Below, one piece after another: positions 1-64,000 of a stretch of 64,000 nt of DNA. The stretch comes from Candidatus Magasanikiibacteriota bacterium. Its GTDB lineage: Bacteria > Patescibacteriota > Patescibacteriia > Magasanikbacterales > GWA2-37-8. The notes below the pieces were generated by a model. The model saw nothing but the letters and a program-made list of their open reading frames with translations. It ran no database searches and was not told the DNA's origin. The stretch covers positions 7,333 through 71,332 of the forward strand of contig CAWJAS010000002.1 of NCBI GenBank assembly GCA_963840935.1. Reading direction: 5' to 3'. A program made the position numbers and the translations under genes. Positions within the stretch are counted from its first letter, which is position 1; each line of letters starts with the position of its first letter.

Positions 1-608
1 ATCACCAGCCTCAGCGAAGCGAACTACGAGGGTGATGATTGTGCTGGCAACGCTGATGTCGCGCTTCCGCGACGTCGCGCGCGTCACGCTGTTGTCAAAC
101 GATTCTGATCTACTGCAGTTTGTATCACCAGCGGTCTCGGTGGCGACCTATGTTGGCGTTGGGAAAGGTCCCGGCGGTATGCGCATCAAGCCGTGGACAG
201 CCGACGACGTGAAAACACGCTTTGGTGTGCACCCTGACAATCTCTCGTCGTTCAAAGCGCTGTGCGGCGAAGAGGGCGACGACATTCCAGGCGTCAGGAT
301 ATCGGCAAAGGCACACTGTGAAGTTGCTGCGTCGCTGGCAAACATTGGAGAAGGCACTGGAAGCCAGCGAGTTTGTCAGTCATCGCGATGAAACGGCCAA
401 GCTCGCTGGGCAGCATGAGCATGTGCGACTGATGATGCAGCTCACCACTATTCGCCAAGACGCACCGATTCCTGTGTTCCCACTGGCGCAGTGCGCCGTC
501 AGCAACGTGCGATGGCCGGACGGGTCGGTGGCGCGTGGCGCATCAACACCGGGACAACAGTCGCACGCCGGGCCGGGGTTGGATGAGGTTCCATTCCCCG
601 AGTACTAA
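1..608 (+). pseudogene. 5'-3' exonuclease (DNA Pol I N-terminal/FEN-like) fragment, enters from upstream, interrupted by a frameshift near 295
   Basis: frame of ORF 32..391 gives ...FGVHPDNLSSFKALCGEEGDDIPGV, matching the Pol I 5'-exo motif (GD.sDNiPGV); the expected continuation GIG..TVKLL..LEKAL...LTTIRQDAPIP is in another frame (ORF 222..608); ~65% GC. Confidence 0.45.
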
Positions 609-708
609 GCCCTTCACGCTGCGTAAAAGGTCGGGCGCCAGCCGAGTCGCTCGCGTTGCTGTATACTAGGGCGTCGTTGAAACGCCGCCAGAGCGACGGC
701 GGAACCAA

Positions 709-1325
709 ATGTCCGTGGTCCGTCTATCTTCGCCATGCAGGCCCCGGCAACCGACACCTCCTTCGAACAGCGCGCTTCTTGCGTGCCTCCCGCATATTGC
801 CACCTTCGCGCTGTCGCTCACGCGCGAAACGGCCAGCGCGGACGACCTCGTTCAGGAAACGTTCCTTCGCGCGTTCCGCGCGCGGGAGACGTTCCGTCCC
901 GAGCTCGACATGCGGCGGTGGCTGTTCACGATCTGCAAGAACGTGTTTCTGCGCGAACAGGAGCGCGCGCAGCGTGAGCCGCTCGCGCTGGACGCCGAGG
1001 AGCCCACGGATGAAACCATGGGTGCCATTCGGCTACACATCGAGATCCGCGCTGCAGGCGAAAGCGTCATGTTCGACCATGCGGGACCTGGGCGATGCCC
1101 TCCGCAACGCGTTGCGTGCACTGCCAGAGACCATGCGCGTGGTGGTGGTGCTCGTCGACCAATTGGACTACGACTACGCCGACGCAGCCGCTCTGCTTGG
1201 AATCCCCGATCGGCACGGTCCGTTCACGACTTTTTCGGGCGCGCCGATTACTGCAGCGGTCGCTGATCCATCACGGACACGACGCAGGATTTACCGCATC
1301 CTTTGACCCGCGAGGTACCACCTAA
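709..1325 (+). pseudogene. ECF-type RNA polymerase sigma factor with at least two frameshifts
   Basis: sigma-70 region 2 (DDLVQETFLRAFRARETFRPE...WLFTICKNVFLRE) in frame of 709; region 4 (LPETMRVVVVLVDQLDYDYADAAALLGIP) in frame of ORF 656..1306; its end (IGTVRSRLFRARRLLQRSL) in frame of ORF 1095..1325. Confidence 0.5.
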
Positions 1326-1337
1326 TGTCTTCCTCGT

Positions 1338-1634
1338 TTGTGGACGCATCGCCCCATCGCACCGCTCGACTGTGAACAAACGGCGCGATGGCTGTGGGAT
1401 CATCTTGATGCTGAGCTTACGCCTGCGCAACATGCGGCCGTTGAGCAGCACCTCGCACGATGCCCCGAGTGCACGGCACACTTCGTGTTTGAAGAGCGTT
1501 TTCTTCGCGCGCTTGGGGTGTCGCTCACCATCGATGATGCTGTCGCCGGTCCGTTCGTCCAACATGCGTATGCGAGGGTCACGCAGTCGCTGCAATCCGC
1601 CGGCGTACTGCCAGCCACCTTCGAACACCCATGA
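1338..1634 (+). CDS. anti-sigma factor, zf-HC2 (ChrR-like) domain
   Basis: LDCEQTARWLWDHLDAEL...VEQHLARCPEC matches the HxxxCxxC putative zinc finger of anti-sigma factors; directly downstream of the ECF sigma gene. Confidence 0.5.
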   Translation: MWTHRPIAPLDCEQTARWLWDHLDAELTPAQHAAVEQHLARCPECTAHFVFEERFLRALGVSLTIDDAVAGPFVQHAYARVTQSLQSAGVLPATFEHP

Positions 1635-1907
1635 CAGCGCACGCCAAAACGCCGACTCGGCATCATTGGATTGTACGCAGTCACCCACTGGGTGAACGCG
1701 GTGGCCTTTACGATCATGGTCGGCAGTGGGTTGCGGATCTTTAACGCGTATCCGGCCTTTGCTCGAAAAGGAGAGACTTTCTGCTGTTATCCGTTTGAGG
1801 GACTTCGTATCCCCTCATGGCTCACCTTTGGTGCATGGCTGGGTGGCGCGCGCCATTGGCACTTCGCCATGATGTGGGTCCTCGTCGTCACGGGCCTCGT
1901 GTATCTA
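1631..1907 (+). pseudogene. cytochrome b561 / Ni-hydrogenase b-type cytochrome-like N-terminal fragment, truncated at the junction with the 16S gene; probable frameshift near 1650
   Basis: VTHWVNAVAFTIMVGSGLRIF and ARHWHFAMMWVLVVTGLVYLL resemble the HW...A....L.TG helices of PF01292-type cytochromes; ATG at 1631 is in a different frame from the conserved part; the track ORF only stays open into 1908-1955 by chance. Confidence 0.3.
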
Positions 1908-3190
<1,283 letters not shown>

Positions 3191-3625
3191 AGATATTTGA
3201 TTTTATTTTTTGACGCCTAAGCGCCAAAAAAGAATTTGTATTTTTTGTTTTTAGGAATAAACGATTATCTATGAACAAACCGAAATTTGTTCATGTGGTT
3301 TTTGTCACATTTATATTGTCAACGATCGTTCTTTTCGCTTTCACAATCGCGTACTCATACGATTCTTCGTATTTTTCGAGTTTGAATAAACTCGCGCGGA
3401 AAGAAAAAAGAGGAAGCCAAACTGACTTACTCTTTTCTCCTTCCAGTTTCCTCTTTTCGCAAAAATCAACGAGGACTTAGAAAAATATTTGATTTATTAA
3501 AGATGAAATTTTTGTCAGTATTTTTTTAGCTTGTTAAGCTTACCTCAAAGGCAAAATTTTGTCAAGAGCTAGCCAATATTTTCTTTTTGGATAAACTGTG
3601 GATAAATTCCAAACAATAATTTGGC

Positions 3626-4351
3626 TTATTTTACACGTTTTTTACGCCATTCCGCGATTTTTGCATGGTCTCCTTCAAGTAAAACCTTTGGAACTTTAAA
3701 GCCCATAAAATTTTCCGGACGAGTGTAAATAGGGTATTTGCCAGAAATTTTAGACTTGTCGTTCGCTAGCGACAGATTAGATTTTAATCCGCCGGCTGAC
3801 GGATTGATTTTAGATCGACTGTGAGTTTCGCCAATCAATGATTCTTCATTGCCCAATACTCCGGGCACCAATCGACTAACGGCTTCTACAATCGTGAGCG
3901 CCGGCAATTCACCACCGGACAAAACATAATCGCCGACAGATATTTTTTCATCCGCTAATTTATAGACACGTTCATCAAATCCTTCATATCTTCCGCAAAT
4001 TAAAATAATTCTTTCCAACTTGGAAAATTTTTCAGCCATACGCTGGTCAAATTTTTTTCCGGCCGGATCCATAATGATAATTCTTGTTTTTCTGTTTTTT
4101 CCTTTCCGGGCTTTGATTGCCTTAAGACAATCGTAAATCGGCTGAACTTGCAGAATCATACCGGCTCCCCCACCATACGGCCTATCATCAACGTGACGCT
4201 GTTTGTCTTTGGTTAAATCACGAAAATTATGAGCCAAAATATTAACCAAGCCGGCTTTTTGGGCCCGCTTCAAGATACTTTCCGAAGCATAGTCATAAAC
4301 AATGTCCGGAAAAAGAGTCAAAATATCAAATTTTATTTTTGGCCTCTTCAT
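3626..4351 (-). CDS. trmD: tRNA (guanine37-N1)-methyltransferase TrmD
   Basis: MKRPKIKFDILTLFPD...PYGGGAGMILQVQPIYDCL...RIILICGRYEGFDERV...VLSGGELPALTIVEAVSRLVPGVLG; start placed at internal ATG 4351 (the track ORF extends upstream to 4654). Confidence 0.9.
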   Translation of the reverse strand: MKRPKIKFDILTLFPDIVYDYASESILKRAQKAGLVNILAHNFRDLTKDKQRHVDDRPYGGGAGMILQVQPIYDCLKAIKARKGKNRKTRIIIMDPAGKKFDQRMAEKFSKLERIILICGRYEGFDERVYKLADEKISVGDYVLSGGELPALTIVEAVSRLVPGVLGNEESLIGETHSRSKINPSAGGLKSNLSLANDKSKISGKYPIYTRPENFMGFKVPKVLLEGDHAKIAEWRKKRVK

Positions 4352-4656
4352 ATTGACAAATTCTTGATTATGGTATAGGGTTAAGGTTAGCGGTAACTGG
4401 GCAAAATCCGCTCCCATCTGCAAGTAGTAGCGAAAGCGAAACGGCCGGATGGTTCTCTCAGATCGACCAAGGATTGACCTGACAAGCCCCAAACAGCCAC
4501 GTTCCTTTTGCCCAGCCATCGGCGTGCAAGCATATATTACGGCGAAGAAGAGTTCCCCCTCCTTTCTCTTCAATCGTAGTATCAAATGCTTGGCGCTGAT
4601 GGCTTCTTTTTTTATAAAAAAATAATCCCGCCAACATTTAGCTGACGGGATCAATT

Positions 4657-4971
4657 TTAGATATCCAAGTTATCAACTGCGCTGGTGTCAACCGCTTCTT
4701 CTCTGGCAGTGCTTCTGCCACGGCCACCTTCAGGTTCGTTAATTTTCAAATTAACGCGGGCGTTGTTCTTCGCTCCGACAATTTTGAGCAAAGTTCTGAT
4801 AGCCCTTGCGGTTTGACCGCTTCTTCCGATCACATAACCCATATCGCTCGGATTAACGTCAAGCGTGAGAAGTACTCCGCGCTCGTCAATCATGCGTTCT
4901 ACCTTCACATCGTTCGGATTGTTTACAATCGCTTTAACGACGGATTCCAAGAATTGCTGATCGCTATTCAT
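4657..4971 (-). CDS. KH-domain RNA-binding protein (YlqC/UPF0109 family) with acidic C-terminal tail
   Basis: VKAIVNNPNDVKVERMIDERGVLLTLDVNPSDMGYVIGRSGQTARAIRTLLKIVGAK; sits between rpsP and trmD as in the conserved rpsP-KH-rimM-trmD cluster; alternative upstream start at 5031. Confidence 0.7.
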   Translation of the reverse strand: MNSDQQFLESVVKAIVNNPNDVKVERMIDERGVLLTLDVNPSDMGYVIGRSGQTARAIRTLLKIVGAKNNARVNLKINEPEGGRGRSTAREEAVDTSAVDNLDI

Positions 4972-5103
4972 AATTAACAACTTAATTTTAAACGAACGAG
5001 ACAATTTGTCGACATGCGGTTTCCCGCCCAAATCATCTTCATTCTTAATATGTATATTATACCATTTTTTCGACTTTCAGTCAAGATCTTTCGCGCCGTT
5101 CAA

Positions 5104-5628
5104 TTAAACGGTCTCTTCACTAACCGCTTCAGGCTTTTTTTCTTCGGTGGCAACCGGCGTTTCCACAACCGTTTCCGGCGTTGTTTCCACAACCGTTTCG
5201 GCCGGTGAAGATACTTCCGCTTTTACTTCGGATTCTGCCGGAACCTCAGCGGGCTCTTCAACAGCAACCTCGACCGGCGGAGTTTGTTCGGCTTGCTTTT
5301 TGGCGTCAGCTTCTGCTTTTTGTTTTGTCTCTTCTTCCAATTTGGCTTTTCTTTTTTTAGACAAATAAACAGACTTCTTTTTTTTGCCTTCGATAATTCT
5401 GGCTGAAATCAATAAATTATTGACGGTTTCCGACAACTGAGCGCCTTTGGAAATCCAATATTTTATTCTATCGACTTTGGCCGACAATTGTTTTCCTTTG
5501 GAATGCGGGTCATAACTTCCAAGTTCTTCCAAACTTGTGCCCCAAGTATCTTTGGTTTTTTCGGAAATAATAAAACGATAGGTGGGCAATTTCTTTTTTC
5601 CTATTCTTTTTAATCTGATAGTTAACAT
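5104..5628 (-). CDS. rpsP: 30S ribosomal protein S16 with ~90-aa low-complexity (E/K/A/T/V/P) C-terminal extension
   Basis: MLTIRLKRIGKKKLPTYRFIISEKTKDTWGTSLEELGSYDPH...AKVDRIKYWISKGAQLSETV. Confidence 0.9.
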   Translation of the reverse strand: MLTIRLKRIGKKKLPTYRFIISEKTKDTWGTSLEELGSYDPHSKGKQLSAKVDRIKYWISKGAQLSETVNNLLISARIIEGKKKKSVYLSKKRKAKLEEETKQKAEADAKKQAEQTPPVEVAVEEPAEVPAESEVKAEVSSPAETVVETTPETVVETPVATEEKKPEAVSEETV

Positions 5629-5738
5629 AAAATATATTCAAAAATCAAAATCCGCCAGCTGGCGGTAAAAGTCAAAATTAATAAATTATGACTTTTTTCA
5701 TTTTGACGGGTTGGGCTTAAGGCCCAGAGAGCTTGATT

Positions 5739-5767
5739 AATATACATTAAAATAATATTGCTGTCAA
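5739..5767 (-). promoter_or_regulatory. sigma-70-like promoter for rpsP (TTGACA-17-TATATT on minus strand)
   Basis: minus strand reads TTGACAgcaatattattttaatgTATATT, ~105 nt upstream of the rpsP start. Confidence 0.4.
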
Positions 5768-5781
5768 CACCGCCCGTAGCC

Positions 5782-8700
5782 TCATTCTTGATTCGGCACA
5801 TCATCAATTTTAACGCTCAATAGCTTCGAAATTCCATCCGAGGCCATGGCCACTCCATAAAGCGCGTCAACTGCGTGCATCGTCACTCGATTATGAGTAA
5901 TCAAAATAAATTGAGCGTGCTTGGATAATTCGGAAATAATTTTGGTAAAACGAATTGTATTTGCTTCATCAAGAGCGGCTTCGACCTCGTCAAGCACCAC
6001 AAAAGGCGAAGGATTATAATTCAAAACAGCACAAATTAAAGCAATGGAGGTGAGAGTGCGCTCCCCTCCAGACAAAGAATTCAAACTTTTTATTTTTTTA
6101 CCCGGCGGATTGGCGGTCACTTCAATACCCATCAAAATCTTTTCTTTTTTATTTTTTAATCGAGTATTTTCCGCAGAAATAATTTGTTCTTGATTTTCAA
6201 AATCAATATTTTCGCCAACATTTTCCGGCACTTCTTCCTCGTACACTTCAACCAAATCCGCATTACCCCCTTCAAATAAAATATTAAAAAATCTGTTAAA
6301 TTCTTTGCGTATATTTCTAAAAGCGACCACTCGTTTTGATTTCATCAAATCATCAAGTTCAGCGGACATTTTGGTCAAATCGGCTGTCGCCTGACGCAAG
6401 TCAGTCAACTGATTAAACAAGAAGTTGAATCTTTCTTTGGTGGTTTCGTATTCGCTTATCACTTCTTCGTCAATGCCTCCGATTAAATTCAATTGGTATT
6501 TTAATTTTTGAATTTCTAGCGCCAATTTTTCATAATCTTCAACTTCCAAAATATCCTGGCGCCGGCCAATAATTGATTCCAAAGAAATATTCATGTCATT
6601 TCTCACTTCTTCATTCAGCGATTCCGCTCTGGTTTCAAGCCGAGCCAAAGCCACCCTCAGGTCATTGCGAACCGTGGCAATGCCGTTCAAATCGTTTTGT
6701 TTAATTTGCATTTGTTCTTGAAGAGAAAAAACATGTTGTTTCTTTTGTTCCTCGCGTTCATTAAAATCCCTCATTTCATTTTCGATTTTTTGGACTATGG
6801 CGACTTTGGCGTTCATCTCGGCCATCAATCTTTCTTTCTCGCGATTTAATTCCGATAATTTTATTCCATACTCTTCAGGGCTCATTTCCACAAACGATAA
6901 TTCGCGTTCAATTTGCGCCAACTCTTTGTCCAAATTTTGTTTTTCGGTTTCAACAAGCGCCCGTTTGGCAACATTTAACTCGCGCTTAACCTCCAAATCA
7001 GACAATTCTTTTTTGGATTGTTCAAGCATTTGTTCAATATCCAAAAGATTTTGCTGTTCCAGAGCAAGAGAACGTTGGCATTCTTTGATTCTATCTTCCG
7101 CCCCCATCATTATTTTTGTGGCAAAACTGATTGAACCAAAACGGTCTTTCCGCCACCCTCCTTTCATCACACCTCGCTTTTCAATCAAATCACCATTCAA
7201 GGTGACCATGCGCGCCCGACCAATGCCGATTAACTGGGCGGTTTTCATATCTTTCACCACCAATGTATTGCCAAGAACAAATTGAAAAATATTTTCAAAT
7301 TTTGAATCAAATTTTATCAAATCAACCGCCTTGCCGACAACACCCGGCTCGTTTACTAATTCGTTTAAAACCGCGTCTTCCTGCCTGGCGGTAATTTTGT
7401 TAATCGGTAAAAATGTGGCCACACCCAATTTGTTTTCTCGCAAATAATCAATCGCTCGCTTGGCAATATCATCCGTTTCCACCACCACCGAAGAAAGATT
7501 GCCTCCGGCAGCCACATCAAGAGCCAGCCGATTTACTTCGTCGGTCTCACCAAGCTCGGCGACAACACCGAATATTTTTCCAATTTGAGATTTGTTATTC
7601 AACACCGCTTTTATGGCCGTAAGCCCGGAAACCTGCAAAAAATTCTGCTCTGATTGGCCTTCAATCATCTCGCTCTGTAATCGAGATATCTTGACCATTC
7701 TTTCGGACTTTTCCGCCAAGCGATCCTCAATTTTCTTTTTTTGCTTCCATATTTCCTCACTCACGGAATCTTCTATCGAAGACAACCCCGCCACTTCACC
7801 TCCGATTTTTTCTTTTTGAAAACTTAACTCATTTGCTTTGTTTTGAAGCCAAGTAATATTTTGTTTACCTTCACGACCATATTCCGCGTGCATCTGCCCT
7901 TCGATAATGGCAATCTGGCGCTCCATTTCATTTTTTATTCGAACCGCTTCTTCATGTTTTTTTTGCAATTCGGAAAAAACTTCCTGCCTGCTGGCGCTAC
8001 GAGCGAATTCCGCCAATTCGGTCTGAATAATATTTAGCTCCTTAAAAATCAAAGCGTGTTTTTCATCAATTGATTTTAATTGGTCTTTTGTGGCATCCAA
8101 TTCTTTTTTATTTTTTAAATACTGGGAAGAATAAAATTTTTCTTGAGCATCGCGCAATTCCATTTCCACCACTTGCCGTTTTTCCAGTTTACGCACTTGT
8201 TTTTGCAAAAGCTTCAATCGCGGTTCAACTTCTTGAATTAACCGCTCCGCTTGAGTCATGTTATCCGTAGTGCGGGCTAATTTTAATTCAGCCTGATGCC
8301 TTTTGATTTTGAATTCTTTAATACCGGCCGCTTCATCCAAAAAATCTTTTCTTTCGGCCGGACTCAACAAAAGCATTTTATCAATCATCCCCTGACCAAC
8401 AATGCCGTATGAACCCTCGGCAAACTGCGCTTGCGCCAAAACCAAATGTATATCGAATAACCTGACATTATTATTGTTGATCAAATATTCGCTTTCACCC
8501 GAACGATACAGCCGGCGAGTAATGGCAATTTCCGGATAATCTTTCAAAACACGGCCATCGGAATTATCAATAATCATCGAGACCTCAGCCATGCCAAGTT
8601 GGCTTTTTGTTTCAGACCCGGAAAAAATCACGTCTTCGCTTTTTTTACCGCGCACCGCTTTCAAACTCTGTTCACCCATTACCCATCGAATCGCGTCCAC

Positions 8701-8838
8701 AATATTTGATTTACCGGCTCCATTCGGACCAACAATGGCGGTAACGCTAAAACGACCGTCTTTCGGCGGCATAAAATCAATGGTTGTTTTATTTGCAAAG
8801 GATTTGAATCCTTGAATTTCTAATCTTTTGAGATACAT
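5782..8838 (-). CDS. smc: chromosome segregation protein SMC (compact, 1,018 aa)
   Basis: N-terminal Walker A GPNGAGKSNIVDAIRWVMGEQS; long coiled coils; C-terminal signature LSGGERTLTSIALICAV...VVLDEVEAALDEAN. Confidence 0.9.
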   Translation of the reverse strand: MYLKRLEIQGFKSFANKTTIDFMPPKDGRFSVTAIVGPNGAGKSNIVDAIRWVMGEQSLKAVRGKKSEDVIFSGSETKSQLGMAEVSMIIDNSDGRVLKDYPEIAITRRLYRSGESEYLINNNNVRLFDIHLVLAQAQFAEGSYGIVGQGMIDKMLLLSPAERKDFLDEAAGIKEFKIKRHQAELKLARTTDNMTQAERLIQEVEPRLKLLQKQVRKLEKRQVVEMELRDAQEKFYSSQYLKNKKELDATKDQLKSIDEKHALIFKELNIIQTELAEFARSASRQEVFSELQKKHEEAVRIKNEMERQIAIIEGQMHAEYGREGKQNITWLQNKANELSFQKEKIGGEVAGLSSIEDSVSEEIWKQKKKIEDRLAEKSERMVKISRLQSEMIEGQSEQNFLQVSGLTAIKAVLNNKSQIGKIFGVVAELGETDEVNRLALDVAAGGNLSSVVVETDDIAKRAIDYLRENKLGVATFLPINKITARQEDAVLNELVNEPGVVGKAVDLIKFDSKFENIFQFVLGNTLVVKDMKTAQLIGIGRARMVTLNGDLIEKRGVMKGGWRKDRFGSISFATKIMMGAEDRIKECQRSLALEQQNLLDIEQMLEQSKKELSDLEVKRELNVAKRALVETEKQNLDKELAQIERELSFVEMSPEEYGIKLSELNREKERLMAEMNAKVAIVQKIENEMRDFNEREEQKKQHVFSLQEQMQIKQNDLNGIATVRNDLRVALARLETRAESLNEEVRNDMNISLESIIGRRQDILEVEDYEKLALEIQKLKYQLNLIGGIDEEVISEYETTKERFNFLFNQLTDLRQATADLTKMSAELDDLMKSKRVVAFRNIRKEFNRFFNILFEGGNADLVEVYEEEVPENVGENIDFENQEQIISAENTRLKNKKEKILMGIEVTANPPGKKIKSLNSLSGGERTLTSIALICAVLNYNPSPFVVLDEVEAALDEANTIRFTKIISELSKHAQFILITHNRVTMHAVDALYGVAMASDGISKLLSVKIDDVPNQE

Positions 8839-8916
8839 AACTGTATGCAGGCATTATTTTACCATATTTTACCTATTGCTCGCAAACTGTGAAAAGCGCC
8901 GATAAAAACCATGCCC

Positions 8917-8945
8917 TTGACGTGAATCGCAAATCAATATATAAT
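8917..8945 (+). promoter_or_regulatory. sigma-70-like promoter for nrnA (TTGACG-17-TATAAT)
   Basis: TTGACGtgaatcgcaaatcaataTATAAT, ~20 nt before the ATG at 8965. Confidence 0.4.
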
Positions 8946-8964
8946 CATCTGTTAAAACACCAAT

Positions 8965-9945
8965 ATGCTAAATGAAGCCAAAGCAATAGAAAGACAATTC
9001 AAAAACGCCAAAGGCATTGTTATTGTCCCCCATCCTCATCCTGATGGGGATGCTTTTGGTTCGGCGTCTGCGATAAGTGAATATTTGGCGCGCTTTGGAC
9101 ACACCCCGATTGTGTACTGTTCCACCCCGATCAACCAGCGTCTGACCAATTTGCCAAATACACCGGAAATAACCGACGACCCAAATATATTTACAGCTGA
9201 ACATATCGATACGATATTGGTTTTGGATTCAAGCGATTTGCGCTACGCCGGAATCGCGGAAATAGTCAAAATAATCGGACAAAAAAACAACGCGCCGATT
9301 ATTATTAATATCGACCATCACAACACCAATGAACATTACGGTCAATTTAACATGGTTGATGTGAATGCTTCGGCCACAACGGAAGTAATTTACAGATTTT
9401 TTGAATACAACAGACAAAAAATTTCACCGCACATGGCGACCAATCTGCTTACCGGATTAATCACCGATACCGATAATTTTTCCAACTCAGGCACCACCCC
9501 TTCGGCTTTGGGTATTGCCGGCGAACTCGTCCGGCTTGGCGCGAATTATAATTTAATAAATTATTTTACTCAAAAAGACAAAACCATCGGCCTTTTGAAA
9601 CTTTATGGCACCGCTTTGCTTCGACTTACAAAAAATGAAGAAAAAAATATGGCTTACACATATTTAAAAAAAGCTGATTTTGAAAATAACAATATTGGTG
9701 AAAATGAGGGCGATGGTTTGGCCAATTTTATGAACAATATCGACGAAGCAAAAATAATGTTAATTCTTAAAGAAACTTCTGATAATCGAGTTAAGGGAAG
9801 TTTTAGGACCACTGACGATAATATTGACGTGTCTGCATGGGCTAAAAAACTTGGCGGTGGAGGGCACAAAAAAGCCGCCGGATTCACAGTTGAAGGAACG
9901 GCCGAAGAAATCATAGAAAGAATTTTGACGATGGATAATAAATAA
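8965..9945 (+). CDS. nrnA: DHH/DHHA1 phosphoesterase (NrnA-like oligoribonuclease / pAp phosphatase)
   Basis: VIVPHPHPDGDAFGSASA, IDHHNTNEHYG (DHH motif), GGGGHKKAAGF (DHHA1 motif). Confidence 0.85.
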   Translation: MLNEAKAIERQFKNAKGIVIVPHPHPDGDAFGSASAISEYLARFGHTPIVYCSTPINQRLTNLPNTPEITDDPNIFTAEHIDTILVLDSSDLRYAGIAEIVKIIGQKNNAPIIINIDHHNTNEHYGQFNMVDVNASATTEVIYRFFEYNRQKISPHMATNLLTGLITDTDNFSNSGTTPSALGIAGELVRLGANYNLINYFTQKDKTIGLLKLYGTALLRLTKNEEKNMAYTYLKKADFENNNIGENEGDGLANFMNNIDEAKIMLILKETSDNRVKGSFRTTDDNIDVSAWAKKLGGGGHKKAAGFTVEGTAEEIIERILTMDNK

Positions 9946-9968
9946 GATATAATTAGAATTATCAAATT

Positions 9969-10580
9969 TTGTTAAAAAATATGACTTTAAAAAATCCAAC
10001 TGCGCAACACCTTATACCTATCGTGGTTGAAAAATCCCCATACGGCGAACGCTCTTATGATATTTATTCGCGTTTGCTTCAAGACAGAATTATTTTTTTG
10101 GGCGGACCGATTGATGATGCTTCGGCAAACACAATAATCGCTCAAATGCTGTTTCTAGATAATCAAAGTTCCGACAAAGACATAAAATTATATGTTAATT
10201 CACCGGGCGGGTCGGTCACAGCCGGCATGGCAATTTACGACACCATGCAATTTGTAAAATCCGATGTCTCCACAATTTGCATCGGCATGGCAGCGAGCAT
10301 GGGCGCGGTACTTTTGGCTTCCGGCGCCAAGGGCAAAAGGTTTGCTCTGCCAAATTCTGAAATCATGATTCACCAAGTAATGGGCGGTATGGAAGGCCAA
10401 GCGAGCGACATAAAAATCCACGCTGAACGAATAATCAAAATGAAAGACCGATTAAACAAAATTATTGCCAAGCATACGGGCGTACCGATCGATAAAGTTG
10501 ATAAAGACACAGATCGTGATAATTTTATGTCCGCTTTGGAAGCAAAAAAATATAATATCGTGGATAAAATCCTCGATTAG
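9969..10580 (+). CDS. clpP: ATP-dependent Clp protease proteolytic subunit ClpP
   Basis: [24 protein letters not shown]...[21 protein letters not shown]...[31 protein letters not shown]. Confidence 0.95.
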
Positions 10581-10605
10581 GCAATTAATCCAAATATTAA
10601 ACGTA

Positions 10606-10635
10606 AAAATCGCTAAGATTAGCGATTTTTTTGTA
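10606..10635 (+). terminator. rho-independent terminator after clpP
   Basis: aaaatcgct-aagatt-agcgatttt followed by a T run. Confidence 0.5.
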
Positions 10636-10652
10636 TTTCTTGGGCCTTACTA

Positions 10653-10681
10653 TTGACAAAAAGGTAAAAATGTGATATACT
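10653..10681 (+). promoter_or_regulatory. strong sigma-70 promoter with extended -10 (TTGACA-17-TGaTATACT) driving a non-coding transcript
   Basis: cTATTGACAaaaaggtaaaaaTGTGaTATACT; nearly the same motif recurs at 35914. Confidence 0.5.
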
Positions 10682-10687
10682 AATAAG

Positions 10688-10916
10688 TTCCATAAAAATT
10701 CTAGCTTGGAGTGCGGAAGAGTGGCCGTAAGAGAGAGGCGGTTACACTTCCGTATTCACACAAGCATGGGGATGTGTTAATGGCAAGTACAGGCTACGGC
10801 TCGTCTTCGCCCTTATCACATCTTCTTGAATACGGAAAACCCAAGGGGGGCAATATTCCCCCTAGAAAACAATACTCCCCGCGTACGCCTTTGGCAACGC
10901 GGGGAGTTTATTTTTA
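10688..10916 (+). ncRNA. candidate ~230-nt structured ncRNA (unknown family) with its own promoter and intrinsic terminator
   Basis: no plausible CDS; higher GC than surroundings; 5' UUCUAGCUUGG pairs with 3' CCAAGG...CUAGAA; internal hairpins (GGGGGCAAUAUUCCCCC, CGGAAG...CUUCCG); ends in ccccgcgtacgcctttggcaacgcgggg plus U tract. Confidence 0.4.
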
Positions 10917-10928
10917 TTCAAAAAATTA

Positions 10929-12977
10929 TTAAGTTGAGGTCGCGGAAGAACTCTCGTCAGGCAAAGTCGGAATAACTTCCGCCGGTTCCTCGCTCGCTGG
11001 CTCGCCATCAGGCGAAACAGGTTCTTCTGATTCTCCCGTTTCCACAGGTTCACAACCATTGGGGTCGGAACACCCATCTTCACTAATTCCCGCAACACAA
11101 ATTTTTGGCAAAGCCCTGTAGGTGCTTGTGAAAATTCGATCAATTTGTTCCGTGGTTGAAGTGAAACGCGTATAGGTAAAACTGGCCACCGCCCCCCTGA
11201 ACGCATTTTGGCATTTTTGCACTCCGGGCTCGAGGTTCGTGCTGTACGTAATAATCGGATCCCCTGCCGGAATCCACCTGCTAACCAAAGGACGGCTGTA
11301 ATAACCATAACGTCCATCCGGCTTGCCCCACAAAGTAAAAGTCAATAATTGTTTTTTATAATCAATATTGGTTTCCAAAAGCAAATACCCTCCGGTATCA
11401 TTCAAAAATTTAAAATCCAAAATCGGTTCATATATAGTGGCATCCGTTCCGGGGTTTTTATTCACCGGGTCCGCGTAATAACCAACGACAAGAGAATGAT
11501 TCGTACGCTCAGTAATCGGCATACCCGAATTCATCGCCATCCGAAAAAGTGTTGTGCCGATTTGGCACATTCCACCGCCGACTTCCTTTTTGATTTCATT
11601 TCCTTTAATTACTTCTTCAGGCAAATAACCATTTTCCGAAGTGAACGGGCCGGCATAACGAGTGGTGGAAAACTCCTCGCCCGGAGCAATAATCGTGCCG
11701 TTTAAAAGCGCTACCGCATGAGCAATGTTTTTTATGCGATTTGTGTGGCTGTCAAAAAAAGTGGAGGTACCGGCGCCGAGAATCGCAGTGATACCCAAAT
11801 TATTAATATCGGCTAATTTTATTTTTGGCTCTACTGTTTCCACAATCAAAGCCACCGTACCGGTTGCCCCGACAGCGCCAATATTCCTATCGCGCATTAC
11901 CGAATTTATGGCTTCAACGGTTTTTTCAATATTCAATTGCTGGCCGGCGGAACCGCTTCTGAATTCTTTAACTCGACCATCAACCATCACAAATTTTGAT
12001 TCATCAGTCGGACGGTCAAGAGTATATTTATAATTTTCAAGATATTTGGCGGTCTTTTCTGGGTCAAGCTCAAAGATGATTTCTTCTTGGTCGTTCTTAA
12101 CCGGAGTTAGCCACTCGGTAATATCTTTTTCTTTAATTTGCGCATTTTTGGACACCGCGCTTACAGGGTCCACATAAGACAAGCTAATATCGCCATAACT
12201 CAATACTTTTTCTATAATCTCATGCTTATCTTGTAAATCACTGGCAAAAACACTTGCTTCAACCCTTGTTTGCTTAATTTTTATCGCTTCCAAATCCAAA
12301 ACAGACAAACGAGCGGAAGTATCGTCCATTATTTTTTTATAATCAAAAACAACGCCCGATTGTTCACCAAGAACATCATATTCAACGGGGTTTTTGGCGG
12401 TAATTGCCACTTTGGCCTCCAATGGAGTAATTTCGTATTGTTCGAGAGAGGATTTTAATAATTCCAAAAACTGTTCCTCCCTGATGTTAACAGCCAATTT
12501 TATTTTTATCGGCGAAAAACGAAGGGCGATAATTTTCCAATATTTTTTTAGACCCTGAGTTTCTCGCCCATACTGAAAAACGGTTTGTTCAAAATTATCA
12601 CTGTCAACGGAAAAAATATCCAACACACTATCGCCATCCACAAACGACGCCGGAATGTGGGCTGTTTTCTCTTGCCCGTCAATTTCAAATTTATAAATAA
12701 TACCTTCTTTATTCAAGCGGTTATTCAAACCGAATATAAACGATTTAACTTCTTCTCCGGTCATCGCTTCAAGCGAATAATCGCCCAAAAAAACTCCGGG
12801 ATAAACCTTGTTGTCATATTTTTTGTCATAAGCATAAACACCGCCGGCCAGAATTGCGCTTAATATGATTAAACTGGCAAGTACAATTAAAAAAATACGC
12901 CAAAAAACACGAATTTTTGTTTTTCCGGTAAAATGATCAATGGCTGAATCAATTTTTTCTTTTATTTCTTCGGGCAT
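10929..12977 (-). CDS. VanW/YoaR-family membrane-anchored protein with PG-binding-like N-terminal region and acidic C-terminal tail
   Basis: VanW-like core GGGMCQIGTTLFRMAMNSGMPITERTNHSLVVGYYADP...DATIYEPILDFKFLNDTGGYLLLET; N-terminal TM helix; start moved to ATG 12977 to avoid overlap with hsp20. Confidence 0.8.
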   Translation of the reverse strand: MPEEIKEKIDSAIDHFTGKTKIRVFWRIFLIVLASLIILSAILAGGVYAYDKKYDNKVYPGVFLGDYSLEAMTGEEVKSFIFGLNNRLNKEGIIYKFEIDGQEKTAHIPASFVDGDSVLDIFSVDSDNFEQTVFQYGRETQGLKKYWKIIALRFSPIKIKLAVNIREEQFLELLKSSLEQYEITPLEAKVAITAKNPVEYDVLGEQSGVVFDYKKIMDDTSARLSVLDLEAIKIKQTRVEASVFASDLQDKHEIIEKVLSYGDISLSYVDPVSAVSKNAQIKEKDITEWLTPVKNDQEEIIFELDPEKTAKYLENYKYTLDRPTDESKFVMVDGRVKEFRSGSAGQQLNIEKTVEAINSVMRDRNIGAVGATGTVALIVETVEPKIKLADINNLGITAILGAGTSTFFDSHTNRIKNIAHAVALLNGTIIAPGEEFSTTRYAGPFTSENGYLPEEVIKGNEIKKEVGGGMCQIGTTLFRMAMNSGMPITERTNHSLVVGYYADPVNKNPGTDATIYEPILDFKFLNDTGGYLLLETNIDYKKQLLTFTLWGKPDGRYGYYSRPLVSRWIPAGDPIITYSTNLEPGVQKCQNAFRGAVASFTYTRFTSTTEQIDRIFTSTYRALPKICVAGISEDGCSDPNGCEPVETGESEEPVSPDGEPASEEPAEVIPTLPDESSSATST

Positions 12978-12978
12978 T

Positions 12979-13422
12979 TTATTCTTCAATAATGGTAATC
13001 GGTATTGTTTGATTAATGTGAATTTTTGGCAAACGAACAATCAGAAGTCCTCGTTTGTATTCGGCTTTAGCCATGGCAAAATGAACATCGGCTGGCAAAA
13101 CAATACTGCGAGAAAAACTTCCCCAATAACACTCGGCAAAATGAAATATTGAACCACTCTCTGCCGGTGAACGCCTGGCGCCTCTTATAGTCAAAAGGTC
13201 ATTGTGCAAATGCAGTTCGATATTATCGGGCGACGCTCCGGCCATTGGCGCTATCACAATAAACTCTGTCGGCGTTTCGGCCACATCAACCGCAAGTTGG
13301 CCTTCGTGGTGCTGTTCGATTTCGGCCGTATTTTTTAAACCGGTAAAAAAATCCAAATCAACCACGTCTTCATCCGGCCGGTCAATTGAGATGCTTAATT
13401 TTTGATTATTTATTACCGACAT
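12979..13422 (-). CDS. Hsp20/alpha-crystallin small heat-shock protein
   Basis: EFIVIAPMAGASPDNIELHLHNDLLTIRGARR...FSRSIVLPADVHFAMAKAEYKRGLLIVRLPK. Confidence 0.9.
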   Translation of the reverse strand: MSVINNQKLSISIDRPDEDVVDLDFFTGLKNTAEIEQHHEGQLAVDVAETPTEFIVIAPMAGASPDNIELHLHNDLLTIRGARRSPAESGSIFHFAECYWGSFSRSIVLPADVHFAMAKAEYKRGLLIVRLPKIHINQTIPITIIEE

Positions 13423-13471
13423 AAAATAGCATATTCTTTACTAAAAAGTATTATCTATATTATATCATTTG

Positions 13472-13516
13472 GCAAAAAAAAACAAAACCCGCCTTGAGTT
13501 CCAAGGACGGGTTTTT
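13472..13516 (-). terminator. rho-independent terminator after the coiled-coil protein gene
   Basis: minus strand aaaacccgtccttggaactcaaggcgggtttt followed by a T run. Confidence 0.5.
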
Positions 13517-13534
13517 AAATTCTTTCAATCCGAA

Positions 13535-14329
13535 TTATTCAGCAGTTACAACCGGAAAAGCACTTTTTAATGATGATTTGGCGGTAGCTAACGCGGTTTT
13601 AAAATCCTCAATCGCTTTTTGCACCGCGTCTTTATGCGCGCTGTTAATTTCTTTTATTGAATCACTAATAGGGGCAATCTCGCTTTTGCTCTGTTTGTAG
13701 CGATCACGAGCTTCTTTAACTTGAGCTTGCAATTGCGTACGCATTTGAGCAAAATCAACATCGCCAGCATTGCATTTTTCCTTCAAAGCTCCTTCCGCGT
13801 TTTGAACCTCCTCGCGAAAAGAATTGTTGCGCGCTTCAACTTGATTTTTATGCTCATTCATTAACTGCTCCATTTGGGTTTGACGAGCTGAGTTCGCCTC
13901 TTCAATATCCGTACGGCGCAGAGTTACGGCCGTTTCAACCGCTTCTTTGAACTCGGCAACCGCTTGTTTTTGTTCATCGGTTACGGCAGACGCGTTTAAT
14001 TTATCGTAACCGGCCAAACGCTTCGCGTCCAGGTCCGTTCTTTTTTGTTCCATTTTTTGCTCTGCCTCAGCACGCTTTTTTTCCATCTCTTGCGTTTTTT
14101 CTTGGCGTTTATTTTCCAATTTTTTATCCATTTCATTCAAGCGCGCTTCGCGATTAGCGGAAAATTCGCCTAATCTTGAACAAACGTTGGCCATTATTTT
14201 TTGGCCCATCGCTGAATTGGTGCTGGACTGCATCATCCTCGGCGCTTCCATCATTCCAAACGCCGGAGAAGCGACAAACGCTCCGATCACTACCGCGAAA
14301 ATCGCGGTCTTTATTTTTTTATTGTTCAT
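13535..14329 (-). CDS. secreted coiled-coil protein (signal peptide, charged heptad-rich), hypothetical
   Basis: N-terminal signal peptide MNNKKIKTAIFAVVIGAFVASPAFG; E/K/Q-rich remainder. Confidence 0.6.
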   Translation of the reverse strand: MNNKKIKTAIFAVVIGAFVASPAFGMMEAPRMMQSSTNSAMGQKIMANVCSRLGEFSANREARLNEMDKKLENKRQEKTQEMEKKRAEAEQKMEQKRTDLDAKRLAGYDKLNASAVTDEQKQAVAEFKEAVETAVTLRRTDIEEANSARQTQMEQLMNEHKNQVEARNNSFREEVQNAEGALKEKCNAGDVDFAQMRTQLQAQVKEARDRYKQSKSEIAPISDSIKEINSAHKDAVQKAIEDFKTALATAKSSLKSAFPVVTAE

Positions 14330-14816
14330 ATAGGTATGCGATATTTTCTATATTAACCAAGGCTTCGTTTTCGTAATCAACAAAATATAAATCCATAGAT
14401 TCGTCATCAAGCATTTCATCGCCATTAAAAGCGCTCTCAAACACTTCATCAACAGCTTGGTTGACTTCAGGCGAAGAAAAAACGATTGATTCAATTGACG
14501 CTACTTGTGTCTGTTTTGGAGCGATTATTTTACCGCCAAAATACCAATAGCCAAAAGCCAAAACAGCAACTGCGACAAGACCGACGGGTAATACTTTTTT
14601 TGTAAATTGACTCATAATATTATTAATATTAAATATATTATTTTTTCGACCTTTGTTATTTTCTGTGAAAGAATAACGGCTGTCTTTTTTAACTGTGACA
14701 GATTTAGGCAAGCGCGATAATAACGCTTTAAAATGTTCGGTCGAGGGTTTGATTTTTTCCCCTTCGGCAAATAGCATTTTTTCTAATTGTTCTTCTTTAA
14801 TTTCCATATTCTTCAA
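14319..14816 (-). CDS. membrane protein, putative anti-sigma factor partner of the upstream ECF sigma
   Basis: single TM helix (VLPVGLVAVAVLAFGYWYFGG); overlaps the sigma factor gene end by 20 nt. Confidence 0.45.
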   Translation of the reverse strand: MKNMEIKEEQLEKMLFAEGEKIKPSTEHFKALLSRLPKSVTVKKDSRYSFTENNKGRKNNIFNINNIMSQFTKKVLPVGLVAVAVLAFGYWYFGGKIIAPKQTQVASIESIVFSSPEVNQAVDEVFESAFNGDEMLDDESMDLYFVDYENEALVNIENIAYLYEQ

Positions 14817-15354
14817 TTATAATTCTTAATTTTTTTAGCGCCCTAGATTGCCTTTGGCGCACGGCGTCTTCGCTTAAATTTATAATCAAGGCTATTTCTT
14901 TGGCCGGTAAACCGCTAAAATATTTGAGCAATATCACTTCACGGTCTTCTTCTTCAAGGCGGGATATATATTTTTGAACATCGGCAGACAATTCTTTTTG
15001 CGCGCACTCGGCTTCTTGGTTAGGGCGATTATCCGGAATATTGCCAAAAACATCTGATTCTTCATCGCCTATAATTTTATCTTTTTTCTTTCGCCAATAA
15101 TCAATCAGAGTATTTCTGGCGACAGTAAAGAGCAAGCGCAATGGGGTACTATTCGGTTCAAGGCGATGGAGTGATTCATACACTTTCAAAAAAACCGTCT
15201 GAACAAAATCATCAGTCAAGTCCTTGTTTTTTGTCCGGCCGTAAATATAGCGATAAACTGGCGTGTACATTTCTTCATAAATTTGCCCGAAAGCCAAATT
15301 ATCTCCGTTTTTAGCGCGCGACATTAACTCTTTGTAATCTAAAATATCATCCAT
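14797..15354 (-). CDS. RNA polymerase sigma-70 family (ECF-type) sigma factor
   Basis: region 2 FVQTVFLKVYESLHRLEPNSTPLRLLFTVARNTLIDYWRKK; region 4 LPAKEIALIINLSEDAVRQRQSRALKKLR. Confidence 0.85.
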   Translation of the reverse strand: MDDILDYKELMSRAKNGDNLAFGQIYEEMYTPVYRYIYGRTKNKDLTDDFVQTVFLKVYESLHRLEPNSTPLRLLFTVARNTLIDYWRKKKDKIIGDEESDVFGNIPDNRPNQEAECAQKELSADVQKYISRLEEEDREVILLKYFSGLPAKEIALIINLSEDAVRQRQSRALKKLRIIIEEYGN

Positions 15355-15396
15355 AGTCTATCTGCTAAGGATAACGAATTATAAATAATTTTGTGA

Positions 15397-16467
15397 CTAA
15401 GGTTGAAGAGCTTCTTCAGTCCGACCGTTAACCGAGATTATCACTTCGTCAACAGTCGAAAATTGAGTCAAAGTTTTTGTTATTTGTGAACGGATGGCAG
15501 TCACACGGCATGAACCGCCAAGACCTTTTTCTATCGTATCGTCAAAATCAACAATAGCGGTTTTGCCCTCGATAATTAAAGAATTGATTTTTACGCCATC
15601 GTTAATCGAGGTCAAATAACCGGATTTTTTTTCCGCTTCTGTCGGACCCTTCAATAATTCTTCCAAAGCAAGTCTGCCGACAGCGGTTGATTTTTCAACT
15701 ACGCGGTCAACCGAATATACATTGGTGCAATCTATAAATTCCGGATCTTTAATATTATTGCTGTAAAACACTTTTACAGTTTGGCCAAAAATAATCGGAT
15801 ACGATTCTGATTTGTCATTTTCCGGCAAACCTGACGGATTGTCGTTTTTGAACACTATTGTGCCGGTCGCTGTTTCGGGAGCGATAAAACTTAATTCCGC
15901 TTTAAACGCGACCGAACTTGTGGTCATCCAATCCCCTTCGGCCTGAGCACTGGTGAACCCAAGCAATTTCCCGTTGGCATCATAAATTTCTATAATCGCG
16001 TTAGCCTCAAAATACCAGCTTCCGGGCATTTGACCGGTTACGGAAAGCGGGCTAGCGACTAACTGCTCGGATGCCGGCATAAGAAGTTTTGTTTCATAAA
16101 TTTTTTCTTCTTCAGCGGAACATTCACCCCTAAAAAACGCCCATTCTTCGCACTCTTTGCCATTTGGAAAAATGCACATTCCATGTTCCCCGCCTTCGGT
16201 GTCTTTTTTTATCTCAATCTGCCCGCCTTTTTCCAAACAATTAACAGATGCCGGATTCGCCAAAGCAGTGTTATTTTTTTGCTCTACCGGTTCGACGACG
16301 CCACATCCTGAACTTGGAGGCAAAACCGAGGGATTTCCTCGTTTTACCCATTGATTATTCTCACAAACCCAAGTATTTTTACTTTTATCAATGTAATAAA
16401 TAGCGACAAAAATACCGGCCACGCCGATCAAAAGAAAAATGATTAACCAGATTTTTTTACTTTCCAT
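15397..16467 (-). CDS. membrane-anchored protein with DUF333 (putative hemolysin-like), Ig-like and GerMN domains
   Basis: NPASVNCLEKGGQIEIKKDTEGGEHGMCIFPNGKECEEWAFFRGEC (DUF333-like); C-terminal LALEELLKGPTEAEKKSGYLTSINDGVKINSLIIEGKTAIVDF (GerMN-like); N-terminal TM. Confidence 0.65.
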   Translation of the reverse strand: MESKKIWLIIFLLIGVAGIFVAIYYIDKSKNTWVCENNQWVKRGNPSVLPPSSGCGVVEPVEQKNNTALANPASVNCLEKGGQIEIKKDTEGGEHGMCIFPNGKECEEWAFFRGECSAEEEKIYETKLLMPASEQLVASPLSVTGQMPGSWYFEANAIIEIYDANGKLLGFTSAQAEGDWMTTSSVAFKAELSFIAPETATGTIVFKNDNPSGLPENDKSESYPIIFGQTVKVFYSNNIKDPEFIDCTNVYSVDRVVEKSTAVGRLALEELLKGPTEAEKKSGYLTSINDGVKINSLIIEGKTAIVDFDDTIEKGLGGSCRVTAIRSQITKTLTQFSTVDEVIISVNGRTEEALQP

Positions 16468-16539
16468 AAAAATAATTAGATTAGTTATACAGATAAGTTA
16501 GCATAAATTACTAAAAATTGTAAATACACTGAATAATAA

Positions 16540-17121
16540 TCATTTTTTGATTTTAAACGCAACAAAACCGACAATAAATATACCTAGAATCGCCAAAAAA
16601 ACCAGCCCTCCGGTTGTTTTTGTTAATTTGCTTAGAATGGTTGTTTTATTTGTATCCTCATCAGAATCCAATTGATTGCTATGCGAAGAAATAATCTCGG
16701 CAATGGAATCCGGGCAATCTATCATCATACATTCCTTAATTCTATTTTCAATCTGAATCGGGGTCGCAAAATCAGCGTAACCGATAAATGCCTGGTCGCC
16801 AATAAACACAACCGGCACTCCATCAACTCTAACGATTAACTTCCCGGCAATCTCTTTTAGCATGTCGGCATTATTATTACTATTGTATACCTCAAAATCA
16901 TTGATCTTTAAAGCGCGGTATTTTGCCTGCATGTAATCAAGAAATTCCTTTTCTTTTTCACAGTGAGGACACCCATCGCCCCAAAAAAAATAGGCGTTTA
17001 TTTCGGTAACGGCATTGGCCGGTTCTGCAAAAATGAAATTTCCGAATACAAAAATAAAAAACAGCGCCAAAACGGCATTGAATATTTTTTTATAATGGAA
17101 AAAATTTCTGAATTTTAACAT
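16540..17121 (-). CDS. thioredoxin-fold thiol-disulfide oxidoreductase (CPHC motif) with N- and C-terminal TM anchors
   Basis: AYFFWGDGCPHCEKEKEFLDYMQ; start placed at ATG 17121, because the track ORF extension to 17241 runs into repeat R1. Confidence 0.7.
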   Translation of the reverse strand: MLKFRNFFHYKKIFNAVLALFFIFVFGNFIFAEPANAVTEINAYFFWGDGCPHCEKEKEFLDYMQAKYRALKINDFEVYNSNNNADMLKEIAGKLIVRVDGVPVVFIGDQAFIGYADFATPIQIENRIKECMMIDCPDSIAEIISSHSNQLDSDEDTNKTTILSKLTKTTGGLVFLAILGIFIVGFVAFKIKK

Positions 17122-17122
17122 G

Positions 17123-17524
17123 CGGTCGTTTTTGATTGATGTTCGAACTTTTTTTGAGCAAAACCCCCAATAAGGAAGCCAGCCCCGCCACTGCTCGACA
17201 AGCTCGCCACACCACAGAAAAATACTCTTTGCTCTTTTCATTTTGCGCGCGCCCGATTTTTTCTTCTTTTAATGAAAAGAGTATTTTTCTGCGGTGTTCT
17301 GCCCTCCAAGTATTCGGGCAGGTGGCGGGGCTGGCCTCAATTTGATTGAGAAAAGGAAAAGCGGAATTCCCCCCAAACCCCCCTTCCGCTTTTCCTTTTC
17401 TCAAACGGAACGGGAACGGAAGCAGGCGGGCAAAAATTCCTTCCCCCCAACCCCCTTCCTTTTTGCCCGCCTGCTTGGGCTTCGCCCCCAAAACTTTCGG
17501 ACGGACGGATTTTTCGGCGGACAA
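17123..17524. repeat. repeat R1, copy A (~400 bp; ~97% identical inverted copy at 21892..22294)
   Basis: direct comparison of 17123-17524 with the reverse complement of 21892-22294; contains 13-17 bp perfect hairpins with C-rich loops and a ~160 bp nested palindrome. Confidence 0.85.
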
Positions 17525-17525
17525 A

Positions 17526-18140
17526 CTACAAATCAATTAGGGTATTCAAAAATTGCTCACTTCCCCTTTTGTCAATTTTAGTATCAATAGGAGAAAGTAG
17601 CAATTTATGAATAACCTCTCCTTGAAATTGAGTTACACCTCTTGAATTTCTGCCAGACCAATGCTTCAACAAAATAGTTGATTTTAATAGATCGGTTTGA
17701 AACATTGATATAAGAATTTGGTTTATTATTTTGTTCGGCTCTATCCCAATGAAATAAAACATGAAAACTGACTTATCTTTGGCTAGAAATTCAAGAACTT
17801 TATCAATGTTGTACGCTTTCGGATTTGAATTTAATACCATGATTTTTGTCTTTACATCGGTTGCGGTATCAAAGTTATTGAAAATCTTTATATAGTCCCC
17901 AAGATTGTTTTGAGTTTGGAAATTGGGGATTATTCGGTTGCTGTTGTGGAGTGCTTGGACTAAACTCTCACGAAGTTTTTCATCTTCTCCTGCAATTAAA
18001 TACTCAATGATTCTTCCTCGGATATTTACATTCTCAATGAAGCCAGCTATCAGAATTTCAGTTTTGTATTGATTAACCTTTGCGTCTAATTCTGATTTGA
18101 GTTGTAAATAATCCTTTGAATTCAACAAATTCCATTGCAC
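17526..18140 (-). CDS. hypothetical protein, candidate nuclease/specificity component of the adjacent R-M-like operon
   Basis: no recognisable motif; overlaps the upstream ORF by 68 nt in another frame, so may be the C-terminal part of a frameshifted gene. Confidence 0.4.
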   Translation of the reverse strand: MQWNLLNSKDYLQLKSELDAKVNQYKTEILIAGFIENVNIRGRIIEYLIAGEDEKLRESLVQALHNSNRIIPNFQTQNNLGDYIKIFNNFDTATDVKTKIMVLNSNPKAYNIDKVLEFLAKDKSVFMFYFIGIEPNKIINQILISMFQTDLLKSTILLKHWSGRNSRGVTQFQGEVIHKLLLSPIDTKIDKRGSEQFLNTLIDL

Positions 18141-18690
18141 GAGAAGGAGCAGAAAGAATTATGTCTTTTGCCTTTTTTGATACTTCAAACTTTATACCCG
18201 ATGGACTGATATTATTTGTTGCCTCTACTAAACGAGCCAGATTTCCATCAAAACCAAGCTCGGCATGGATACTGAATAACTTCTCAAAATTTTCTGGCGA
18301 ATTAGTAAGGCCATCAAAAGTTTTGACAATATCGGAGCCGTTGATACTGCCCCTTATATTATCTACACGAAGCTGTTGTGAACTATGGCTAACTTTTTGC
18401 AGAAAGGTGCTATTCGCAATGTAAAGTATATTTTTCTTTGGAGTTACTAAACAAACAAAAAATGGTAGGTGGTCATATTTTTGAAGATTTGAAAGTGAAA
18501 TAACTGTATTTGAAAAACCGTTTGAGGAAGAATAACTAAAACGAACGGAGAAATTTTTTGAGTAGTAAACAGACCTGTCTTTTGTCAGATTAAAAGTTTT
18601 TTGAATTTCCTCTACAAGTACGGATTTATTACCAACTCCATCTTTGGAATTTACAAATTCAATAAATGATTTTATTTCTTTATTTATCAT
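18073..18690 (-). CDS. hypothetical protein, candidate restriction endonuclease (N-terminal part?) of the R-M-like operon
   Basis: position immediately downstream of the methyltransferase with a 4-nt overlap; no confident motif. Confidence 0.4.
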   Translation of the reverse strand: MINKEIKSFIEFVNSKDGVGNKSVLVEEIQKTFNLTKDRSVYYSKNFSVRFSYSSSNGFSNTVISLSNLQKYDHLPFFVCLVTPKKNILYIANSTFLQKVSHSSQQLRVDNIRGSINGSDIVKTFDGLTNSPENFEKLFSIHAELGFDGNLARLVEATNNISPSGIKFEVSKKAKDIILSAPSRAMEFVEFKGLFTTQIRIRRKG

Positions 18691-19700
18691 AATAGTTTTT
18701 TGCTAAATAAATCCGTAGAGTTATTTGCTTTTTCTTTTTTTCCGTTCCCATTCATCTGTTCATTAAGAGTGTTTCGTTCCCAAAATACACCATCAGAATA
18801 TCCCTGTATCTCTTTATTATCACCCATTGCTTCAAGGCGTTTTTCTGCAAGACAACAATACTGCTCATCAATCTCTATGCCGACATATCTACGACCAAGT
18901 TTTTTAGCCACCACCGAGGTTGTTCCTGAACCCAAAAATGGATCAAAAACCACATCATTTGGCTTTGAGCTTGCCAAAATGACCTTTGCAACCAATTTTT
19001 CTGGCTTTTGTGTTGGGTGGTCGGTATTTTCTGGCATTGACCAAAATGGAATAGTTATATCAGTCCAAACATTTGATGGAAAGGTTATCCTGTATTTTCC
19101 ATCAGCACTATCTTCCCAATCTTTCGCGTCTCCATTTTGGTCTTTGTATGGTGCGATTACTTTCCGCTTCATCTTTACAGAATCAACATCAAAGTGATAA
19201 TCGTCAGACAATGTGCAAAACCAAATATCTTCTGAGCAATTTTTCCAGTTACTTTTTGCTCCTCGCCCCTTTTCGCGTTCAAAAGTTATGCGATTCTGTA
19301 TTTTGAAATATTTTTTTGCAACATTAAAAATTGCTCCCGAAGATTTCCAATCGCCACAGATATAAATTGAAGCGTTTGGTTTTAATGTACGGATAAGTTT
19401 AGCAACCCACGAATTTAGCCATTCCTCATATTGCTCTGATTTCATTTCCTTAAATGATGTGGCGTTGAATGTTTTGTTGAGATTATACGGAGGATCAACA
19501 AAAACCAAATCAACAAAATTATCGGGTAGATATTCTAATGCCTCAAAAATATCTTGATGAATAGTTTTATTTTCAATATCTTTCAACGAAACTGGTTTGT
19601 TGATTTTGACCAGTCGTTTTTTCAAAACTGAAATTTCATCATCATTCAAATTGATGGTTCTATTTCTTGGTGCTCTTTGTTTTTGTAAAATTTTTGTCAT
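18687..19700 (-). CDS. beta-class N6-adenine/N4-cytosine DNA methyltransferase
   Basis: motif IV DLVFVDPPYN near the N-terminus and motif I VVFDPFLGSGTT near the C-terminus (beta-class order); HPTQKP. Confidence 0.85.
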   Translation of the reverse strand: MTKILQKQRAPRNRTINLNDDEISVLKKRLVKINKPVSLKDIENKTIHQDIFEALEYLPDNFVDLVFVDPPYNLNKTFNATSFKEMKSEQYEEWLNSWVAKLIRTLKPNASIYICGDWKSSGAIFNVAKKYFKIQNRITFEREKGRGAKSNWKNCSEDIWFCTLSDDYHFDVDSVKMKRKVIAPYKDQNGDAKDWEDSADGKYRITFPSNVWTDITIPFWSMPENTDHPTQKPEKLVAKVILASSKPNDVVFDPFLGSGTTSVVAKKLGRRYVGIEIDEQYCCLAEKRLEAMGDNKEIQGYSDGVFWERNTLNEQMNGNGKKEKANNSTDLFSKKLL

Positions 19701-19702
19701 AG

Positions 19703-21529
19703 CTATTTTTCGTTCAACTTATTTTGAAAATACTGCAAACACTCACTTGAAACATCTTTGAGTAACCCGTTCTTTTCAATCCCATCAAAAGCAATATTGT
19801 CAATTGTTTTTCTTTGGTTCTTTTTGATTGATAACTTTTTATTGACCTCTTTACTGACCTTCTTTTTTACCCACGCAAGGTTGGTATAAAGAGGATTAAA
19901 ATTTCGATCGTGTGTTTTTAAGGATAACTTCTTTAGTATATCAACAGTGATACTTTTTTCTTTTTCATTCAGTAAATTACGAGATGCCTTTCTTTTATCA
20001 ACTGGTTTTATTCGTTTTACCTTTTTCCCAACAGATAATTCCGTGTCTTCAACATTTATCCCAAATTTTTCAAAAAAACTCTTCTTTTCTTCTGGCGAAA
20101 GTTGTTTAACTTGCCCCACCAATTTTTCTATTCCGTGTTCTGGTGATAAAAATTGAGACTCGAAATTTACAACATCATCTCCAACTTCTCGAATTGATAA
20201 CTGTTCTTCTTCAGAATCCCTTTTCTCGCCTGACTTGTTTCCGTCTTTGACAAAACTATCGTCCGTATCTTTTTCTGTAAAAAGTTCCTCCAAAAATTTT
20301 TGATCTTCGTAATCAAACATCTTAAATTCTTGGAAGCGTTTAATTTGGTTTAATCCTATATGAGATACAACATAGCAATGGGAAGTTTCATCGTTTCGTC
20401 TAATAACTCGCCCAAGAAATTGAATGTAAGGATTTAAGCTCTTATATGGTCTAAAAATTGCGGCGACTCCAAGTGGTGGGTGATCAAAACCTTCACCAAG
20501 CATACCGATATGAATAATTACTTCAATTTTTCCATACTTCAAATCATCAAAAACTTTGTCATTCGTTGCCACATCTTGGGCATCCGAGCTTACCAGCCCA
20601 ACTTTCAAACCAAGTTTTTCAAAAGCGGGCTTAACAAATTCTCGCGCGTGGCGTTTGCTAATCGCTGAAGCGATTATTTGATGTTTGGTATTTGGAAACT
20701 CTGCTTTTAGTTCCTCTAATTTTTCTTTAGCTTTTTGAGCAATTGAGCCACAGCAATCTGGAGATAATGCGATACCTCTATTGAACCACGCTTCATCTTT
20801 GAGCTCTAAAATTTGTTCGAGAGAATAAATTTTAGAGCCATCGTCAGTAAAAGATAGTTCTACTTCTTGGGGGGAAACATTGATGATTTTTATATTTCGA
20901 ATTACACCATCCTTAATCGCTTCGTGAAAATGGTATTTATAAATAATATTACCCTCAACCTTTTTGCCGTCTGAACGAAAAGGGGTTGCTGTCAGACCAA
21001 TAATTTTTGACTTATCAAAGAACTTAATTATTTCTTGATAAGTATTTGCCTCTTGATGATGTGCTTCGTCAATGATAATTAAATCAACAGCTTCTTTCTC
21101 GTCCTTAAACCATTTTTCTATATCTTGTAACTGCTGATAATTAGCGATCAAAATTTGATGTTCGGCAATATCGCTTTGGCTAACTGTTCCCTCTAGTCTT
21201 AAAACATAGAGTTCAAGCGTACCCAAAGTATTCGTTTCTATCAAACTAAGTTTTTTATAAATATTTCCTGATGTGTTATTTATAATATCTAAATCTGATT
21301 CGATCTGTTTTGCGAGCTTAACATTTGGTGTCAGCACTAAAACTTTTTTCTTGGCTAGACCAAACGGGGCAATTGCAATAAGAGCACTTTTTCCTGTTCC
21401 AGTTGGTAATTGGACAAGTATGCTCCTTTCCGCTTGTGGCTTTGAAAAATGCTCAAGAATTTTGGAATATGCCTCCCTTTGGCATTTTCGTAGCTCATCA
21501 GTTTTAATTTGTTGCGAAAAATTATCCAT
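19703..21529 (-). CDS. SF2 DEAH-box helicase (ResIII / type III restriction res-subunit-like) with no recognisable nuclease domain
   Basis: motif I LPTGTGKS, motif II IIIDEAHH, motif III GLTATP, motif VI FLGRVIRR; lysine-rich C-terminal tail. Confidence 0.85.
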   Translation of the reverse strand: MDNFSQQIKTDELRKCQREAYSKILEHFSKPQAERSILVQLPTGTGKSALIAIAPFGLAKKKVLVLTPNVKLAKQIESDLDIINNTSGNIYKKLSLIETNTLGTLELYVLRLEGTVSQSDIAEHQILIANYQQLQDIEKWFKDEKEAVDLIIIDEAHHQEANTYQEIIKFFDKSKIIGLTATPFRSDGKKVEGNIIYKYHFHEAIKDGVIRNIKIINVSPQEVELSFTDDGSKIYSLEQILELKDEAWFNRGIALSPDCCGSIAQKAKEKLEELKAEFPNTKHQIIASAISKRHAREFVKPAFEKLGLKVGLVSSDAQDVATNDKVFDDLKYGKIEVIIHIGMLGEGFDHPPLGVAAIFRPYKSLNPYIQFLGRVIRRNDETSHCYVVSHIGLNQIKRFQEFKMFDYEDQKFLEELFTEKDTDDSFVKDGNKSGEKRDSEEEQLSIREVGDDVVNFESQFLSPEHGIEKLVGQVKQLSPEEKKSFFEKFGINVEDTELSVGKKVKRIKPVDKRKASRNLLNEKEKSITVDILKKLSLKTHDRNFNPLYTNLAWVKKKVSKEVNKKLSIKKNQRKTIDNIAFDGIEKNGLLKDVSSECLQYFQNKLNEK

Positions 21530-21533
21530 AACT

Positions 21534-21734
21534 TTATTTAAATAATTCCGCCGTCGGTACGCCGAGGGCTTTGGCTATTTTTTCTAATGTGTCCACAGTA
21601 GGATTCGGATTTTCGCCTGTTTCTATCTTAACAACAGTATTTAACGCTAAATCAGCGTCTTTCGAGAGGCGATCTTGCGAGATTCCTTTCTTGATTCGCA
21701 ATTTGCGAATATTTTCACTTACTGAATTTGCCAT
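21534..21734 (-). CDS. XRE-family HTH transcriptional regulator (controller-protein-like)
   Basis: IRKLRIKKGISQDRLSKDADLALNTVVKIETGENPNPTVDTLEKIAKALGV; first gene of the operon. Confidence 0.8.
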   Translation of the reverse strand: MANSVSENIRKLRIKKGISQDRLSKDADLALNTVVKIETGENPNPTVDTLEKIAKALGVPTAELFK

Positions 21735-21764
21735 ATTGTTTTGACTTTGATAAACTATTATAAT

Positions 21765-21792
21765 ATACTACTTATATTGAGTGTATATCAAA
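21765..21792 (-). promoter_or_regulatory. candidate promoter of the XRE-helicase-MTase operon (TTGATA-16-TAGTAT on minus strand)
   Basis: minus strand TTGATAtacactcaatataagTAGTAT upstream of the XRE gene. Confidence 0.3.
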
Positions 21793-21891
21793 TTGCTTAA
21801 TACAATGGTATCAAAAATATTAAAATTTGGCAAACAAAAAGGGAGTTCCTTAAACTTTTCCGCGCACGGGTGGTGGGGCAAGGAAAAGAAA

Positions 21892-22294
21892 TTGTCCGCC
21901 GAAAAATCCGTCCGTCCGAAAAGTTTTGGGGGCGAAGCCCAAGCAGGCGGGCAAAAAGGAAGGGGGTTGGGGGGAAGGAATTTTTGCCCGCCTGCTTCCG
22001 TTCCCGTTCCGTTTGAGCAAAGGAAAAGCGGAAGGGGGGTTTGGGGGGAATTCCGCTTTTCCTTTGCGAAATCAAATTGAGGCCAGCCCCGCCACCTGCC
22101 TGAATACTTGGAAGGCAGAACACCGCAGAAAAATACTCTTTTCATTAAAAGAAGAAAAAATCGGGCGCGCGCAAAATGAAAAGAGCAAAGAGTATTTTTC
22201 TGTGGTGTGGCGAGCTTGTCGAGCAGTGGCGGGGCTGGCTTCCTTATTGGGGGTTTTGCTCAAAAAAAGTTCGAACATCAATCAAAAAACACCG
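21892..22294. repeat. repeat R1, copy B (inverted relative to copy A)
   Basis: the reverse complement matches 17123-17524 with a few substitutions and one indel. Confidence 0.85.
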
Positions 22295-22425
22295 CCAATT
22301 TTCACTTTTTGTGAAATCGTAAGAAGCTGCCTCGGCGCAAAGCGCCTCGGCATGGTATTTTTCCGCTATTTTGAAGGCATTTTTGAAATCCAAAACCAAA
22401 GTGCGGTCGGCAATGCGGAAGTTCG
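22292..22425. repeat. repeat R2, copy A: inverted duplicate of the recombinase 3' end plus tRNA-Ser terminal CCGCCA
   Basis: 22292-22425 equals the reverse complement of 23910-24043 (~95%), including ccgcca that matches the tRNA 3' end; abuts R1 copy B. Confidence 0.85.
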
Positions 22426-22539
22426 CAGAGCGAAGCACTGGCAAAATGAAATTTTGCAAACCAATCTTTTTTCTTTCGCTTTCAGCGAAAGGTTGAGCGT
22501 ATTTTTCTTTGATTGCCCAAAAACTAATTTCAAAACAAT

Positions 22540-24133
<1,594 letters not shown>

Positions 24134-24154
24134 AAAACAAAAACTATATATTTG

Positions 24155-24163
24155 TGGTATAAT
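24155..24163 (+). promoter_or_regulatory. extended -10 promoter element TGgTATAAT upstream of the membrane protein gene
   Basis: tttGTGGTATAAT 33 nt before ATG 24197; the same TGTGGTATAAT motif precedes the gene starting at 35774. Confidence 0.4.
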
Positions 24164-24196
24164 TATAGCATAAATTATTGCTTTGTCAATCAGAAT

Positions 24197-25756
24197 ATGC
24201 CTCAAAAAATCGCAAAAATAGCTTTGATTATTCTTGGTTTTGTTATCGCTTTTTATTATGTATCCGCCACTTTTGACGGGGATTTTGGCTGGCATTTGCG
24301 ATTCGGCGAACAAGCGATGTCCGGTTCTTTCCCTTATTTGGATACCCAAACCTTCACTCACTTTAGTCAGCCGTGGACAAATCACGAATGGGGCGGGGAT
24401 ATCCTTTTTTGGACCCTGTACTCGGGAATCGGGTATTTTGCTATTGTGGCCGTCGTCGCCTTAATTATTTGGCTTTCTTTTCTTTTGGTAATAAAAACTT
24501 ATTGGAAAAGAATTTCCATTACTTCTCTGCTTGTCGCCATTGCCGGACTTTTATCTGTTAAATTTTTATTTTCACCGCGACTGACTTTGCTCTCGGTAAT
24601 TTTTTTCGTTCTTGTTTGGTACGCGATGAAAAATTTTACCAAAAAATTTTGGTACTTGCTACCCCCAGTTTTATGGCTATGGTCGACTGTCCACGGCAGT
24701 TGGGTTCTGGGTTTTATTGTCATAAATATCTATTTATTCGGATCGCTCTTTGCCGGGATTCTTCATAAACATGCGCCAAAATTAGCCGGCAGAGAAACAA
24801 ACTGGACAAAAAAAGAATATTTTTCGGCGATTTTCGCTCAAATATTTTCGCTCGGACTTATCGCCATAAATCCATATGGCTTGCAAATTTACGGCGAAAT
24901 ATCAAAATATCTTGAACCGTCATTTTTTAAACAAGTAATTAATGAATGGCTCCCGAGTTTTGTTTATCCGGTCTATGCCGGACCGCTTATTGTTATCGCC
25001 ATAACTTCGGTATTTGTAATAATCGGCTACATGAAAAAGAAAATTTCCCTGCCGGAATTGCTATTGTTTTTTGCCATGTCATATTCAGCATGGCAATACA
25101 AACGCTGTTCAATTTATGCCGTTCTGGTTTGTCTGCCTGTTCTTATTTTTATTGCGAATATTGTCAAACAAAAAATATTGTCGCTCGATATTTTTCAAAG
25201 ATATTTAAAAGCATTTGGAATAAAAATATTTATCATCTCTATCTTTTGCGCTGTTATTTTTTTGGTTAATATTCCTTCTTCAAATGATATCTGGAATAAT
25301 CGCCGGTTTATTTTGCGTCAAGGATTCCCCTATGACACAGCTAAATTCTTGAATGATGAAATCGGGGAAAATACCGTTGATTTATTCAATGAATTTCGAT
25401 GGGGTGGATATTTCAATTGGACGGTACCAAACGCCCGTTTGTTTTTGGATGGTCGCGGTACCGCCACTTGGACCGATGAATACGGCAATAATCTTCTCGA
25501 ATTATACAGAGAAATTAAATACGAAGAAGGTGGAATAGAAAAACTCGAAAACACCAGCGCAAAATATGCGCTCATTGCCAAAAATTCCGATAATTATCCA
25601 AAGCCGAATTTTATCAATCAACTGATTTTTGACCAAAGAAATTTTAATCAAATTTTTTCCGGAAAACCGTCGCAAATAGAAATTGAGCTTGAAAAAAGTG
25701 AGCAGTGGGAATTGATTTATGAAGACGCGCTTGCTCGCGTTTGGAAAAAATTATAA
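24197..25756 (+). CDS. polytopic integral membrane protein (>=10 TM; possible GT-C-type glycosyltransferase), hypothetical
   Basis: multiple hydrophobic helices; start moved to ATG 24197 because 24152 lies inside the -10 box. Confidence 0.6.
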   Translation: MPQKIAKIALIILGFVIAFYYVSATFDGDFGWHLRFGEQAMSGSFPYLDTQTFTHFSQPWTNHEWGGDILFWTLYSGIGYFAIVAVVALIIWLSFLLVIKTYWKRISITSLLVAIAGLLSVKFLFSPRLTLLSVIFFVLVWYAMKNFTKKFWYLLPPVLWLWSTVHGSWVLGFIVINIYLFGSLFAGILHKHAPKLAGRETNWTKKEYFSAIFAQIFSLGLIAINPYGLQIYGEISKYLEPSFFKQVINEWLPSFVYPVYAGPLIVIAITSVFVIIGYMKKKISLPELLLFFAMSYSAWQYKRCSIYAVLVCLPVLIFIANIVKQKILSLDIFQRYLKAFGIKIFIISIFCAVIFLVNIPSSNDIWNNRRFILRQGFPYDTAKFLNDEIGENTVDLFNEFRWGGYFNWTVPNARLFLDGRGTATWTDEYGNNLLELYREIKYEEGGIEKLENTSAKYALIAKNSDNYPKPNFINQLIFDQRNFNQIFSGKPSQIEIELEKSEQWELIYEDALARVWKKL

Positions 25757-25764
25757 AAAAAGGC

Positions 25765-25790
25765 CCGGGTAAATTCCCGGGCCAAACGGC
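25765..25790 (-). terminator. hairpin terminator (ggcccgggtaaattcccgggcc) for the minus-strand lipoprotein gene
   Basis: perfect 8-bp stem followed by a T run on the minus strand. Confidence 0.5.
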
Positions 25791-25800
25791 GTGAAAAGAG

Positions 25801-26328
25801 CTACGGCAGGAAAAATGATTCGGCGAGGCAGTCCGGCTCACCGTCGTTTTTGAGACAGCAAGCTACGACCGCCGGGTATTCGACGGGGCAAGTCGTGGGG
25901 CTTGAGGTGCAGGGCGGAGTTTCGTCAACTCCGTTCCAGGTGACCGGCGACCAATAGGCACAACCGCTTCCGGAAAAACCGGAACAGCTTCCTTCGTGGT
26001 CCCAGCAAAACAAAATCTGATTGTCTCCGGGTACCGGCACGTCATAGCATTCGTGTGTCTCCAAACCGCAAACCTGATTCGGTTCGCAGTCATCGACCGA
26101 GTAACAAGAGGTGTCGGTGTCGGTGCCTGCATCTGATTCTGAATCGGTCTGGGAATCGGTGTCCGAATCCGTGTCTGAGTCGGTATCGGCGTCGGTGTCG
26201 GAATCCGTGTCAGAATCCGTATCCGCGTCGGTGTCGGCATCCGTGTCGCTACCCGGAAAAAACGGCGACGGACCAGAATCGCACCCGAGAACCGCAAGAA
26301 AACCGAGCAAAACCCCCAAAACCTTCAT
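25801..26328 (-). CDS. secreted lipoprotein with (D-T/S)n acidic dipeptide repeats and Cys-rich C-terminal domain; GC-rich gene
   Basis: MKVLGVLLGFLAVLGC lipobox; SDTDADTDADTDSDTDSDTDADTDSDTDSDTDS; strong SD (AAGGAGG) before ATG 26328; ~58% GC. Confidence 0.75.
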   Translation of the reverse strand: MKVLGVLLGFLAVLGCDSGPSPFFPGSDTDADTDADTDSDTDSDTDADTDSDTDSDTDSQTDSESDAGTDTDTSCYSVDDCEPNQVCGLETHECYDVPVPGDNQILFCWDHEGSCSGFSGSGCAYWSPVTWNGVDETPPCTSSPTTCPVEYPAVVACCLKNDGEPDCLAESFFLP

Positions 26329-26424
26329 GTTTGCCTCCTTTTTCAAAGCCGAGCTGTTGTTGTAAAGAACGCTTGTTCGCGACTTTATACTATACCTCAA
26401 AAACGCATAATTGTCAACGCAAAT

Positions 26425-27135
26425 CTATACTGTCCGGGCCAAAGTAATTGCCCAGATTTTTTTTGCTCCATTTTGCTTTAACACTTTGGCACATTCGAAT
26501 AAAGTCGCGCCGGTAGTAAAAACATCATCAACCAAAAAAATATTTTCCGATGGTTTATCGTCACGCCAATCAAACGCGCCGAATACATTTTCGGCGCGTT
26601 CCAATTTATTTAATTTTGCTTGTTGGGCGGTGGCCCTTTGTCTTATTAATCTATTTTTTAAAACAAAATTTTTATTTCCAATTTCAAGCGACAATTTATC
26701 AACAATAATTTTTGCAATAAGTTCCGATTGGTTATACCCGCGTTCTCTTTCTCGTTTTTTGTGAAGCGGGACGGGAATAACCGACCATTCACCGTTTTCT
26801 CGCGATAATTTAATTATATCTAAAAAATTTTTTTTAATAATTTTTTGCCACAACGATAAAATATCCCGAGTATAATTATATTTAAAATCAGCAATCAATT
26901 TTGCCAAGACCGATTCTTCTTTGTATACAAAAAATGAAAATGATCCATCAAGCGGACATAAATTTTTGCAGACAAGACACGTTTCACCGTTATTTGGCAA
27001 TCCGCAGGAAGGGCATTTTTTTATCGGTTCCAATTGTTCTCGCGCTAAACAATCCGGGCAAAGCCAATCCCCTTCCCGCCCGCATTTTAAACAAAAAATC
27101 GGAAACAATAAATCTTTTATGTATTTAACAAGCAT
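26425..27135 (-). CDS. comFC: ComF family protein (ComFC-like phosphoribosyltransferase-fold competence protein)
   Basis: N-terminal Cys cluster CLKCGREGDWLCPDC...CPSCG...CLVCK; C-terminal PRTase motif IFLVDDVFTTGATL. Confidence 0.85.
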   Translation of the reverse strand: MLVKYIKDLLFPIFCLKCGREGDWLCPDCLAREQLEPIKKCPSCGLPNNGETCLVCKNLCPLDGSFSFFVYKEESVLAKLIADFKYNYTRDILSLWQKIIKKNFLDIIKLSRENGEWSVIPVPLHKKRERERGYNQSELIAKIIVDKLSLEIGNKNFVLKNRLIRQRATAQQAKLNKLERAENVFGAFDWRDDKPSENIFLVDDVFTTGATLFECAKVLKQNGAKKIWAITLARTV

Positions 27136-27196
27136 ATCATAAAGACGCTCATATGAGCGTCTTTTTATTTATAAAAATCTCGCAAACATTATTCTA

Positions 27197-27811
27197 TTAT
27201 TCAAAACTGTCAACAAGCCAAACATCGTTCGTTTTTACGAGTCTGACGGATGTTTTTTCACTTGTTTTTTCCGTGCTTGACCCTCTGGTAACGGTTCGCT
27301 GAACAGACATTTCAACCTTTGCGTTATCTGCAGAAAATTCAACCACATTTATAGCAACAACATTTGTAGTCACGCCAATAAAAGCCGCCGACGGCGGAGT
27401 ACCAATATGCTGGCTAATATCTTGCCACAGAGACATTGTAACAATCGACTGAACGGCGTAAATATTTTCACTGTTATTGTCGGTTGAATAAGTTCCGTAT
27501 CTTTCAATAAATATTTTGGCGGTTTGCTTGGCTGAGTTTTTCATCATTTCTTCGGTTGTCGGCGGTTTAACAGTGGCGCCCGGTGGGATTACCGTCGACG
27601 GTGTCATTATTTGAGACGGAAAATTTGTTTCATCAATTATATTTTCGTTTATCGGCGTCTCTTCGGCTACCGGTTCGCCCGACTTTTTTTTGAAAACAAT
27701 CAAGGAGATGCTAATGGCAAGAATAATAAAAACAGCCAAACTGATAATAATGAATATACGAGCTCGAAGTGTTATCATAATTTTTTTAATCAGCCGGCGC
27801 GACTGGCGCAC
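27197..27811 (-). CDS. hypothetical membrane-anchored protein
   Basis: N-terminal TM helix, no recognisable domain. Confidence 0.5.
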   Translation of the reverse strand: MRQSRRLIKKIMITLRARIFIIISLAVFIILAISISLIVFKKKSGEPVAEETPINENIIDETNFPSQIMTPSTVIPPGATVKPPTTEEMMKNSAKQTAKIFIERYGTYSTDNNSENIYAVQSIVTMSLWQDISQHIGTPPSAAFIGVTTNVVAINVVEFSADNAKVEMSVQRTVTRGSSTEKTSEKTSVRLVKTNDVWLVDSFE

Positions 27812-27820
27812 GGGTCGAAA

Positions 27821-29689
27821 TTATTTATTTGATTCGTCAAATTCTTTTTTGGCTTTTTCAATCGCCAGTAACTGCTCTGGATTGGTGGTAACAATCTGGT
27901 CCTCGGTATATGAAGCGACCACTTTTATGGCGGCATGTTTCAATCCGGCAAAAAATATTCCCTCGCCCACTCCGGACTCCAACAACAAATATTTTTCACT
28001 GTCGGTCAAAACAAAAATTTTCTGAATCAAGTCAATTGAAGCCGGAGATTGCCGCAATAATAATTGCAAAGCGGAATTTGTGACAATCGCCTGACCGTAC
28101 TGCGAACGCAAAAAGTCATTCACATCCTGAGTAATAGTCGTTACGCCCAAATAATATTTTCGGCATCTTTTGACAAGAGAAAAAATAAATCTGGCAGAAT
28201 CTTCATGCATCATCAACCACCAAGCTTCATCAATAACCAAAACTCTTTTCTTGCGTTCCGAACGAACGACATTCCAAATATAATTGACGATTGAATAAAT
28301 GGCAATCGGTCGCAATTCTTCTTCCAAATCGCGAACCGAGTAAATAACCAACTGATTATTCATGTCCACATTTGTTGGAGAATTAAAAAGTCCGGAAAAT
28401 GTGCCCTCGGTATATTTTTGCAGTTTCAAAACCAGCTCTTCACTGCCTTGCATTCCCTCCAAAATTTCTTGCAAATCCTGCACAATCGGCGGTTTAACCG
28501 TGGTTAAATCGGCATCGGGCGTAATATCTTTTTTGGCGTATGTTTCAATGAGCGCTCGGTCAATAATAGCGTCTTGTTCAACCGAAAGACCGCCAAGCAT
28601 GATGCGCAAAAGTCCTTTCATGGTAATAACCGCTCCCCTGATAACGTCTTCAGTGGATATTTCCATTCCAACCGGACGGGGCAAATCAAACGGATTAATT
28701 TTTGCCTCTGACGAAAGAGAAATATTTATATATGTTCCGCCGACCGCGTCGCTCAAATGTTTGTATTCCATTTCCGGGTCAATTACTATCACATCCACGC
28801 CCATCATCATGGTCCGCAAAATCTCCAATTTTATGGCATAACTTTTACCGGCACCCGAGGTGGCAAAAACAACCATATTGGCGTTTTGCAAAGAAAATCT
28901 ATCAAACAAAATCAAACTGTTATTGTGACGATTAATGCCGTAAAGAATTCCGTTGTCAGAGGTAAGCTCGGCCGAAATAAATGGAAACGAAGCGGCAATC
29001 GGCGAGCTGTTCATGTTGAAAGAAATGTACAGTTCATCGTTCCCCAAAGGCAAAGTGGAATTAAAACCCTGTTCGGCCTGATACAAAACCTTGCGAGTAA
29101 TAATTAATTTTCCGCCAAAAATATTTTCTATATCTTCGCTTACTTGATCCAATTTTTCTTTGTCTTTGGCGTAAACGGTGATGTAAAAACAAAATTGAAA
29201 AAAATGTTCCGTTCCTTGGGTGAGATTATCGCGCAGTTGTTCAATGTCGCGCAAGGCGGTTTCACGAATCGGGTCTCGCGGAGCGCCCTTCTCTGTGTCG
29301 GCGTTAATTTGCGCTTCCAACGCGCCCACCTTATTTTTGAGTTGTTTGAGTATTACGGCTGACTTAACCGGATAAAAAAACATGGAAATATCCATGGTGG
29401 TGGATAAATTAATCACCGGAGAAGCCCAACCGATGGAAATATATCGAGGATATGCCGTGACAAAAAGTGTCCGGCAAAAAACATCACCCAATTGAACAAA
29501 ACTCGACTCCACTCGAAAAGCGGACGGAGCGATTATGTCTCTTATGGTAACTACGCCTTCGCGATATATTTTTTCTTCTTCAAGAGTAACCAGTTCCTCG
29601 CCTGTCTTTCTTTGAATTTCAGAAGTCTCCGTTTTTAGACGGCTTGGCTCTTTAGTAATTTCTTTTGAAATTGTAGGTTTAAAAGCCAT
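27821..29689 (-). CDS. VirB4/TrbE-family type IV secretion ATPase (C-terminal ATPase portion)
   Basis: Walker A VFATSGAGKSY; Walker B RVLVIDEAWWLM (DEAW typical of VirB4). Confidence 0.8.
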   Translation of the reverse strand: MAFKPTISKEITKEPSRLKTETSEIQRKTGEELVTLEEEKIYREGVVTIRDIIAPSAFRVESSFVQLGDVFCRTLFVTAYPRYISIGWASPVINLSTTMDISMFFYPVKSAVILKQLKNKVGALEAQINADTEKGAPRDPIRETALRDIEQLRDNLTQGTEHFFQFCFYITVYAKDKEKLDQVSEDIENIFGGKLIITRKVLYQAEQGFNSTLPLGNDELYISFNMNSSPIAASFPFISAELTSDNGILYGINRHNNSLILFDRFSLQNANMVVFATSGAGKSYAIKLEILRTMMMGVDVIVIDPEMEYKHLSDAVGGTYINISLSSEAKINPFDLPRPVGMEISTEDVIRGAVITMKGLLRIMLGGLSVEQDAIIDRALIETYAKKDITPDADLTTVKPPIVQDLQEILEGMQGSEELVLKLQKYTEGTFSGLFNSPTNVDMNNQLVIYSVRDLEEELRPIAIYSIVNYIWNVVRSERKKRVLVIDEAWWLMMHEDSARFIFSLVKRCRKYYLGVTTITQDVNDFLRSQYGQAIVTNSALQLLLRQSPASIDLIQKIFVLTDSEKYLLLESGVGEGIFFAGLKHAAIKVVASYTEDQIVTTNPEQLLAIEKAKKEFDESNK

Positions 29690-29692
29690 ATT

Positions 29693-30379
29693 TTACGCGT
29701 CTTCTAAATTAAAATCCCCCAAAGGAGCAAGCGGTTCCGATAAAGCGATGTCGGGATTAAAAGTTGAATAAAACAATTCTATTAATGATTGTGTGTCAAG
29801 CCGAACCACCTCAAGCCCCATTCCGGTCAATCCAGACTCAACTTGGCGAACGCGCATATCCAAGTCATATTTTCGTTTAAAAAATCTTTCGTCTTTTAAT
29901 TTAATGGTTATGGCCGGATTAAAAACCTCGGAAGCTCTGGACCAAAAACCCTTTTTCTTATTAGTCAACGGGTCATATGGCACAATAACATAAAATTGCT
30001 TGCTCATAATTTTTCCCAAATCAACCAACTCGGAAACAAATGAACGATAATCGGCGATTTGCATGCGCAAAAGTTCATTGGGCTGTTCCCGTTCTTTTTT
30101 GGCCAAATTTTCCAAATATGGGCGAACATTTAACTGGCGTGATTGAATAACAATCTGCAAAGGATGGTCCAAGCTATTCAAAAAAGAAACATAGGAATTA
30201 ATTATCGCCTGCTGTTCATCGTCGTTTTTGAGCGCAAAATTGATGCTTGATACCATCAAGACCGACCTCAAAGTGCCGTCTTTCATCACAATAGTGTCAT
30301 TACGAACTTCGGAGATAGTTAAATTTTTTTGCGCCGACGGCTTATTCGCTCTGGATTGTACGGCTGATTTATTTTTCAT
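29693..30379 (-). CDS. VirB4-like N-terminal domain protein (split T4SS ATPase), hypothetical
   Basis: stop is 3 nt before the VirB4 ATPase start; N-terminal region pattern DGTLRSVLMVSSINFAL...QIVIQSRQLNV resembles VirB4 N-terminal domains. Confidence 0.45.
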   Translation of the reverse strand: MKNKSAVQSRANKPSAQKNLTISEVRNDTIVMKDGTLRSVLMVSSINFALKNDDEQQAIINSYVSFLNSLDHPLQIVIQSRQLNVRPYLENLAKKEREQPNELLRMQIADYRSFVSELVDLGKIMSKQFYVIVPYDPLTNKKKGFWSRASEVFNPAITIKLKDERFFKRKYDLDMRVRQVESGLTGMGLEVVRLDTQSLIELFYSTFNPDIALSEPLAPLGDFNLEDA

Positions 30380-30401
30380 AATTTACCATCTTGAAAATTA
30401 A

Positions 30402-30839
30402 TTATTCTTCCGCTTGATAATAACCGCCGGTATTAACTGTGAGCGACAGATCGCGGATACGGCTGTATGAATACCTTTTGATTGCTACGGCTTTTTCAGG
30501 CACAATCACTCTTCCTTCCCCGCGCAATCTTTTTATGTCTTCCGTGGTATATAATTTGTTCCAAATTCGAAGCGATGGACGACGCAGAGTTTGGATGATA
30601 TTAAGCAAAAAATAATGGAAGGCTTGGCCGTTTATTTTTACAAAAGCGACTACCAATGAGCCACCACCGATAACAATCAACAAAACAACAAACAAGGCGA
30701 AGTCCGCCAATTTGAAAGCGGCAAAAAGTGTTAAACCGGCGGCCAAAAGAATCACAAATTGACGGGCGGTTACCGGCCCAAATATTTTGTCTTCAACATC
30801 GATAAATTGCGGAACAACAAATTGTGATTCAACCGGCAT
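30402..30839 (-). CDS. PrgI-family (VirB3-like) small membrane protein
   Basis: VPQFIDVEDKIFGPVTARQFVILLAAGLTLFAAF plus two TM helices. Confidence 0.5.
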   Translation of the reverse strand: MPVESQFVVPQFIDVEDKIFGPVTARQFVILLAAGLTLFAAFKLADFALFVVLLIVIGGGSLVVAFVKINGQAFHYFLLNIIQTLRRPSLRIWNKLYTTEDIKRLRGEGRVIVPEKAVAIKRYSYSRIRDLSLTVNTGGYYQAEE

Positions 30840-30845
30840 AAAAAA

Positions 30846-31958
30846 TTATAACAAATCTTTTTCCATTTTAATTAAGGCGTTGATTTCATCTATGGATATT
30901 TTCTCGTTTTTGACTCTTTCTGTCAATTTTGATTTTGCGTTCAGAGCTTCAACCGAGGCATTAACATAGTCAATAAAAAGAGGACTCCCTCGCCAAGCTT
31001 CTAGCGCGTTAATAAAAAGCAAATATGATTCTTCTTTCAAATTAATAAACTTCTGTTTTAATCGGGCGGCGGCTTCTTCAGGATTTGTTGATAAACGACG
31101 AAAATCTGTCAATGTAAAAAATCTGATTTCATCAACCGGTCCCAAGTTCATCGGTTTGGCCGGAGTAATATCCTGCATTATCGGACGGGCTTGGCTGTTA
31201 TTTTTTGGCATTATATCCCCGCTTTCAATCACTCTGCCGGGTGAAGAAATATTTTTTGGCGCATGAATAAAAGGATTATTGGGAGTTGATACTGCCGGAA
31301 AAGGTTCACGGTCTTCTTTTGCTAATGCAGTCGGAGTACCAAGTGGTCTTTTGAGTACCGGCACATTCGTTTCAACCGGTTTTTTTCTTTTTTCTTCAAT
31401 TAATTTCAAAACTTTTTCAGTTTGTTCTTTGTTTAACCCGATTCCCATTTGATTTTCCGGCATCATCATCCAGTCGCGAGCTTCGTCTTCCGAGCGAATA
31501 TCTTTCAGACGCAATTGGACAAGACCGATCAAGCGCTTTTCCGTGTTAGGGTTTAATTTCAAACCGGATTTTTGCACAATTTCTTTTGCTTCAACCAAAC
31601 GGTCTTCAGACTTTGATTTGGTCCCACCCGCTGGCATTTCATCTTCCAAAAGGGATTTGGCGTCTTCTTTGCCAAAAGATACACTCGATTTTGGCGCAGG
31701 ACTCTCAATTTTTTTTACTTGCGGAGGAGTCATCGGCAAAATCTTTTTTATTTCCGGTTTTTTGGGTAGAATTTGTTTTGGCGGTTCGATTTTTTTGGGC
31801 GCTTGCGGAATGACGGTCGGTTTTTTTGGCGGTTCAGCCGGTACTGCCGGAACAACGCTCTTTTTCCCGCGAGCGCGAAACTCCTCGAGCGTTATTTTCT
31901 CGATTGTGCCGTCAGAATGTTTAATTGGAATCAAAGTCGCCATAATTATATATTCCAT
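30846..31958 (-). CDS. hypothetical Pro/Lys-rich protein in the T4SS-like cluster
   Basis: PKKPTVIPQAPKKIEPPKQILPKKPEIKK repeats; no domain recognised. Confidence 0.5.
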   Translation of the reverse strand: MEYIIMATLIPIKHSDGTIEKITLEEFRARGKKSVVPAVPAEPPKKPTVIPQAPKKIEPPKQILPKKPEIKKILPMTPPQVKKIESPAPKSSVSFGKEDAKSLLEDEMPAGGTKSKSEDRLVEAKEIVQKSGLKLNPNTEKRLIGLVQLRLKDIRSEDEARDWMMMPENQMGIGLNKEQTEKVLKLIEEKRKKPVETNVPVLKRPLGTPTALAKEDREPFPAVSTPNNPFIHAPKNISSPGRVIESGDIMPKNNSQARPIMQDITPAKPMNLGPVDEIRFFTLTDFRRLSTNPEEAAARLKQKFINLKEESYLLFINALEAWRGSPLFIDYVNASVEALNAKSKLTERVKNEKISIDEINALIKMEKDLL

Positions 31959-33013
31959 TTGAATTTGCCGGACTCTTCATCAAAATAATAAAGCTCGGCG
32001 ATTTTTGGGTCATTGTATTTTTTTGAAGCTTTTTCCAAAGCCATCATCACCGAATCCAAATCTTCATAATTACCATTCGTGTCTTTTTCAAAGACGGCGT
32101 CAATTTTTTGATAAATTTCGGAATATGAGGGTTTAACTAATTCTGGTTGCGAAGAAACATCGGGCATAACTGCGGGAATATTTTTTTGCGCTACAACCGA
32201 TGTAGTTTTGAAAACAGGCGCGAGTTTTACAGGTGTATTACCAATTTTATTTTCACTTAATATCAGTATTGAATTCGGTATTTCAGGCACTTCTGTCGGT
32301 GGGAAACTTTTTTCAAAAGAAGAAATATCAGCCACATATTCTTCTATGTCTTCAATATTGGACCGAGTATAACTCAAAACTTTTACAGCCATTTCCTCCG
32401 GCTTTGTCTCCAAGAAGAATTCTAGCAAATCAAACAATTCAGTATAAAAATCATTTGCTTCCGCCATAAAAAACTCTACAGCGAATTCGTCGTTATCCAA
32501 ATTAATTATTTTTCTTATTTTTTCGATAAACTGCGCCATCTCAATTGAGTCCCTGCCTTTACTGCGAATAAGTTTCATTTCTTGGACTGCGTCAGCTATT
32601 GTGTATTTTTTTTCTTCCCAATACCCGATAATGGCACCGGACTGGAGTAACGCGTCTTTGACTTGAATAAAAAGAGTGCGATACTCGTCAATGCGTATGC
32701 ATTTAGTGTTAAAAAACCAAATAATTTTTAAAAACACATCAAAATTCAAAAATAAAGCTTCGGCAATTTGTTTTTTAATCGCCAATTCGACAAATTCTTC
32801 TTTTGACAACCAAACCAAATCTTCCCATATCATTTCCGTGAGATGAGCAAAATTACCGTACCGGTCAGAATAATCTTCTTCATATGAAGTGGCTGTATAT
32901 TTGCCAAGCAAAGCGATTTTTAATTCGGTTTTTTGCTGTAAATTCAATTTATTAAAAAAATCGCGTTCTTCTTTTAACTTGGCCATGTCAAATTTTATCG
33001 ACACTGCGTTCAT
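31946..33013 (-). CDS. hypothetical protein in the T4SS-like cluster
   Basis: long ORF overlapping its downstream neighbour by 13 nt. Confidence 0.5.
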   Translation of the reverse strand: MNAVSIKFDMAKLKEERDFFNKLNLQQKTELKIALLGKYTATSYEEDYSDRYGNFAHLTEMIWEDLVWLSKEEFVELAIKKQIAEALFLNFDVFLKIIWFFNTKCIRIDEYRTLFIQVKDALLQSGAIIGYWEEKKYTIADAVQEMKLIRSKGRDSIEMAQFIEKIRKIINLDNDEFAVEFFMAEANDFYTELFDLLEFFLETKPEEMAVKVLSYTRSNIEDIEEYVADISSFEKSFPPTEVPEIPNSILILSENKIGNTPVKLAPVFKTTSVVAQKNIPAVMPDVSSQPELVKPSYSEIYQKIDAVFEKDTNGNYEDLDSVMMALEKASKKYNDPKIAELYYFDEESGKFKWNI

Positions 33014-33050
33014 AATTATTAATTACTTTTATATTTCTCAATTTAATACA

Positions 33051-35774
33051 TTAATAATTGGGACTGATAATTGGCTCATATTCTTCACCACCTTGATATT
33101 CATCTATTCTAGAAAATAACGGAACAGGCTCTTTACCTTTAACCGGAACTTTAATACCATCGCCTAATGCATCTTTTATCTTTTCATCAAGACGCGCGAA
33201 CAAGGCTTTCACGCCTTTGTCATTATCCGGATTAGCTTTTATCATACCATTAACAACAAGCTGAAGATTTTGTTTTATTTGGCCCTTTCTCTCGTCACTC
33301 GCCGTTAATACTTCTGAGAATATTTCATTCAAATCAGCGACATCTTGAAACGCGACATTAGCCGCCCGTGGAGGCGTAATTCCTCGATACCTGCTAACCA
33401 AATTATCTCTGGCCGCTTCGCTGTCGCAGCTTAATCTCACTTTGCCATCAGCGTGGTCACGATCAACCATGCCTCTCAAACCTCTCGCCCTACCGGCTGA
33501 AGCTTGGCTGCGCGCTTGTATTACTTTATTCTCGCGAAATCTATTATCATCATCATTGGTTGGGTCAACCAATTTCCAAGAACCATCACGATTTGTCCTC
33601 ATTAAACCGGCAAAAGAAATTGCGCCATTATCGGCCATATTTTCAAAAGAATTTGCGAGCACTGTCATCGCGCCTTCAAATTGTCCTCCCATTTTTGTCT
33701 TTAATTCATCAAACGCAGTTCTGACAGCATCGGTTGAAGCATCGACTTGTCTATCAAGATGAGCCGATAAAAAATCGGCTTGTTGAGCAACAACATCGCC
33801 CGCTTCTCTAACGCCTTGAGTCGGGCTAACAATTGCCATAGCTTTGACACCCAGCGAAGCGCTTCGTGACATAGCCGCCTGCATCATATCAGTCAAATCT
33901 TCAGTCAAAGCCTCTCTCTTTGTTGAGCCAACTTCACTCTGATCGCGCGCTGTCTTAATTCTCTCCATTTCACTTAAAAATAAATCCGCGTTTTGCGTAT
34001 TCCAAAATTCCATATCTTCTTTTTTATGTCTGGCTGCCAAATCTTGGGTATAACGAGTTGTCGCAACACCCCTTCTGTGTTCATACTCAGTATTTCTTGC
34101 TTCAGCCACTCTACCTTGCTCGGCTCGTTCTCCTTCAATTTTTAAACGCGCTGTTTGCGCTTCTCGAAAATACAACCCTTCTTCACCTTTAAACATTCCG
34201 GGTTCTTGCTTGATTAATTTCTCAATGGCTTCGTTAGAACGTTTTGTTTTTACATATTCTTTACCTTTTCCCAACGCCTTAATTTTCGCCTCTAGATAAG
34301 CGGTTTCATCCTTCATTTTGGGCGGAGCGCCAACTGTTGAAGCACCGGTAATTTGTTGTCGCAACTCAATTTGTTTTTTTAATTCATCCATTCTACCTTT
34401 TCTGCCACCAACTTGAAGCCTTTGTCTTATTCCGCCGGCCTTATACCCTCCCATTACTTTTTCATTCCAAAACCCAACTGCTTCGCCTGCTTTCTTTTTC
34501 ATTCTCAAACCCCTTTCTTGCCACGCCTCACCCCCAACAATTGGAGCTTTCATCGCCGCAAACTTACCCGCTTTTTTTGCTCCGCTCACTGCCGCGCGCC
34601 CGGCCGTCCTTGCCCCCCATTTAACCGCTGCCACACCACTCATCATCGCCGCGCCCTTCATGGCAAACGCGCCGGCTTGACCCATAATTTCTGAACCGGC
34701 CGCACCGAGTTTTGTGGCAACTTTAACACCGGCCATAAGCATAAAAAAAGCGATTAGAAAACTGGCCAACTGTTCGCTTTCCAAAAATTTATTCAAATTA
34801 GACCCGCCCTCCTCCTCGCCTTCTCGTGAAACAGTTTCCATCTCTGCCTTGTAATTATCGCCCATCGGGTATGAGCTTTCAGCAAACTCACTATGCGCCA
34901 TTCCCCCGCCGGCCACGGCAAAAGCCAACCATAAGAAAAAAGCCAAAACCGGTCCGATAATAACGTTATTGGAAAATTCACTCCACCATTGACTGGAATA
35001 TGTTTGAAATTTTGGAATAATTCCAAGGATAAAAGCAAGGGGAGAAAGTATTATTAAAATCCACAAAGCAATTACGCGCGATAAAAGAACGATTAAATAA
35101 CCACCCATAACCAACATGGTGCCAAAAGCAAAAATCATTGCCATCATGGCCGAGGCCACCATATTCCCGGAACTCATTTCTGTTGGACTGACATTTTTAG
35201 AAAAAGAAACTATGTCGTTTAATTGCAAGGCATTGAATATATTGCCACCGGCTGTAGCCGCGACTCCACTAATAAAAGTCATCATAAAAACCTGCGCCGC
35301 ATCAATTATCACTCCGCAAATTACGCGTGAAAAATTAACCAAAATTGCGGCCAGCACAAATTTTACCAATAATTTTTTCCATTCATATTGCTCAATGCCA
35401 AGAACCGTGACAAACGCGATAAGCATTAAAATGATTACAAAAAACATGTTCGTGATATCGCGCACCAAAATCCAACCCAAACCCACCGCGTTTGAATTAA
35501 TATAACCGTTGTAACTGGCAATTTCTATGACAAATTTCAAAATAAAAATAGTCAAACCCATGAACTTTGAAGCAATCCACAAAAACAAATCACCAATAGC
35601 CATTAATATTGAATCACCTATACTGCCGTCTTCGCCACGCGCAATATCTCCGACAACAAAAAGGAAGAAAAGGCAAAGGCCGGCAACAAAAATTCCGGAC
35701 ATCAAACCCAGCCGAGTTTTCGGTTTGATTATATTCAAAAATTGTTTTCCCTTCTGAACCAGGGAATTTACCAT
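33051..35774 (-). CDS. large polytopic membrane protein (VirB6/TrbL-like channel candidate) with coiled-coil C-terminal region
   Basis: ~10 TM helices in the first 450 aa, then charged coiled-coil; start at ATG 35774 downstream of TTGTGC-17-TGTGGTATAAT. Confidence 0.55.
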   Translation of the reverse strand: MVNSLVQKGKQFLNIIKPKTRLGLMSGIFVAGLCLFFLFVVGDIARGEDGSIGDSILMAIGDLFLWIASKFMGLTIFILKFVIEIASYNGYINSNAVGLGWILVRDITNMFFVIILMLIAFVTVLGIEQYEWKKLLVKFVLAAILVNFSRVICGVIIDAAQVFMMTFISGVAATAGGNIFNALQLNDIVSFSKNVSPTEMSSGNMVASAMMAMIFAFGTMLVMGGYLIVLLSRVIALWILIILSPLAFILGIIPKFQTYSSQWWSEFSNNVIIGPVLAFFLWLAFAVAGGGMAHSEFAESSYPMGDNYKAEMETVSREGEEEGGSNLNKFLESEQLASFLIAFFMLMAGVKVATKLGAAGSEIMGQAGAFAMKGAAMMSGVAAVKWGARTAGRAAVSGAKKAGKFAAMKAPIVGGEAWQERGLRMKKKAGEAVGFWNEKVMGGYKAGGIRQRLQVGGRKGRMDELKKQIELRQQITGASTVGAPPKMKDETAYLEAKIKALGKGKEYVKTKRSNEAIEKLIKQEPGMFKGEEGLYFREAQTARLKIEGERAEQGRVAEARNTEYEHRRGVATTRYTQDLAARHKKEDMEFWNTQNADLFLSEMERIKTARDQSEVGSTKREALTEDLTDMMQAAMSRSASLGVKAMAIVSPTQGVREAGDVVAQQADFLSAHLDRQVDASTDAVRTAFDELKTKMGGQFEGAMTVLANSFENMADNGAISFAGLMRTNRDGSWKLVDPTNDDDNRFRENKVIQARSQASAGRARGLRGMVDRDHADGKVRLSCDSEAARDNLVSRYRGITPPRAANVAFQDVADLNEIFSEVLTASDERKGQIKQNLQLVVNGMIKANPDNDKGVKALFARLDEKIKDALGDGIKVPVKGKEPVPLFSRIDEYQGGEEYEPIISPNY

Positions 35775-35913
35775 ATAATCTTTATTTGCATAGATTACTT
35801 TAATATTATACCACATAATAACAGCGCGCACAAAGTAAAATATGACGCATTTTTATCCACAGAAATTTAGTATTTTATTTATAAAAAATAATTATTATTG
35901 CGAGGGCTGACTA

Positions 35914-35942
35914 TTGACAAAACCGTCAAAATGTGCTATTAT
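35914..35942 (+). promoter_or_regulatory. strong sigma-70 promoter (TTGACA-17-TATTAT with TGTG) for the second DTDS lipoprotein
   Basis: cTATTGACAaaaccgtcaaaaTGTGcTATTAT, near-identical to the promoter at 10653. Confidence 0.45.
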
Positions 35943-36070
35943 ATCTTGTTTAGTGCCAGAAAATGGCCTAAAATATAAATAATAATAGGTTCTTTACAAT
36001 ATAGGCAGGAAAAACAAACAAAAGACGCAGGGCGTCTCTATGAAGGACGCTGAGCGTCCGGGAGGATACC

Positions 36071-36649
36071 ATGGAAAAGAAGATGGACCTGAAGCGTCTG
36101 TTCGTGGTTTTCGTCATGACCGCCGGCCTCATCGCCTACGGCATGCTCACGAACGGTTGCGACGAGGGCGACGACGACTGCGCGGACACCGACTGCGACT
36201 CGGACAGCGATACCGACGGCGACACCGACTCGGATACGGATTCGGACACGGATTCCGATACCGACTCCGACACCGACTCGGATACGGACACCGACACCGA
36301 GGTCGACCCGCACGCCTGCGACTGTTTGAACGGCGAGTCGGACGAGGAAGGGTGCGTGGACATCGAGGGTGATTGGTACGTTTACGACTTCTGCTGTGAG
36401 GCAGACGAATTGATGACTGTGGTATTGACTCCGCTCGAAGACAACTGCAAGATCGAGTTTTCGGGTGACGGCGCATGGTTTATTAACTTACATTTCGAGA
36501 CCACCGAACTGCCGACCGAGCTGCACGACGAGGATGAGGACGCAACATACGAGCTGTTGATTGATGAGTATGGCAGACTCATCCAAAAAAAAACCTGGAA
36601 TGCATCGGGTGATGATGATTTCATCGCCTACGAAAGATGTGATTGCTGA
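36071..36649 (+). CDS. secreted lipoprotein with (DTDS)n repeats and Cys-rich acidic C-terminal domain; GC-rich gene
   Basis: LIAYGMLTNGC lipobox; DTDGDTDSDTDSDTDSDTDSDTDSDTDTDTE; GGAGG before the ATG. Confidence 0.75.
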   Translation: MEKKMDLKRLFVVFVMTAGLIAYGMLTNGCDEGDDDCADTDCDSDSDTDGDTDSDTDSDTDSDTDSDTDSDTDTDTEVDPHACDCLNGESDEEGCVDIEGDWYVYDFCCEADELMTVVLTPLEDNCKIEFSGDGAWFINLHFETTELPTELHDEDEDATYELLIDEYGRLIQKKTWNASGDDDFIAYERCDC

Positions 36650-36710
36650 CCTGCCTATTGCCTTGGCACCACGCCAAGGTCCTGCCCTTCGGAGCATCCT
36701 GCTCCAGACA

Positions 36711-36737
36711 CCCGCGATTTCATCGCGGGTTTTTATT
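36711..36737 (+). terminator. rho-independent terminator after the lipoprotein gene
   Basis: cccgcgat-ttc-atcgcggg followed by tttttatt. Confidence 0.55.
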
Positions 36738-36940
36738 CCCGTCAGTCGCGACTGACGGGATTTTATTATGTCATTCTGAGACGTAGCCGAAGAATTTTTT
36801 ACTTGTCATTCCCGTGTCCCGAAGGGATCACTTTGGGAAAGACGGGAATCCAGACAATAGATCCTTCACTCCGTTCAGGATGACAAAATGGGATTGCTTC
36901 GTCACTGCGTTCCTCGCAATGACAAGGTGATGGAATGACA

Positions 36941-36972
36941 AAACCCGTCAGTCGTGACTGACGGGTTTAATT
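36941..36972. terminator. bidirectional hairpin terminator (22-bp palindrome cccgtcagtcgtgactgacggg) for the giant gene and the plus-strand transcript
   Basis: perfect palindrome flanked by A run upstream and T run downstream; nearly identical palindrome at 36738..36759. Confidence 0.5.
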
Positions 36973-37016
36973 TGGATTTAATTGGAAATTTGAAATTTTA
37001 ATTTTGGAATTTACGA

Positions 37017-40000
37017 TTAGCTTCCTGCCATCGGCACAACCACCACCCAGCCATCATAATATATCCAAGGTCTCACCTTATTTATTTCACAATCATTAAC
37101 AGTCATCTCACTATAACACCCTTTCCCATCTACTTGTGGATTTGAAGAATATGTACAACTCCCCGTGCACCAACCCCAATTATCAAGCACATGAACTTTT
37201 GGCCGGGCAACGCAAACATATGGGGCATTATAAAAATTCTGACGGATATAATTCCAATCAATTGACCTGCCGGAAATCGGAGTATCCGGCTGTTCGTTGC
37301 TCATCACAATCTCCATTGTGCCATAAGGGCAATTATAGTCCATTACAAAATCCCAAGGTTTATCTTTGCAACCGGTGTCTGTGGTGTTGCCGAAAGTTCG
37401 CTCCTCGGCGCTTTGCGGATAACAAGATGAACCACCGCAATCGGCATTAGTATTGCACGTAAAAGGCCAATCTTCTTCGTCGTTACCGCATGTACTATCA
37501 GTGCACAAAGGTTTTCTATTACCTATTGAATCGCTAATTTCCGAATCAACTTGTGTATCATTATCATCACCTTTATTAACAACCACTCTGCGTAAGGGCA
37601 TTTGATTGCCATGCGCCCAAGCATAAAATTTAATTCGCGTCTGCGAACCGGAAAATAAATAAATATTCCCACTGGTGGTGCCATTGACAGAAATTTTGTC
37701 TAACTCCCAAGAACTGCCTGATGGCGCGGCAACTTGAGGCGGATAAATATCCATTTGTCCAATTCTACTTGCATTTGTTGGATTCGCAGCATCAACTTCT
37801 TGATAATACGATACATACCCGATATCAAAACCGTTTTCCACGTCATTATAATAATAATCATAGACTTTTGCGAACATGCTTTTCATCAACACTTTTTCAA
37901 AAGGCCCTTGTTGCATTGAAGTAGTATCTTCCATGGCATCCAAACTATATTTAAAATATTCGGGAAGACAATAAGACCCAGTACAATCATTTTTACGCTT
38001 ACCGCTCCAAGCAACAGACAGCGGGGTGCCAGCCTTATAATTTGTAAACGCATAATTATTATCTTGACTTCCGTTTTGCGAAAAAGGAATATTCTTTGTA
38101 TCTAAATTTAAATTAAAAACAAATGGGTTAATAAAAGCTGCGGTGGTAATACCTGTGATATCCACTAATCCGGATTCTGTACTGTAAGCAAGGCCGTATT
38201 TTCCGCCATTCAACGTCTCTTCTCGAGGAGAAACTTGCGCGGTCGTTGGATAATTACTACTAAAACTGACGACCTTATCTGTATTTAATCGATTGGTAAA
38301 CGGTTTGGCCAAGAAGTCGCTCGTGCTACTAACCATTGAGACCTGAGCGAACTTTTGACATTTACCGGGAGCAAAATGAATAACAAAGAAATAGCCTAAA
38401 CCGGAGTTGCCAGAATGTAAACCATTTTCAACATTCAACCAAATACCGCGGAAATAGTATTGATCATCAAATACTATCCTAACTCCGATACTTTCTTTTT
38501 CATCTTCAAAAGCATGATAAACCATTCTGTCTTTATCTTCACAAATTCCCTCAATAGCTATTTTTTCCTTACCTAAATCAGTGCTACTTCCATCAGACCA
38601 TTGATTCAACCAATTCGGACTGCCACTGTTTTTTGCATACCAAGTCCAGGCGCGCCAATCTTTACCGTCTTTACACAAATTATCCAACGAAGCGGTTGAA
38701 ATACTTGTTTCACCTTCATTGGTTATCCAACCACCGTCTTCTGTAATAAAAGCTCTGTTTGATTCTTCCTCTGCGTCCGCATCGACTGAATCTCTTATGA
38801 AACTGACCCACCCTCCTCCTTTTGGCATATTGGTCGCGCTGTCAAGAAATACATCTATTCTTTCTATTTCATCGCGATGAATATATTTTCCGCTTTCAGT
38901 GTTCAACCATTTTCTATCTGTATACCACCAACCCTCGTTGTCCCTGCACCCTTCCGGTGTCTCATAGCAACCCCTTTGTGTCAATTCATCAACATCTGTA
39001 ATGTCAACATTTACAGGACAGTACCAGCCATTAGAATCATTACTATCGGTAGACTGATAGTAACGCATATCCCAACCCCAATCACTACTAACTTCATATG
39101 AACAACCGATTAATATCGCGTTATCCGGAACACCTTTTATGCCCATACCGGCTGACAAACTTAAATCAGAAATCATTGAATCGTCTCTCATCATTCCTTT
39201 GGGCCAATTACCTCCGAAATCTTTTGCATTAGAATTACCCATGGCAATGCCGACATTTTGATATGAATCTTGTATAGTAGGCTCATTTTCCAAACACATA
39301 AATCTATCCTGCGCGCCTTCAAGAATTTCATATCCGGCATTCGGGTCTTGCTCCCAATAATTGGGAATACCCGGCGGATATTCGAGTGGGAACCAAGTCA
39401 AACAAGCATTGGAAGTTGAACCGTAAATTCTTTGGCGTTCGTCTCGTTCGGTGCAATAGCCAAGCCAGCCATTCATCACTTGAAAACTATTTATTTTGGA
39501 GCAGATTCCACCTTCTCCGCATTGAGTGGTTGTTTCCGGGTCAGTGCAAAATTTGCCTTTGTACGGGCCGGATGAACAAATATAATTACCGGACATTGAT
39601 TCTGTTTTGCTTATACGCTTGTAAACATCGCCACTGCCGGTTTTTAATTTTCGATATGAACAATAATAATCATAATCGCAAGAAACCGGATTGCCATTAT
39701 CACTATAACATAAGTTCACATTTTCAAATCCCGTTTTGTATTGAAGCGGTTTATCTCTTTCATAATCAATAAGCACGCTCGACCTGAAAGGACTGACTTC
39801 TTCGGCATATGCCCGGCAAGTCAATACTCTTGATTGCGCCGGATTTGTGGCGCTGTATCCTTTCAAACATTCGCCGTTATAACAATAACCCCAAGTACCA
39901 CCGGGCCCGCACTGGTCGCCATCGTCTTTTTGTCCATAAAGAAGATCTGCGGAATCATAACAGCTATTGATATCGTCTTCATTCAAAAAACTATATTGAT

Positions 40001-43000
40001 TGTTCACATAAACCAAACGATAAGTGTCATCAATTTTTCTGGCTGTAAGGTCGGGCACTTGATAAGTGTTAAAAAGCGAATAACCGGAAAAATCCCAGGA
40101 ATCCCAAGAGGTCATCAAATCCTGATAATAATCTTTTGACAATGTTTCACCTTTTGTATCCCAATCGGTCGCCGGTTCGGCGCAATCCTTGACCACTCGA
40201 CCGGCGACAGTGTCAACCGCGCCGGCGCGATTACAAACACCAAGATGATAGCAACGATTTTTTATTTCACCGGAATCTTCATCTTCAAATTCTTGTTTAA
40301 GGTCGCAATAGGCCCACTCTCCGCAAACACGGTCTTGAGTCACTTTAATAATAATATTGGCGTCATTACTACCAGTAAGAGAAACCGGCGCGACAAGAGC
40401 GTCGTTTAATTCACGCGATGTTTCATATGATGAAGTGGTGTGCCAAAATTTATTTGGATTGCCGGTTTTATCAAGCAAAACACATCCTTCCGCTCGGCTG
40501 ATTTGGCCGTTACACTTGCTTTGAGCTTCACTTAATTTTGTATTATCAATTAAATAATAGGCGTTGCTCGTATTAACCACGCAATATCCGTCAGTTTCCG
40601 GAACACAGTCACTATCGGCATTGCACTTTTTACCGCTAATGGAACATTTTTTGTTTTCTTGCGTACTACTCCAATCAATAAATTCATTACAACCCGACTG
40701 TTCTTCGGGGCAAAGACCGACAAAACCGGTATATTTTTCTGTGTTGCCGAATGACCAAAGACCATACACTCCAAAAGATTTATTTTCCGCGTAACAAGGA
40801 AGTTGATTTTTGAACATACATTTACCTATGCCAATATGGTTCTCACAGTCGGTGTCAGCGGTACAGGCTCGACCCATATATAATCCGGCGTCTTCCAAAA
40901 TACAAATTCCGGTATCTTTCCATATCCACCCGGTTGAGTTAGGATGCGCGGATAATTTCGAAGTTGAAGTTGGTTGCATTTGCAATGTTGCCGGCAAATG
41001 GATAGCGATAAAGGCTTCTGTCTTGTATTCACAAATCAAACCGCCGTTTGTTACCGGGTCTTTAAAGTAATAATTGCTCTGGCTTGAAGACCATGATTTG
41101 CAGGATTCGGCCTCGGAGAAACAAGACATTGATTCATAAAGAGCCGGGTCATTTTTTATGCCCACGGCCTCAAATGTTTCATAGTGAGTGAACAGCGTGG
41201 TTGGATTGCCAAAAAAATCAAAATTATAACTCTTTCCGCTTATGTTTGTTGTGGCGCGCCCCACAACTTGGCAACCCATATTTTCGGATTTGCATGTGGC
41301 TGATTTATTGGCCACCAAATATATGGGCGTGCTTGACGGAGTATCCGCCGGAATAAATATGGTTGAATCAACCAACTTTGGCTTTGCGTTATCACCGACA
41401 GTTTCCCCGCCGTTAAATATTTGCTCCGCGGTTTTATCAAAAACATCAACATAACAACCTGTCTGGCCGGTCGGGGCAAAACATTCAAAAAGTTCACCAT
41501 CTATTGTTGCTTTTGCTTGCATCCCCGGAGTTAAACTGGGTTCATACATAAGCAATTCCAATCGCACATTATAAGCGCGGGAAGTCGTATCTTCCGGAGT
41601 GTTAAATGTGTCAATCAAAGCGGTGCAACCAACCGCCGCTTCACGGCATAAATAATTAAAATTGGTAAGATAGTAATTGGTTTGTGTCGGGTCAGTGTAT
41701 GCCGAACAACCCAAGGCCTCGCCCGGTAAATTATCATTTGTGTTACTGTCGCAAATCGGGTCAACACTCAAAGAATTTTTTACCAAATACAGGTAATCAT
41801 CAACTTCCGTCAAAATAATATTATCTATATAAATCTGCCCGACACTATTCCCGAAAGTAAAACGCAATTCACCGCTCAAGGTATCTTCTCCGTTGTATTC
41901 AACCGGTCCCAAGGAATAATAGCGCCAAACATCCGATAAAACTAAAGTGTTGTCAGATAATGATTGCTCTGTCATGGTGGAATTATCCAACAAAGCAATT
42001 TTGTTTATCGCTAAATTGCCTTTCGCCCAAAATGACAAAACGTAATTCTTGCCTTTTTTAAATGATAAATTAATTTTACCGGCCAGACTATTAGCAGATG
42101 CCGATTCGGCTGTAATTTTGAGAGAATGACCTTCGAGCTGAGTCGATTCCGTGGAAATTATCTCGCTCATGCTAGCCGTAGTTTTCCAATCAATCGTTGT
42201 GGTTGAATATTCAAAATCCTCTTCAACAATCTTGCGAACATTGTATCCGGCGTTACCTTTGAAGGACCGGCATGAATTTGATTCGGCAGAACAGGCAATA
42301 CTATCGCCGGCGCCATTTGTGTTGCCGGTAAAGCCCATATAGAAACAAGCATTGCTTCGGAATTCAACCGTGGCATCACCGGTGTGGTTGTCAACTTCAC
42401 CATTATCAAAATCAAACGGACAGCGAGGGGCCTCGCTTTCATAAGAAATCAATTCAGTGTTATTAAGCCGGTACGGAGTGCACTGGTCGGTGACAATTAA
42501 TGTTTTTGAAAGCATGGCATAATGCGTGTCGCCAAATTCATCAATAAATTGATGACAATCTGGTTCGGCCGTTTTGTTAGCGTAGCTCTCTTCCGAGCAA
42601 TAATCATTATCCGGCGCGGTATATTTATTCATCTCATCTCCATCGCGATAAATTTGTTTAGGCCCGTTTGATTTGTCGCTCTTCGCCAAAGTATATGTTT
42701 TAATTTCATAGCCTTTTGTTTCGGAACGCTCATAGACAGTGTAATTTCTTTGCAAATTTTGGTCAGGCAAAATGCACGGACGCAAATAAGTGAAGTATTC
42801 GTTTTGTTCCAATCCGCCGACCGTGGTGGATAAATTTGTGAACGAACTGCAACCGGCTTCTTCGGCCGAGCAAGTTTTTCCGGATGATGGAATAATGTAT
42901 GTTATTAATTCACCATTGGTGTAGTTACTTGGCATTTCACGATAAGCATCATAACCAACGCATTTGTAATCGCATTGGTCGTTCCATGTGACAATTCCCC

Positions 43001-45293
43001 CTTCAACAACCGCCGGCGTAAACTTGCCCGGAATCACTTCACGGGTCAATGCCGAGGTATAAAAATTACAATTTTCTTCTTCAGGCAAACAAACTTGGGC
43101 GTATTGATTGCAAGCTTCTTTGTTTTGCGGATTAATCAAATTTAAATCAGAAAAAGTCAAAGGCCATTGAATGCCGTTTTTTAATTTTTTATTTATTAAA
43201 TCAACCTTATTAACGCCGGTTGAGCTATCAGCATCATAACAACCCAAATAATCCGGAGCTTTTCGCAAATATATTAATGTATCCGTATTTGAGGCGAGTT
43301 TAAACGCGCTACAACCATCATCGGCCGAATTACATGTCGCCACTTTTTTGTTAAAAAATAAACTGGTGTTAAAAAATATATCGTGAGCCACTTGGTATTC
43401 CGCTATGGCCGGGAACCAATCCGTGCTCGTTGCCGTATCGTAATATTCTACTTGCGAATACCGCCGGCATCCGTCATTTTCTTCATTGCAACTTACCGTG
43501 TCCAAAGTGCGTAATAAATATGAACCGGTTGTTTTGTCGGAAGCAGTGAAAGCCAGACAACTATTGTATTGTTCGTCACAATAATCCGCGTCAAAACTCC
43601 AAATCGGCTTTTCTCTCAAGCAATAACCCCAATTGGCGCAAGAGCCATCGGAGTTAAATTTAACGCAATGCTGAATATCGGCGCAATATTGCAAACGCAC
43701 CGGACTATCGGTGTAATTAACGGCGCTGTAAGCAAGCGACCCGCATCTGGTTTTTGGATATTTAATAATCCAATACGGATTTACCAAATGATAAAATTTT
43801 GAGGTTTCATCATAATAAGCGTCCACCACTTCTTTGAGTGTCGCTTCATTGCCTTCAGTCGAATATGAAGAAGCAATCTCGAGTCCCAAAGGCATTATTC
43901 GCAACAATCTGAGCATCCGAAGATTGCGATTGCAATACGCTTCCAAAGCGCAATCACGCTTTTGATTCATGGCTTCATTATTCGCGGAATAGAGTTTCCA
44001 ATCACCGTGCAAAAGACCCTGTTCAATCGCCTGCTTGATGGTTAAGGCTTGACCATAACTGGCTTGGCTCAATATTTGCAAAAATGATTGGTCAACCACG
44101 CAGGCATCAGGCGCAAAATTATCCGGCGAACATTCCGCCAAATTGCCGGTCGGGTCATAATTTTCAATCGTGCTGATTTTTGGCATTAACAATTCCGAAA
44201 ACATTTCTTGCGCCGCTCGTCTTTGGCCGGATGTTCCGCCGGCTGAACCGGCTGAGTAATAATCTCCGGCCACTGATTCATCGTCAAGACACATATTCCA
44301 ACCCAAACCGGAAATACTTAATCCGGGATTGCATATTACCTTTCCTCCGGGCAACATCCCTTTGGTGATAAAGTTATCAATTACCGTGCCCAATAAAGTG
44401 TTAACAAAAGTGGCGGCAGTATTGGTTAAAAGTTGAATTCCACCTTTTTGCACCGCCATACCCATGGCGGCCGTGTTCACATCTGAATCATCTTTTTTCT
44501 TTGTTGAGGGGGCTTGTGCCTGAAATTCTTGCGCCATTACGGTAGCTGGTACTTTTGTTTTTCCGGAAATAATATCTTTCAAAGGGTTAACACCATCTCC
44601 CTCTTGACGATCTAAGGACTTACCACCTTCAACTTCAACCGCGTAATTATCAACTTTTTGTTTGGCGGAAAACCAAATCCCAAAATCAGTATCTTTAACC
44701 GAAATCCCGCCTTCAAGTCTGTTCATCAACCCTTCTTGGCTGGCATACTGGCTCCGAATATTATCTATATTATATGCTTCGCGCAATTGTTGCCATGTAC
44801 ACCTTGGCTCTGGCGGGTCAGCGCCAAAATGAAAACCAAGTTGTAAAGCCAATTGCAAACGCAAATCCGGCAAATTACACAAATCCATGCCCAGCATATC
44901 ACCCATTGAACCGATAATTTCACCAAGAGCGTCACCGGCGGTTTGGGCCAGATAATCCTTAAAACTTTTTGTTTCCGCAAAGGGTCCTTGCCCCAAATCA
45001 CCGGAGGCAAGCCACACCCCCATATCATAAGCGATTTTATTGGCAAAATAGTTCAAGCCATTGGTCACGGCACCAATAGCCAAAAGAAGCATTTTTTCTT
45101 TTGCGTTCATTTTTACTTCAGTGACTCCCTGTTTTACCAACCAAGCTTCCATGTTGGGGGATTGAAGAGGTATCGACACTGTCATTTGCGCTTTTGCGAT
45201 ATTTGGCACCAAAAATAATGACCCAAAAACAGAAATAAAAACAAAAACAATCGTCATCGTTAATAATCTGAATTTTGTATTCCCAAAAATCAT
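37017..45293 (-). CDS. giant secreted/cell-surface protein (2,758 aa), Cys-rich
   Basis: uninterrupted 8.3 kb ORF with N-terminal signal peptide MIFGNTKFRLLTMTIVFVFISVFGSLFLVPNIAKA. Confidence 0.8.
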   Translation of the reverse strand: MIFGNTKFRLLTMTIVFVFISVFGSLFLVPNIAKAQMTVSIPLQSPNMEAWLVKQGVTEVKMNAKEKMLLLAIGAVTNGLNYFANKIAYDMGVWLASGDLGQGPFAETKSFKDYLAQTAGDALGEIIGSMGDMLGMDLCNLPDLRLQLALQLGFHFGADPPEPRCTWQQLREAYNIDNIRSQYASQEGLMNRLEGGISVKDTDFGIWFSAKQKVDNYAVEVEGGKSLDRQEGDGVNPLKDIISGKTKVPATVMAQEFQAQAPSTKKKDDSDVNTAAMGMAVQKGGIQLLTNTAATFVNTLLGTVIDNFITKGMLPGGKVICNPGLSISGLGWNMCLDDESVAGDYYSAGSAGGTSGQRRAAQEMFSELLMPKISTIENYDPTGNLAECSPDNFAPDACVVDQSFLQILSQASYGQALTIKQAIEQGLLHGDWKLYSANNEAMNQKRDCALEAYCNRNLRMLRLLRIMPLGLEIASSYSTEGNEATLKEVVDAYYDETSKFYHLVNPYWIIKYPKTRCGSLAYSAVNYTDSPVRLQYCADIQHCVKFNSDGSCANWGYCLREKPIWSFDADYCDEQYNSCLAFTASDKTTGSYLLRTLDTVSCNEENDGCRRYSQVEYYDTATSTDWFPAIAEYQVAHDIFFNTSLFFNKKVATCNSADDGCSAFKLASNTDTLIYLRKAPDYLGCYDADSSTGVNKVDLINKKLKNGIQWPLTFSDLNLINPQNKEACNQYAQVCLPEEENCNFYTSALTREVIPGKFTPAVVEGGIVTWNDQCDYKCVGYDAYREMPSNYTNGELITYIIPSSGKTCSAEEAGCSSFTNLSTTVGGLEQNEYFTYLRPCILPDQNLQRNYTVYERSETKGYEIKTYTLAKSDKSNGPKQIYRDGDEMNKYTAPDNDYCSEESYANKTAEPDCHQFIDEFGDTHYAMLSKTLIVTDQCTPYRLNNTELISYESEAPRCPFDFDNGEVDNHTGDATVEFRSNACFYMGFTGNTNGAGDSIACSAESNSCRSFKGNAGYNVRKIVEEDFEYSTTTIDWKTTASMSEIISTESTQLEGHSLKITAESASANSLAGKINLSFKKGKNYVLSFWAKGNLAINKIALLDNSTMTEQSLSDNTLVLSDVWRYYSLGPVEYNGEDTLSGELRFTFGNSVGQIYIDNIILTEVDDYLYLVKNSLSVDPICDSNTNDNLPGEALGCSAYTDPTQTNYYLTNFNYLCREAAVGCTALIDTFNTPEDTTSRAYNVRLELLMYEPSLTPGMQAKATIDGELFECFAPTGQTGCYVDVFDKTAEQIFNGGETVGDNAKPKLVDSTIFIPADTPSSTPIYLVANKSATCKSENMGCQVVGRATTNISGKSYNFDFFGNPTTLFTHYETFEAVGIKNDPALYESMSCFSEAESCKSWSSSQSNYYFKDPVTNGGLICEYKTEAFIAIHLPATLQMQPTSTSKLSAHPNSTGWIWKDTGICILEDAGLYMGRACTADTDCENHIGIGKCMFKNQLPCYAENKSFGVYGLWSFGNTEKYTGFVGLCPEEQSGCNEFIDWSSTQENKKCSISGKKCNADSDCVPETDGYCVVNTSNAYYLIDNTKLSEAQSKCNGQISRAEGCVLLDKTGNPNKFWHTTSSYETSRELNDALVAPVSLTGSNDANIIIKVTQDRVCGEWAYCDLKQEFEDEDSGEIKNRCYHLGVCNRAGAVDTVAGRVVKDCAEPATDWDTKGETLSKDYYQDLMTSWDSWDFSGYSLFNTYQVPDLTARKIDDTYRLVYVNNQYSFLNEDDINSCYDSADLLYGQKDDGDQCGPGGTWGYCYNGECLKGYSATNPAQSRVLTCRAYAEEVSPFRSSVLIDYERDKPLQYKTGFENVNLCYSDNGNPVSCDYDYYCSYRKLKTGSGDVYKRISKTESMSGNYICSSGPYKGKFCTDPETTTQCGEGGICSKINSFQVMNGWLGYCTERDERQRIYGSTSNACLTWFPLEYPPGIPNYWEQDPNAGYEILEGAQDRFMCLENEPTIQDSYQNVGIAMGNSNAKDFGGNWPKGMMRDDSMISDLSLSAGMGIKGVPDNAILIGCSYEVSSDWGWDMRYYQSTDSNDSNGWYCPVNVDITDVDELTQRGCYETPEGCRDNEGWWYTDRKWLNTESGKYIHRDEIERIDVFLDSATNMPKGGGWVSFIRDSVDADAEEESNRAFITEDGGWITNEGETSISTASLDNLCKDGKDWRAWTWYAKNSGSPNWLNQWSDGSSTDLGKEKIAIEGICEDKDRMVYHAFEDEKESIGVRIVFDDQYYFRGIWLNVENGLHSGNSGLGYFFVIHFAPGKCQKFAQVSMVSSTSDFLAKPFTNRLNTDKVVSFSSNYPTTAQVSPREETLNGGKYGLAYSTESGLVDITGITTAAFINPFVFNLNLDTKNIPFSQNGSQDNNYAFTNYKAGTPLSVAWSGKRKNDCTGSYCLPEYFKYSLDAMEDTTSMQQGPFEKVLMKSMFAKVYDYYYNDVENGFDIGYVSYYQEVDAANPTNASRIGQMDIYPPQVAAPSGSSWELDKISVNGTTSGNIYLFSGSQTRIKFYAWAHGNQMPLRRVVVNKGDDNDTQVDSEISDSIGNRKPLCTDSTCGNDEEDWPFTCNTNADCGGSSCYPQSAEERTFGNTTDTGCKDKPWDFVMDYNCPYGTMEIVMSNEQPDTPISGRSIDWNYIRQNFYNAPYVCVARPKVHVLDNWGWCTGSCTYSSNPQVDGKGCYSEMTVNDCEINKVRPWIYYDGWVVVVPMAGS

Positions 45294-45295
45294 AA

Positions 45296-45967
45296 TTAAT
45301 CTTCAGCTTCTTCAGCCATTAATTTATTGATATATTCAATCGCTTTTAAAGTGTCTTCGTTGCCCACTTCTTCTTCGGTCGTTAAGTCCTCTGAGGCAAG
45401 AATATCTGTAACCATTTGATTCAATTCTTCATCACTGATTTGGTCAACAACACTTTTGTCCAAACCGGAATCAATCAAAATTTGGCGCATTGTCGCAGGG
45501 TCATATAATTCGCCCAGATCATCAAGCGAGGTCGGTATTATACTGTCATCCGCCACAAAAAGATCGCTTTGGTCCGGTTTGTCTGGCAAGGTCGAGGCAG
45601 TGTCCACCACGCTTCCACAAACTTGCCCTTCCGGGCAGTTTGGATTCTTACCTTGTCTGACTTCGTCGTAATCGGATATGCCGTCCGAATCGGTATCGGC
45701 CAAATAAGGGCTCGTGCTATAAACAAACAATTCATCGTAATCGCTAAGACCATCATTGTCCGTATCGCGATATCGCAGAACCTCTGAAGTGTTGACTTCT
45801 TTCCCAATTAAAGGAGGAACGGAGGTATTCAGCGCAAACGGTTTATAAAGAGTGTTCCTGACTTGAATCAAGCCCAGAGTTACGGCAAGCAAAACAAAAA
45901 CAGACAGCAAAACCAAGCCGATTTTCTGCTCCTTTGAGTAGCGGTTAGCTTGTTCATCCATAATCAA
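45296..45967 (-). CDS. membrane-anchored protein with thrombospondin type-3-like Ca-binding repeats
   Basis: N-terminal TM; DTDNDGLSDYDE and DTDSDGISDYDE (DxDxDGxxDxxE); 2-nt spacing to the giant gene. Confidence 0.7.
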   Translation of the reverse strand: MIMDEQANRYSKEQKIGLVLLSVFVLLAVTLGLIQVRNTLYKPFALNTSVPPLIGKEVNTSEVLRYRDTDNDGLSDYDELFVYSTSPYLADTDSDGISDYDEVRQGKNPNCPEGQVCGSVVDTASTLPDKPDQSDLFVADDSIIPTSLDDLGELYDPATMRQILIDSGLDKSVVDQISDEELNQMVTDILASEDLTTEEEVGNEDTLKAIEYINKLMAEEAED

Positions 45968-46077
45968 AAATGTTCCTAATTATTATATCACAAACAACAA
46001 AAAGGCGAAATAATAAATAGTGGATAAACCGGGCTCGCAATACTCAAAATGCCGATGGCGTTGCTTTTTAAAAAAAA

Positions 46078-46896
46078 CTACAATTCTTTGGCCAAAAAAC
46101 CCCACTGCTCAATGCTTAATTCCTGCGCCCTGGCCGTTTGTTTGATATTTATTTTTTCAAACGCTTCCCTAATTTTTTGCTTATTTTTTTTACCGAAAAT
46201 CGGTTCCAAATTTTTTATCAGTAATTTACGACGACTGGAAAATCCGGCTTTTACCAATTGAAAAAACTTTTGAGTTTTTTCGGCCGTTATTTGTTTTTTG
46301 CTTAATGACAATTTTATTATAGCCGAATCTACTCTTGGTTCCGGCCAAAAATTTGAACGCAAAACTTTGGCTATAATTTTTGGCTCGGCATAATATTGCA
46401 CCGCTACCGATAAAACCGACATGTCCCCGGGCCTGGCGCAAATTCGCTCGGCTACTTCTTTTTGTACCATTAATATCATTTGCGCGGGCGGATTATTTGT
46501 TTCCAAAAAAGCGCGAATAATGGGCGAGGTAATTTGATATGGCAAATTGGCGACGACTTTATATTTTTTATCCGGCATATTATCAAGATGCTTAAGCGCG
46601 TTGCCCCAAACAATTTCCACATTGCCTGGCTTTTTATCACTCCAATAATCCGCCAATTTTTTTTCTATTTCAAACGCGATAATTTTTTGAGCGCGCTCAG
46701 ATAAGGCAAAAGTTAGTGGGCCAAAACCCGGACCGATTTCCACAATCGTATCTGTTTTTTTTATCTCCGCCGATTCAACTATTTGTTCAATCACTTCTTC
46801 GTTAATTAAAAAATTTTGACCGTATTTTTTACTCGGCCGAAGATTGTATTTTTGACAAAGGAATTTTAGATGGTCGATGTTAAAAAGTTTTGACAT
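46078..46896 (-). CDS. rsmA: 16S rRNA (adenine1518/1519-N6)-dimethyltransferase RsmA/KsgA
   Basis: KKYGQNFLINEEVIEQIV...IVEIGPGFGPLTFALS...NLPYQITSPI. Confidence 0.9.
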   Translation of the reverse strand: MSKLFNIDHLKFLCQKYNLRPSKKYGQNFLINEEVIEQIVESAEIKKTDTIVEIGPGFGPLTFALSERAQKIIAFEIEKKLADYWSDKKPGNVEIVWGNALKHLDNMPDKKYKVVANLPYQITSPIIRAFLETNNPPAQMILMVQKEVAERICARPGDMSVLSVAVQYYAEPKIIAKVLRSNFWPEPRVDSAIIKLSLSKKQITAEKTQKFFQLVKAGFSSRRKLLIKNLEPIFGKKNKQKIREAFEKINIKQTARAQELSIEQWGFLAKEL

Positions 46897-46913
46897 TTAA
46901 AAAATGTTAATTA

Positions 46914-47027
46914 TTATCAATAAGTATTGAAGGCAGTCGCGGACCCCGATTCAATCGGGAATCGGGGGAGCGTTAGAGCGACGCGTCTTCAGACGCGGAG
47001 ACTCGTGCCTGAAATGCTTGTTGATAA
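46914..47027. mobile_element. 114-bp MITE-like intergenic repeat, copy 1 (22-bp terminal inverted repeats TTATCAATAAGCATTGAAGGCA)
   Basis: four near-identical copies in the window with TIRs and an internal GC-rich hairpin. Confidence 0.7.
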
Positions 47028-47054
47028 TAAATAAATAATTCTAAAAATATTAAA

Positions 47055-48200
47055 TTATTTTCTAAGCCCCGCATCTGTATAGCGGTTGCTTGCATTCCAC
47101 AAAAACCAACCGGCATCCGAATATTTTTCCGTCACTTCAATTTGGTCTCTAATTTTTTCCGCCCCATAAACCGCGCCAAGGTCAAAAGCCTGAATCCAAG
47201 GCCGAAGCATTGCCCGCCTGCCTTCAAAACGATCCGCTCCAAGCTTCATTCCATTTTCAAAAACCAAACGCGGATAATCGGCCGGATTATTAAGACCCAA
47301 ATGACCGGGCGGATAATGAGAAGGATACATCATCGGGCAAACATAATCGGAAAAATCAAGTGCATCTTCCAAACGCTGACCGATATTCATGTCGTCTTCA
47401 CCGGATTTTTCCATCACAAAACCAAACATATCAAGCGACAGCCATACCGGTTCAGCAGACAAACCGCGACTTAAAAAATCAAAAAATTCTCGCATCACTT
47501 CATATTTTTTCTTATCTCCCACCGTGTACACAACCTCACTCATCCTGCCGTCGGACGGAAACCTGACATAATCAAAATTTATTTCATCAAAACCGAGTTT
47601 TGCCACTTCTTTGGCTATGGCCAAATTGTATTGCCAAACTTCAATGTTCGTCGGGTCAACCCAAGCAAGGCCCTTGTGATCACGCCACAATCCCCCGTTT
47701 TTATTTTTTATCGCCCATTCCGGTTTTTTCTCGGCCAAAATCGGGTCCTGAAAAACAGTTTGCCTGGCAATAACATAAATATTTTCTTCTTTTAATTTTT
47801 TAACAAGCTCCTTCGCGTCGCCCAAACGATTGTCTTTTGTTTTTAATTGAATAACCGCTGGAATTTGGCTGTCATACAAAACAAGTCCGCTGTAATCTTT
47901 AATATCAATAATGACCGCGTTTAATTCCGTTCTTTTTATGAGAGCGATTATTTCATTCAATTTTTTGGCGCTCCCGGCGCTGTAAGCGGTCAAATACAAT
48001 CCTTTTACTTTGATCAACGGATTTTTTTGACCATAAATTAATCTATGAAAATTATTTGAAGAAGTTAACCAAGTATTATTTTCAATATCAATCAAAGTGA
48101 TTTTCCAAAAAAATAAAATTGATATGGCGGATAAAATTGCCACAGCGCACATCAAAAAAACTCCCAAACTACCAAATTGTTTATTTGAAATCTGATTCAT
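47055..48200 (-). CDS. putative glycoside-hydrolase-like TIM-barrel protein (DUF4015-like), N-terminal TM
   Basis: conserved core IIDIKDYSG...FDEINFDYVRFP...CPMMYPSHY; start at ATG 48200 because the upstream extension lies inside MITE copy 2. Confidence 0.5.
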   Translation of the reverse strand: MNQISNKQFGSLGVFLMCAVAILSAISILFFWKITLIDIENNTWLTSSNNFHRLIYGQKNPLIKVKGLYLTAYSAGSAKKLNEIIALIKRTELNAVIIDIKDYSGLVLYDSQIPAVIQLKTKDNRLGDAKELVKKLKEENIYVIARQTVFQDPILAEKKPEWAIKNKNGGLWRDHKGLAWVDPTNIEVWQYNLAIAKEVAKLGFDEINFDYVRFPSDGRMSEVVYTVGDKKKYEVMREFFDFLSRGLSAEPVWLSLDMFGFVMEKSGEDDMNIGQRLEDALDFSDYVCPMMYPSHYPPGHLGLNNPADYPRLVFENGMKLGADRFEGRRAMLRPWIQAFDLGAVYGAEKIRDQIEVTEKYSDAGWFLWNASNRYTDAGLRK

Positions 48201-48222
48201 GATAAATGTTTTATATTTTTTA

Positions 48223-48336
48223 TTATCAATAAGTATTGAAGGCAGTCGCGGACCCCAATTCAATCGGGAATCGGGGGAGCGTTAGAGCGCCACGCCTTCA
48301 GGCGTGGCGACTCGTGCCTGAAATGCTTATTGATAA
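48223..48336. mobile_element. 114-bp MITE-like repeat, copy 2 (central stem carries compensatory substitutions)
   Basis: tatcaataagtattgaaggcagtcgcggacccc...gcgccacgccttcaggcgtggcgactcgtgcctgaaatgcttattgataa. Confidence 0.7.
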
Positions 48337-48344
48337 TAAAAAAA

Positions 48345-48941
48345 TTACAAAATTTTTAAGCCTCCTTGTCTGATCAATTTTATATCCCTTCCCGATGCTT
48401 CAACAATGGTAGTGGGCGAATTTTTTGGCAAATCTCTTCCATCGACCAAAACATCAGGCGGATTATCGCTCAAAGAAAATATTTCATTTATTTCAGCAAA
48501 ATTATACAATGACTCCTCGCCGGAAATATTGGCCGAAGTCGCCACGAGCGGACCATTCATTTTTTGGCATAATTCTTTCAGCCACAGATCATCGGGCACT
48601 CTAACCGCCACTGTATTATTTTTTGACACTACTCCACGAGTCAAAGAAAGCCCGGAATACTCGCCGATAACCGTCAAAGGACCGGGCCAATATTTTTTGG
48701 CCAGTTCATCTATATTTTTATTCCAAACCAAATAATTTCTTGCGCTTTGAATATCGGGCACAATAATCAAAAGCGGTTTGTTATAATCACGTTTTTTTAT
48801 ATCAAAAATTCTGTCCACCGCTTGTTGATTTGAAGCATCGCAACCGAGGGCGTAAGAAGTTTCGGCCGGAAAAATTATAACATCTCCCCTTTTAAAACGC
48901 TCCGCCAAAATATCAATATCTTTCTTAGATAAAATATCCAT
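48345..48941 (-). CDS. tsaC: L-threonylcarbamoyladenylate synthase TsaC/YrdC
   Basis: IIFPAETSYALGCDASNQQAVDRIFDIKKRDYNKPLLIIV...GPLVATSANISG. Confidence 0.85.
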   Translation of the reverse strand: MDILSKKDIDILAERFKRGDVIIFPAETSYALGCDASNQQAVDRIFDIKKRDYNKPLLIIVPDIQSARNYLVWNKNIDELAKKYWPGPLTVIGEYSGLSLTRGVVSKNNTVAVRVPDDLWLKELCQKMNGPLVATSANISGEESLYNFAEINEIFSLSDNPPDVLVDGRDLPKNSPTTIVEASGRDIKLIRQGGLKIL

Positions 48942-48991
48942 GATTATATAATTTTTAACCTGTCACTCGCGAGCGACGAGTTTCATTTTTA

Positions 48992-49104
48992 TTAGCGATA
49001 AGCATTGAAGGCAGTCGCGGACCCCAATTCAATCGGGAATCGGGGGAGCGTTAGAGCGACGCGTCATCAGACACGGAGACTCGTGCCTGAAATGCTTATT
49101 GACA
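48992..49104. mobile_element. MITE-like repeat, copy 3 (ends slightly degenerate)
   Basis: gcgataagcattgaaggcagtcgcggaccccaattcaatcgggaatcgggggagcg...gtgcctgaaatgcttattgaca. Confidence 0.65.
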
Positions 49105-49147
49105 AACAAATATTTATGCGGTGGGTAATATTTTTTGAAATTTACTC

Positions 49148-50221
49148 TTATTTCTTGATCCACTTCAAATACGCCTCGCACAAAGGCATCAAATCCCCTT
49201 CCAAAACAGACTCCGGGTCAGCCGATTCATAATCAGTGCGGTGGTCTTTAACCATATGATATGGGTGCAAAACATAAGAACGAATCTGATTCCCCCATTC
49301 AGCTGATTTGTATTCTCCACGCAAATCTTTTTTTTCTTTTGCGATTCTTTCTTGTTCCAATCTGAATAATTTTGCCCGTAAGATTTTCATCGCCGTTTCT
49401 TTGTTTTGTTGTTGCGAACGCTCATTCTGGCATGAAACGCTGATACCGGTCGGAGTATGGACAATGCGAACGGCGGAGTAAGTGGTGTTAACGCTTTGTC
49501 CGCCGTGGCCACCGGACATAAAAGTATCAATTCGCAAATCTTCCGGCTTAATTTCAATTTGGACGCTTTCGTCAATCTCCGGCAAAACTTCAATCAAAGC
49601 AAAAGATGTATGGCGCATTTTTTCGGCGTCAAAAGGCGAAATTCTGACCAATCGGTGAACGCCATGCTCGGATTTTAAATAACCAAAAGCATACAGTCCT
49701 TTAATTTCAACTGTAACGGATTTATAACCGGCTTCAGCACCGCGAGATTCATCAATCACGCGAACACGCCAATTCATTTTCTCCGCGAACCGCAAAATCA
49801 TCCGCAAAAGCATTTCCGCCCAGTCCTGCGCCTCGGTACCGCCCGAACCGGCATGTATGGCGACAACGGCATTATTTTTGTCGTACGGCCCATTAAGCAA
49901 AAGAAAAAATTCATAATCAGCAAACTTATTTTCCAATTCACTAATTTGTTTTTCGATTTCTTCTTTAATATTTTCTCCCTCGGAAGATGAAAGCTCTTCC
50001 AAATCGCGCGCCTCTTTTTCCAAATCACACCATTTATCAACTTCTTTTCTTATATCATTATAATCGGCGGAAATAGACTGGGCCCTTTCTTGATTACTCC
50101 AAAAATCCGGCTCGTTCATTTCTTTGCCAAGCTGTTCCATCTTTTTTTTGAGTTCATCAATATGAAGCAATTCCATTGTCGCTTTTATTTTTTGTTGTAA
50201 ATTTTTCAACTTCTCAGTCAT
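49148..50221 (-). CDS. prfB: peptide chain release factor 2 (contiguous ORF, no programmed frameshift)
   Basis: SPF tripeptide (RISPFDAEK) and GGQ motif (SGGHGGQSVNTT); start at ATG 50221 because the upstream TTG extension lies in MITE copy 4. Confidence 0.9.
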   Translation of the reverse strand: MTEKLKNLQQKIKATMELLHIDELKKKMEQLGKEMNEPDFWSNQERAQSISADYNDIRKEVDKWCDLEKEARDLEELSSSEGENIKEEIEKQISELENKFADYEFFLLLNGPYDKNNAVVAIHAGSGGTEAQDWAEMLLRMILRFAEKMNWRVRVIDESRGAEAGYKSVTVEIKGLYAFGYLKSEHGVHRLVRISPFDAEKMRHTSFALIEVLPEIDESVQIEIKPEDLRIDTFMSGGHGGQSVNTTYSAVRIVHTPTGISVSCQNERSQQQNKETAMKILRAKLFRLEQERIAKEKKDLRGEYKSAEWGNQIRSYVLHPYHMVKDHRTDYESADPESVLEGDLMPLCEAYLKWIKK

Positions 50222-50238
50222 AATAAGTGTAATTTTAA

Positions 50239-50352
50239 TTATCAATAAGCATTGAAGGCAGTCGCGGACCCCAATTCAATCGGGAATCGGGGGAGCGTTA
50301 GAGCGACGCGTCTTCAGACGCGGAGACTCGTGCCTGAAATGCTTGTTGATAA
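50239..50352. mobile_element. 114-bp MITE-like repeat, copy 4
   Basis: ttatcaataagcattgaaggcagtcgcggaccccaattcaatcgggaatcgggggagcgttagagcgacgcgtcttcagacgcggagactcgtgcctgaaatgcttgttgataa. Confidence 0.7.
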
Positions 50353-50417
50353 TAAAATAGATTGATTCGAAAAGTAATAATTCTGAAAAAGATGTGTTTT
50401 ATTAAAAAAGATCACTT

Positions 50418-51797
50418 CTACCATCCAAACATCTTCCCGATTTCTTCCGGCGTCTCACGTCGGCGAATTAGCTTTATTTCTCCGTTCGTGGCCACTAATT
50501 TTGCCGGGCTTGAAAGCAAACAATGGTGCGATGACAACGGATCTTGATAAGCGCCGGTGTCAAAAACGGCGACATATAAATCCTGACAATCATCAATTCT
50601 CGGAAGCATTATACAATCGCCCGCGGTATAGCGGTCGTCGCTGTCGCAACTGGAACCGGCCAGCCAAACTTTCTTTAATTTGGTTCGGTTCATATTATTC
50701 ACGGGCACAATATGCCACTTCTGGTGAATTGCCCAGGTGTCAGACAAGTCATTAATAAAACTTCCGTCAATGGAATACCAATATGTGTCTGTTTTATTTT
50801 CCACTAATTTTTCCGACAATACATTATATATGGTAATCTGAGTCGGCGCGACTACATAGCGCCCCCATTCAACAATAATATTCGGATGTTTGATGCCAAG
50901 TCGCTCGCTGTGTTTTTTACACGCCCGCACCACATGGCTAATAAGACTTTTGGCGGTATAATATCTTTTCTTTTTTTCATAAGGCACACCGGCTCCTCCG
51001 CCCAGATCAAGAGTATCCAAACCGGGATTTTTTTCTTTCAACTGGGCATATAAATTAATCGCTCGATGCAGAGGGCGAAGCATGCCTTCAATGCTATCAA
51101 TCTGGCTGGAAATGTGATAATGAAGAATTGATAAATTGCGGACGCGCCCAATTTTTACAAGTTCCTCTTCGGTAAAACCATAGCGATTATATTTTTTATC
51201 CCAACGACTGGGAACGCGCACATTCAAATTAACTCTGATACCAACAGGTCCGTTAAACTTTTTCATTCTTTCAAGTTCCACATAATCTTCAATAATCGGG
51301 ATTATAACCATGCCTTTACCCCTCAGCTCCTCAATTAATTTCATGTATTTTTCCGTCTTTGGGCCGTTGCAAATAACGCGGATTTTGGCGTGAAATTTTT
51401 CTTGTTCCAGCATTCTTTTGACCAAAAAAAGTTCATTTGCAGACGACACTTCCAAATTTGCTTTTTCGGCTACCGCCGGCAAAACCATTTCGCGATTCTG
51501 ATTTACCTTCATGGCGTAATGATAAAAAAATTTTCCTTTATATCCCGATATCTTTATATAGGCGTTAAATGTCTCAATCAAATCACGAACGCGATTTTCT
51601 ATTAAAGTGGGAAAAACAATTTCCGTCGGTGTGCCGAATTTTTTTACAATATCATATATATTGTATTGATAATTTCCTTCACGCACCGTGAGCTCTCCGT
51701 CATGGCTCAAATCAAACTGTTCGGTATTGTATTCCTCAAAACCGAGTTTCCATAATTTTTTGAACCGCGTGTATGACCGGTTTTTTGATTTTTTCAT
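50418..51797 (-). CDS. PLP-dependent fold-III decarboxylase, arginine decarboxylase (SpeA)-like short form
   Basis: FYHYAMKVNQNREMV (PLP-lysine motif), LHYHISSQIDS, DLGGGAGVPY, GSSCDSDD. Confidence 0.65.
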   Translation of the reverse strand: MKKSKNRSYTRFKKLWKLGFEEYNTEQFDLSHDGELTVREGNYQYNIYDIVKKFGTPTEIVFPTLIENRVRDLIETFNAYIKISGYKGKFFYHYAMKVNQNREMVLPAVAEKANLEVSSANELFLVKRMLEQEKFHAKIRVICNGPKTEKYMKLIEELRGKGMVIIPIIEDYVELERMKKFNGPVGIRVNLNVRVPSRWDKKYNRYGFTEEELVKIGRVRNLSILHYHISSQIDSIEGMLRPLHRAINLYAQLKEKNPGLDTLDLGGGAGVPYEKKKRYYTAKSLISHVVRACKKHSERLGIKHPNIIVEWGRYVVAPTQITIYNVLSEKLVENKTDTYWYSIDGSFINDLSDTWAIHQKWHIVPVNNMNRTKLKKVWLAGSSCDSDDRYTAGDCIMLPRIDDCQDLYVAVFDTGAYQDPLSSHHCLLSSPAKLVATNGEIKLIRRRETPEEIGKMFGW

Positions 51798-52891
51798 AAA
51801 TTATTTTTTTTGTTAAGACACTCAATAATACCGATTAAAATCATATTGGCAAGGAGCGATGAACCGCCAGAACTGACAAAAGGCAAAGTGACACCTGTCA
51901 CTGGCATGATGCCAATATTAGCTCCAATGTTAATGAATAATTGCGAAAAAAACAAGATGGCTGCACCCATGGCGCAAAGAGCGGTAAAGTCGTCTTTTGT
52001 CCGTCTGGCAATCAAAACCAGGCGCCAAATAATAAGCATAAATAAAAATAAAATGACAGCCACTCCGGCCAAGCCAAGCTCTTCGCTGATAACCGAAAAA
52101 ATAAAGTCAGTCTGTGTTTCCGGCAAAAAACGCAACTGACTTTGCGAACCAAAACCCAAACCGCGTCCGAATACTCCACCCGAACCGACGGCAATTACCG
52201 ATTGAATCGTGTTGTAACCGGAACCCAATGGGTCGCGTGAAGGGTCCATAAAATTTAAAACCCGGTCTTTTTGGTATGGAGCAAGCAAATACATCCAAGC
52301 AAAAACCGAAATAGCGCAAAAAAGCGCGACAAAAGCGATTAAATATAATTTTCTAACACCAACAATCCACATCAGGCCAAACCAAATAGCCCCGAGCAAT
52401 ATCGCCGAACCCAAATCAGGCTGAAGCAATGTTAAAAAAATAGGTATTAATGTAATGACTCCCGTGCCCAAAAAAAACAAAGGCCTGTCAAAACGACGAC
52501 CGAAGTTGGAAGCAACATAGGCAAGCATTAATATCAGACCGACTTTTGCAAACTCAACCGGCTGAATGGAAAAACCGGGAAAAGCAAACCAACCGGTTGT
52601 GCCACGAATATTATCCCCAAAAAATAAAACAGCGACAAGAAACAAAACAGTTATGGTATAAAACCACTTGGCGTAGGCCCGAAAAATTGTCGGCGCGGCA
52701 AAGGCCGATAAAAATAAAAAAACCGCTCCAACACCAAAAGCGGCCAATTGTTTTTTACTATAAATCAAAGCCGAGCCTCGAGACAAGTCAACGCTGTAAA
52801 TAGCGGCAAAACCGATCGCGCATAACAAAAAAATCGCCGCCAAAAGAGGCCAATCAAACTCGCGCCATGAAACTCTGTTAAAAATCCTCAT
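51794..52891 (-). CDS. SEDS-family peptidoglycan polymerase RodA/FtsW
   Basis: 10-TM protein with ...PETQTDFIFSVISEELGLAGV... and C-terminal PFVSSGGSSLLANMILIGIIE. Confidence 0.85.
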   Translation of the reverse strand: MRIFNRVSWREFDWPLLAAIFLLCAIGFAAIYSVDLSRGSALIYSKKQLAAFGVGAVFLFLSAFAAPTIFRAYAKWFYTITVLFLVAVLFFGDNIRGTTGWFAFPGFSIQPVEFAKVGLILMLAYVASNFGRRFDRPLFFLGTGVITLIPIFLTLLQPDLGSAILLGAIWFGLMWIVGVRKLYLIAFVALFCAISVFAWMYLLAPYQKDRVLNFMDPSRDPLGSGYNTIQSVIAVGSGGVFGRGLGFGSQSQLRFLPETQTDFIFSVISEELGLAGVAVILFLFMLIIWRLVLIARRTKDDFTALCAMGAAILFFSQLFINIGANIGIMPVTGVTLPFVSSGGSSLLANMILIGIIECLNKKNNL

Positions 52892-52896
52892 AATGC

Positions 52897-53862
52897 CTAT
52901 CTTCTCGGCAAAAGATACACTTCTTTCTTATAAAGGTCAATAACCGGATAAAGGATAATTTCGTTAACCGACAAACCCTCGGCATAATTGCGCAAATCAA
53001 TCATTTTCTTTTCCAAAGAACCAAAATCAACCAAATCAAAACGCATTATGCCAACCATATTTTGATTTTGAAAAAGTCCCAAATAAAATAACGGATTTCT
53101 ATAGCCGTAGGCGCTGTTATTAAAAATTTCAAAACTGATGGCGTGAGCCAAAGAACCGCCTTCGCCGGCATAACTAAAAGTAAAATTATTAATCGAAAAA
53201 TTTATTCTTTCATCTTGCCAGGCAACCGGTTCGGTGATTTCATGAGCCGAAATTCTTTGCCAGTGCACATTTTCAATAACCACGCTTGGCGCTCCGACAA
53301 AATCATAACTATCAAGACCAAAGCTCACAATCGGGCGCGATTGCATGGGTAATAAAAAATCACTTTGCTTTTCGGTCGAATTTCCGCCAAAAATAAAATA
53401 GTAATCAAAATAAACCGCGTATCTTTCGTTTGGGTTGCGAACCTCCGCCAAAGCGTCAACTATATTTTTTCCGCTCATTAAAGATTGCGAGTTCAAAATT
53501 TCCAATGGCTCGGGGCTAAACCCGGGGTGCAGGGCCGAATAATTAACAGACATGGTTAATTGACGATCCATCTCATTGCCGGCTGTAAGATCAAAATATA
53601 AAATATTAAACGCTCGCCAAAGTGAAAAACCGATAGTTAAAGAGCACAGCAAAATTAAAGACCCGACTCCGAGCCGATAAAGAAGCAATTTATTTTTGAC
53701 AAACCAAACCGCCCAAGTAAATTGGCCGGCGTCAAACCCCCCGCTTAAATCAACATACTTTTTAATATTCGGTTTGACGGTTTTACTCTCTGGCACAGGC
53801 TTCGTGGCATCGATTTTTTCTTCGCCGTTTTGGCGATTCATTTGACTATAAAAATTTACCAT
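52897..53862 (-). CDS. hypothetical membrane protein (single TM) downstream-coupled to rodA
   Basis: long ORF, TM helix near residue 60, no domain recognised. Confidence 0.5.
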   Translation of the reverse strand: MVNFYSQMNRQNGEEKIDATKPVPESKTVKPNIKKYVDLSGGFDAGQFTWAVWFVKNKLLLYRLGVGSLILLCSLTIGFSLWRAFNILYFDLTAGNEMDRQLTMSVNYSALHPGFSPEPLEILNSQSLMSGKNIVDALAEVRNPNERYAVYFDYYFIFGGNSTEKQSDFLLPMQSRPIVSFGLDSYDFVGAPSVVIENVHWQRISAHEITEPVAWQDERINFSINNFTFSYAGEGGSLAHAISFEIFNNSAYGYRNPLFYLGLFQNQNMVGIMRFDLVDFGSLEKKMIDLRNYAEGLSVNEIILYPVIDLYKKEVYLLPRR

Positions 53863-54001
53863 AAAATTATTACTTTTTTGTTAATATATTATACCCTATT
53901 TTTACACCTTTGCCAAAATATCAATCAGCCAGAGCCTTGCCAGCGGGGATATAAATATGATAAAATTAAGCCACTGTTAAATGTTATTTTATATTTATTG
54001 A

Positions 54002-56257
<2,256 letters not shown>

Positions 56258-56285
56258 AGATATTTTTAACATATCCACCCACCTC

Positions 56286-56314
56286 TTGACATTTCTCAAG
56301 CTTTCATATATAGT
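56286..56314 (+). promoter_or_regulatory. sigma-70 promoter (TTGACA-17-TATAGT) for secE-nusG-rplK
   Basis: cTTGACAtttctcaagctttcataTATAGT. Confidence 0.45.
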
Positions 56315-56323
56315 AGCCTCATA

Positions 56324-56343
56324 ACGGCCCGAGGCCGTTTTTA
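56324..56343 (+). terminator. short hairpin plus T5 immediately downstream of the promoter (gyrB terminator and/or leader attenuator)
   Basis: acggcc-cga-ggccgt-ttttt. Confidence 0.35.
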
Positions 56344-56365
56344 AATCCAAAAAAATAACAATTTT

Positions 56366-56551
56366 ATGAACAAAATCATCGATTACATTAAAAGCTCTTA
56401 CGCTGAAATGCGAAAAGTATCGTGGCCGACAAAAAAACAAACTTTTAACTATTCACTTTTGGTTATCGGTTTATCAGTCGGAACTGCATTGTTTTTTGTG
56501 GTTCTTGATTACGTATTCAACCTCGGATTCGAGGTTTTAATTTCTCGCTAA
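56366..56551 (+). CDS. secE: preprotein translocase subunit SecE
   Basis: 61 aa with single C-terminal TM, KSSYAEMRKVSWPTKKQTFNYSLLVIGLSVGTALFFVVLD; directly precedes nusG. Confidence 0.8.
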   Translation: MNKIIDYIKSSYAEMRKVSWPTKKQTFNYSLLVIGLSVGTALFFVVLDYVFNLGFEVLISR

Positions 56552-56562
56552 TATAGGAGGAT

Positions 56563-57108
56563 ATGGCTAAACAAACATTAAACTTGGGTCGCCGATGGTA
56601 TGTTCTTCACACATACAGCGGTTATGAAGAAAACGTCAAAAGCAATTTGGAACAAAGAATTGAGTCGTTCGATATGGGCGACAAAATTTTTAACGTAATG
56701 GTGCCGAAAGAGAAAAAAATAAAAATCAAAAACGGCAAAAGAACAACTATCGAAGAGAAAATATTTCCCGGCTATGTACTAGTAGAAATGATGGTAACGG
56801 ACGATTCGTGGTATATGGTCAGAAACACGCCAAATGTGACCGGTTTTATCGGCTCAGGCACTACTCCGACCCCGATTGATAACAAAGAAGTCGAAACTTT
56901 AATGAAACGCGTATCGGCCGACGAACCGCAACACACAATTGACGTGGAAGAAAATGATGTGGTCAAAATTTCCGACGGACCTTTCAAAAATTTTGAAGGA
57001 AAAGTCAGCGCCATTGACCATGAACGCGGAAAAATAAAAGTAATGGTGACAATGTTTGGCAGAGAAACTCCGGTAGAGCTGGACGCCTTGCAGGTTAAAA
57101 AGATTTAA
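56563..57108 (+). CDS. nusG: transcription termination/antitermination factor NusG
   Basis: RWYVLHTYSGYEENVKSNL...FPGYVLVEM...KOW VKISDGPFKNFEGKVSAIDHERGKIKVMVTMFGRETPVEL. Confidence 0.95.
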   Translation: MAKQTLNLGRRWYVLHTYSGYEENVKSNLEQRIESFDMGDKIFNVMVPKEKKIKIKNGKRTTIEEKIFPGYVLVEMMVTDDSWYMVRNTPNVTGFIGSGTTPTPIDNKEVETLMKRVSADEPQHTIDVEENDVVKISDGPFKNFEGKVSAIDHERGKIKVMVTMFGRETPVELDALQVKKI

Positions 57109-57167
57109 CGAACTAACTCGTTGCCTCGTTCACGAGGGCTTCTCAGCGAGAAATTAAAAATAATTTT

Positions 57168-57590
57168 ATGGCAAAAAAAGTAGTAACACAAATCAAATTA
57201 CAAATTGTCGGTGGATCGGCTAACCCGGCCCCGCCGGTCGGTCCGGCGCTCGGCCAACACGGCTTGAATATTGCCGGATTCTGCAAAGAATTCAACGACA
57301 AAACCCAAGACAAAAAAGGCGAAGTGGTACCGGTGATTATCACCGTTTACGAAGACAGAACTTTTGACTTTATCATGAAAGCGGCGCCGGTGGCAGAAAT
57401 GATAAAAAAAGCGGCCGGCATCCAAAAAGGTTCCGCCAAACCGCTTCAAGAGAAGGTTGGCAAAATAACAAAAACGCAAGTTAAAGAAATCGCCGAAAAG
57501 AAAATGCAAGATATGAACGCCAAAGACGTTGAAGGCGCGATGAAAATGGTGGAAGGCACGGCAAAGCAAATGGGAGTGACCGTTGAATAA
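57168..57590 (+). CDS. rplK: 50S ribosomal protein L11
   Basis: [43 protein letters not shown]...[13 protein letters not shown]. Confidence 0.95.
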
Positions 57591-57600
57591 GAGTAAAATA

Positions 57601-57636
57601 AAAACGCCTCTGAAATAACAGAGGCGTTTTTTATTT
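57601..57636. terminator. bidirectional rho-independent terminator between rplK and queA
   Basis: aaaacgcctctg-aaataa-cagaggcgtttttt. Confidence 0.6.
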
Positions 57637-58725
57637 TATAAACATGGCGTCGCCGAAAGAATAAAATCTATATTTTTGATTAACCGCTTCCTCATAACAT
57701 CGCAACAAAAATTCTCGGTCGCCGGCAAAAGCCGAGGTCAACATTATCAGTGTTGATTTTGGCAAATGAAAATTGGTGATTAGGGCATCGATTATTTTAA
57801 ATTCAAACCCCGGATAAATAAAAATATTAATATCTCCATTGTAAGGACGCAATTCACCTTTGTGAAGTTCGGCAATTCCTTCAAGCGCCCGGGCGGTAGT
57901 TGTACCAACGGCAATCACTCGCCTATTTTCCGCCTTGGCCGACCTAATCAAACTAACGTTCTTGTCGGTTAGCTCAACCCATTCCGAATGCATATTATGC
58001 TCTTCAACTTTTTTTTCTTTTACCGGCTGAAAGGTTCCGAGCCCGACATGCAATGTTATTTCGGCAAACTCCACTCCGATTGATTTTATTTTTTGGATCA
58101 ACTCATTGGTAAAATGAAATCCGGCAGTTGGCGCGGCCACCGAACCTTCTTTTTGCGCATACACAGTCTGATATTTTTCGGACAAATCACCTGAAGGATT
58201 TTCAATTTTAATATAGGGAGGAGTCGGCACTTCGCCATAACGATTGGCCTTTTCTCTAACCACCACATCTTCTTCATCAAATTGAACCAAAACCGTGCCA
58301 TCCGATTCTTTAACAATTACCTCGCAAGAAAAATCTTCGGCAAAAACAACTTTCATTCCCAAACGAAGTTTTTTTGCCGGTTTGGCCAGGGCCTTCCAAA
58401 CGCCATGATTTTCCATCGGACGCAAAAGAAATATTTCAACTTTCGGTGCGTTAAAAATTACTTCCGATGAATTCGATAAATCTATTCCGGCGACAACGGG
58501 ATTGGCCATAACCAACCCACGCAAACGAGCCTTAAAAACTTTTGAATTATTCCAAACCAATAAGTCCCCTTTTCGCAAATACTCAATAATATCATAAAAA
58601 TGCCGATGCTCAATCGTTTTATTTTTTTTATCAATCACCATCAATCGTGAATGGTCGCGTGGTTCAATCGGCATTTGAGCGATGGCTTCCTTTGGTAAAT
58701 TGTAATCAAAATCGGAAGTAAACAT
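57631..58725 (-). CDS. queA: S-adenosylmethionine:tRNA ribosyltransferase-isomerase QueA
   Basis: MFTSDFDYNLPKEAIAQMPIEPRDHSRLMV...ELHKGELRPYNGDINIFIYPGFEFKIIDALITNFHLPKSTL. Confidence 0.9.
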   Translation of the reverse strand: MFTSDFDYNLPKEAIAQMPIEPRDHSRLMVIDKKNKTIEHRHFYDIIEYLRKGDLLVWNNSKVFKARLRGLVMANPVVAGIDLSNSSEVIFNAPKVEIFLLRPMENHGVWKALAKPAKKLRLGMKVVFAEDFSCEVIVKESDGTVLVQFDEEDVVVREKANRYGEVPTPPYIKIENPSGDLSEKYQTVYAQKEGSVAAPTAGFHFTNELIQKIKSIGVEFAEITLHVGLGTFQPVKEKKVEEHNMHSEWVELTDKNVSLIRSAKAENRRVIAVGTTTARALEGIAELHKGELRPYNGDINIFIYPGFEFKIIDALITNFHLPKSTLIMLTSAFAGDREFLLRCYEEAVNQKYRFYSFGDAMFIK

Positions 58726-58732
58726 AATTTTT

Positions 58733-59605
58733 TTACCTCAAATACCTATAAACATTCGCGTTGTGTTCGTCGAGTGTTTCGGCATAGCGAGTGATACCAT
58801 CTTTCCCACTCATAAAATACCAATAGCTGTTCGCTTTGGGATAAACCACGGCTTCAATGGCGGTAATACCCGGATTACTGATGGCCCCATAAGGCAAACC
58901 CGGATATTTATATGTATTAAAAGGAGAATCCAACTGCTTGTCATTAGATGAAATTCCCGGATCGTTTTTTCCGGTAATATAATTAACGGTAGCGCAAGAT
59001 TGAAGCGCCCAATCTCTTTTATACCGGCGCCAAAAAATATCAGCCACCATAGACATATCTTCTTTGTGTGCCGCTTCTTTTTCCACGACCGAAGCCATGG
59101 TCAAAATTTCATAAATTGTTTTGCCTTGGCGCTTTATTTCTTCTCGCATCTCTGAAGTAATTTTTTTATTCAAATTGGCGAATATTTTTTTCAAAATATC
59201 CTCGGGCGTTGCGTCGGCATAAACCCGATAAGTATCCGGAAATAAATAACCTTCATATGAAGCGTAACCGGGCTTATCTTCAAACAGGAAGGCCCATTCT
59301 TCATCTTTGGCCAAATCCAAAACAGGGGCTTTTTCTTTGTTTGATTTATAATCATAAGCCGGTTCGCCAAGCAAATCAAAAAGTTCTTCCGGTTTTTCAA
59401 TTATTTTATTTTTTACCCAATCATCGGCAACCTGTCTCAAATTCCAACCGGGAATAATGGTTATATTAATTTCCTCTTTCGGCTCAATCGGCGGCGGAAT
59501 GTATTTTGGATGCGTCTTTTTGTAATAAACATAACCACCCGCTCCCAAAATAATAATAAGGACGATTAAAAAACAATTAATTTTACCTGTTATAGACATA
59601 AGCAT
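58733..59605 (-). CDS. mltG: YceG/MltG-family endolytic murein transglycosylase
   Basis: N-terminal TM, ITIIPGWNLRQVADDW..., GLPYGAISNPG, EHNANVYRYL. Confidence 0.85.
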   Translation of the reverse strand: MLMSITGKINCFLIVLIIILGAGGYVYYKKTHPKYIPPPIEPKEEINITIIPGWNLRQVADDWVKNKIIEKPEELFDLLGEPAYDYKSNKEKAPVLDLAKDEEWAFLFEDKPGYASYEGYLFPDTYRVYADATPEDILKKIFANLNKKITSEMREEIKRQGKTIYEILTMASVVEKEAAHKEDMSMVADIFWRRYKRDWALQSCATVNYITGKNDPGISSNDKQLDSPFNTYKYPGLPYGAISNPGITAIEAVVYPKANSYWYFMSGKDGITRYAETLDEHNANVYRYLR

Positions 59606-59614
59606 TTAAAATTA

Positions 59615-60301
59615 TTAATCAGGCCAATTATCACGCGCCCAGGCCAAACGCTCGGGCACGCCGATATCAATCCAAGATTCTTCCGATGCGTAAACATCCA
59701 AATCTTTTATTTTTGGAAAAACATCGTACTCAATGCTAAACGAATTTTCCGCGGGAAAATATTTTAAAGCGCTTTGATTGAACAAATAAATTCCGCCGTT
59801 AATATATCCCGGCTGTGCCAGCCCTTCTTTTTCTTTGAATTCAAGCAAGCGATTATTTTTATCAAAATACAAAGTACCATAATTTGAAGCATCTTCGACT
59901 TTGGCGCCAAAAATTACCCCATCGCTTTCAGAGCGCAAACTTCGTAACATCTCGTCCAAACCGGCGGTAGTCAAAACATCGCCATTTAAAACGATAACCG
60001 GTTTTTTATTTTGCAAATATTGCGTCCACGCGCGCTTAATAGCGCCACCGGTTCCCAATTTTTCTTCTTCAATTGAATAAACTAATTTCACGCCGTTTAA
60101 TTCACACCCAACTTTGGCGCGCAGTTCATCGGATAAGTGCCCTGCCGCCAGAACAACCTCGCTTACTCCTATTTTTTTTAATTTTTCCAATTGGCAACTT
60201 AAAACACTTTTATTTTTTATTTCCAAAAGAATTTTTGGGATTTTTTTTGTAATGTCGCCCAATCTGGTCGACAACCCTCCACAAAGAATAATCGCATTCA
60301 T
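59615..60301 (-). CDS. sugar-phosphate nucleotidyltransferase (NTP_transferase family)
   Basis: MNAIILCGGLSTRLGDITKKIPKILLEIKNKSVL...LGTGGAIKRA. Confidence 0.8.
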   Translation of the reverse strand: MNAIILCGGLSTRLGDITKKIPKILLEIKNKSVLSCQLEKLKKIGVSEVVLAAGHLSDELRAKVGCELNGVKLVYSIEEEKLGTGGAIKRAWTQYLQNKKPVIVLNGDVLTTAGLDEMLRSLRSESDGVIFGAKVEDASNYGTLYFDKNNRLLEFKEKEGLAQPGYINGGIYLFNQSALKYFPAENSFSIEYDVFPKIKDLDVYASEESWIDIGVPERLAWARDNWPD

Positions 60302-60825
60302 AAAAATAACATTATATATTTTGTCCAGATAGCGACAACGCCGGCTATTGCAATCCCACCAACAATATCAATCGGATAATGAATTCCCGAAAATAAACGG
60401 CCAAAAGATATCCAAACAGCCAAAACGCCAAGTGCCCAAGCTCCGGGAAAACCAAAAATAATTGCCAAAAAATAAATTAAAAAAGCCGACATAGCATGGT
60501 CTGAAGGAAAAGATTTCCAATTCATTAAAGGTGAAAATAGTTTTTTAATGAAAGGCTGATTAACAAACGGGCGAGGTTCTTTAACAAAAAAACCGGCTAC
60601 AATATCAATAACCCAAGCAATAACCCAGGCGATAGCAAAAATAATAAAATGAAAAAATAATGCGTTTCTATCCGGCCAAAATATAATAATGGCGGAGGAA
60701 ATAAACCAGGCCAAAGAAGCGACAATAACCCATTCGGCGCCCGCTCTGGCAAAAGCGTCCAAAATGTAAAAACGCCCTTGATAAGCGTTGATTTTGTCAA
60801 ATAATATTTTATTGTAATCCTTCAT
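60298..60825 (-). CDS. PAP2-family phosphatase (undecaprenyl-diphosphatase-like) membrane protein
   Basis: KEPRPF, SFPSDHAMSAF, GIHYPIDIVGG (PAP2 motifs 1-3). Confidence 0.8.
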   Translation of the reverse strand: MKDYNKILFDKINAYQGRFYILDAFARAGAEWVIVASLAWFISSAIIIFWPDRNALFFHFIIFAIAWVIAWVIDIVAGFFVKEPRPFVNQPFIKKLFSPLMNWKSFPSDHAMSAFLIYFLAIIFGFPGAWALGVLAVWISFGRLFSGIHYPIDIVGGIAIAGVVAIWTKYIMLFL

Positions 60826-60897
60826 AAATAATCTAGGCTTTTAATTTTGATATTTTAGCAATTAAATATTGTTTTAGCAAATGAATATGGGGATTTC

Positions 60898-60926
60898 TTG
60901 CCAAAATCAATGAAAAATGCTATTCT
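60898..60926 (+). promoter_or_regulatory. sigma-70 promoter (TTGCCA-17-TATTCT) for tRNA-Ile
   Basis: TTGCCAaaatcaatgaaaaatgcTATTCT, 10 nt before the tRNA 5' end. Confidence 0.45.
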
Positions 60927-60936
60927 ATGCCCATTC

Positions 60937-61009
60937 GCGCCTGTAGCTCAGGGGTTAGAGCGAACGGCTTATAACCGTTAGGTCGATGGTTCAAATCCAT
61001 CCAGGCGCA
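60937..61009 (+). tRNA. tRNA-Ile with anticodon UAU (reads AUA), CCA not encoded
   Basis: GCGCCUG-UA-GCUC-AGGGGUUA-GAGC-G-AACGG-CUUAUAA-CCGUU-AGGUC-GAUGG-UUCAAAU-CCAUC-CAGGCGC-A. Confidence 0.75.
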
Positions 61010-61057
61010 CAACGCTTAGCGCCACACAAAGCTTAGTGTTCCATATAAGATTAGTAT

Positions 61058-62035
61058 ATGAAATCAGAAAAAATAATTATTGTGAAAAAAATATCCAACG
61101 GCGAACGACTGGATGTTTTTTTATCAAACAAATTAAAAATAACCCGCTCACAAGCGCAAAAAATGATTGATAATGAACAAATTGTAATTAATAATAAAAA
61201 ACCGAAAAAATACGGAGAAGTAGTTAAAGAAAATGACGAGATAAAATTTTGCACAAAAAAAGGTGAAAACAAAAAAATAAATATAAAAAAAGAAACTTCA
61301 CCGATTAAAACAAGCGAACCGATTTTGCCGGTTAAAATTATCGCGGAAACTCCGGATTATTTGATTGTTGAAAAACCATCCGGCATGCTTACTCACCCGA
61401 CGCAGGCCGAAGAAAAAACCACTTTGGTTGATTGGTTAATAAAAAAATATCCAAAAATAAAAAATGTGGGTGAAGATAAAATCAGGCCCGGCATTGTACA
61501 TCGCTTAGACAAAGAAGCATCCGGACTTTTGGTTATTGCCAAAACACAAAAAATGTTTAATCATTTGAAAGAACAATTCAAAAACCGCGAAGTAAAAAAA
61601 GAATATATTGTGCTGGTTCACGGCAGAATTGCCAAAGACTGGGATGAAATAAATTTTCCGATTGGCCGGTCAGAAACAGCCGATAAAATGGCGGCAACTC
61701 CCAAAACAATAAAAGGCTTGCAAAGCGACGTTGGAAAAGAGGCAAGAACCGAATTTTTTATTGAAAAAAGATTTGTTAATTTTGTATTACTGCGCGTTAC
61801 AATTCATACCGGAAGAATGCACCAAATCCGAGCTCATATGCTCGCCTATAATAATCCGGTGGTCGGCGACCCGATATATTTTCAAAAAAAACAAAAAAGA
61901 ATTTGGGATGAAAAATGCGGGCGCCTTTTTTTGCACAGCGCCAAACTGGGATTCAATGATTTGGAAGGAAAATTTGTTGAATTTGAATCTCCCCTGCCGG
62001 AACAATTGCAAAAATTTTTGAAAATTATTAAGTAA
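61058..62035 (+). CDS. rluD: RluA-family 23S rRNA pseudouridine synthase (RluD-like, S4 domain)
   Basis: ERLDVFLSNKLKITRSQAQKMI (S4); catalytic GIVHRLDKEASGLLVIAKT; HQIRAHM. Confidence 0.9.
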   Translation: MKSEKIIIVKKISNGERLDVFLSNKLKITRSQAQKMIDNEQIVINNKKPKKYGEVVKENDEIKFCTKKGENKKINIKKETSPIKTSEPILPVKIIAETPDYLIVEKPSGMLTHPTQAEEKTTLVDWLIKKYPKIKNVGEDKIRPGIVHRLDKEASGLLVIAKTQKMFNHLKEQFKNREVKKEYIVLVHGRIAKDWDEINFPIGRSETADKMAATPKTIKGLQSDVGKEARTEFFIEKRFVNFVLLRVTIHTGRMHQIRAHMLAYNNPVVGDPIYFQKKQKRIWDEKCGRLFLHSAKLGFNDLEGKFVEFESPLPEQLQKFLKIIK

Positions 62036-62065
62036 ATATTTTTTGAAAATTATTAAGATAGAAAT

Positions 62066-62190
62066 TTTTCGGGACTTATTATCTCTCGCAAACAGCGTCG
62101 ACTGTTTCCAGCGAACAGTCGCGCTTCTCGCTCGCCACACGGCTCCTTCGGAGACCGAGCCCGTGTGGCTCCGCGACGTTGCTCAAGACA
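62066..62190. ncRNA. GC-rich (~60%) highly structured 125-nt intergenic element (candidate ncRNA or cis-regulatory RNA; strand uncertain)
   Basis: 11-bp outer stem cgggacttatt...aataagtcccg enclosing aaacag-cgtcga-ctgttt, gcga-acag-tcgc, gccacacgg...ccgtgtggc with UUCG tetraloop, and long-range GUCGCG/CGCGAC pairing. Confidence 0.3.
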
Positions 62191-62254
62191 ATAAGTCCCG
62201 AAAAAAACCATAATTATTTGAAATTTGAAATTTTAATTTTGACATTAATATTAT

Positions 62255-62815
62255 ATGGGCCTACTCGTCATAATTTCTTCTCCCTCGGGCGGTGGTAAGG
62301 ATTCGGTCATTCGCGGACTGATTGAAAAAATTCCGAATGCCTTAAAATTTTTAACCACCACCACTCGCCCGCCAAGGCCGGGTGAAAAAAATGGCATTGA
62401 TTACCATTTTGTATCACGCGAAGATTTTGAAAAAATGATAAAAAACAATGAAATGGTAGAATACAATGTATATGCCGACAATTATTACGGCACGGAAAAA
62501 ACTCGTCTTGATGAATTGTTAAGCAATAATTCTGTTGTTTTTTCCAACATCGAAATAAACGGCAAGCGTAATTTTGATAAAGCCGGTCGAGAAAATTTAT
62601 CTATTTTTTTACTGCCTGAAAGTTTGGAAATTCTTAGGCAAAGAATTGAAGCGCGCGGAGGTTTAACGCCGGATATTATTGAAAAACGCCTGGAAACGGC
62701 AAAAAAAGAAATTGCCGAGTCAGACATTTATGACTTTAAAATTGTGAATTATCAAGGAAAATTAGATGAAACAATAGAAAAAACCGTCAAAATTATTAAC
62801 GACCGCTTATCATAA
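62255..62815 (+). CDS. gmk: guanylate kinase
   Basis: GLLVIISSPSGGGKDSVIRGL...TTTRPPRPGEKNGIDYHFVSREDF. Confidence 0.95.
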   Translation: MGLLVIISSPSGGGKDSVIRGLIEKIPNALKFLTTTTRPPRPGEKNGIDYHFVSREDFEKMIKNNEMVEYNVYADNYYGTEKTRLDELLSNNSVVFSNIEINGKRNFDKAGRENLSIFLLPESLEILRQRIEARGGLTPDIIEKRLETAKKEIAESDIYDFKIVNYQGKLDETIEKTVKIINDRLS

Positions 62816-62868
62816 TCCCGTCTATTGACAATTAACCGCAAATAAGCTAAAATAAGCCGGCAATTATT

Positions 62869-63210
62869 ATGAATCAATTCAATATGGATAATGAAAAAAC
62901 AACCGTATATAAACCGGGCATGGTGGTAAAAGTTCACCAAATAATCAAGGAGCTTAACGCCAAAGGCGAAGAAAAAGAGCGTATCCAGATTTATGAAGGA
63001 ACAATCATCGCCGTCAAGCACGGGCTTGAAAAAGGCGCGACCATCACCGTAAGAAAAATTTCAGATGGAGTGGGAGTAGAAAAAATATTCCCAATTCATT
63101 CGCCGGTAGTGGCAAAAATTGAAGTGGCGCGGGAGCTCGCCGTGAGAAGAGCGAAACTGCATTACTTGCGCGATCCAAAATTCAAACGAAAAATGAAAGA
63201 AAAGAAATAA
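62869..63210 (+). CDS. rplS: 50S ribosomal protein L19
   Basis: [65 protein letters not shown]. Confidence 0.95.
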
Positions 63211-63211
63211 A

Positions 63212-63246
63212 AAAATCGTCCCGCTATTGGGACGATTTTTTTATTT
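63212..63246. terminator. bidirectional rho-independent terminator after rplS / uvrA
   Basis: aatcgtccc-gctatt-gggacgatt followed by T7. Confidence 0.6.
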
Positions 63247-64000
63247 GAGAAACTTTGCCGTCCAGCTTTTTTTATTTTTTAATAATTTTTCCAGCGGGCC
63301 CTCGGCAATCAATTCTCCGCCGTGTTTGCCTCCATCCGGCCCAAGTTCAATAATCCAATCACAGTTTTTTATTACATCGGCATTGTGTTCAATAATAAGA
63401 ACGGTATTGCCTTTGCTAACCAACTGCTCAAGCACCTGTAGCAAACGCCCAATGTCTTCAAAATGAAGGCCTGTGGTCGGCTCATCCAAAATATATAATG
63501 TTGAGCCGGTTGAAGCGCGCGCCAGCTCAGTGGCTAATTTTATTCTTTGCGCTTCTCCACCGGACAATGTAGTTGCCGGTTGCCCCAATCGCAAATAGCC
63601 CAAACCAACATCACGCAACACATTTAATTTTTGTGAAACCTGCCTGTCGCTGGCAAAAAATTTGTAGGCTTCCTCCACCGTCATATTAAGCACATCGGCA
63701 ATATTTTTTCCTTTATAATGAATTTCTAAAGCCTCTTGATTATAGCGCGAGCCATTACACTCATCGCAAACCACAAAAACATCAGCCAAAAATTGCATCG
63801 GGATCCGCACATACCCTTCGCCGGCACAAGCTTCACAGCGTCCTCCGCCTTTCACATTGAAACTGAATTTACCGGCGTCAAAACGGCGCATCTTCGCTTC
63901 CGGCAAACCGGCAAATAAATCTCTAATGATGGTGAATACTCCGGTGTATGTGGCCGGATTTGATCTGGGAGTGCGCCCTATCGGCAATTGGTCGATAGCA
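63241..64000 (-). CDS. uvrA: excinuclease ABC subunit A, C-terminal ~250 aa (gene continues beyond the window)
   Basis: [90 protein letters not shown]; upstream Cys ribbon [12 protein letters not shown]...[10 protein letters not shown]. Confidence 0.9.

Follow-up and report, generated by a model that had tools for sequence, protein, structure and literature searches.

The gap between clpP and vanW in the stretch of Patescibacteria DNA analysed here (64 kb in all, referred to below as the window) holds what we are highly confident is a real, conserved noncoding RNA gene. Our overall reading, to which we assign a probability of roughly 55%, is that this is an independently transcribed gene whose predicted transcript is a structured sRNA of a new family, acting in trans and designed around two alternative states. 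The parts of this reading differ in strength: action in trans rather than in cis is probable, a functional two-state design has about even odds, and a protein as the interacting partner is proposed tentatively. The RNA is the founding example of an undescribed, lineage-restricted family, while a free-standing structured sRNA is in itself a familiar kind of molecule. The genomes in which this family has been found to date all belong to one group of Patescibacteria (CPR), and a number of them carry the label Candidatus Magasanikbacteria.

A putative orphan transcription unit between convergent genes

In the window, clpP (9981–10580, plus strand; Pfam CLP_protease) is separated by 348 nt from a convergent gene encoding a 703-aa VanW/PG_binding_4 protein (vanW; 10929–13040, minus strand), and the segment under study lies within this gap. 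The promoter of the RNA gene comes after clpP's own terminator hairpin (10605–10630). It is of the sigma70 extended −10 type and matches its initial description, with the −35 hexamer TTGACA (10653–10658, plus strand) set 17 nt apart from the extended −10 element TGaTATACT (10673–10681), yielding a score of 11/12 plus the TG extension. This arrangement recurs across all 13 homologous loci described below: TTGACAA is invariant in 13/13, and 12 of the 13 distinct RNAs have TGnTAYAMT equally spaced from it, the exception being L098, where TATAAT sits at the same 17-nt distance and the TG is lacking. Directly after the −10 element, 12/13 sequences carry (A/U)GUU. Promoter geometry places the predicted RNA start at around 10686–10688, giving a predicted transcript of ~230 nt here and of about 190–290 nt in relatives, which begins with an A-rich 5′ leader (10686–10708) whose 3′ end, GCUUG, is able to pair with CAAGC in the internal loop of the core.

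The intrinsic terminator (10874–10918, plus strand) likewise agrees with the initial description. Here, a G+C-rich stem of 11 bp that encloses a mini-stem (ACUCCCCGCGU...ACGCGGGGAGU, 10874–10907) is followed by the U tract UUUAUUUUUAUU. The terminator adjoins the stop codon of vanW (10929–10931) and is probably bidirectional; the RNA ends short of the vanW coding sequence. Every homolog possesses a strong terminator hairpin and U tract 3′ of the hairpin termed H3 below. Between promoter and terminator, the only open reading frames are a GTG-started frame of 73 aa that runs through the terminator and a TTG-started frame of 49 aa, neither of which is credible, in keeping with the original prediction of a noncoding segment. 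The internal hairpins it had proposed are also present: the 229-nt transcript has a minimum free energy of −99.3 kcal/mol as compared to −62.4 ± 4.6 kcal/mol for dinucleotide shuffles (z = −8.1), and the opposite strand stands out less (z = −6.1). With a predicted promoter and an intrinsic terminator of its own, no coding content and retention among relatives, the gene thus has the generic features of a free-standing sRNA.

Conservation and genomic context in related genomes

A metagenome scan with VanW returned two loci, L081 and L082 (VanW 43–48% identical), both with the gene order DHH-clpP, gap, vanW and with an obvious RNA homolog inside a gap of ~320 nt. Further loci were taken from contigs of VanW relatives in the protein database, several of whose sources name Candidatus Magasanikbacteria or Patescibacteria. 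Every fetched locus that covered the region downstream of vanW contained an RNA homolog, resulting in 13 distinct sequences (the window, L081, L082, L083, L084, L086, L089, L090, L091, L093, L094, L096 and L098; L092 is all but identical to L091) at loci whose VanW proteins are 43–98% identical. The comparison with related genomes that the original prediction had suggested, naming a lack of conservation as grounds for abandoning the RNA, thereby revealed strong conservation in 13 sequences.

In all 13 distinct loci, the RNA homolog sits in the same syntenic arrangement, with hsp20-vanW running towards it from one side and the RNA following clpP-DHH on the other, and promoter hexamers, core and terminator are kept in each, as is the TG extension in all but L098. 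Two loci, L093 and L098, contain extra DNA including an ORF between the RNA and clpP, and the RNA nevertheless keeps its own promoter and its position at the 3′ end of vanW, which argues that it is an independent unit rather than a clpP 3′ UTR. The gene downstream of the RNA, vanW, is convergent in 13/13 loci. Since nothing lies downstream on the RNA's own strand at any locus, the RNA would be expected to act in trans.

Across the 13 sequences sampled, which belong to one clade, the 88-nt core of the RNA (10750–10837) shares 72–94% DNA identity with the window copy as compared to 68–77% for clpP, which establishes, at the level of sequence comparison, that the core is under stronger purifying selection than the neighbouring protease gene. 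A ClpP-based scan of a genome collection returned mostly loci from unrelated (non-CPR) phyla, at which no copy of the RNA was revealed by nhmmer, blastn or covariance model. The RNA was also absent from seven other Patescibacteria clpP loci searched with filters off; this is weak evidence because these loci span only ±6 kb. Neither a viral-contig pattern scan nor blastn against phages and plasmids gave a match, so there is no sign of an origin from a mobile element.

A rod-shaped core backed by covariation

The core folds into an irregular rod, which is closed by helix P1, formed by strand C (CCGUAUUC, 10750–10757) and strand T (GAAUACGG, 10828–10835), and continues via a bulge into P2 (GGGGAUGUG/CACAUCUUC) and three more short helices, with conserved bulges and mismatches in between, up to an apical tetraloop. 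The bulge is an asymmetric internal loop whose 5′ side (10758–10767) reads ACACAAGCAU, with ACAAGCAU nearly invariant, and which faces UU at 10826–10827; among the homologs it has 10–11 nt in its 5′ strand, faced by 2 nt (or 1 nt) in the 3′ strand, and it is unpaired in the RNAalifold consensus. The remainder of the rod, P2 to P5, occupies 10768–10825 and is capped in the window by UACG (10795–10798), a tetraloop of the YNMG type; the apical loop variants across the family are UACG, UUCG, CACG, UAAG, UUAG and UUUAA.

Covariation backs this fold at the level of aligned sequence. The pairing of C with T in P1 is canonical in 13/13 sequences and includes three compensatory positions, a result reached by none of 500 shuffles, and in P2–P5 95% of the cells of 23 pairs are canonical, five pairs showing compensatory changes. 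In the MAFFT alignment of 12 sequences (A3), 96.2% of cells are paired and 8 of 31 pairs carry a compensatory change, and the model-fitted alignment of all 13 (A4) gives 96.3% and again eight compensatory pairs; 0/500 shuffles reach these values in either case, bearing in mind that the sample is small and drawn from a single clade, that the shuffle control ignores phylogeny and that the many invariant core columns say nothing on pairing. Controls in which the pairing partner was slid out of register reached only 37–53% (A3) or 38.5–51.9% (A4) paired cells and at most three compensatory pairs in both alignments. RNAalifold, which was run without the hand-drawn model, arrives at essentially the same fold.

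A covariance model of the core (R1) scores 77–109 bits on the clpP-sense strand of 13/13 loci and 14–32 bits on the other strand. It detects a single copy in the window (10750–10837) and none in ~1 Mb of other fetched loci. G-U pairs occur in the rod as well: one in the apical helix is invariant, those in P1 and P2 are frequent, and P5 has them too; the pairs in the apical helix, P1 and P2 agree with transcription of the plus strand.

An upstream and a downstream strand as predicted competitors for strand C

Upstream of the rod lies a further hairpin, H1, which is predicted in every homolog. Its apical part (10721–10745 in the window) varies in both sequence and length, from ~25 to ~100 nt, such that distant copies cannot be aligned; closer relatives of the window copy share a purine-rich H1 loop. 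The 5′ side of the H1 base is formed by strand F (GAGUGCGGAAG, 10709–10719; consensus GGAUnCGG), which always directly precedes the inner stem of H1 and whose partner is strand C, i.e. the very strand that pairs with T in P1. Two mutually exclusive helices hence share strand C, a hallmark of riboswitch-type designs, and the terminator is not among the competitors: by inspection, there is no conserved complementarity of T or of the downstream hairpin H3 to the terminator that would make an anti-terminator. H3 itself (10844–10863) is predicted in all homologs, its stem being GGGGG/CCCCC in most, CCCGAC/GUCGGG in L081, GCCCC/GGGGC in L082 and GGUCGC/GCGACC in L098, and the order 3′ of the core is H3, an A-rich spacer and the terminator.

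The F:C pairing is less well conserved than P1. Canonical pairs fill 86% of its cells, a count biased upward given that F was picked as the best-pairing 8-mer (F8); one position is compensatory, and 6 of 11 distinct rows have a mismatch at the centre of the helix. Against dinucleotide shuffles of the upstream region, the duplex comes out ahead at p<0.05 in 8/13 sequences. It is nonetheless part of the predicted minimum-energy fold of all 13, because it stacks on H1, and forcing P1 instead costs 2.1–9.9 kcal/mol in 12 sequences and 3.6 kcal/mol in L098. In the energy model, therefore, the weaker and earlier-transcribed partner F wins and the perfectly conserved T is left single-stranded, a preference that may fail in the cell, as such models ignore tertiary and partner stabilisation. 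Selection on both F and T would be most simply explained if both folds occur.

Two other long-range pairings were considered. Pairing of upstream sequence (leader or F) with the internal loop is marginal, with a combined p of ~0.013 for sequences that are non-independent and a register that differs among them, and may be entertained as an H1 extension or a pseudoknot purely as a possibility. The original prediction had also drawn the 5′ and 3′ ends of the RNA as complementary. This is correct for the window and for L083 (88% VanW identity), where UUCUAG/CUAGAA and CUUGG/CCAAG can pair, but it does not extend to the family: L084, L086, L089 and homologs at greater distance no longer have the terminal pairing, and duplexes between the leader and the 3′ segment are no better than those of shuffles in 9/12 sequences.

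Comparison with known RNA families

The Rfam scan that the original prediction had called for, with a hit to a trivial known family named as what would speak against it, returned no family for the RNA at gathering score. Using Rfam 15 (4227 families), the only gathering-level matches in the whole 64-kb window are a 16S fragment and two tRNAs, and no family was reported for 10550–10980 or for the corresponding gaps at 11 homologous loci (80 kb). Relaxing the threshold to E≤10 yielded, for 10550–10980, only weak matches (miRNA precursors, SpF22, IS128) on hairpins or terminators and, for the window, L096 and L093, weak and mutually inconsistent noise that was mostly terminator-driven. Accordingly, the RNA is not 6S RNA, RNase P RNA, SRP RNA or tmRNA as currently modelled. 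Of the three identities initially offered, a novel sRNA is the one that stands; 6S RNA and a reduced RNase P RNA have no Rfam match. The literature on noncoding RNAs in Magasanikbacteria, Patescibacteria or CPR bacteria, as far as we searched it, held nothing relevant.

The hallmarks of the individual families tell the same story. tmRNA combines a tRNA-like domain made from its termini with a tag reading frame; ARAGORN found two tRNAs and no tmRNA in the window, and the RNA lacks tRNA-like ends. In bacterial SRP (4.5S) RNA, helix 8 bears a GNRA tetraloop as well as symmetric and asymmetric loops that are conserved (the AGCA motif); here the apical loop is not GNRA, no AGCA motif adjoins it and no SRP model matches. 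RNase P RNA is defined by the universally conserved CR-I (GGAAAGUCC) and CR-V strands, which form the P4 pseudoknot, and none of the RNase P models gives a match at E≤10. The canonical SRP motif, tmRNA ends and P4 had already been reported as absent, rightly so. The RNase P-like motifs that had been pointed out, on the other hand, did not hold up, as they sit in variable H1 or linker sequence and are unconserved, GGAAAGUC being present in L090 only and absent or different in the 12 other sequences. Lastly, cis-acting riboswitches and leaders are located upstream of the genes they control and in the same orientation, and bind a specific small ligand; this assignment was rejected on account of vanW, the next gene, being convergent in 13/13 loci.

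Search for partners and a possible mode of action

Several searches for RNA partners were carried out. The strand C sequence TTCCGTATTCA has matches in the window at chance frequency. CAAGAAGATG, the complement of the rod sequence CAUCUUCUUG, has nine matches in the window as compared to 4.75 expected (5 of 100 shuffles reach nine), none of which is suggestively placed. For hsp20, clpP, DHH and SMC, duplex predictions with the start regions in 10 genomes gave no consistent site. When the invariant strands were compared with the 16S fragment, one of three probes reached z = −2.2, partly in a species-specific rRNA segment, and no consistent complementarity of these strands to the fragment emerged.

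The internal loop is invariant and P2 nearly so; because their sequence is conserved beyond what pairing needs, we take them to be a recognition site. The loop and the flanking P2 would thus be the likely place at which a partner recognises the RNA, the partner most likely being a protein, and a small ligand or another RNA also being possible. In the mechanism we envisage, strand C would first be captured by the upstream strand F at the base of H1, i.e. in the kinetically first and thermodynamically favoured fold, and the downstream strand T would form P1 only once F is displaced. Displacement might come about via binding of the partner at the P1/loop region, via a trans RNA that invades through the single-stranded A-rich leader, or via removal of the 5′ portion by processing.

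Alternative explanations

A small protein is extremely improbable: a core frame (...HKHGDVL..STGYGSSSPLSHLLEYG...) is open in most homologs and 10/13 sequences contain an ORF of 31–73 codons in it, but an open frame is expected from near-invariant DNA by itself, and L081, L082, L091 and L098 fall out of frame owing to 1-nt indels in the loop and the apical region. Start codons of these ORFs scatter between −83 and +25 as counted from strand C, and their ends differ; in the window, the frame continues across the terminator hairpin. The three codon positions contain 21, 18 and 18 of the variable columns, compensatory changes in the stems alter residues, and no public record has a gene called in the gap. 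We give hardly any credence to an element acting as DNA, such as inverted repeats bound by a protein or a bidirectional terminator region; C/T and F/C are indeed inverted repeats in the DNA, situated between convergent genes, yet a dedicated conserved promoter points into the element, compensatory changes keep pairing rather than sequence, only the plus strand tolerates the G-U pairs, one of which is invariant and several of which are frequent, and the difference in covariance model scores between the strands is large (77–109 bits on the plus strand vs 14–32 on the other). Next to no weight falls on a diverged housekeeping RNA of known family, be it a reduced RNase P RNA, SRP RNA or tmRNA. This idea draws on the motif resemblances raised initially and on GGAAAGUC in L090 and the apex ACAGGCUnCGGCUC, which are faintly like the CR-I and CR-V strings of RNase P RNA; it is countered by the lack of an Rfam match, by the location of the CR-I-like string in variable H1 and its absence from most homologs, by the lack of a GNRA loop, AGCA motif or tRNA-like ends and, weakly, by the apparent confinement of the family to one clade as judged from seven clpP loci of ±6 kb. 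A very unlikely, if less far-fetched, identity is that of a 6S analogue diverged past current models, i.e. an abundant RNA that binds sigma70 holoenzyme by mimicking an open promoter. 6S RNA (ssrS) binds the sigma70 RNA polymerase holoenzyme, templates product RNA and undergoes functional refolding. Our RNA resembles it in being free-standing, noncoding and ~200 nt long. Its promoter is of the consensus housekeeping type, its irregular rod is interrupted by an internal loop, the RNA appears able to rearrange, and the 64-kb window holds no other 6S candidate. However, three divergent copies have no match to the Rfam 6S models even at E≤10, the termini form no conserved closing stem, the loop of 10–11 nt faces only 2 nt instead of opening into a large two-sided bubble, and H1 and H3 add two further hairpins 5′ and 3′ of the rod. 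In addition, 6S RNAs conserve shape more than sequence, unlike the near-invariant primary sequence seen here.

Three further explanations concern what the structured RNA would do. It is highly improbable that the RNA is a riboswitch-like sensor controlling read-through of its terminator and thereby antisense transcription into the convergent vanW-hsp20 operon. Such a sensor would account for the competition between P1 and an alternative helix, for an invariant loop that could serve as a binding pocket, and for the RNA staying at the vanW 3′ end despite extra DNA next to clpP (L093, L098). Against it, the competing strand lies upstream of the aptamer-like rod and not in an expression platform, neither T nor H3 has conserved anti-terminator pairing with the terminator, long G+C-rich terminators with good U tracts are present in all copies, and the RNA stops short of the vanW coding sequence. 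A pro-RNA, which is a specific two-state version without reversible sensing, is decidedly unlikely. Here, cleavage in or near H1 by enzymes of the RNase III, Y or J type would remove the leader, F and part of H1, freeing C to form P1 and leaving a mature, active RNA of ~165 nt that consists of rod, H3 and terminator. F:C being always the favoured initial fold and T:C the better conserved pairing would fit this scenario, as would H1, a long near-perfect duplex of variable sequence that looks more like a processing substrate or spacer than a recognition site; no conserved processing-site motif is evident, though, and F is conserved (GGAUnCGG), which a disposable spacer need not be. Unlikely as a specific proposal, finally, is a free-standing conformational switch in which a partner at the loop/P1 tips the balance between F:C and P1 and so exposes or hides F and the leader, or T, for action in trans. 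Candidates for this partner are a protein, a metabolite and a trans RNA entering at the leader in toehold fashion.

Relation to known systems

The closest general precedent is the set of motifs that Weinberg et al. reportedly classified as 'Gene; sRNA', said to be lineage-specific orphan structured sRNAs found by comparative genomics. Our RNA shares with them a predicted promoter of its own and an intrinsic terminator, the lack of an associated downstream gene, a covariation-backed structure and a distribution limited to one lineage. It differs in that it matches none of the 4227 Rfam 15 families, in its unusually high primary-sequence conservation and in having a conserved pair of strands that compete for one helix.

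sRNAs that contain or derive from riboswitches, such as EutX/Rli55 and SreA/SreB, offer a second comparison. Like these, our RNA has a conserved rod and a closing helix P1, one strand of which has an alternative partner, and it ends at a terminator with no ORF to regulate in cis, meaning that any output would be in trans. Unlike them, it belongs to no known aptamer class, and its competitor is positioned upstream of the rod and not in a downstream expression platform, the terminator not visibly competing. The hok mRNA, which is inhibited by fold-back and activated by processing-coupled refolding, is similar in that mutually exclusive helices share a strand and that a first, more stable fold masks a better conserved alternative. 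In our case, however, there is neither a toxin ORF nor an antisense partner gene, and the masking strand is located 5′ rather than 3′.

Implications for Patescibacteria

CPR bacteria, or Patescibacteria, have tiny genomes of ~1 Mb with few regulators and are almost all uncultured, and to our knowledge essentially no noncoding RNAs have been described in them besides the universal ones. An RNA that is conserved more tightly than clpP, has a consensus promoter and is kept at one locus while the proteins of these genomes diverge to 45–60% identity likely matters to the cell. The competing strands and the tight conservation in a reduced genome set it above a routine orphan motif, making it a solid candidate, if not a startling one. 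Going forward, the covariance model, the defined structure and the testable two-state prediction make it a target for the mining of metatranscriptomes and for probing in vitro. Should the competing-strand design be functional, the RNA would constitute a natural example of an sRNA gated by an upstream strand; and if the reading as a conformational switch is true, it would be a gated riboregulator or, alternatively, the RNA subunit of a lineage-specific housekeeping ribonucleoprotein.

Partial complementarity to 16S rRNA

One strand of the RNA, the predicted structured noncoding RNA encoded between clpP and the convergent vanW gene, is invariant (CAAGCAUGGGGAUGUG, window 10761-10776) and partly complementary to a 16S sequence, GCGCAACCCAUGUCGUGUG, at about position 1096 of the gene. 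This complementarity, which reached z = -2.2 against shuffled probes for one of the three probes tried, probably arose by chance.

The 16S rRNA gene itself, identified by its match to the bacterial SSU model, lies on the reverse strand at window 1852-3183, and only positions 9 to 1335 of the 1533 in the model are matched. Neither E-values of up to 0.01 nor a pattern search recovered the 3′ part, including the anti-Shine-Dalgarno tail, within window 1-1900. Its absence could reflect truncation of the gene, a long insertion or mis-assembly of the MAG at the rRNA.

Other features of the window

On the forward strand, ARAGORN predicts a tRNA-Ile with the anticodon UAU (window 60937-61010), which is unusual in bacteria, where AUA is mostly read by a lysidine-modified CAU tRNA. 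On the reverse strand, window 37017-45293 is occupied by one 2758-aa ORF.

Genomic neighbourhood of the RNA

In two relatives, whose loci we refer to as L098 and L093, extra DNA separates clpP from the RNA, and in both the RNA has kept its place adjoining vanW. The extra DNA in L098 contains a forward-strand ORF of 188 aa (5531-6097) with a visibly much higher G+C content than its surroundings, while that in L093 (about 5300-5964) spans ~600 nt and contains a hydrophobic ORF of 52 aa; both are probably insertions.

Opposite in strand to the RNA, and conserved in homologous loci too, is a cluster (window 12979-15354, reverse strand) encoding an ECF sigma factor followed by two or three proteins without a Pfam match, and then Hsp20 and VanW. 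No tie between this cluster and the RNA could be shown; the cluster itself has the appearance of a module for envelope functions or heat stress. The vanW stop codon directly adjoins the terminator of the RNA (the two together spanning window 10874-10931). This terminator has an A-rich run on its 5′ side and a U-run on its 3′ side, so both convergent units, the RNA and vanW, probably end at it.

Follow-up and report, generated by a model that had tools for sequence, protein, structure and literature searches.

Architecture of the locus

The stretch of DNA that we analyzed (the window) comprises 64,000 nt from a Candidatus Magasanikiibacteriota bacterium. As can be seen in Table 1, its minus-strand ORFs at the locus encode an XRE-family protein, a DEAH helicase, a DNA methyltransferase (MTase), and then two proteins of ~205 aa, the whole being bracketed by two inverted copies of an element that we designate a (left) and a′ (right). 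On one side lies a flanking host gene, trx, and on the other a large serine recombinase gene that runs into a tRNA gene. A first-pass annotation, made from the letters and an ORF list, had described a tight operon with 4-nt overlaps, inverted repeats of 400 bp that are 97% identical, and an adjacent serine recombinase and tRNA gene. The operon is indeed tight, but a 4-nt overlap joins only one pair of genes, the other junctions being gaps of 2–4 nt. The repeats were well described (~403 nt, 97–98% identity), and the recombinase and tRNA are confirmed by Pfam domains and by the identification of tRNA-Ser(GCT). Two features were absent from that annotation: a second inverted repeat (IR), b′ and b, which brackets the recombinase, and a frameshift that splits the recombinase gene.

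Table 1. Features of the locus, in window coordinates
Feature	Position	Strand	Basis
Thioredoxin/glutaredoxin-like membrane protein (trx), flanking host gene	16540..17121	-	ORF; Pfam Glutaredoxin 4e-6
IR arm a, left copy, 403-nt GC-rich structured element	17122..17524		Self-comparison; fold
Restriction endonuclease (REase), C-terminal half (pseudogene fragment)	17526..18140	-	PADLOC REase_II PDLC03461 positions 186-382 of 384, E 5e-73
Restriction endonuclease, N-terminal half	18073..18690	-	PADLOC REase_II PDLC03461 positions 3-188, E 4e-72
Beta-class N6/N4 DNA methyltransferase, 337 aa, intact	18687..19700	-	Pfam N6_N4_Mtase 1e-45; PADLOC MTase_II PDLC03371 1e-70
SF2 DEAH helicase/translocase, 608 aa, without nuclease domain; optional accessory cargo	19703..21529	-	IIIDEAHHQ; Pfam ResIII/DEAD/Helicase_C
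XRE-family HTH protein, 66 aa, controller (C) protein-like	21534..21734	-	Pfam HTH_3 2e-14; PADLOC Control_protein 4e-11
Unique leader between a′ and XRE	21735..21891	-	Sequence; putative promoter and dyad
IR arm a′, right copy, inverted	21892..22295		Self-comparison
IR arm b′, inverted copy of recombinase 3′ end	22292..22425		Self-comparison
Large serine recombinase, split by an extra G near 22841 into 22540-22893 and 22841-24097	22540..24097	+	Pfam
IR arm b	23910..24043		Self-comparison
tRNA-Ser(GCT), integration target	24038..24133	-	ARAGORN; Rfam tRNA 60 bits

A predicted Type II restriction-modification operon with a split endonuclease gene

While the two ~205-aa proteins had been reported to carry no recognizable motif, both match one PADLOC profile, REase_II PDLC03461, which they cover end to end. 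A known Type II REase is what the first-pass annotation had itself named as the finding that would speak against its reading, and it is what the PADLOC search returned. The two half-ORFs lie in different frames and share 68 nt, and their alignment with the intact genes of contigs L207 and L208 contains a single 1-nt gap, a +1 T insertion near 18120 (GAATTC vs GAATC). Intact homologues are 387 aa long and 92–94% identical. Judged by sequence, the two ORFs are the halves of one split gene from a known Type II REase family. As for the fold of the nuclease, there was no match in Pfam, nor in a PDB sequence search with the fused REase.

The MTase has the same length in L207 and L208, and DPPY precedes FxGxG in its translation, which places it, as first annotated, in the beta class. 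The operon had been thought to fit neither Type III nor Type II systems. The first view holds, since the helicase has no nuclease domain and the 337-aa MTase best matches Type II models in PADLOC; the second does not, since an XRE protein, a beta-class MTase, and an REase of known family make up a standard C-M-R arrangement (controller, MTase, REase).

The XRE protein at the head of the operon, also described earlier as controller-like, matches HTH_3 in Pfam and Control_protein in PADLOC (4e-11), with capH and HTH_VI scoring level with the latter; by family resemblance it is a putative C protein. The leader upstream of its gene contains a promoter-like site (TTGATA-18-TATATT, at 21791–21762) overlapped by a dyad (ATATAC-N14-GTATAT), which we regard as putative promoter and operator, and the 50–60 nt adjoining a′ are conserved in other cassettes. 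The cargo between the arms would be a controller-regulated Type II restriction-modification (R-M) operon with XRE/C, a beta-class MTase, and one ~387-aa REase, the last inactivated by the +1 insertion; at present the cassette is predicted to methylate, not to cut.

A helicase that probably travels with R-M systems

The description of the helicase as a 608-aa DEAH protein lacking a nuclease domain is upheld, since Pfam gives ResIII, DEAD, and Helicase_C only and the C terminus is a helical bundle. Its core is nearest to HsdR and RadD. The AlphaFold model first obtained with 20 sequences was of low quality (pLDDT 63), and a later one took its place. In PADLOC the protein gave core-motor matches only, to PbeA (2e-21) and mREase_IV (2e-19), and an exact-protein look-up gave no match. 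The signature proteins of DISARM, BREX, Hna, and Hachiman (DrmA/DrmB, PglZ/PglX, the Hna helicase-nuclease, and HamA/HamB) were not found at the locus, in agreement with the earlier remark that its composition is unlike BREX or DISARM. Hna itself, an 845-aa DinG-like helicase plus nuclease (PMC13381803), was ruled out as an identity for the helicase because of its different fold class and its nuclease.

One could read the five genes as a single novel R-M-like system that depends on its helicase, the latter being an obligatory motor subunit of the nuclease, as H.CglI is for R.CglI. The helicase gene is co-operonic, 2–4 nt from its neighbors, its family is repeatedly operonic with R-M genes, and CglI/NgoAVII provide a precedent, being Type II-like and dependent on a DEAD helicase subunit (PMC4267653, PMC5861437). 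We nevertheless consider this improbable. While L208 carries an intact H-M-R set (H, helicase), L207 has XRE and the M-R pair (89% nt identity) without the helicase, which is therefore dispensable for this pair. In L001 and L007, XRE and helicase (94–96% nt identity) stand ahead of Type III Mod/Res genes, homology to the window ending at the MTase start (19681), and in L007 the same helicase (96%) precedes a true and complete Mod/Res pair that has its own Res motor. Moreover, neighbors across the family comprise REase_II PDLC03500, REase_II PDLC03563, MTase_I/S with PDC-S54, MTase_II, and Vsr. The partners include an HsdM/S-like gene and three different Type II REase families (at least three unrelated REase families in all), and other members are solitary in P4-like satellite hotspots.

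The family counts >1,500 homologues, from CPR bacteria to Enterobacteria. R-M linkage is confined to the close family (≥47% identity), distant relatives (~33%) being mostly solitary, accompanied by a ~70–110-aa ORF, or located beside plasmid rep genes, the last of which hints at a role in replication. These comparisons suggest that the helicase most likely accompanies R-M systems as an autonomous accessory and does not serve as a subunit of the present one. Its gene, a portable one for an SF2 translocase with an HsdR-like dsDNA-translocase core and no nuclease, would have recombined into the gap between C and M. The earlier proposal of a novel R-M-like defence module is not supported, since the "unknowns" belong to one known Type II REase family and the helicase is dispensable for this M-R pair and common to unrelated R-M systems.

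Structured arms around varied cargo

The two a arms pair over 17122–17497/21920–22295 (376 nt, 98% identity) and 17485–17524/21892–21931 (93%), and the 64-kb window contains no further copy. The outer end of the left arm begins with GCGG and adjoins the ATG of trx, its inner end adjoins the REase stop codon, and other assemblies of trx stop exactly at the start of that gene. The outer GCGG is usually preceded by TG or TTG, the b–a junction reading TTGGCGG, as does the junction between recombinase and tRNA.

At least 120 metagenome contigs contain a, 22 of them in two copies, and these copies are head to head without exception (22/22), most with XRE and varied cargo, which is mostly R-M; contigs with only the 67-nt core hairpin of a carry housekeeping genes. 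A co-oriented a lies 105–215 nt upstream of XRE in 45 of 59 XRE matches, the median distance of XRE inside one arm is 177 nt, and the XRE of L127, a contig with different cargo, is 97% identical. On this comparison of contigs, XRE is the constant partner of a: it follows the arm, not the particular R-M system. Neither a nor the helicase family was found in IMG/VR scans, which lend no support to a phage origin.

The notion that the repeats are chimeric or duplicated assembly joins, a doubt already raised in the first-pass annotation, draws on contigs that stop within a, of which there are many, and on the palindromic ends of related contigs L144 and L189, which resemble graph mis-walks. It is very hard to reconcile with two arms that differ at 2–3% of positions and by one indel, with the recurrence of cassette-bounding arms in independent assemblies (JGI, ENA, Logan, and NCBI MAGs), or with the uniform head-to-head arrangement, and we regard it as highly improbable. 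For IR-bounded segments, short-read assemblers may choose the orientation arbitrarily, and L144 and L189 look like artefacts of that kind.

The fold of a has a z-score of −8.6. Its stems covary, 18 of 69 pairs being compensatory vs 6.9 ± 1.7 in shuffles and 1–4 in slid controls, and its C-rich loops, CCCCCCAAACCCCCC and CCCCCCAACCCCC, are invariant. From these properties, and from its fixed orientation relative to XRE, a could also be read chiefly as the gene of a structured RNA or as a cis-regulatory RNA (for example, as an insulator or leader, or as an antisense RNA that binds G-rich or Shine-Dalgarno-like sequence through its C-rich loops), which would flank cassettes to control their expression and not for recombination. 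We hold this to be less likely than the reading that we prefer. However, no conserved promoter was found within a, the promoter-like site of the operon lying downstream of it, and Rfam searches for a with the IR and the whole window gave nothing beyond chance at E ≤ 1 and no hit at gathering thresholds. G-U vs A-C counts do not settle the strand once peripheral pairs are left out, the RNAalifold structure being biased to the folded strand, and the sharp outer boundary GCGG/TTGGCGG would be left unexplained. An RNA role is compatible with, and not exclusive of, the recombination model presented below. The covariation and invariant loops suit an RNA or folded-DNA role, and the recombination model leaves them unexplained.

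A recombinase module at the 3′ end of tRNA-Ser

Together, the two recombinase ORFs match Pfam Resolvase (5e-16), Recombinase (1e-16), and Zn_ribbon_recom (1e-8), and the homologue in L146 is an intact, in-frame gene of 516 aa that is 96% identical. Since the remaining genes of the window are intact, sequencing error is an unlikely source of the frameshifts in REase and recombinase. The b arms (134 nt, 98% identity) contain the final ~45 conserved codons of the recombinase, whose tail extends into the tRNA, and the TGGCGG end of b provides the CCGCCA 3′ end of tRNA-Ser. This module would be a large serine recombinase gene between 134-nt IRs, inactivated by a +1 insertion. The TTGGCGG end of b adjoins a in at least 12 loci and tRNA-Ser genes of three anticodons, the same recombinase end lying beside tRNA-Ser(GGA) in L146 and tRNA-Ser(UGA) in L133 (the UGA anticodon was read by eye). 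In L188 and L099, a lies 15–38 nt outside tRNA-Ser, not at the CCGCCA core.

Arms a′ and b′ form one 534-nt block that equals the two termini of the island joined (b + a, with a 4-nt overlap, CCGC), which is consistent with a circular element that carried two IRs and inserted where tRNA-Ser ends (3′). In L146, the recombinase segment 22292–24043 is inverted and both flanks are colinear; we rejected this contig as an "empty" platform, as a cargo gene ends at the inner boundary of a. Among the assemblies compared, no empty site, circular junction, or read-level isomer was found, nor did inspection by eye reveal target-site duplications at the arm ends. The lack of such duplications, like the TTGGCGG junctions above, is consistent with site-specific attP × attB recombination at a short core. 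That the locus is mobile or invertible, as first suggested, is supported by the arms that surround swapped cargo in the contigs above, the inversion in L146, and the position of the island at the tRNA-Ser 3′ end.

The adjacency of an IR-bounded segment to a recombinase also evokes a phase-variation switch (inverton), in which flipping of the a–a′ segment would toggle the R-M operon or trx, whose ATG adjoins the arm. Both orientations of the cargo relative to the recombinase do occur, XRE being proximal in the window, L193, L204, L166, and L157 and distal in L162 and L183. Such a switch is nonetheless unlikely: the promoter-like region (21735–21891) is inside the segment and flips along with the operon, both junctions are the same after inversion because the arms are identical, the arms measure 400 nt vs the 10–30 nt typical of invertons, and the recombinase is a large integrase-type enzyme adjoining a tRNA.

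Discussion

We interpret 17122–24043 (~6.9 kb) as a decaying island that has integrated at the tRNA-Ser 3′ end and is composed of two IR-bounded modules. This explanation as a whole, which includes the island, the C-M-R operon with its portable helicase, and a circular two-IR origin, is probably correct. From the comparison of assemblies we infer how the island may have integrated, flipped, and been exchanged. In the simplest history, the starting form would be a circle with two arcs, one for the recombinase and one for the cargo, separated by two inverted ~537-nt (b+a) repeats. This circle would integrate by a serine-recombinase crossover between the TTGGCGG core of one repeat and the CCGCCA end of tRNA-Ser, either arc could flip between its repeats, and the conserved arms would let genomes exchange different R-M cargo. 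Homologous recombination between the 400-nt a arms would yield the same products as the recombinase would if it acted on a.

More speculatively, the (b+a) block may be the IR of a 2-micron-like flip-flop element under a large serine recombinase, with a as a new structured, covarying arm that defines an orientation-independent cassette-exchange slot for CPR defence genes, and the helicase may represent a nuclease-less HsdR-like translocase family, a generic booster of all R-M types. We put forward this combination only tentatively.

The operon does not represent a new mechanism of restriction, which removes a false lead. What it apparently exemplifies is a recurrent architecture for holding and swapping R-M systems in genome-reduced groundwater bacteria, in which conserved, structured arms of 400 nt and a constant XRE are combined with a serine recombinase that lies at tRNA-Ser and is self-invertible. 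The slot defined by the a arms is widespread in these ultra-small bacteria and apparently undescribed. If the arms are recombination substrates, nature would here offer a counterpart to recombinase-mediated cassette exchange, which might also serve as a tool in organisms that still lack genetics. A candidate accessory to restriction is the helicase family, whose close members show tight linkage to all types of R-M genes.

The cargo resembles C-M-R Type II systems with PvuII/Esp1396I-type control in having a small HTH gene first, with genes for an amino-MTase of the beta class and for one REase (~387 aa, of a Type II family derived from REBASE) after it, in a tight operon with a dyad over the promoter-like site. 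It differs in the 608-aa helicase gene between C and M, the frameshifted REase, an XRE that tracks the IR arm, and a C-box and autoregulation that are both putative. With CglI/NgoAVII (R and H subunits; PMC5861437) it shares a nuclease-less SF2 helicase-like gene in a Type II-like R-M operon. Transposon-like R-M units with long inverted repeats, and units of R-M and integrase in tRNA genes, were described by Furuta, Abe & Kobayashi in 2010 (PMC2853133). Like these, the island has imperfect IRs around R-M genes, a unit of R-M and integrase at a tRNA gene, and substituted cargo or components. In contrast to them, its arms are 403 nt long vs 26–65 nt, have covarying secondary structure, and recur in >100 cassettes whose cargo differs. 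Target-site duplications were not seen, and the enzyme that accompanies the arms is a serine recombinase, which has an IR of its own.

As in SCC cassettes (CcrAB/CcrC), a large serine recombinase is found with variable cargo that includes R-M, inserted site-specifically where a conserved gene ends (3′), the NCBIfam scores of the recombinase (CcrB 63 bits, XisF 68 bits) both being far below cut-off. The target, however, is tRNA-Ser in place of rlmH, and the island, whose hosts are CPR bacteria, has long, structured arms and an invertible recombinase gene. In the yeast 2-micron circle, as in plastid-type genomes, two long IRs separate two unique arcs whose relative orientation distinguishes the isomers, and one arc of the 2-micron circle encodes a site-specific recombinase, the tyrosine enzyme FLP. 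The element described here is likewise divided into arcs by two long IRs, one arc encoding a recombinase. Unlike the 2-micron circle, it has a serine and not a tyrosine enzyme and is seen only integrated in bacterial chromosomes, its circular form and flipping being those that we propose.

An R-M operon with a predicted C-M-R Type II core

The first-pass annotation had reported a row of minus-strand genes within an inverted repeat, an observation that is largely correct since both are present (Table). Two ORFs in this row, listed as unknown proteins, turn out to be the halves of one broken Type II restriction endonuclease (REase). Both ORFs match one PADLOC profile for a Type II REase (PDLC03461, 384 positions), the upstream one over positions 3-188 (E 4e-72) and the downstream one over 186-382 (E 5e-73), and alignment to the intact genes of two homologous loci, L208 and L207, reveals a single surplus T near 18120 (GAATTC versus GAATC). 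The fused REase query retrieved 3,585 homologues; intact homologues of 385-387 aa are 92-94% identical, and every one is annotated as hypothetical. Long intact genes are found elsewhere in the window, ORFs of 2758, 1018, and 926 aa among them, which makes it more likely that the frameshifts are real than that they reflect sequencing noise. PADLOC also matches the methyltransferase, in which DPPY precedes FxGxG, to a Type II MTase model (1e-70), and the XRE protein to controller-protein models (4e-11, a non-specific match). In view of these profile matches and the frameshift, the core of the operon is, judging from its sequence, a standard controller-methyltransferase-REase (C-M-R) Type II system whose nuclease is inactivated. 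The proposal of a novel R-M-like system is thus unsupported, the helicase being optional cargo.

Coordinates of the features discussed, in window positions
Feature	Position	Strand	Remarks
16S rRNA gene	1852-3183	minus	two matched pieces (model 9-873, 929-1335), 55-nt gap
Thioredoxin/glutaredoxin-like gene	16540-17241	minus	ATG at 17121
Arms a / a'	17122-17497 / 21920-22295		98% complementary over 376 nt; run on to 17524/21892 past a 1-nt indel (~403 nt each)
Two ORFs, ~205 aa each	18073-18690 and 17526-18140	minus	ORF
Methyltransferase, 337 aa	18687-19700	minus	ORF
DEAH helicase, 608 aa	19703-21529	minus	ORF
XRE gene	21534-21734	minus	ORF
a'-b' block	21892-22425		b and a joined, reverse-complemented; 4-nt overlap
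Arms b' / b	22292-22425 / 23910-24043		134 nt, 98%
Serine recombinase, two frames	22540-22893 and 22841-24097
tRNA-Ser(GCT)	24038-24133	minus
Asp-Thr/Asp-Ser repeat ORFs	25801-26400; 36071-36649	minus; plus	small, GC-rich, paralogous
Inverted repeat within these ORFs	26110-26255 / 36155-36300		100-144 nt, 74-84%
Gene block between these ORFs	26425-35831	minus	~10 kb
Single ORF, 2758 aa	37017-45293	minus	signal-like N-terminal sequence
Intergenic 134-nt repeat	46901-50359		four direct copies, 85-92% identical
41-nt internal inverted repeat of one copy	48204-48355

The helicase as portable cargo

Related loci combine the same genes differently. L207, part of a 126-kb contig, carries XRE, methyltransferase, and REase genes without a helicase (89% nucleotide identity to the window over the latter two), and L208 carries helicase, methyltransferase, and an intact REase at 90%. 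XRE and helicase recur at 94-96% nucleotide identity in L001, L002, and the Roizmanbacteria MAG contig L007, where the next genes form a Type III pair of the classic kind, Mod (579 aa) and Res (778 aa), the latter with its own motor and a PD-ExK-like C terminus; homology to the window ends at 19681, the methyltransferase start. The helicase-free set of L207 (6706-8297) has no a arms and adjoins a tRNA-Ala and a decayed serine recombinase remnant, 75-82% identical in nucleotides to the window gene.

More than 1,500 proteins belong to the helicase family, whose ~600-aa homologues share 50-60% identity across Patescibacteria, Nanoarchaeota, Leptospiria, and Enterobacteria. On one-genome-per-species contigs, close relatives directly adjoin a C5-MTase and REase_II PDLC03500 (L008), are fused with such a set (L014), or adjoin a C5-MTase with REase_II PDLC03563 (L020), an HsdM/S-like fusion and PDC-S54 (L009), a Type II MTase (L016), or Vsr (L015), while in L004 and L017 the gene is solitary, between Psu/Delta genes and the integrase of P4-like satellites. 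The L009 genes (14-4879, Peribacteria MAG) form a tight co-directional trio with the helicase in the middle, PDC-S54 being a PADLOC candidate (E 2e-81).

The only Pfam domains in the window helicase are ResIII, DEAD, and Helicase_C, and its AlphaFold model (pLDDT 79) lacks a nuclease domain: two RecA lobes are followed by a linker without order and, at the C terminus, by a helical bundle modeled with confidence. We conclude that it is a nuclease-less restriction-type dsDNA translocase that accompanies R-M systems and is most likely no subunit of the window system. A role in maintenance or replication of the element is hinted at by distant relatives (31-33% identity) encoded directly after rep genes on 5.9-kb plasmids; we favor an autonomous accessory role in defense.

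These distant relatives include L209 (NZ_CP039506.1 914-2692), L210 (NZ_CP059552.1), and L054-L072. On the 5.9-kb Salmonella MOBP plasmids they overlap rep at its end, and tblastn matches lie on ~6-kb Klebsiella and Serratia plasmids. An ORF of ~70-110 aa comes after the distant relatives, a pairing also seen in Bacillales, and an Acinetobacter plasmid copy adjoins a BsuBI/PstI R-M system.

A constant platform with foldable arms

The 64-kb window holds no third copy of a. A 21-mer from this element matched at least 120 metagenome contigs, including groundwater datasets such as Hainich ("Hain-" contig names); a has no match in IMG/VR or Rfam. Full-length copies are 85-97% identical, the most widespread portion being a 67-nt core hairpin. 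Among the matches listed, all 22 two-copy contigs have their copies head-to-head, 2-10 kb apart, and none has them in direct orientation. Of 59 XRE homologues, 45 are situated 105-215 nt (median 177) inward from one arm, always co-oriented, and the final cargo gene usually runs up to the inner edge of the opposite arm. In the cargo, surveyed in 25 cassettes, R-M genes dominate: 14 proteins are N6_N4 MTases, 9 are Type III Mod, and 8 have ResIII, and D12, N6_Mtase, Eco57I/MmeI, EcoRI-like methylase, GmrSD, and C5 MTase also occur. Since in L127 an XRE 97% identical to that of the window precedes quite different cargo, XRE and arms behave as a constant platform. Housekeeping genes occur as well on contigs having the core hairpin without the rest of a, and the hairpin by itself may therefore be a more general element.

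The arm folds more stably than shuffled sequences (z = -8.6). Across 26 copies of a, two-sided changes occur at 18 of 69 pairs, in four helices, versus 6.9 ± 1.7 pairs in shuffles (0/500 reach 18) and 1-4 in slid controls. Pairing cells in the alignment amount to 98.4%, and the apical loops are C-rich and invariant. Such covariation is typical of a structured RNA or of DNA obliged to fold, and its function may reside on either strand; a plain protein-binding site does not fit the pattern.

Outside the left arm, the thioredoxin/glutaredoxin-like gene has its ATG adjoining the outer end of a and an in-frame ORF extension of 120 nt into the arm, so both its promoter and its RBS have to be sequences within a.

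A putatively invertible recombinase module and the island ends

The first-pass annotation overlooked that the serine recombinase to the right of the arms, which has Resolvase, Recombinase, and zinc-ribbon domains, is split by a surplus G near 22841 and lies within a second inverted repeat, b. At every locus where both gene parts were recovered (L104, L144, L146, and others) they share one frame, and in 18 contigs with a, homologues lie directly outside one arm. The b arm is the 3' end of the recombinase gene itself, b' an inverted upstream copy. Because 22292-24043 is inverted in L146, part of a 543-kb contig (94.3% over 1752 nt), with colinear flanks (21908-22425 and 23910-24069), the recombinase segment exists in both orientations. 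The cargo does so too, its XRE-proximal end facing the recombinase in the window, L193, L204, L166, and L157, and its XRE-distal end in L162 and L183. Comparative evidence therefore supports the earlier reading of the element as mobile or invertible, with the caveat that short-read assemblers may mis-orient segments bounded by inverted repeats, as L144 and L189 appear to illustrate.

The final ~20 recombinase residues vary with orientation: the window tail (24040-24097) continues into the tRNA (..ENWRRGRDSNPRC..), the inverted L146 tail (2607-2660) into a (..ENWRCFLIDVRTFFEQNPQ).

The island ends on the left with a, adjoining the thioredoxin-like start codon, and on the right with b, whose final bases TGGCGG make the CCGCCA end of tRNA-Ser. 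Elsewhere the b end adjoins tRNA-Ser(GGA) in L146, tRNA-Ser(UGA), its anticodon identified by eye, in L133, and a in at least 12 loci. A circle with two inverted (b+a) repeats would integrate by crossover within one repeat, at its a|b core, and these ends, the a'-b' block, and b at tRNA-Ser make the island layout the expected remnant of such an event. Segments would then flip between their inverted repeats, and cargo would be exchanged via the arms; homologous recombination between arms would have the same outcome as the recombinase. Neither an empty site nor a circular junction was found in the related assemblies compared. In two loci, L188 and L099, 15-38 nt separate a from a nearby tRNA-Ser, so that it is not at the 3' core of the tRNA gene. 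With nuclease and recombinase both dead, the window holds a decaying copy, for which methylation is possible and restriction and mobility are unlikely.

Elsewhere in the window, the 3' 200 nt of the 16S rRNA model are without a match, and the gene may be interrupted or truncated; interrupted or truncated rRNA genes are common in CPR.

Comparison with known systems

What makes the locus interesting is the platform, together with the helicase family, rather than the operon as first described. A literature search for such an element in CPR/Patescibacteria found none. In contrast to the inverted-repeat R-M units of PMC2853133, whose repeats measure 26-65 nt, the a arms are 403 nt long and have a covarying structure, one arm family is reused across more than 100 cassettes, the XRE partner is constant, and a putatively self-invertible serine recombinase is present.

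Follow-up and report, generated by a model that had tools for sequence, protein, structure and literature searches.

The DNA analysed here (the window, 64 kb in its whole length) holds the repeat R1 at 17122-17524 on the plus strand and an inverted twin, 98% identical, at 21892-22295 on the minus strand. We refer to these as the distal arm (R1A), which begins at the attL crossover and stops where the cargo ends, and the proximal arm (R1B); they differ at 9 positions, two paired changes among them. A second inverted pair of 134 nt, I2' (22292-22425, minus strand) and I2 (23910-24043, plus strand), brackets a frameshifted large serine recombinase (LSR) gene. The four arms outline a small mobile element of ~6.9 kb (17122-24043), with R1 as one of its two inverted arms and not a free-standing RNA gene. 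Read from the left, the order is R1, the cargo with an HTH gene, the inverted R1, the inverted I2', the recombinase gene, I2 and then a minus-strand tRNA-Ser(GCT) gene (24038-24133), the predicted integration target on the attR side. A glutaredoxin-like gene (16540-17121) lies to the left of R1A.

All cargo genes are on the minus strand. The cargo arc opens with a core gene of the element, which encodes a 66-aa HTH_3 regulator (21534-21734; Pfam, PHROGs). It is followed by a ResIII/DEAD helicase-type restriction subunit (19703-21529; Pfam and PADLOC matches), an N6/N4 DNA methyltransferase (18687-19700; Pfam PF01555, PADLOC MTase_II) and a type II restriction endonuclease gene (17526-18690; PADLOC profile). 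The endonuclease gene is split into two ORFs, 17526-18140 and 18073-18690, which cover positions 186-382 and 3-188, respectively, of the 384 positions of the profile. The recombinase gene (22540-24097, plus strand; +1 frameshift near 22840) encodes a protein of ~500 aa, and across its two frameshifted ORFs we found the three LSR domains PF00239 (Resolvase), PF07508 (Recombinase) and PF13408 (Zn_ribbon_recom). Its catalytic domain aligns to PDB 3g13, with YARKSTD against YCRVSTD at the Ser nucleophile motif. The 3' end of the gene abuts the 3' end of the tRNA gene, and the ORF crosses attR into the antisense strand of the tRNA. Since frameshifts affect the recombinase gene as well as the restriction gene, the window copy of the element may no longer be active; sequencing error may also be the cause of the frameshifts.

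The I2 arm takes in the putative P half-site and the recombinase gene's 3' end; I2' repeats these final 134 nt of the recombinase region in inverted, non-coding form. Reverse-complemented, 21892-22425 reads as 23910-24043 with 17122-17524 directly after it, so the element holds an internal, inverted and intact copy of the sequence that arises when its two ends are joined. The junction inside this copy (J2, 22285-22305, minus strand), with the attP sequence intact and inverted, was kept in every locus examined.

To place the crossover, we compared the junctions locus by locus. With a slash marking the junction, attL consisted of unrelated host DNA running into R1 (..GCGG/TGTTTTTTGA..), the internal site read ..TTGGCGG/TGTTTTTTGA..GTTCGAAC, and attR read ..TTGGCGG/AGAGGG.GGGATTCGAACC, the latter part being tRNA. 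The core common to attL, attR and attP was (G)GCGG, and the DNA to the left of the attL core was unrelated between loci. This three-junction comparison puts the crossover within GCGG and indicates that the element, through I2, restores the CCGCCA end of the tRNA. R1 starts exactly at the crossover (GCGG, 17122-17125), and its first ~30-45 nt were nearly invariant in the alignment of arms (alignment A3), with GTTCGAAC 16 nt from the core. The core and the adjoining candidate P' half-site occupy 17122-17160 on the plus strand and were delimited from junction triads in ~20 loci.

In the tRNA, the T-loop complement TTCGAAC lies 11 nt from the core, as against 16 nt for the TTCGAAC-like motif of the P' arm. 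The crossover-adjacent arm of other clades carried a T-loop-like motif as well, TCCGAAC or TCAGAAC. Across six tRNA targets (Asn counted by hand), the motif in the arm was shifted outward relative to that in the tRNA by 5 bp in 8 of 10 cases and by 4 bp in the other two. In LI integrase-DNA structures, the zinc-ribbon motif of serine-integrase attP half-sites is placed ~5 bp farther out than in attB half-sites. The match between the outward shift and this geometry gives good grounds for assigning nucleotides 1-30 of R1 as the predicted P' half-site of the attachment site. Our sites thus had the properties of LSR elements, namely a crossover core that is the only, short stretch in common and an attP outer motif ~5 bp beyond the attB spacing. 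We also considered whether the outer ~100 nt of R1 could be a decayed copy of tRNA-Ser. The comparison gave one 17-nt D-arm-like match (score 22 against 14 ± 2 for shuffled sequences, with 2 of 500 shuffles reaching 22), Rfam found no tRNA there, and the idea was dropped.

Beyond the half-site, R1 is made up of three groups of palindromes, listed without strand. Module i (17175-17338) is a branched palindrome of ~160 nt with an AT-rich centre containing GCGCGCGC. Its outer arms (17175-17191 and 17322-17338) are 17 nt long (94%), its middle arms (17209-17230 and 17276-17297) 22 nt (95%), and its innermost arms (17232-17242 and 17271-17281) 11 nt and perfect; the innermost stem is specific to the lineage of the window. 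Hairpin ii (17346-17404) has a perfect 21-bp stem (arms 17346-17366 and 17384-17404) and the 17-nt loop TTCCCCCCAAACCCCCC. Hairpin iii (17420-17476), the innermost and most widely conserved module, has a perfect 17-bp stem (arms 17420-17436 and 17460-17476) and a C-rich mirror-repeat loop of 23 nt. In R1B the corresponding structures lie at 21941-21997 (iii'), 22017-22067 (ii') and ~22079-22242 (i'). A promoter scan gave nothing beyond one weak hit in module i, matching 9 of 12 positions (17195-17223, with its mirror image at 22222-22194), and no weight was put on it.

These are the hairpin groups that a first-pass annotation of the window had marked, and they were located where it had placed them. 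Single-strand folding of R1 gave z-scores of -8.6 (plus strand) and -5.4 (minus strand), levels that none of 100 shuffles attained, so that the structure it had pointed out is beyond chance. Its description of perfect 13-17-bp stems around 17-23-nt loops holds for the perfection of hairpins ii and iii and for their loop lengths, but the stem of hairpin ii is longer at 21 bp, and the nested stems of module i overlap: the innermost and middle stems share six bases (17276-17281), so both cannot fully form. Its view that the hairpins are not typical terminators was borne out. The stems are GC-rich, as in Rho-independent terminators, but the loops are 17-23 nt instead of 3-8 nt, no T-run (the U-tract of the transcript) follows the stems, and a terminator scan of R1 found no intrinsic terminator. 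R1 may nevertheless have a terminator-like action although it does not belong to the intrinsic class, since the position of the hairpins after stop codons would fit such an action.

The annotation had also proposed G-quadruplex (G4) potential from four G5-6 tracts. At the level of sequence this potential was apparent: the hairpin loops are homopurine/homopyrimidine mirror repeats, and G4Hunter scores of at least 1.5 were reached in the 64-kb window at the R1 loops (maximum 2.12) and at one spot in the 16S gene only. However, each loop contains two G5-6 tracts plus GG pairs, and four long G tracts are obtained only by combining hairpins ii and iii, which are ~70 nt apart. Many elements carry one such hairpin and hence have two long G tracts per arm. 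Similarly, in the window the G-rich strand has the sense orientation with respect to the cargo operon (at R1A) and the recombinase (at R1B), as the annotation had stated, but this polarity was not conserved across the family described below.

With its frameshift repaired, the recombinase matched thousands of close homologues, the majority of them from Patescibacteria MAGs. Among the first 599 candidates of a scan across species-representative genomes, at least 540 loci were confirmed, and 80 were kept; these represent the tRNA-Ser clade. Homologous R1 arms were found at the same position in ~30 related loci, and the full double-pair layout was seen in ~23 genome loci with enough sequence and in many metagenome loci. 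This shared layout comprises an R1 arm, cargo of 1.3-7.1 kb, an inverted R1 arm, an inverted 134-nt arm, ~115-245 nt of unique sequence and the recombinase, whose last 134 nt form the other 134-nt arm. In ~35 of 40 loci, the right end lay directly against a tRNA-Ser gene at its 3' end, whatever the anticodon. The arms of one element were usually 97-100% identical, and between elements R1 varied in length (155-420 nt) and content: beyond the P' half-site it comprises between one and four perfect palindromes in varying combination. Modules i and ii were absent from many elements, and one locus (L019) had lost both by a clean deletion between CCGCTC repeats; module i was absent from other R1 types.

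Hairpin iii was the most widespread of the modules. In a metagenome scan with its 37-nt pattern it was carried by at least 120 contigs, and exact matches to the pattern adjoined recombinases whose identity had fallen to ~50% (45-57%). Recombinases at this distance belonged to elements that likewise have the double inverted repeat but are located at tRNA-Asn, Val, Ala, Arg(TCT), Ile, Leu or Ser, so that hairpin iii is common to recombinase clades targeting at least 7 different tRNAs. Relatives in Elusimicrobia had the double repeat without G/C loops. With arms in dozens of genomes besides these contigs, R1 is not confined to the one assembly. It is also not the dispersed element that the annotation had raised for checking: R1 occurs in two copies in the 64 kb of the window, unlike REP/BIME or MITE repeats, and across ~1 Mb of loci plus the window, G5-N-G5 loops (or their complement) closed by a stem of at least 8 bp were found in R1 arms only. 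BLAST of R1 against phage and plasmid collections gave no match and the hairpin iii pattern was not found in IMG/VR viral contigs, which argues that R1 is not phage- or plasmid-borne in those sets.

The cargo was mostly restriction-modification and other defence genes, and some elements were stacked in arrays (L019, L030). The 66-aa HTH gene lay next to an R1 arm in ~95 loci by tblastn and was always the first gene of the cargo arc. No separate recombination directionality factor was evident, the HTH protein being the only core gene besides the recombinase. In loci with two hairpins, all 41 of 41 pairs were inverted. The cargo arc was found in both orientations (19 against 4 loci). The recombinase arc was reversed in 0 of 75 cases, with no 3' end of a recombinase gene having hairpin iii downstream and 43 of 68 5' ends having it upstream. 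Contigs of 7.1-7.8 kb with close recombinase homologues were considered as possible excised circles; the two that were fetched (L081, L082) were ordinary linear pieces carrying other genes.

We tested the stems for covariation in the 18 arms that share modules i and ii. Paired cells made up 95.3% of the total, compared with 47-54% when the partner was slid, and double compensatory changes occurred in 19 of 41 pairs; 0 of 500 shuffles reached the observed values. The covariation that the first-pass annotation had asked to be checked was therefore present. Mismatches showed no strand excess (19 G.U and 22 A.C). The loop of hairpin iii was G-rich in 26 and C-rich in 24 cases relative to the recombinase, and G-rich in 35 and C-rich in 40 relative to the HTH gene, and its loop variants TT and TCT each occurred in both polarities. 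Hairpin ii had a single polarity in the 14 elements carrying it. The inner palindromes are conserved as structure without strand preference. Among the roles that the annotation had offered (structured RNA, recombination or partition site, cruciform), that of a recombination site was upheld for the outer end of R1, the predicted P' half-site at attL (17122), while that of a structured RNA was weakened by the missing strand bias and by Rfam, which matched nothing in R1 at the gathering threshold and gave generic miRNA-like hairpins, far below threshold, in a permissive search. The chief fact about R1, that it forms one half of a mobile element's inverted repeat, had escaped the annotation.

The position of hairpin iii was examined in 177 instances. 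In 83 of these, a long ORF ran in the direction of the hairpin, with its stop codon a median of 64 nt (IQR 47-77) before it, and in 75 the hairpin lay 151-251 nt (median 211) upstream of the start of the HTH gene; 17 were near contig edges and 2 fitted neither position. Hairpin iii therefore marks the edges of the cargo, in either polarity. Its distance to the crossover was variable, from ~60 to 330 nt. In each of the 23 genome loci, no more than ~70 nt separated the last cargo stop from the inner end of the arm, and in all but one the gap was at most 40 nt, which leaves no room for another terminator.

These positions suggest that the R1 palindromes most likely serve as an orientation-independent transcription boundary. 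At one edge of the cargo, they would terminate its transcript or stabilise the transcript's 3' end. At the opposite edge, they would shield the HTH promoter and the cargo from transcription coming out of the tRNA/recombinase side, where transcription of the tRNA gene would enter the element and run, antisense to the recombinase, in the direction of the cargo. Because the palindromes lie inside an inverted repeat, such a boundary could act in either orientation of the cargo arc. The perfect Watson-Crick stems and the near-identical arms would be kept by correction at the DNA level, that is, by gene conversion between the arms and within the palindromes. Against this reading stand the non-canonical form of the hairpins as terminators and the dispensability of modules i and ii seen in L019. 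A boundary role also leaves unexplained why the mirror-repeat loops are conserved across recombinase clades, and why a full inverted attP and a 134-nt coding duplicate are part of the repeat. Taking all of this together, we consider it probable that R1 is an arm of a ~6.9-kb element inserted by an LSR at the 3' end of tRNA-Ser(GCT), with palindromes that act as orientation-independent boundaries.

The conserved loops could instead belong to the recombination architecture. The palindromes would extrude as cruciforms or hairpins, and complementary G/C loops, or G4/i-motif structures, would help to draw the arms together, or would serve the recombinase or a host factor as a mark on the DNA, with R1 as an accessory of the attachment site. 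R1 continues directly from the P' half-site and the two are in every case duplicated as a unit, the loop is more conserved than the recombinase (exact 37-nt matches next to recombinases 45-57% identical), and the palindromes are strand-symmetric, with G4Hunter scores of up to 2.1. However, hairpin iii keeps a tight distance to the edge of the cargo and a variable one to the crossover, and the Elusimicrobia relatives retain the double repeat without these loops. Characterised serine integrases, moreover, need only ~50-bp sites. We regard such an accessory role as possible but unlikely.

It is improbable, though conceivable, that the palindromes have no function of their own and are selfish sequences, or mechanical by-products of template switching or palindrome correction, in a repeat that is kept for other reasons. 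Module number and kind vary widely, and modules i and ii can be deleted. Intrastrand correction would also yield perfect stems and apparently compensatory changes, and loop flips are typical of short inverted repeats. This account does not sit well with hairpin iii, whose loop and 47-77 nt spacing from the cargo stop have been kept across deeply diverged recombinase clades.

A strand-specific structured RNA, acting as a leader 5' to the recombinase, as a 3' UTR element of the cargo or as a small RNA, would explain the strong covariation of the stems and their very stable folds. G-rich (GGA/SD-like) or C-rich (anti-SD-like) loops would then bind protein or mRNA, and GGA and GGAGG motifs are indeed found in the loops. 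The constant polarity of hairpin ii in 14 elements points the same way, but may reflect common descent alone. Despite the covariation, the equal counts of G.U and A.C, the perfect Watson-Crick palindromic stems and the random polarity of hairpin iii relative to both neighbouring genes argue against an RNA of one strand, as does the absence of an Rfam family, and we consider this role just as improbable.

The two ~0.5-kb inverted repeats with recombinase sites could also form a replication or amplification module of an excised circle, similar to the yeast 2-micron plasmid, in which G-rich loops and AT-rich centres would make up a transcription-primed origin. The predicted circle carries the junction twice, in inverted orientation, which splits the cargo arc from the recombinase arc, and G-rich tracts resemble primer-forming R-loop sites. 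We found no circular contig, the ~7-kb contigs checked being linear chromosomal pieces, and no replication gene among the core or cargo genes. Even use of both attP copies in an excised circle would also reverse half of the insertions, and hence half of the recombinase arcs, and none was seen among the 75. This possibility is very doubtful.

An assembly artefact, a fold-back chimera making a false inverted repeat, we discount almost entirely: some metagenome contigs (L177, L123) are palindromic as in repeat-induced misassembly and many contigs break inside R1, but the window copies differ at 9 positions, including the two paired changes, and separate assemblies of dozens of genomes, made in different projects, gave this layout.

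The probable reading of R1 as an element arm with boundary palindromes still leaves a puzzle: why a serine-integrase element should have a second, inverted attP together with conserved palindromes with mirror-repeat G/C loops. One suggestion, which we hold to be rather unlikely, is that the double inverted repeat is the working part of an undescribed cycle of transposition or maintenance. The internal attP and the hairpin signals (pairing, or G4/i-motif loops) would allow attack on a tRNA gene without excision, flipping of an arc that switches the recombinase on, or amplification of the 2-micron kind. If this were true, the element and its clades, retargeted to at least 7 tRNAs by T-loop mimicry, would represent a new class of serine-recombinase mobile element, and a serine-recombinase element with a double repeat would be a main route of defence-gene exchange in CPR. 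The CPR or Patescibacteria have tiny genomes, their gene exchange is poorly understood, and the element family is very common in them. The family also provides a natural series of serine integrases that have changed from one tRNA target to another, with the T-loop imitated by the attP arm at a fixed 5-bp offset, and this series would help in efforts to understand and engineer the specificity of integrases.

Domain content and att-site geometry place the element among the serine-integrase integrative elements, and it has a tycheposon-like ecology. A literature search, though incomplete, found no description of the double-repeat architecture or of these hairpins, and a prior description is possible. 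With known serine-integrase elements (phage A118/LI, Bxb1 and phiC31; Tn4451 TnpX; SCCmec Ccr) it shares the three LSR domains, the Ser nucleophile motif, the small number of crossover bases in common and an attP outer motif 5 bp beyond that of attB. It differs from them by its second, inverted and intact attP with ~0.3-0.55 kb of flanking sequence, which places the cargo and the recombinase each between inverted repeats. It also differs by its target at the extreme 3' end of a tRNA, by a recombinase ORF that runs across attR and by having no evident directionality factor.

Tycheposons are small cargo elements at tRNA genes, mostly with tyrosine recombinases and often with replication genes (bioRxiv 10.1101/2020.12.28.424599). 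They and other tRNA-targeting islands resemble the R1 element in the small size of the cargo elements, in having one tRNA per integrase clade, in forming arrays and in their frequent defence cargo; hairpin modules and long inverted repeats in the interior, both present in the R1 element, are not part of tycheposons as described (bioRxiv 10.1101/2020.12.28.424599). The yeast 2-micron plasmid, in which FLP/FRT sites lie in 599-bp inverted repeats, is similar to the predicted circle in its two long inverted repeats with a recombinase site and its two unique arcs. This resemblance is geometric only, FLP being a tyrosine recombinase and the R1 element having no observed circle, origin or partition genes.

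Invertible segments flipped by small DNA invertases are known from Mu (G segment, Gin) and from P1, whose C segment (Cin) has 0.6-kb inverted repeats. The R1 element is like them in that the crossover lies at the outer ends of the repeats, the serine recombinase gene is located just outside and both cargo orientations occur (19 against 4). However, its recombinase is an LSR of ~500 aa and not an invertase of ~190 aa, and flipping in the R1 element has no evident effect on expression. REP/BIME palindromes and bidirectional terminators differ from the R1 palindromes, which are not dispersed in the genome and have 17-23 nt loops of conserved sequence without a U-tract. REP elements stabilise upstream mRNA, and like them the R1 hairpins are GC-rich palindromes that lie just past stop codons in either orientation.

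The open reading frame of the recombinase continues past attR, the junction between the element and the tRNA gene, and stops within the antisense strand of the tRNA (window 24041-24097), so that the encoded tail is RGRDSNPRCDLESRTTH followed by a stop codon. In the joined circle, the sequence predicts that the long inverted hairpin-rich repeat R1 would encode the tail instead, ending in SFLIDVRTFF and a stop codon. The lengths of recombinase homologues, 501-580 aa (P0001-P0120), were consistent with reading frames that enter different flanks. The frame that crosses attR could thus give two recombinase isoforms, set by the integration state. The recombinase gene of the window is interrupted by a +1 frameshift at 22830-22900, between GRIIYL and LVDTGKI; intact homologues read through this point. 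Either this copy of the gene is decaying or the frameshift is an error of sequencing.

In the arrays at L019:11470-11560 and L030:1900-7800, another R1-type arm was found directly after the 134-nt arm, where the tRNA would be expected. This arrangement suggests that new elements enter at the attR of resident ones, so that the tRNA half-site alone would matter. Two further loci carried hybrid elements: in L026 the identity between arms was only 90% for R1 and 75% for the 134-nt arm, and in L039 two different R1 types were present. These hybrids suggest that different elements recombine with one another. At L011:9560-11700, identical convergent tRNA-Ser(GGA) genes lay on either side of the recombinase arc and R1 was absent; the two 134-nt arms of this locus belonged to two different sequence types close to the crossover.

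In L001, L003, L009, L013, and L034, a second tRNA-Ser gene, often in the opposite orientation, was present downstream of the element at a distance of 0.1-2.5 kb from the occupied gene. It may be a trace of rearrangements between tRNA-Ser genes driven by the element. The L177 and L123 contigs were long perfect palindromes centred on the cargo arc, with an inverted repeat of 1717 nt that included the recombinase in L177. Both palindromes probably arose during assembly, as artefacts of the inverted arms.

The 134-nt arm has its inner boundary at a GTTCGAAC motif within the recombinase gene (window 23907-23932 and 22403-22427). Adjoining this boundary, GCGGTCGGCAATGCGGAAGTTCG was similar to the P' arm sequence GCGGTCGTTTTTGATTGATGTTCG; it may be a relic of the origin of the duplication.

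Among the cargo genes, the type II restriction endonuclease (window 17526-18690) was split into two overlapping open reading frames, one matching positions 3-188 and the other positions 186-382 of the 384-position profile. The gene for the methyltransferase was intact. A weak sigma-70-like match (TCGACA-17-AAAAAT, 9/12), oriented into the cargo, was found in module i, the branched palindrome of R1, in both arms (17195-17223, plus strand, and 22222-22194, minus strand), but this match does not exceed chance.

Elsewhere in the window, a 134-nt repeat in four copies (85-92% identity to the reference copy) lay within 46901-50359, its copies falling either in the gaps that separate consecutive minus-strand genes or at the ends of these genes, with an internal 41-nt inverted repeat at 48204-48355. 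Inverted repeats with 74-84% identity at several offsets linked 26110-26300 with 36155-36300, within two similar-sized open reading frames, one on the minus strand (25801-26400) and one on the plus strand (36071-36649), which resemble a pair of paralogues on either side of a segment of about 10 kb. The 16S rRNA gene (1630-3393, minus strand) was 1764 nt long against about 1525 positions of the model, leaving roughly 240 nt of insertions, and was reported as two separate pieces at the gathering threshold. Insertions in the 16S rRNA gene are common in CPR bacteria.

Follow-up and report, generated by a model that had tools for sequence, protein, structure and literature searches.

The 64,000-nucleotide stretch of DNA analysed here (hereafter the window) comes from Candidatus Magasanikbacteria (Patescibacteria/CPR) and carries two small GC-rich genes, A and B, on either side of a T4SS-like gene cluster. 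On balance we favour the view that A and B encode unrelated, lineage-restricted lipoproteins which belong to a GC-rich class at the T4SS locus, are vertically inherited and are maintained against an AT-biased background. Their high GC content looks like an inherited and maintained trait and not like the trace of a recent foreign acquisition.

Structure of the two lipoprotein genes

The elements recognized in and around gene A are the following.
25762..25783, minus strand: intrinsic terminator of A, 8 G-C pairs followed by a T-run
25801..26328, minus strand: gene A, precursor of a 175-aa lipoprotein (A family), defined by the ORF, a Shine-Dalgarno (SD) sequence, the ATG and orthologues
25804..26106, minus strand: Cys-rich head of A, 101 aa with 12 Cys, defined by identity to P0001 and P0002; all 12 Cys are invariant
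26107..26247, minus strand: polyanionic (D-T/S/A)n repeat of A, residues 28-74 (47 residues), a 12-nt periodic imperfect repeat
26281..26328, minus strand: signal peptide and lipobox of A, MKVLGVLLGFLAVLG-C16, read from the sequence
26389..26417, minus strand: promoter-like site of A, TTGACA-17-TATAGT, matching 11 of 12 consensus positions

Those of gene B are given in the same way.
35914..35942, plus strand: promoter-like site of B, TTGACA-17-TATTAT with TG, matching 11 of 12 consensus positions
36071..36649, plus strand: gene B, precursor of a 192-aa lipoprotein (B family: P0009-P0015, L003, L004), defined by the ORF; GC3 0.736
36071..36160, plus strand: signal peptide of B, its last residue the conserved Cys30, invariant in an 8-sequence alignment (A2)
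36161..36301, plus strand: acidic D-rich linker of B with (DTDS)n, residues 31-77, a periodic imperfect repeat
36302..36646, plus strand: head of B, 115 residues with 8 Cys, predicted by AF2 to be an 8-stranded beta structure
36710..36730, plus strand: intrinsic terminator of B, a 9-pair stem followed by a T-run

With a predicted promoter and a predicted terminator each, A and B are autonomous transcription units. The ATG of gene A, at 26328, is preceded 6 nt upstream by the SD sequence AAGGAGG. Its product begins with MK-VLGVLLGFLAVLG, combining a basic n-region and a hydrophobic h-region, and the N-terminal segment MKVLGVLLGFLAVLG is followed by the lipobox cysteine. The lipobox, V-L-G-C, is canonical, and Cys16 is invariant in a 3-sequence alignment (A3). 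The product of gene B starts with MEKKMDLKR-LFVVFVMTAGLIAYGML, again a basic n-region followed by a hydrophobic h-region. Here the window copy has the non-canonical lipobox TNGC, whereas orthologues show VTAC, YTAC, FTAC or IPAC, and six of the seven relatives in alignment A2 have V/Y/F-T-A-C, T-V-A-C, T-S-G-C or a similar motif. Judged from the sequence, the case for a lipoprotein is therefore weaker for the copy of B in the window than for A. The C-termini of the two products, ...AESFFLP for A and ...AYERCDC for B, do not carry an LPXTG sortase signal.

A preliminary description of this DNA had reported lipobox proteins with Asp-Thr/Ser repeats and Cys-rich heads, which the ORFs and alignments confirm; the repeats, estimated there at 30-40 residues, are about 45 residues long. 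The underlying DNA repeats have a 12-nt period with units 62-81% identical to each other, so that the synonymous variation said to avoid exact DNA repeats is real. The length of the A repeat differs between orthologues (alignment A3). Antisense ORFs lying over the repeats are by-products, as had been suggested: dN/dS in the sense frame of A, compared with the orthologue of L001, is 0.02-0.06. It is about 0.02 in the head, which is under strong purifying selection.

The AF2 model of gene A was poor (pLDDT 44). For B, the linker was modelled as disordered (pLDDT 45-58), while the head reached pLDDT values above 90 over about residues 80-190, with eight strands. Comparison of this head with the PDB using Foldseek gave calycins as the best but weak matches (E at least 0.03, TM 0.29-0.38). 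The top matches comprised lipocalins, CRABP, avidins and NanoLuc, none of them significant (best E 0.03, TM at most 0.38). The combination of a lipid anchor with a predicted eight-stranded all-beta head recalls lipocalin/calycin lipoproteins of the Blc type, but lipocalin sequence motifs are absent from the B head. The model suggests that this head may be a calycin-like barrel. A and B had been considered paralogous. We could not retain this proposal: BLASTP revealed no similarity (E>5), whether the full proteins or only their heads were compared, and the two proteins form separate families.

Genomic neighbourhood

The following neighbouring genes were identified.
26425..27135, minus strand: ComF-like phosphoribosyltransferase adjoining A, with weak Pfam matches below gathering thresholds
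27197..35831, minus strand: T4SS-like cluster between A and B, defined by Pfam matches on orthologues and synteny across 160 loci
27821..29689, minus strand: VirB4, within the cluster
29693..30379, minus strand: TraC-like protein, within the cluster
30402..30839, minus strand: PrgI/VirB3, within the cluster
Minus strand, other members of the cluster: 204-aa, 370-aa and 355-aa proteins and a 926-aa polytopic membrane protein
37017..45293, minus strand: giant surface protein, 2758 aa, Cys-rich, with CBM_4_9, convergent with B

The weak matches of the ComF-like gene are to the phosphoribosyl-transferase domain and to zinc-ribbon/zinc-finger domains. In most relatives this gene abuts, with a gap of 2-20 bp, the gene of a 534-aa membrane protein for which no family match was found; gene A sits as an insertion in this junction. 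Gene B lies between the gene of the giant surface protein and that of the 926-aa T4SS membrane protein, and it still adjoins the giant gene in L163, where the T4SS side is rearranged. Orthologues of the T4SS-like cluster have precomputed matches to PF12666, PF26593, PF01935 and PF19044. The 926-aa protein, which occupies the VirB6/PrgH position and is a candidate VirB6, matched neither Pfam nor NCBIfam. Neither Lgt nor Lsp was found among the annotated ORFs of the 64-kb window, and Rfam detected no RNA family over the A or B islands.

Base composition and codon usage

Gene A has a GC content of 56.6% and a GC3 of 0.625, and gene B a GC content of 55.1%; compared with the other 47 ORFs of the window (GC3 0.38, sd 0.055), their GC3 values lie at +4.4 and +6.4 sd, respectively. 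The two genes are thus GC outliers, as reported in the preliminary description, although the background given there as about 36% GC was measured at about 40%. The claim that GC richness extends beyond the repeats was also borne out, since the signal-peptide, repeat and head portions of both genes are all GC-raised. GC1 and GC2 are raised as well and the amino-acid composition is GC-shifted. The two genes, atypical at every codon position, resemble genes from a genome of 60-65% GC. AT-rich native flanks are reached within a few tens of bases on both sides of the islands.

At 4-fold sites pooled over 25 island genes, the frequencies of C and G were 0.43 and 0.31, versus 0.22 and 0.19 in the background. 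In the same genes, C-ending codons accounted for 0.72 of the C/T-ending class (background 0.24), and G-ending codons for 0.72 of the A/G-ending class (background 0.30).

Such a bias could be linked to expression if the products of A and B were made in very large amounts, like Lpp in E. coli. The strong consensus promoters and SD sequences would fit this explanation, and rplK and nusG also favour C-ending pyrimidine codons. However, the GC3 of highly expressed proxies (rpsP, rplK, nusG and clpP) is only 0.38-0.50, and the proxies prefer A-ending Glu/Lys/Gln codons: the G-ending fraction is 0.12-0.27, as opposed to 0.56-0.68 in A and B. The opposite direction of the A/G-ending choice in rplK, nusG and clpP indicates that the bias of A and B is not expression-linked. 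Enrichment of both G and C at 4-fold sites, together with the rise of GC1 and GC2, further argues against this explanation, which we regard as very unlikely indeed. The GC content of A and B is therefore not that of highly expressed genes of this genome.

Families and history of A and B

The A family has four known members (window, L001/P0001, L004 and P0002), and its distribution is patchy, with no member in L002, L003 or L006. The head of A is 97% identical to that of P0001 and 46% identical to that of P0002. The B family has about 12 members; it occurs in the window and in L001, L002 (P0010), L003, L004, L006, L007 and L164, where GC3 values are 0.51-0.84. Gene B lies at the same position throughout the species group, in all members examined; homologues with a vertical history thus exist. 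Locus L001, which comes from another metagenome, has the same gene order as the window, and its A and B orthologues are both GC-rich. In this comparison, dS is 0.79-0.89 for gene A and 0.72-0.95 for the flanks. Identity of the B head tracks that of the 926-aa protein (r=0.55). Two types of B head can be distinguished, and these agree only in part with species relations.

We searched for possible donors, these searches covering the A and B families only. An exhaustive HMMER search with the A head against 1.84 billion (1.84e9) representatives found only P0001 and P0002 as true relatives; the further matches were long repetitive proteins and were rejected as spurious. For B, a word-indexed search with the head alone missed even the recorded B and was uninformative, and a profile was used instead against a word-indexed database of 5.8 billion clusters. 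The profile found seven proteins, of which the sole named record is from Patescibacteria, and the loci examined showed Patescibacteria-type T4SS or giant-protein neighbours. Searches of plasmids and viral contigs revealed no relatives of A or B. Across all these collections, neither gene had a relative outside contigs of Patescibacteria type. Pfam contains no family for A or B, and the Pfam and NCBIfam matches were of low complexity and confined to the repeat.

These data bear on the horizontal acquisition proposed in the preliminary description, according to which the islands would have come recently from a GC-rich donor and would not yet have drifted to the composition of the host. The strongly atypical GC at all codon positions is what such an event would leave, as are the patchy distribution of A and its place as an insert between two genes which in most relatives lie only 2-20 bp apart. 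However, related species hold syntenic GC-rich orthologues and the dS of gene A equals that of its flanks, so that recent transfer is not supported. In addition, the promoters are AT-rich and of native type, the GC boundaries are those of the transcription unit, and no donor was found in any of the collections searched. Mobility genes do not directly adjoin either island; the nearest recombinase lies at 22841-24097, with the conserved 534-aa gene between it and A. We consider a recent acquisition very improbable. An ancient transfer of A and B is possible. In the closest pair, window/L001, where dS is about 0.8, the numbers would also allow an ancestor of very high GC content whose descendants have been ameliorating slowly and neutrally.

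The presence of the exact B protein in three independent assemblies, together with GC-rich orthologues at the same positions elsewhere, excludes an assembly artefact. Although one chimeric join is probable elsewhere in the window, at about 1850-1950, the AT-rich native flanks close to both islands and the recurrence of the same arrangement in many independent assemblies leave practically no likelihood that A and B result from a chimera or from contamination.

A class of GC-rich lipoprotein genes at the junction

Inspection of related loci revealed that a small orphan lipoprotein gene is present in 16 of the 18 loci in which the junction between the giant gene and the 926-aa gene was mapped. 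The lipobox regular expression used initially was too strict, missing B and several obvious lipoproteins, and counts derived from it are lower bounds. Over 26 junction-class genes, mean GC3 was 0.75, compared with 0.37 for the background, corresponding to a mean excess of 0.38 (range 0.18-0.59). In the pooled profile, GC content was 0.34-0.38 upstream, rose to 0.60-0.66 in the coding sequence and returned to 0.32-0.36 from 50 nt past the stop codon, the GC tract thus coinciding with the transcription unit. No mutual homology was detected between the junction families, including by hhalign, with profiles that were very shallow, and ten other junction lipoproteins gave no match to Pfam. In the literature searched, we found no earlier description of GC-rich lipoprotein genes in Patescibacteria.

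The junction lipoproteins evolve rapidly, with dN values of 0.2-0.7 between species whose VirB4 proteins are 94-99% identical. Five pairs (winB/L006, winA/L004, L021/L093, L010a/L015a and L105/L109) had pS values of 0.56-0.83 and dS values from about 1 to unmeasurable, and a sixth, L010b/L015b, was unsaturated (dS about 0.8). Both members of all six pairs have kept a 4-fold GC content of 0.64-0.85. In the same pairs, the 4-fold identity of VirB4 is near the saturation expectation. GC richness has therefore been retained even where synonymous substitutions are saturated or nearly so.

These pairs also bear on a further explanation, in which genes were transferred anciently or recurrently from a GC-rich pool (for example the bacteria that host these epibionts, or GC-rich CPR relatives) into a recombination-permissive slot beside the T4SS. 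High GC would then reflect origin, replacement being too frequent for amelioration to be completed. The families occupying the B site show no detectable mutual homology, so that genes may have been replaced repeatedly by non-orthologous ones from a GC-rich pool as yet unseen. Relatives of 55-59% GC with the same T4SS exist, and other GC3 outliers at these loci include non-lipoproteins, such as the genes of roughly 380 aa in L010 and L015. The two B-head types, not fully congruent with species relations, and the GC shift of the amino-acid composition also point in this direction. Against this, members of same-site pairs are both GC-rich at dS values from about 0.8 to beyond measurement, and for L021/L093 and L105/L109 we estimate that the GC excess is larger than what neutral decay would have left even from 100% GC. 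A donor for A or B was not detected in our searches, and every incoming gene would need the same design of lipobox, linker and Cys-rich head. We regard such recurrent replacement as unlikely, while giving it real weight.

Proposed maintenance and role

According to the view that we favour, vertical inheritance with maintenance of the GC-rich state, A and B would be exported by means of their signal peptides and anchored through the lipobox cysteine. In each protein, a compact disulfide-rich head would be kept off the membrane by a stalk, disordered and polyanionic, made of about 45 residues of (Asp-Thr/Ser)n. The two genes bracket a conserved chromosomal T4SS-like cluster and, in this view, are members of a class of orphan lipoprotein genes that evolve fast and recur at this locus across the clade. 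A persistent directional force would keep these genes GC-rich, and could consist either of selection on the transcript or on synonymous sites, or of recombination-linked, GC-biased conversion. From position and architecture, we infer that A and B are variable surface accessories of a host-contact apparatus formed by the T4SS and the giant adhesin, with possible roles in partner recognition, exclusion-like activity or ligand binding. The Ca-binding or adhesin function previously suggested for A and B found no support.

More broadly, GC3 in the class is about 0.75 in genomes with a GC3 of about 0.2-0.5, and this across several unrelated protein families. We tentatively propose, while giving this broader claim somewhat less than even weight, that a hypervariable class of orphan lipoproteins is held at a gene-specific GC-rich equilibrium by an undescribed locus- or transcript-specific force in CPR. 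If so, these proteins would be probable determinants of host or partner specificity, and the class would display a compositional signature like that of the Borrelia vls genes, without cassettes or skew. Neither recent horizontal transfer nor expression-linked codon bias explains such bounded GC richness in AT-rich, reduced genomes. If selection or biased conversion maintains it, the locus would be a natural setting in which the determinants of bacterial base composition could be studied cleanly, and a GC3-outlier ORF with a lipobox would be a simple flag for surface factors in uncultured lineages. The case also calls for caution in the detection of horizontal transfer, as the atypical composition at A and B is no sign of recent foreign origin.

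Comparison with known systems

Other small exported proteins encoded in or next to a T4SS cluster are VirB7 and the exclusion proteins, among them the lipoprotein YddJ of ICEBs1. They share with the junction genes a position adjacent to a polytopic membrane component, rapid divergence and the lack of a usable family model. By position (16 of 18 junctions) and by fast evolution, the junction genes thus qualify as T4SS-associated small lipoproteins. The likeness is one of position, size, export and rapid divergence, not of any demonstrated relation in sequence or structure. The T4SS-like system of Patescibacteria is chromosomal and of monoderm type, without VirB9/VirB10 partners, and a GC-rich composition is no known trait of VirB7 or exclusion genes.

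Patescibacteria are obligate epibionts, and we know of no adhesin or specificity factor recognized with their T4SS-like system. The conserved junction slot, filled in 16 of 18 loci, supplies concrete candidates for host-recognition or exclusion factors. In the only cultivated patescibacterial strain that has been tested, epibiotic growth depended on T4SS-like genes (PMC12102498). YddJ targets the VirB6 homologue ConG, and the specificity of the YddJ-ConG pair has been described (bioRxiv 10.1101/2021.01.25.428195).

The vls genes of Borrelia, with about 49% GC in a genome of about 28.6%, offer a compositional parallel; the difference is thought to be selected, and the high GC is conserved across species despite diverging sequence (PMC11499132). 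Both vls and the junction genes encode surface lipoproteins with a G+C content far above that of an AT-rich genome, and the junction proteins are fast-evolving, as would be expected if A and B underwent antigenic or phase variation in which gene conversion copied segments into an expression site and high GC acted as the recombination signal. Yet vls has a coding-strand GC skew of about 0.52, G-runs and an array of silent cassettes. In the junction genes the skew is close to zero (-0.17 to +0.08, pooled -0.03) and G-runs are no commoner than C-runs. Moreover, tblastn gave a single match per locus, with no cassettes or partial copies in the window or within +/-10 kb. Gene A at least is conserved and not variable, as attested by the purifying selection on its head. 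Variation of the vls type is accordingly a most improbable explanation for A and B.

The acidic dipeptide repeat, acting as a spacer between an anchor and a folded part, is reminiscent of the staphylococcal Sdr/Clf MSCRAMM adhesins, in which a Ser-Asp repeat stalk carries a ligand-binding part. NCBIfam Sdr/Clf models match the A and B repeats only, with 24-39 bits against cut-offs of 999-2500. A and B differ from these adhesins in having neither an LPXTG anchor nor an A-domain, in their predicted N-terminal lipid anchor as opposed to a C-terminal sortase signal, and in repeating DT/DS and not SD. Glycosylation of the repeats, as known for SD repeats, had been envisaged but gained no support; no glycosyltransferase family, and no nearby SdgA/B-type enzyme, was found among the window ORFs scanned.

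Other GC-rich segments

At the A site of L003, a 366-bp GC-rich gap was considered as a possible remnant of gene A; this was rejected, because the gap consists of arrayed palindromic repeat elements. The high-GC DNA at the start of the window, to which the preliminary description had tentatively linked A and B, contains a truncated cytochrome b561 gene, an anti-sigma gene and a frameshifted ECF sigma fragment, and it abuts a 16S gene truncated at position 1335 of the 1533-position model. The proposed link was abandoned, as this segment is most probably the product of a chimeric join, located at about 1850-1950, in the truncated 16S gene.

Architecture and composition of genes A and B

Both predicted genes of the preliminary description were found. 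They lie in ordinary chromosome (SMC, gyrB, prfA, clpP, rpsP, rplK, nusG, trmD, ftsW and queA are present), assigned by relatives of the window's VirB4 ATPase to Candidatus Magasanikbacteria (Patescibacteria/CPR). The features of the locus are as follows.

25801-26328, minus strand: gene A (175 aa); ATG start 6 bases 3' of AAGGAGG; product MKVLGVLLGFLAVLG-C, followed by an Asp-Thr/Ser/Ala repeat of 47 residues and a head of 101 residues that has 12 cysteines
Either side of gene A: a ComF-like gene and a gene for a 534-aa membrane protein
Between A and B: conserved T4SS-like cluster (204-aa protein, VirB4, TraC-like, PrgI/VirB3, two unknown proteins; Pfam assignments taken from orthologues), with a polytopic membrane protein of 926 aa, a putative VirB6/PrgH by position, for which no family match was obtained
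36071-36649, plus strand: gene B (192 aa); signal peptide up to Cys30, an Asp-rich (DTDS)n stretch to residue 77, then a 115-residue head with 8 cysteines
37017-45293, convergent with B: gene for a 2758-aa Cys-rich giant protein with a CBM_4_9 domain

The described architecture of lipobox, Asp-Thr/Ser repeat and Cys-rich C-terminal domain (head) was seen in both products. The remark on synonymous variation in the repeats was also correct, as copies of the 12-nt period are just 62-81% identical. Each gene has its own sigma-70-type promoter (11/12 consensus match), lying in AT-rich DNA, and its own terminator (G+C stem and T-run). GC at third codon positions (GC3) is 0.625 in A and 0.736 in B vs 0.38 (sd 0.055) in 47 other ORFs of the window. 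GC1 and GC2 are likewise raised, and the elevation covers signal peptide, repeat and head, as had been claimed, although the background is about 40% GC and not 36%. Three independent assemblies contain the identical B protein, beside the same neighbour each time, ruling out that such GC-rich lipoprotein genes (islands) are assembly artefacts.

The two genes had been called paralogous, but their heads have no detectable similarity. Judged by sequence, A and B are two separate families, one defined by each, with a common design (lipobox, polyanionic stalk, disulfide-rich head) and composition. The A family has four members (window, P0001 of locus L001, L004 and P0002) in which 12 of 12 cysteines are invariant. 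The B family has about 12 (window, L001, L003, L004 and P0009-P0015), with the conserved motif DPTACDCL...IEGDWY...C-K-V. On the short contig L162, the third A-family member P0002 (261-821) is followed by a second GC-rich lipoprotein gene (967-1218, MGKLLTIFVCLFAVAGC...), a hint that tandem arrangements of these genes are possible.

Expression-linked bias was rejected as a source of the GC richness. Proxies for highly expressed genes reach a GC3 of only 0.38-0.50, so that the GC content of A and B is not the one typical of such genes, which the preliminary description had named as evidence against acquisition. The bias of the proxies also runs in the opposite direction at Glu/Lys/Gln codons: in rplK, nusG, clpP and gyrB, C is raised at pyrimidine-ending codons and G is lowered at Glu/Lys/Gln codons (G fraction 0.12-0.20), whereas A and B raise both C and G (G fraction 0.56 and 0.68, respectively). 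When 25 island genes were pooled, C and G were both enriched in every degeneracy class, a base composition resembling that of genes from a genome with 60-65% GC. High GC is not a general property of secreted proteins here, since GC3 is ordinary (0.38-0.44) in the giant protein and in a 223-aa protein preceding it (45296-45967), which has bacterial thrombospondin type-3 (Ca-binding) repeats.

A relation of the islands to the high-GC DNA at the start of the window had also been proposed.

1 to ~1930-1950: ~1.9 kb of 58-68% GC abutting the 16S rRNA gene; encodes a frameshifted ECF sigma factor split between two frames, an anti-sigma factor of the zf-HC2 type and a cytochrome b561 cut short near residue 82
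1852-3183, minus strand: 16S rRNA gene, ending at model position 1335 of 1533

Most probably the assembly is chimeric here, with the join falling within the conserved rRNA gene; the fragment is unrelated to the islands.

History of genes A and B

The proposed horizontal acquisition, if taken as recent transfer, is not supported. In L001, a second metagenome contig of ~85% DNA identity, gene order is unchanged, and A and B are both present and GC-rich. Between the window and L001, dS is 0.79-0.89 for gene A vs 0.72-0.95 for eight flanking genes, and dN/dS of the A head is ~0.02, indicating that A diverged in step with the genes around it while strong purifying selection acted on it. A B-family gene adjoins the giant-protein gene in all species-group members examined (window, L001, L002, L003, L004, L006 and L164), even in L002 despite its rearranged T4SS side, and likewise in the outgroup L007. 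Homologues with a vertical history, the other evidence named against acquisition, were found for A and B. Exhaustive HMMER comparison of the A head with 1.84 billion representatives detected no relatives outside the clade, nor did a profile search with the B head across 5.8 billion clusters; plasmids and viral contigs yielded none for either head. A word-indexed protein search with the B head returned zero matches although the exact protein is recorded in three assemblies; negatives from this search are therefore unreliable for short, compositionally odd queries.

Gene A is more patchily distributed than B. Because the ComF-like and 534-aa genes are spaced by 2-20 bp in most relatives, A is an insertion, either old with repeated loss or exchanged between lineages. 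In L003 this junction has a GC-rich gap of 366 bp, which was rejected as an A remnant: it is a tandem array (13260-13580) of GC-rich palindromic repeat units of ~70-80 bp (...CTCCCCTAACCCCTCTCTTTGTAAGAGAGGGGAAGCGTCACCTCCC...). The array shows the junction to be an insertion hotspot in the clade.

A clade-wide class of GC-rich lipoprotein genes

GC3-outlier ORFs across 160 related loci, together 2.16 Mb, were mostly small lipoprotein genes. The gap between the giant-protein gene and the 926-aa-protein gene (junction slot) held one or two small GC-rich lipoprotein genes in 16 of the 18 distinct loci with a mappable junction. In each product (124-291 aa), a linker that is acidic or rich in Pro/Gly connects the lipobox to a head containing Cys. 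Mean GC3 of 26 genes was 0.75 vs a background of 0.37 (excess 0.18-0.59), as in L024 (0.89 vs 0.30), L027 (0.93 vs 0.34) and L109 (0.78 vs 0.22). The pooled GC profile stays at 0.34-0.38 until 50 nt 5' of the start codon, is 0.60-0.66 in the CDS and 0.57 across the terminator, then falls to 0.32-0.36; this sharpness indicates that the GC tract coincides with the transcription unit. The products form several families, among which no links were found by BLASTP or shallow profile-profile comparison, and none has a Pfam family. A and B belong to this class of small GC-rich lipoprotein genes, orphan and fast-evolving, which occurs across the clade at the T4SS/giant-protein locus.

In L010 (2277-3743) and L015 (2280-3710) the slot contains two divergently oriented GC-rich lipoprotein genes of two families (GC3 0.82-0.85, 4/4 genes). 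The same loci carry ~380-aa genes without lipobox (L010 13561-14718, L015 13404-14546; GC3 0.75-0.80 vs 0.37-0.43 background) just downstream of the ComF-like gene, the equivalent of the A site.

Persistence of the GC richness

Synonymous sites of orthologous same-site pairs (window B/L006, window A/L004, L021/L093, L010a/L015a and L105/L109) are at or near saturation (pS 0.56-0.83, dS ~1 to unmeasurable), with the exception of L010b/L015b (dS ~0.8). Both members of every pair have kept a 4-fold GC of 0.64-0.85. VirB4 4-fold identity in the same pairs is 0.35-0.43, vs a saturation expectation of 0.26-0.35. A simple two-state relaxation argument based on these figures leaves a residual "memory" of roughly one third per lineage (L021/L093, L105/L109). 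Neutral decay from 100% GC would then give a present excess of at most ~0.2-0.3, whereas 0.4-0.6 is observed. Applied to window and L001, the closest pair, the argument is without power; among the deeper pairs it favours a GC equilibrium that is gene-specific and maintained, and speaks against lagging amelioration. Alternatively, genes at the slot may have been repeatedly replaced from an unseen GC-rich pool, in keeping with the mutual unrelatedness of the families there and with the two types of B heads, which are only partly congruent with species relations. Overall, the GC-rich composition of this gene class, A and B included, seems to be a maintained state and not a residue.

In composition, the closest precedent is the surface-lipoprotein system vls of Borrelia, at ~49% GC in a 28.6% GC genome, a difference regarded as selected (PMC11499132). 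Unlike vls, the island genes have no GC skew or G-run excess (pooled skew -0.03), and silent cassettes are absent from the window and the related loci.

Structure and possible function

AlphaFold2 modelled the B head with pLDDT >90 as eight beta strands (alignment of 8 sequences) and the B stalk as disordered; the A model was unusable. The top PDB matches of the B head were all calycins (lipocalins, CRABP, avidin, NanoLuc), none significant (E >= 0.03, TM 0.29-0.38). The suggested Ca-binding or adhesin-like role gained no support: we found no evidence of calcium binding, LPXTG anchor and MSCRAMM A-domain are absent, and the window ORFs scanned include no glycosyltransferase, SD-repeat type or other, near either gene. 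From their position and design we infer that A/B-type proteins would be membrane-tethered and stalked, and would present disulfide-stabilised heads on the cell exterior next to the T4SS and the giant protein. Precedents are VirB7, a small fast-evolving lipoprotein of T4SS loci, and YddJ-ConG, where an exclusion protein targets a VirB6 homologue (bioRxiv 10.1101/2021.01.25.428195). A survey of Patescibacteria T4SS (PMC12102498) detected no adhesin, described VirB7-type lipoproteins as evolving too rapidly to be captured by profile models, and does not mention A/B-type lipoproteins. In the literature searched, no earlier account of Patescibacteria lipoprotein genes with high GC was found. The individual genes are new members of a familiar type, stalked lipoproteins; the conservation of their compositional signature at a fixed slot is undescribed as far as could be found.

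Other features of the window

Downstream of B (36733-36970) lie two 22-nt perfect palindromes (CCCGTCAGTCG[C/T]GACTGACGGG) spaced by 206 bp, with 31-nt inverted arms enclosing a ~176-bp segment of ~45-50% GC. The motif is absent elsewhere in the window (chance expectation 0), and the structure is MITE-like or a double terminator.

In a low-GC stretch (17526-24133, 33-36%), genes for an N6/N4 DNA methylase and a restriction subunit of the ResIII helicase type precede a large serine recombinase gene (22841-24097), which overlaps tRNA-Ser(GCT) (24038-24133) at its 3' end. The stretch is possibly an integrated element and does not adjoin gene A.

A tRNA-Ile with anticodon TAT (UAU) is encoded at 60937-61010. 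Such tRNAs are uncommon in bacteria, in which AUA is usually decoded by a lysidine-modified CAU tRNA.
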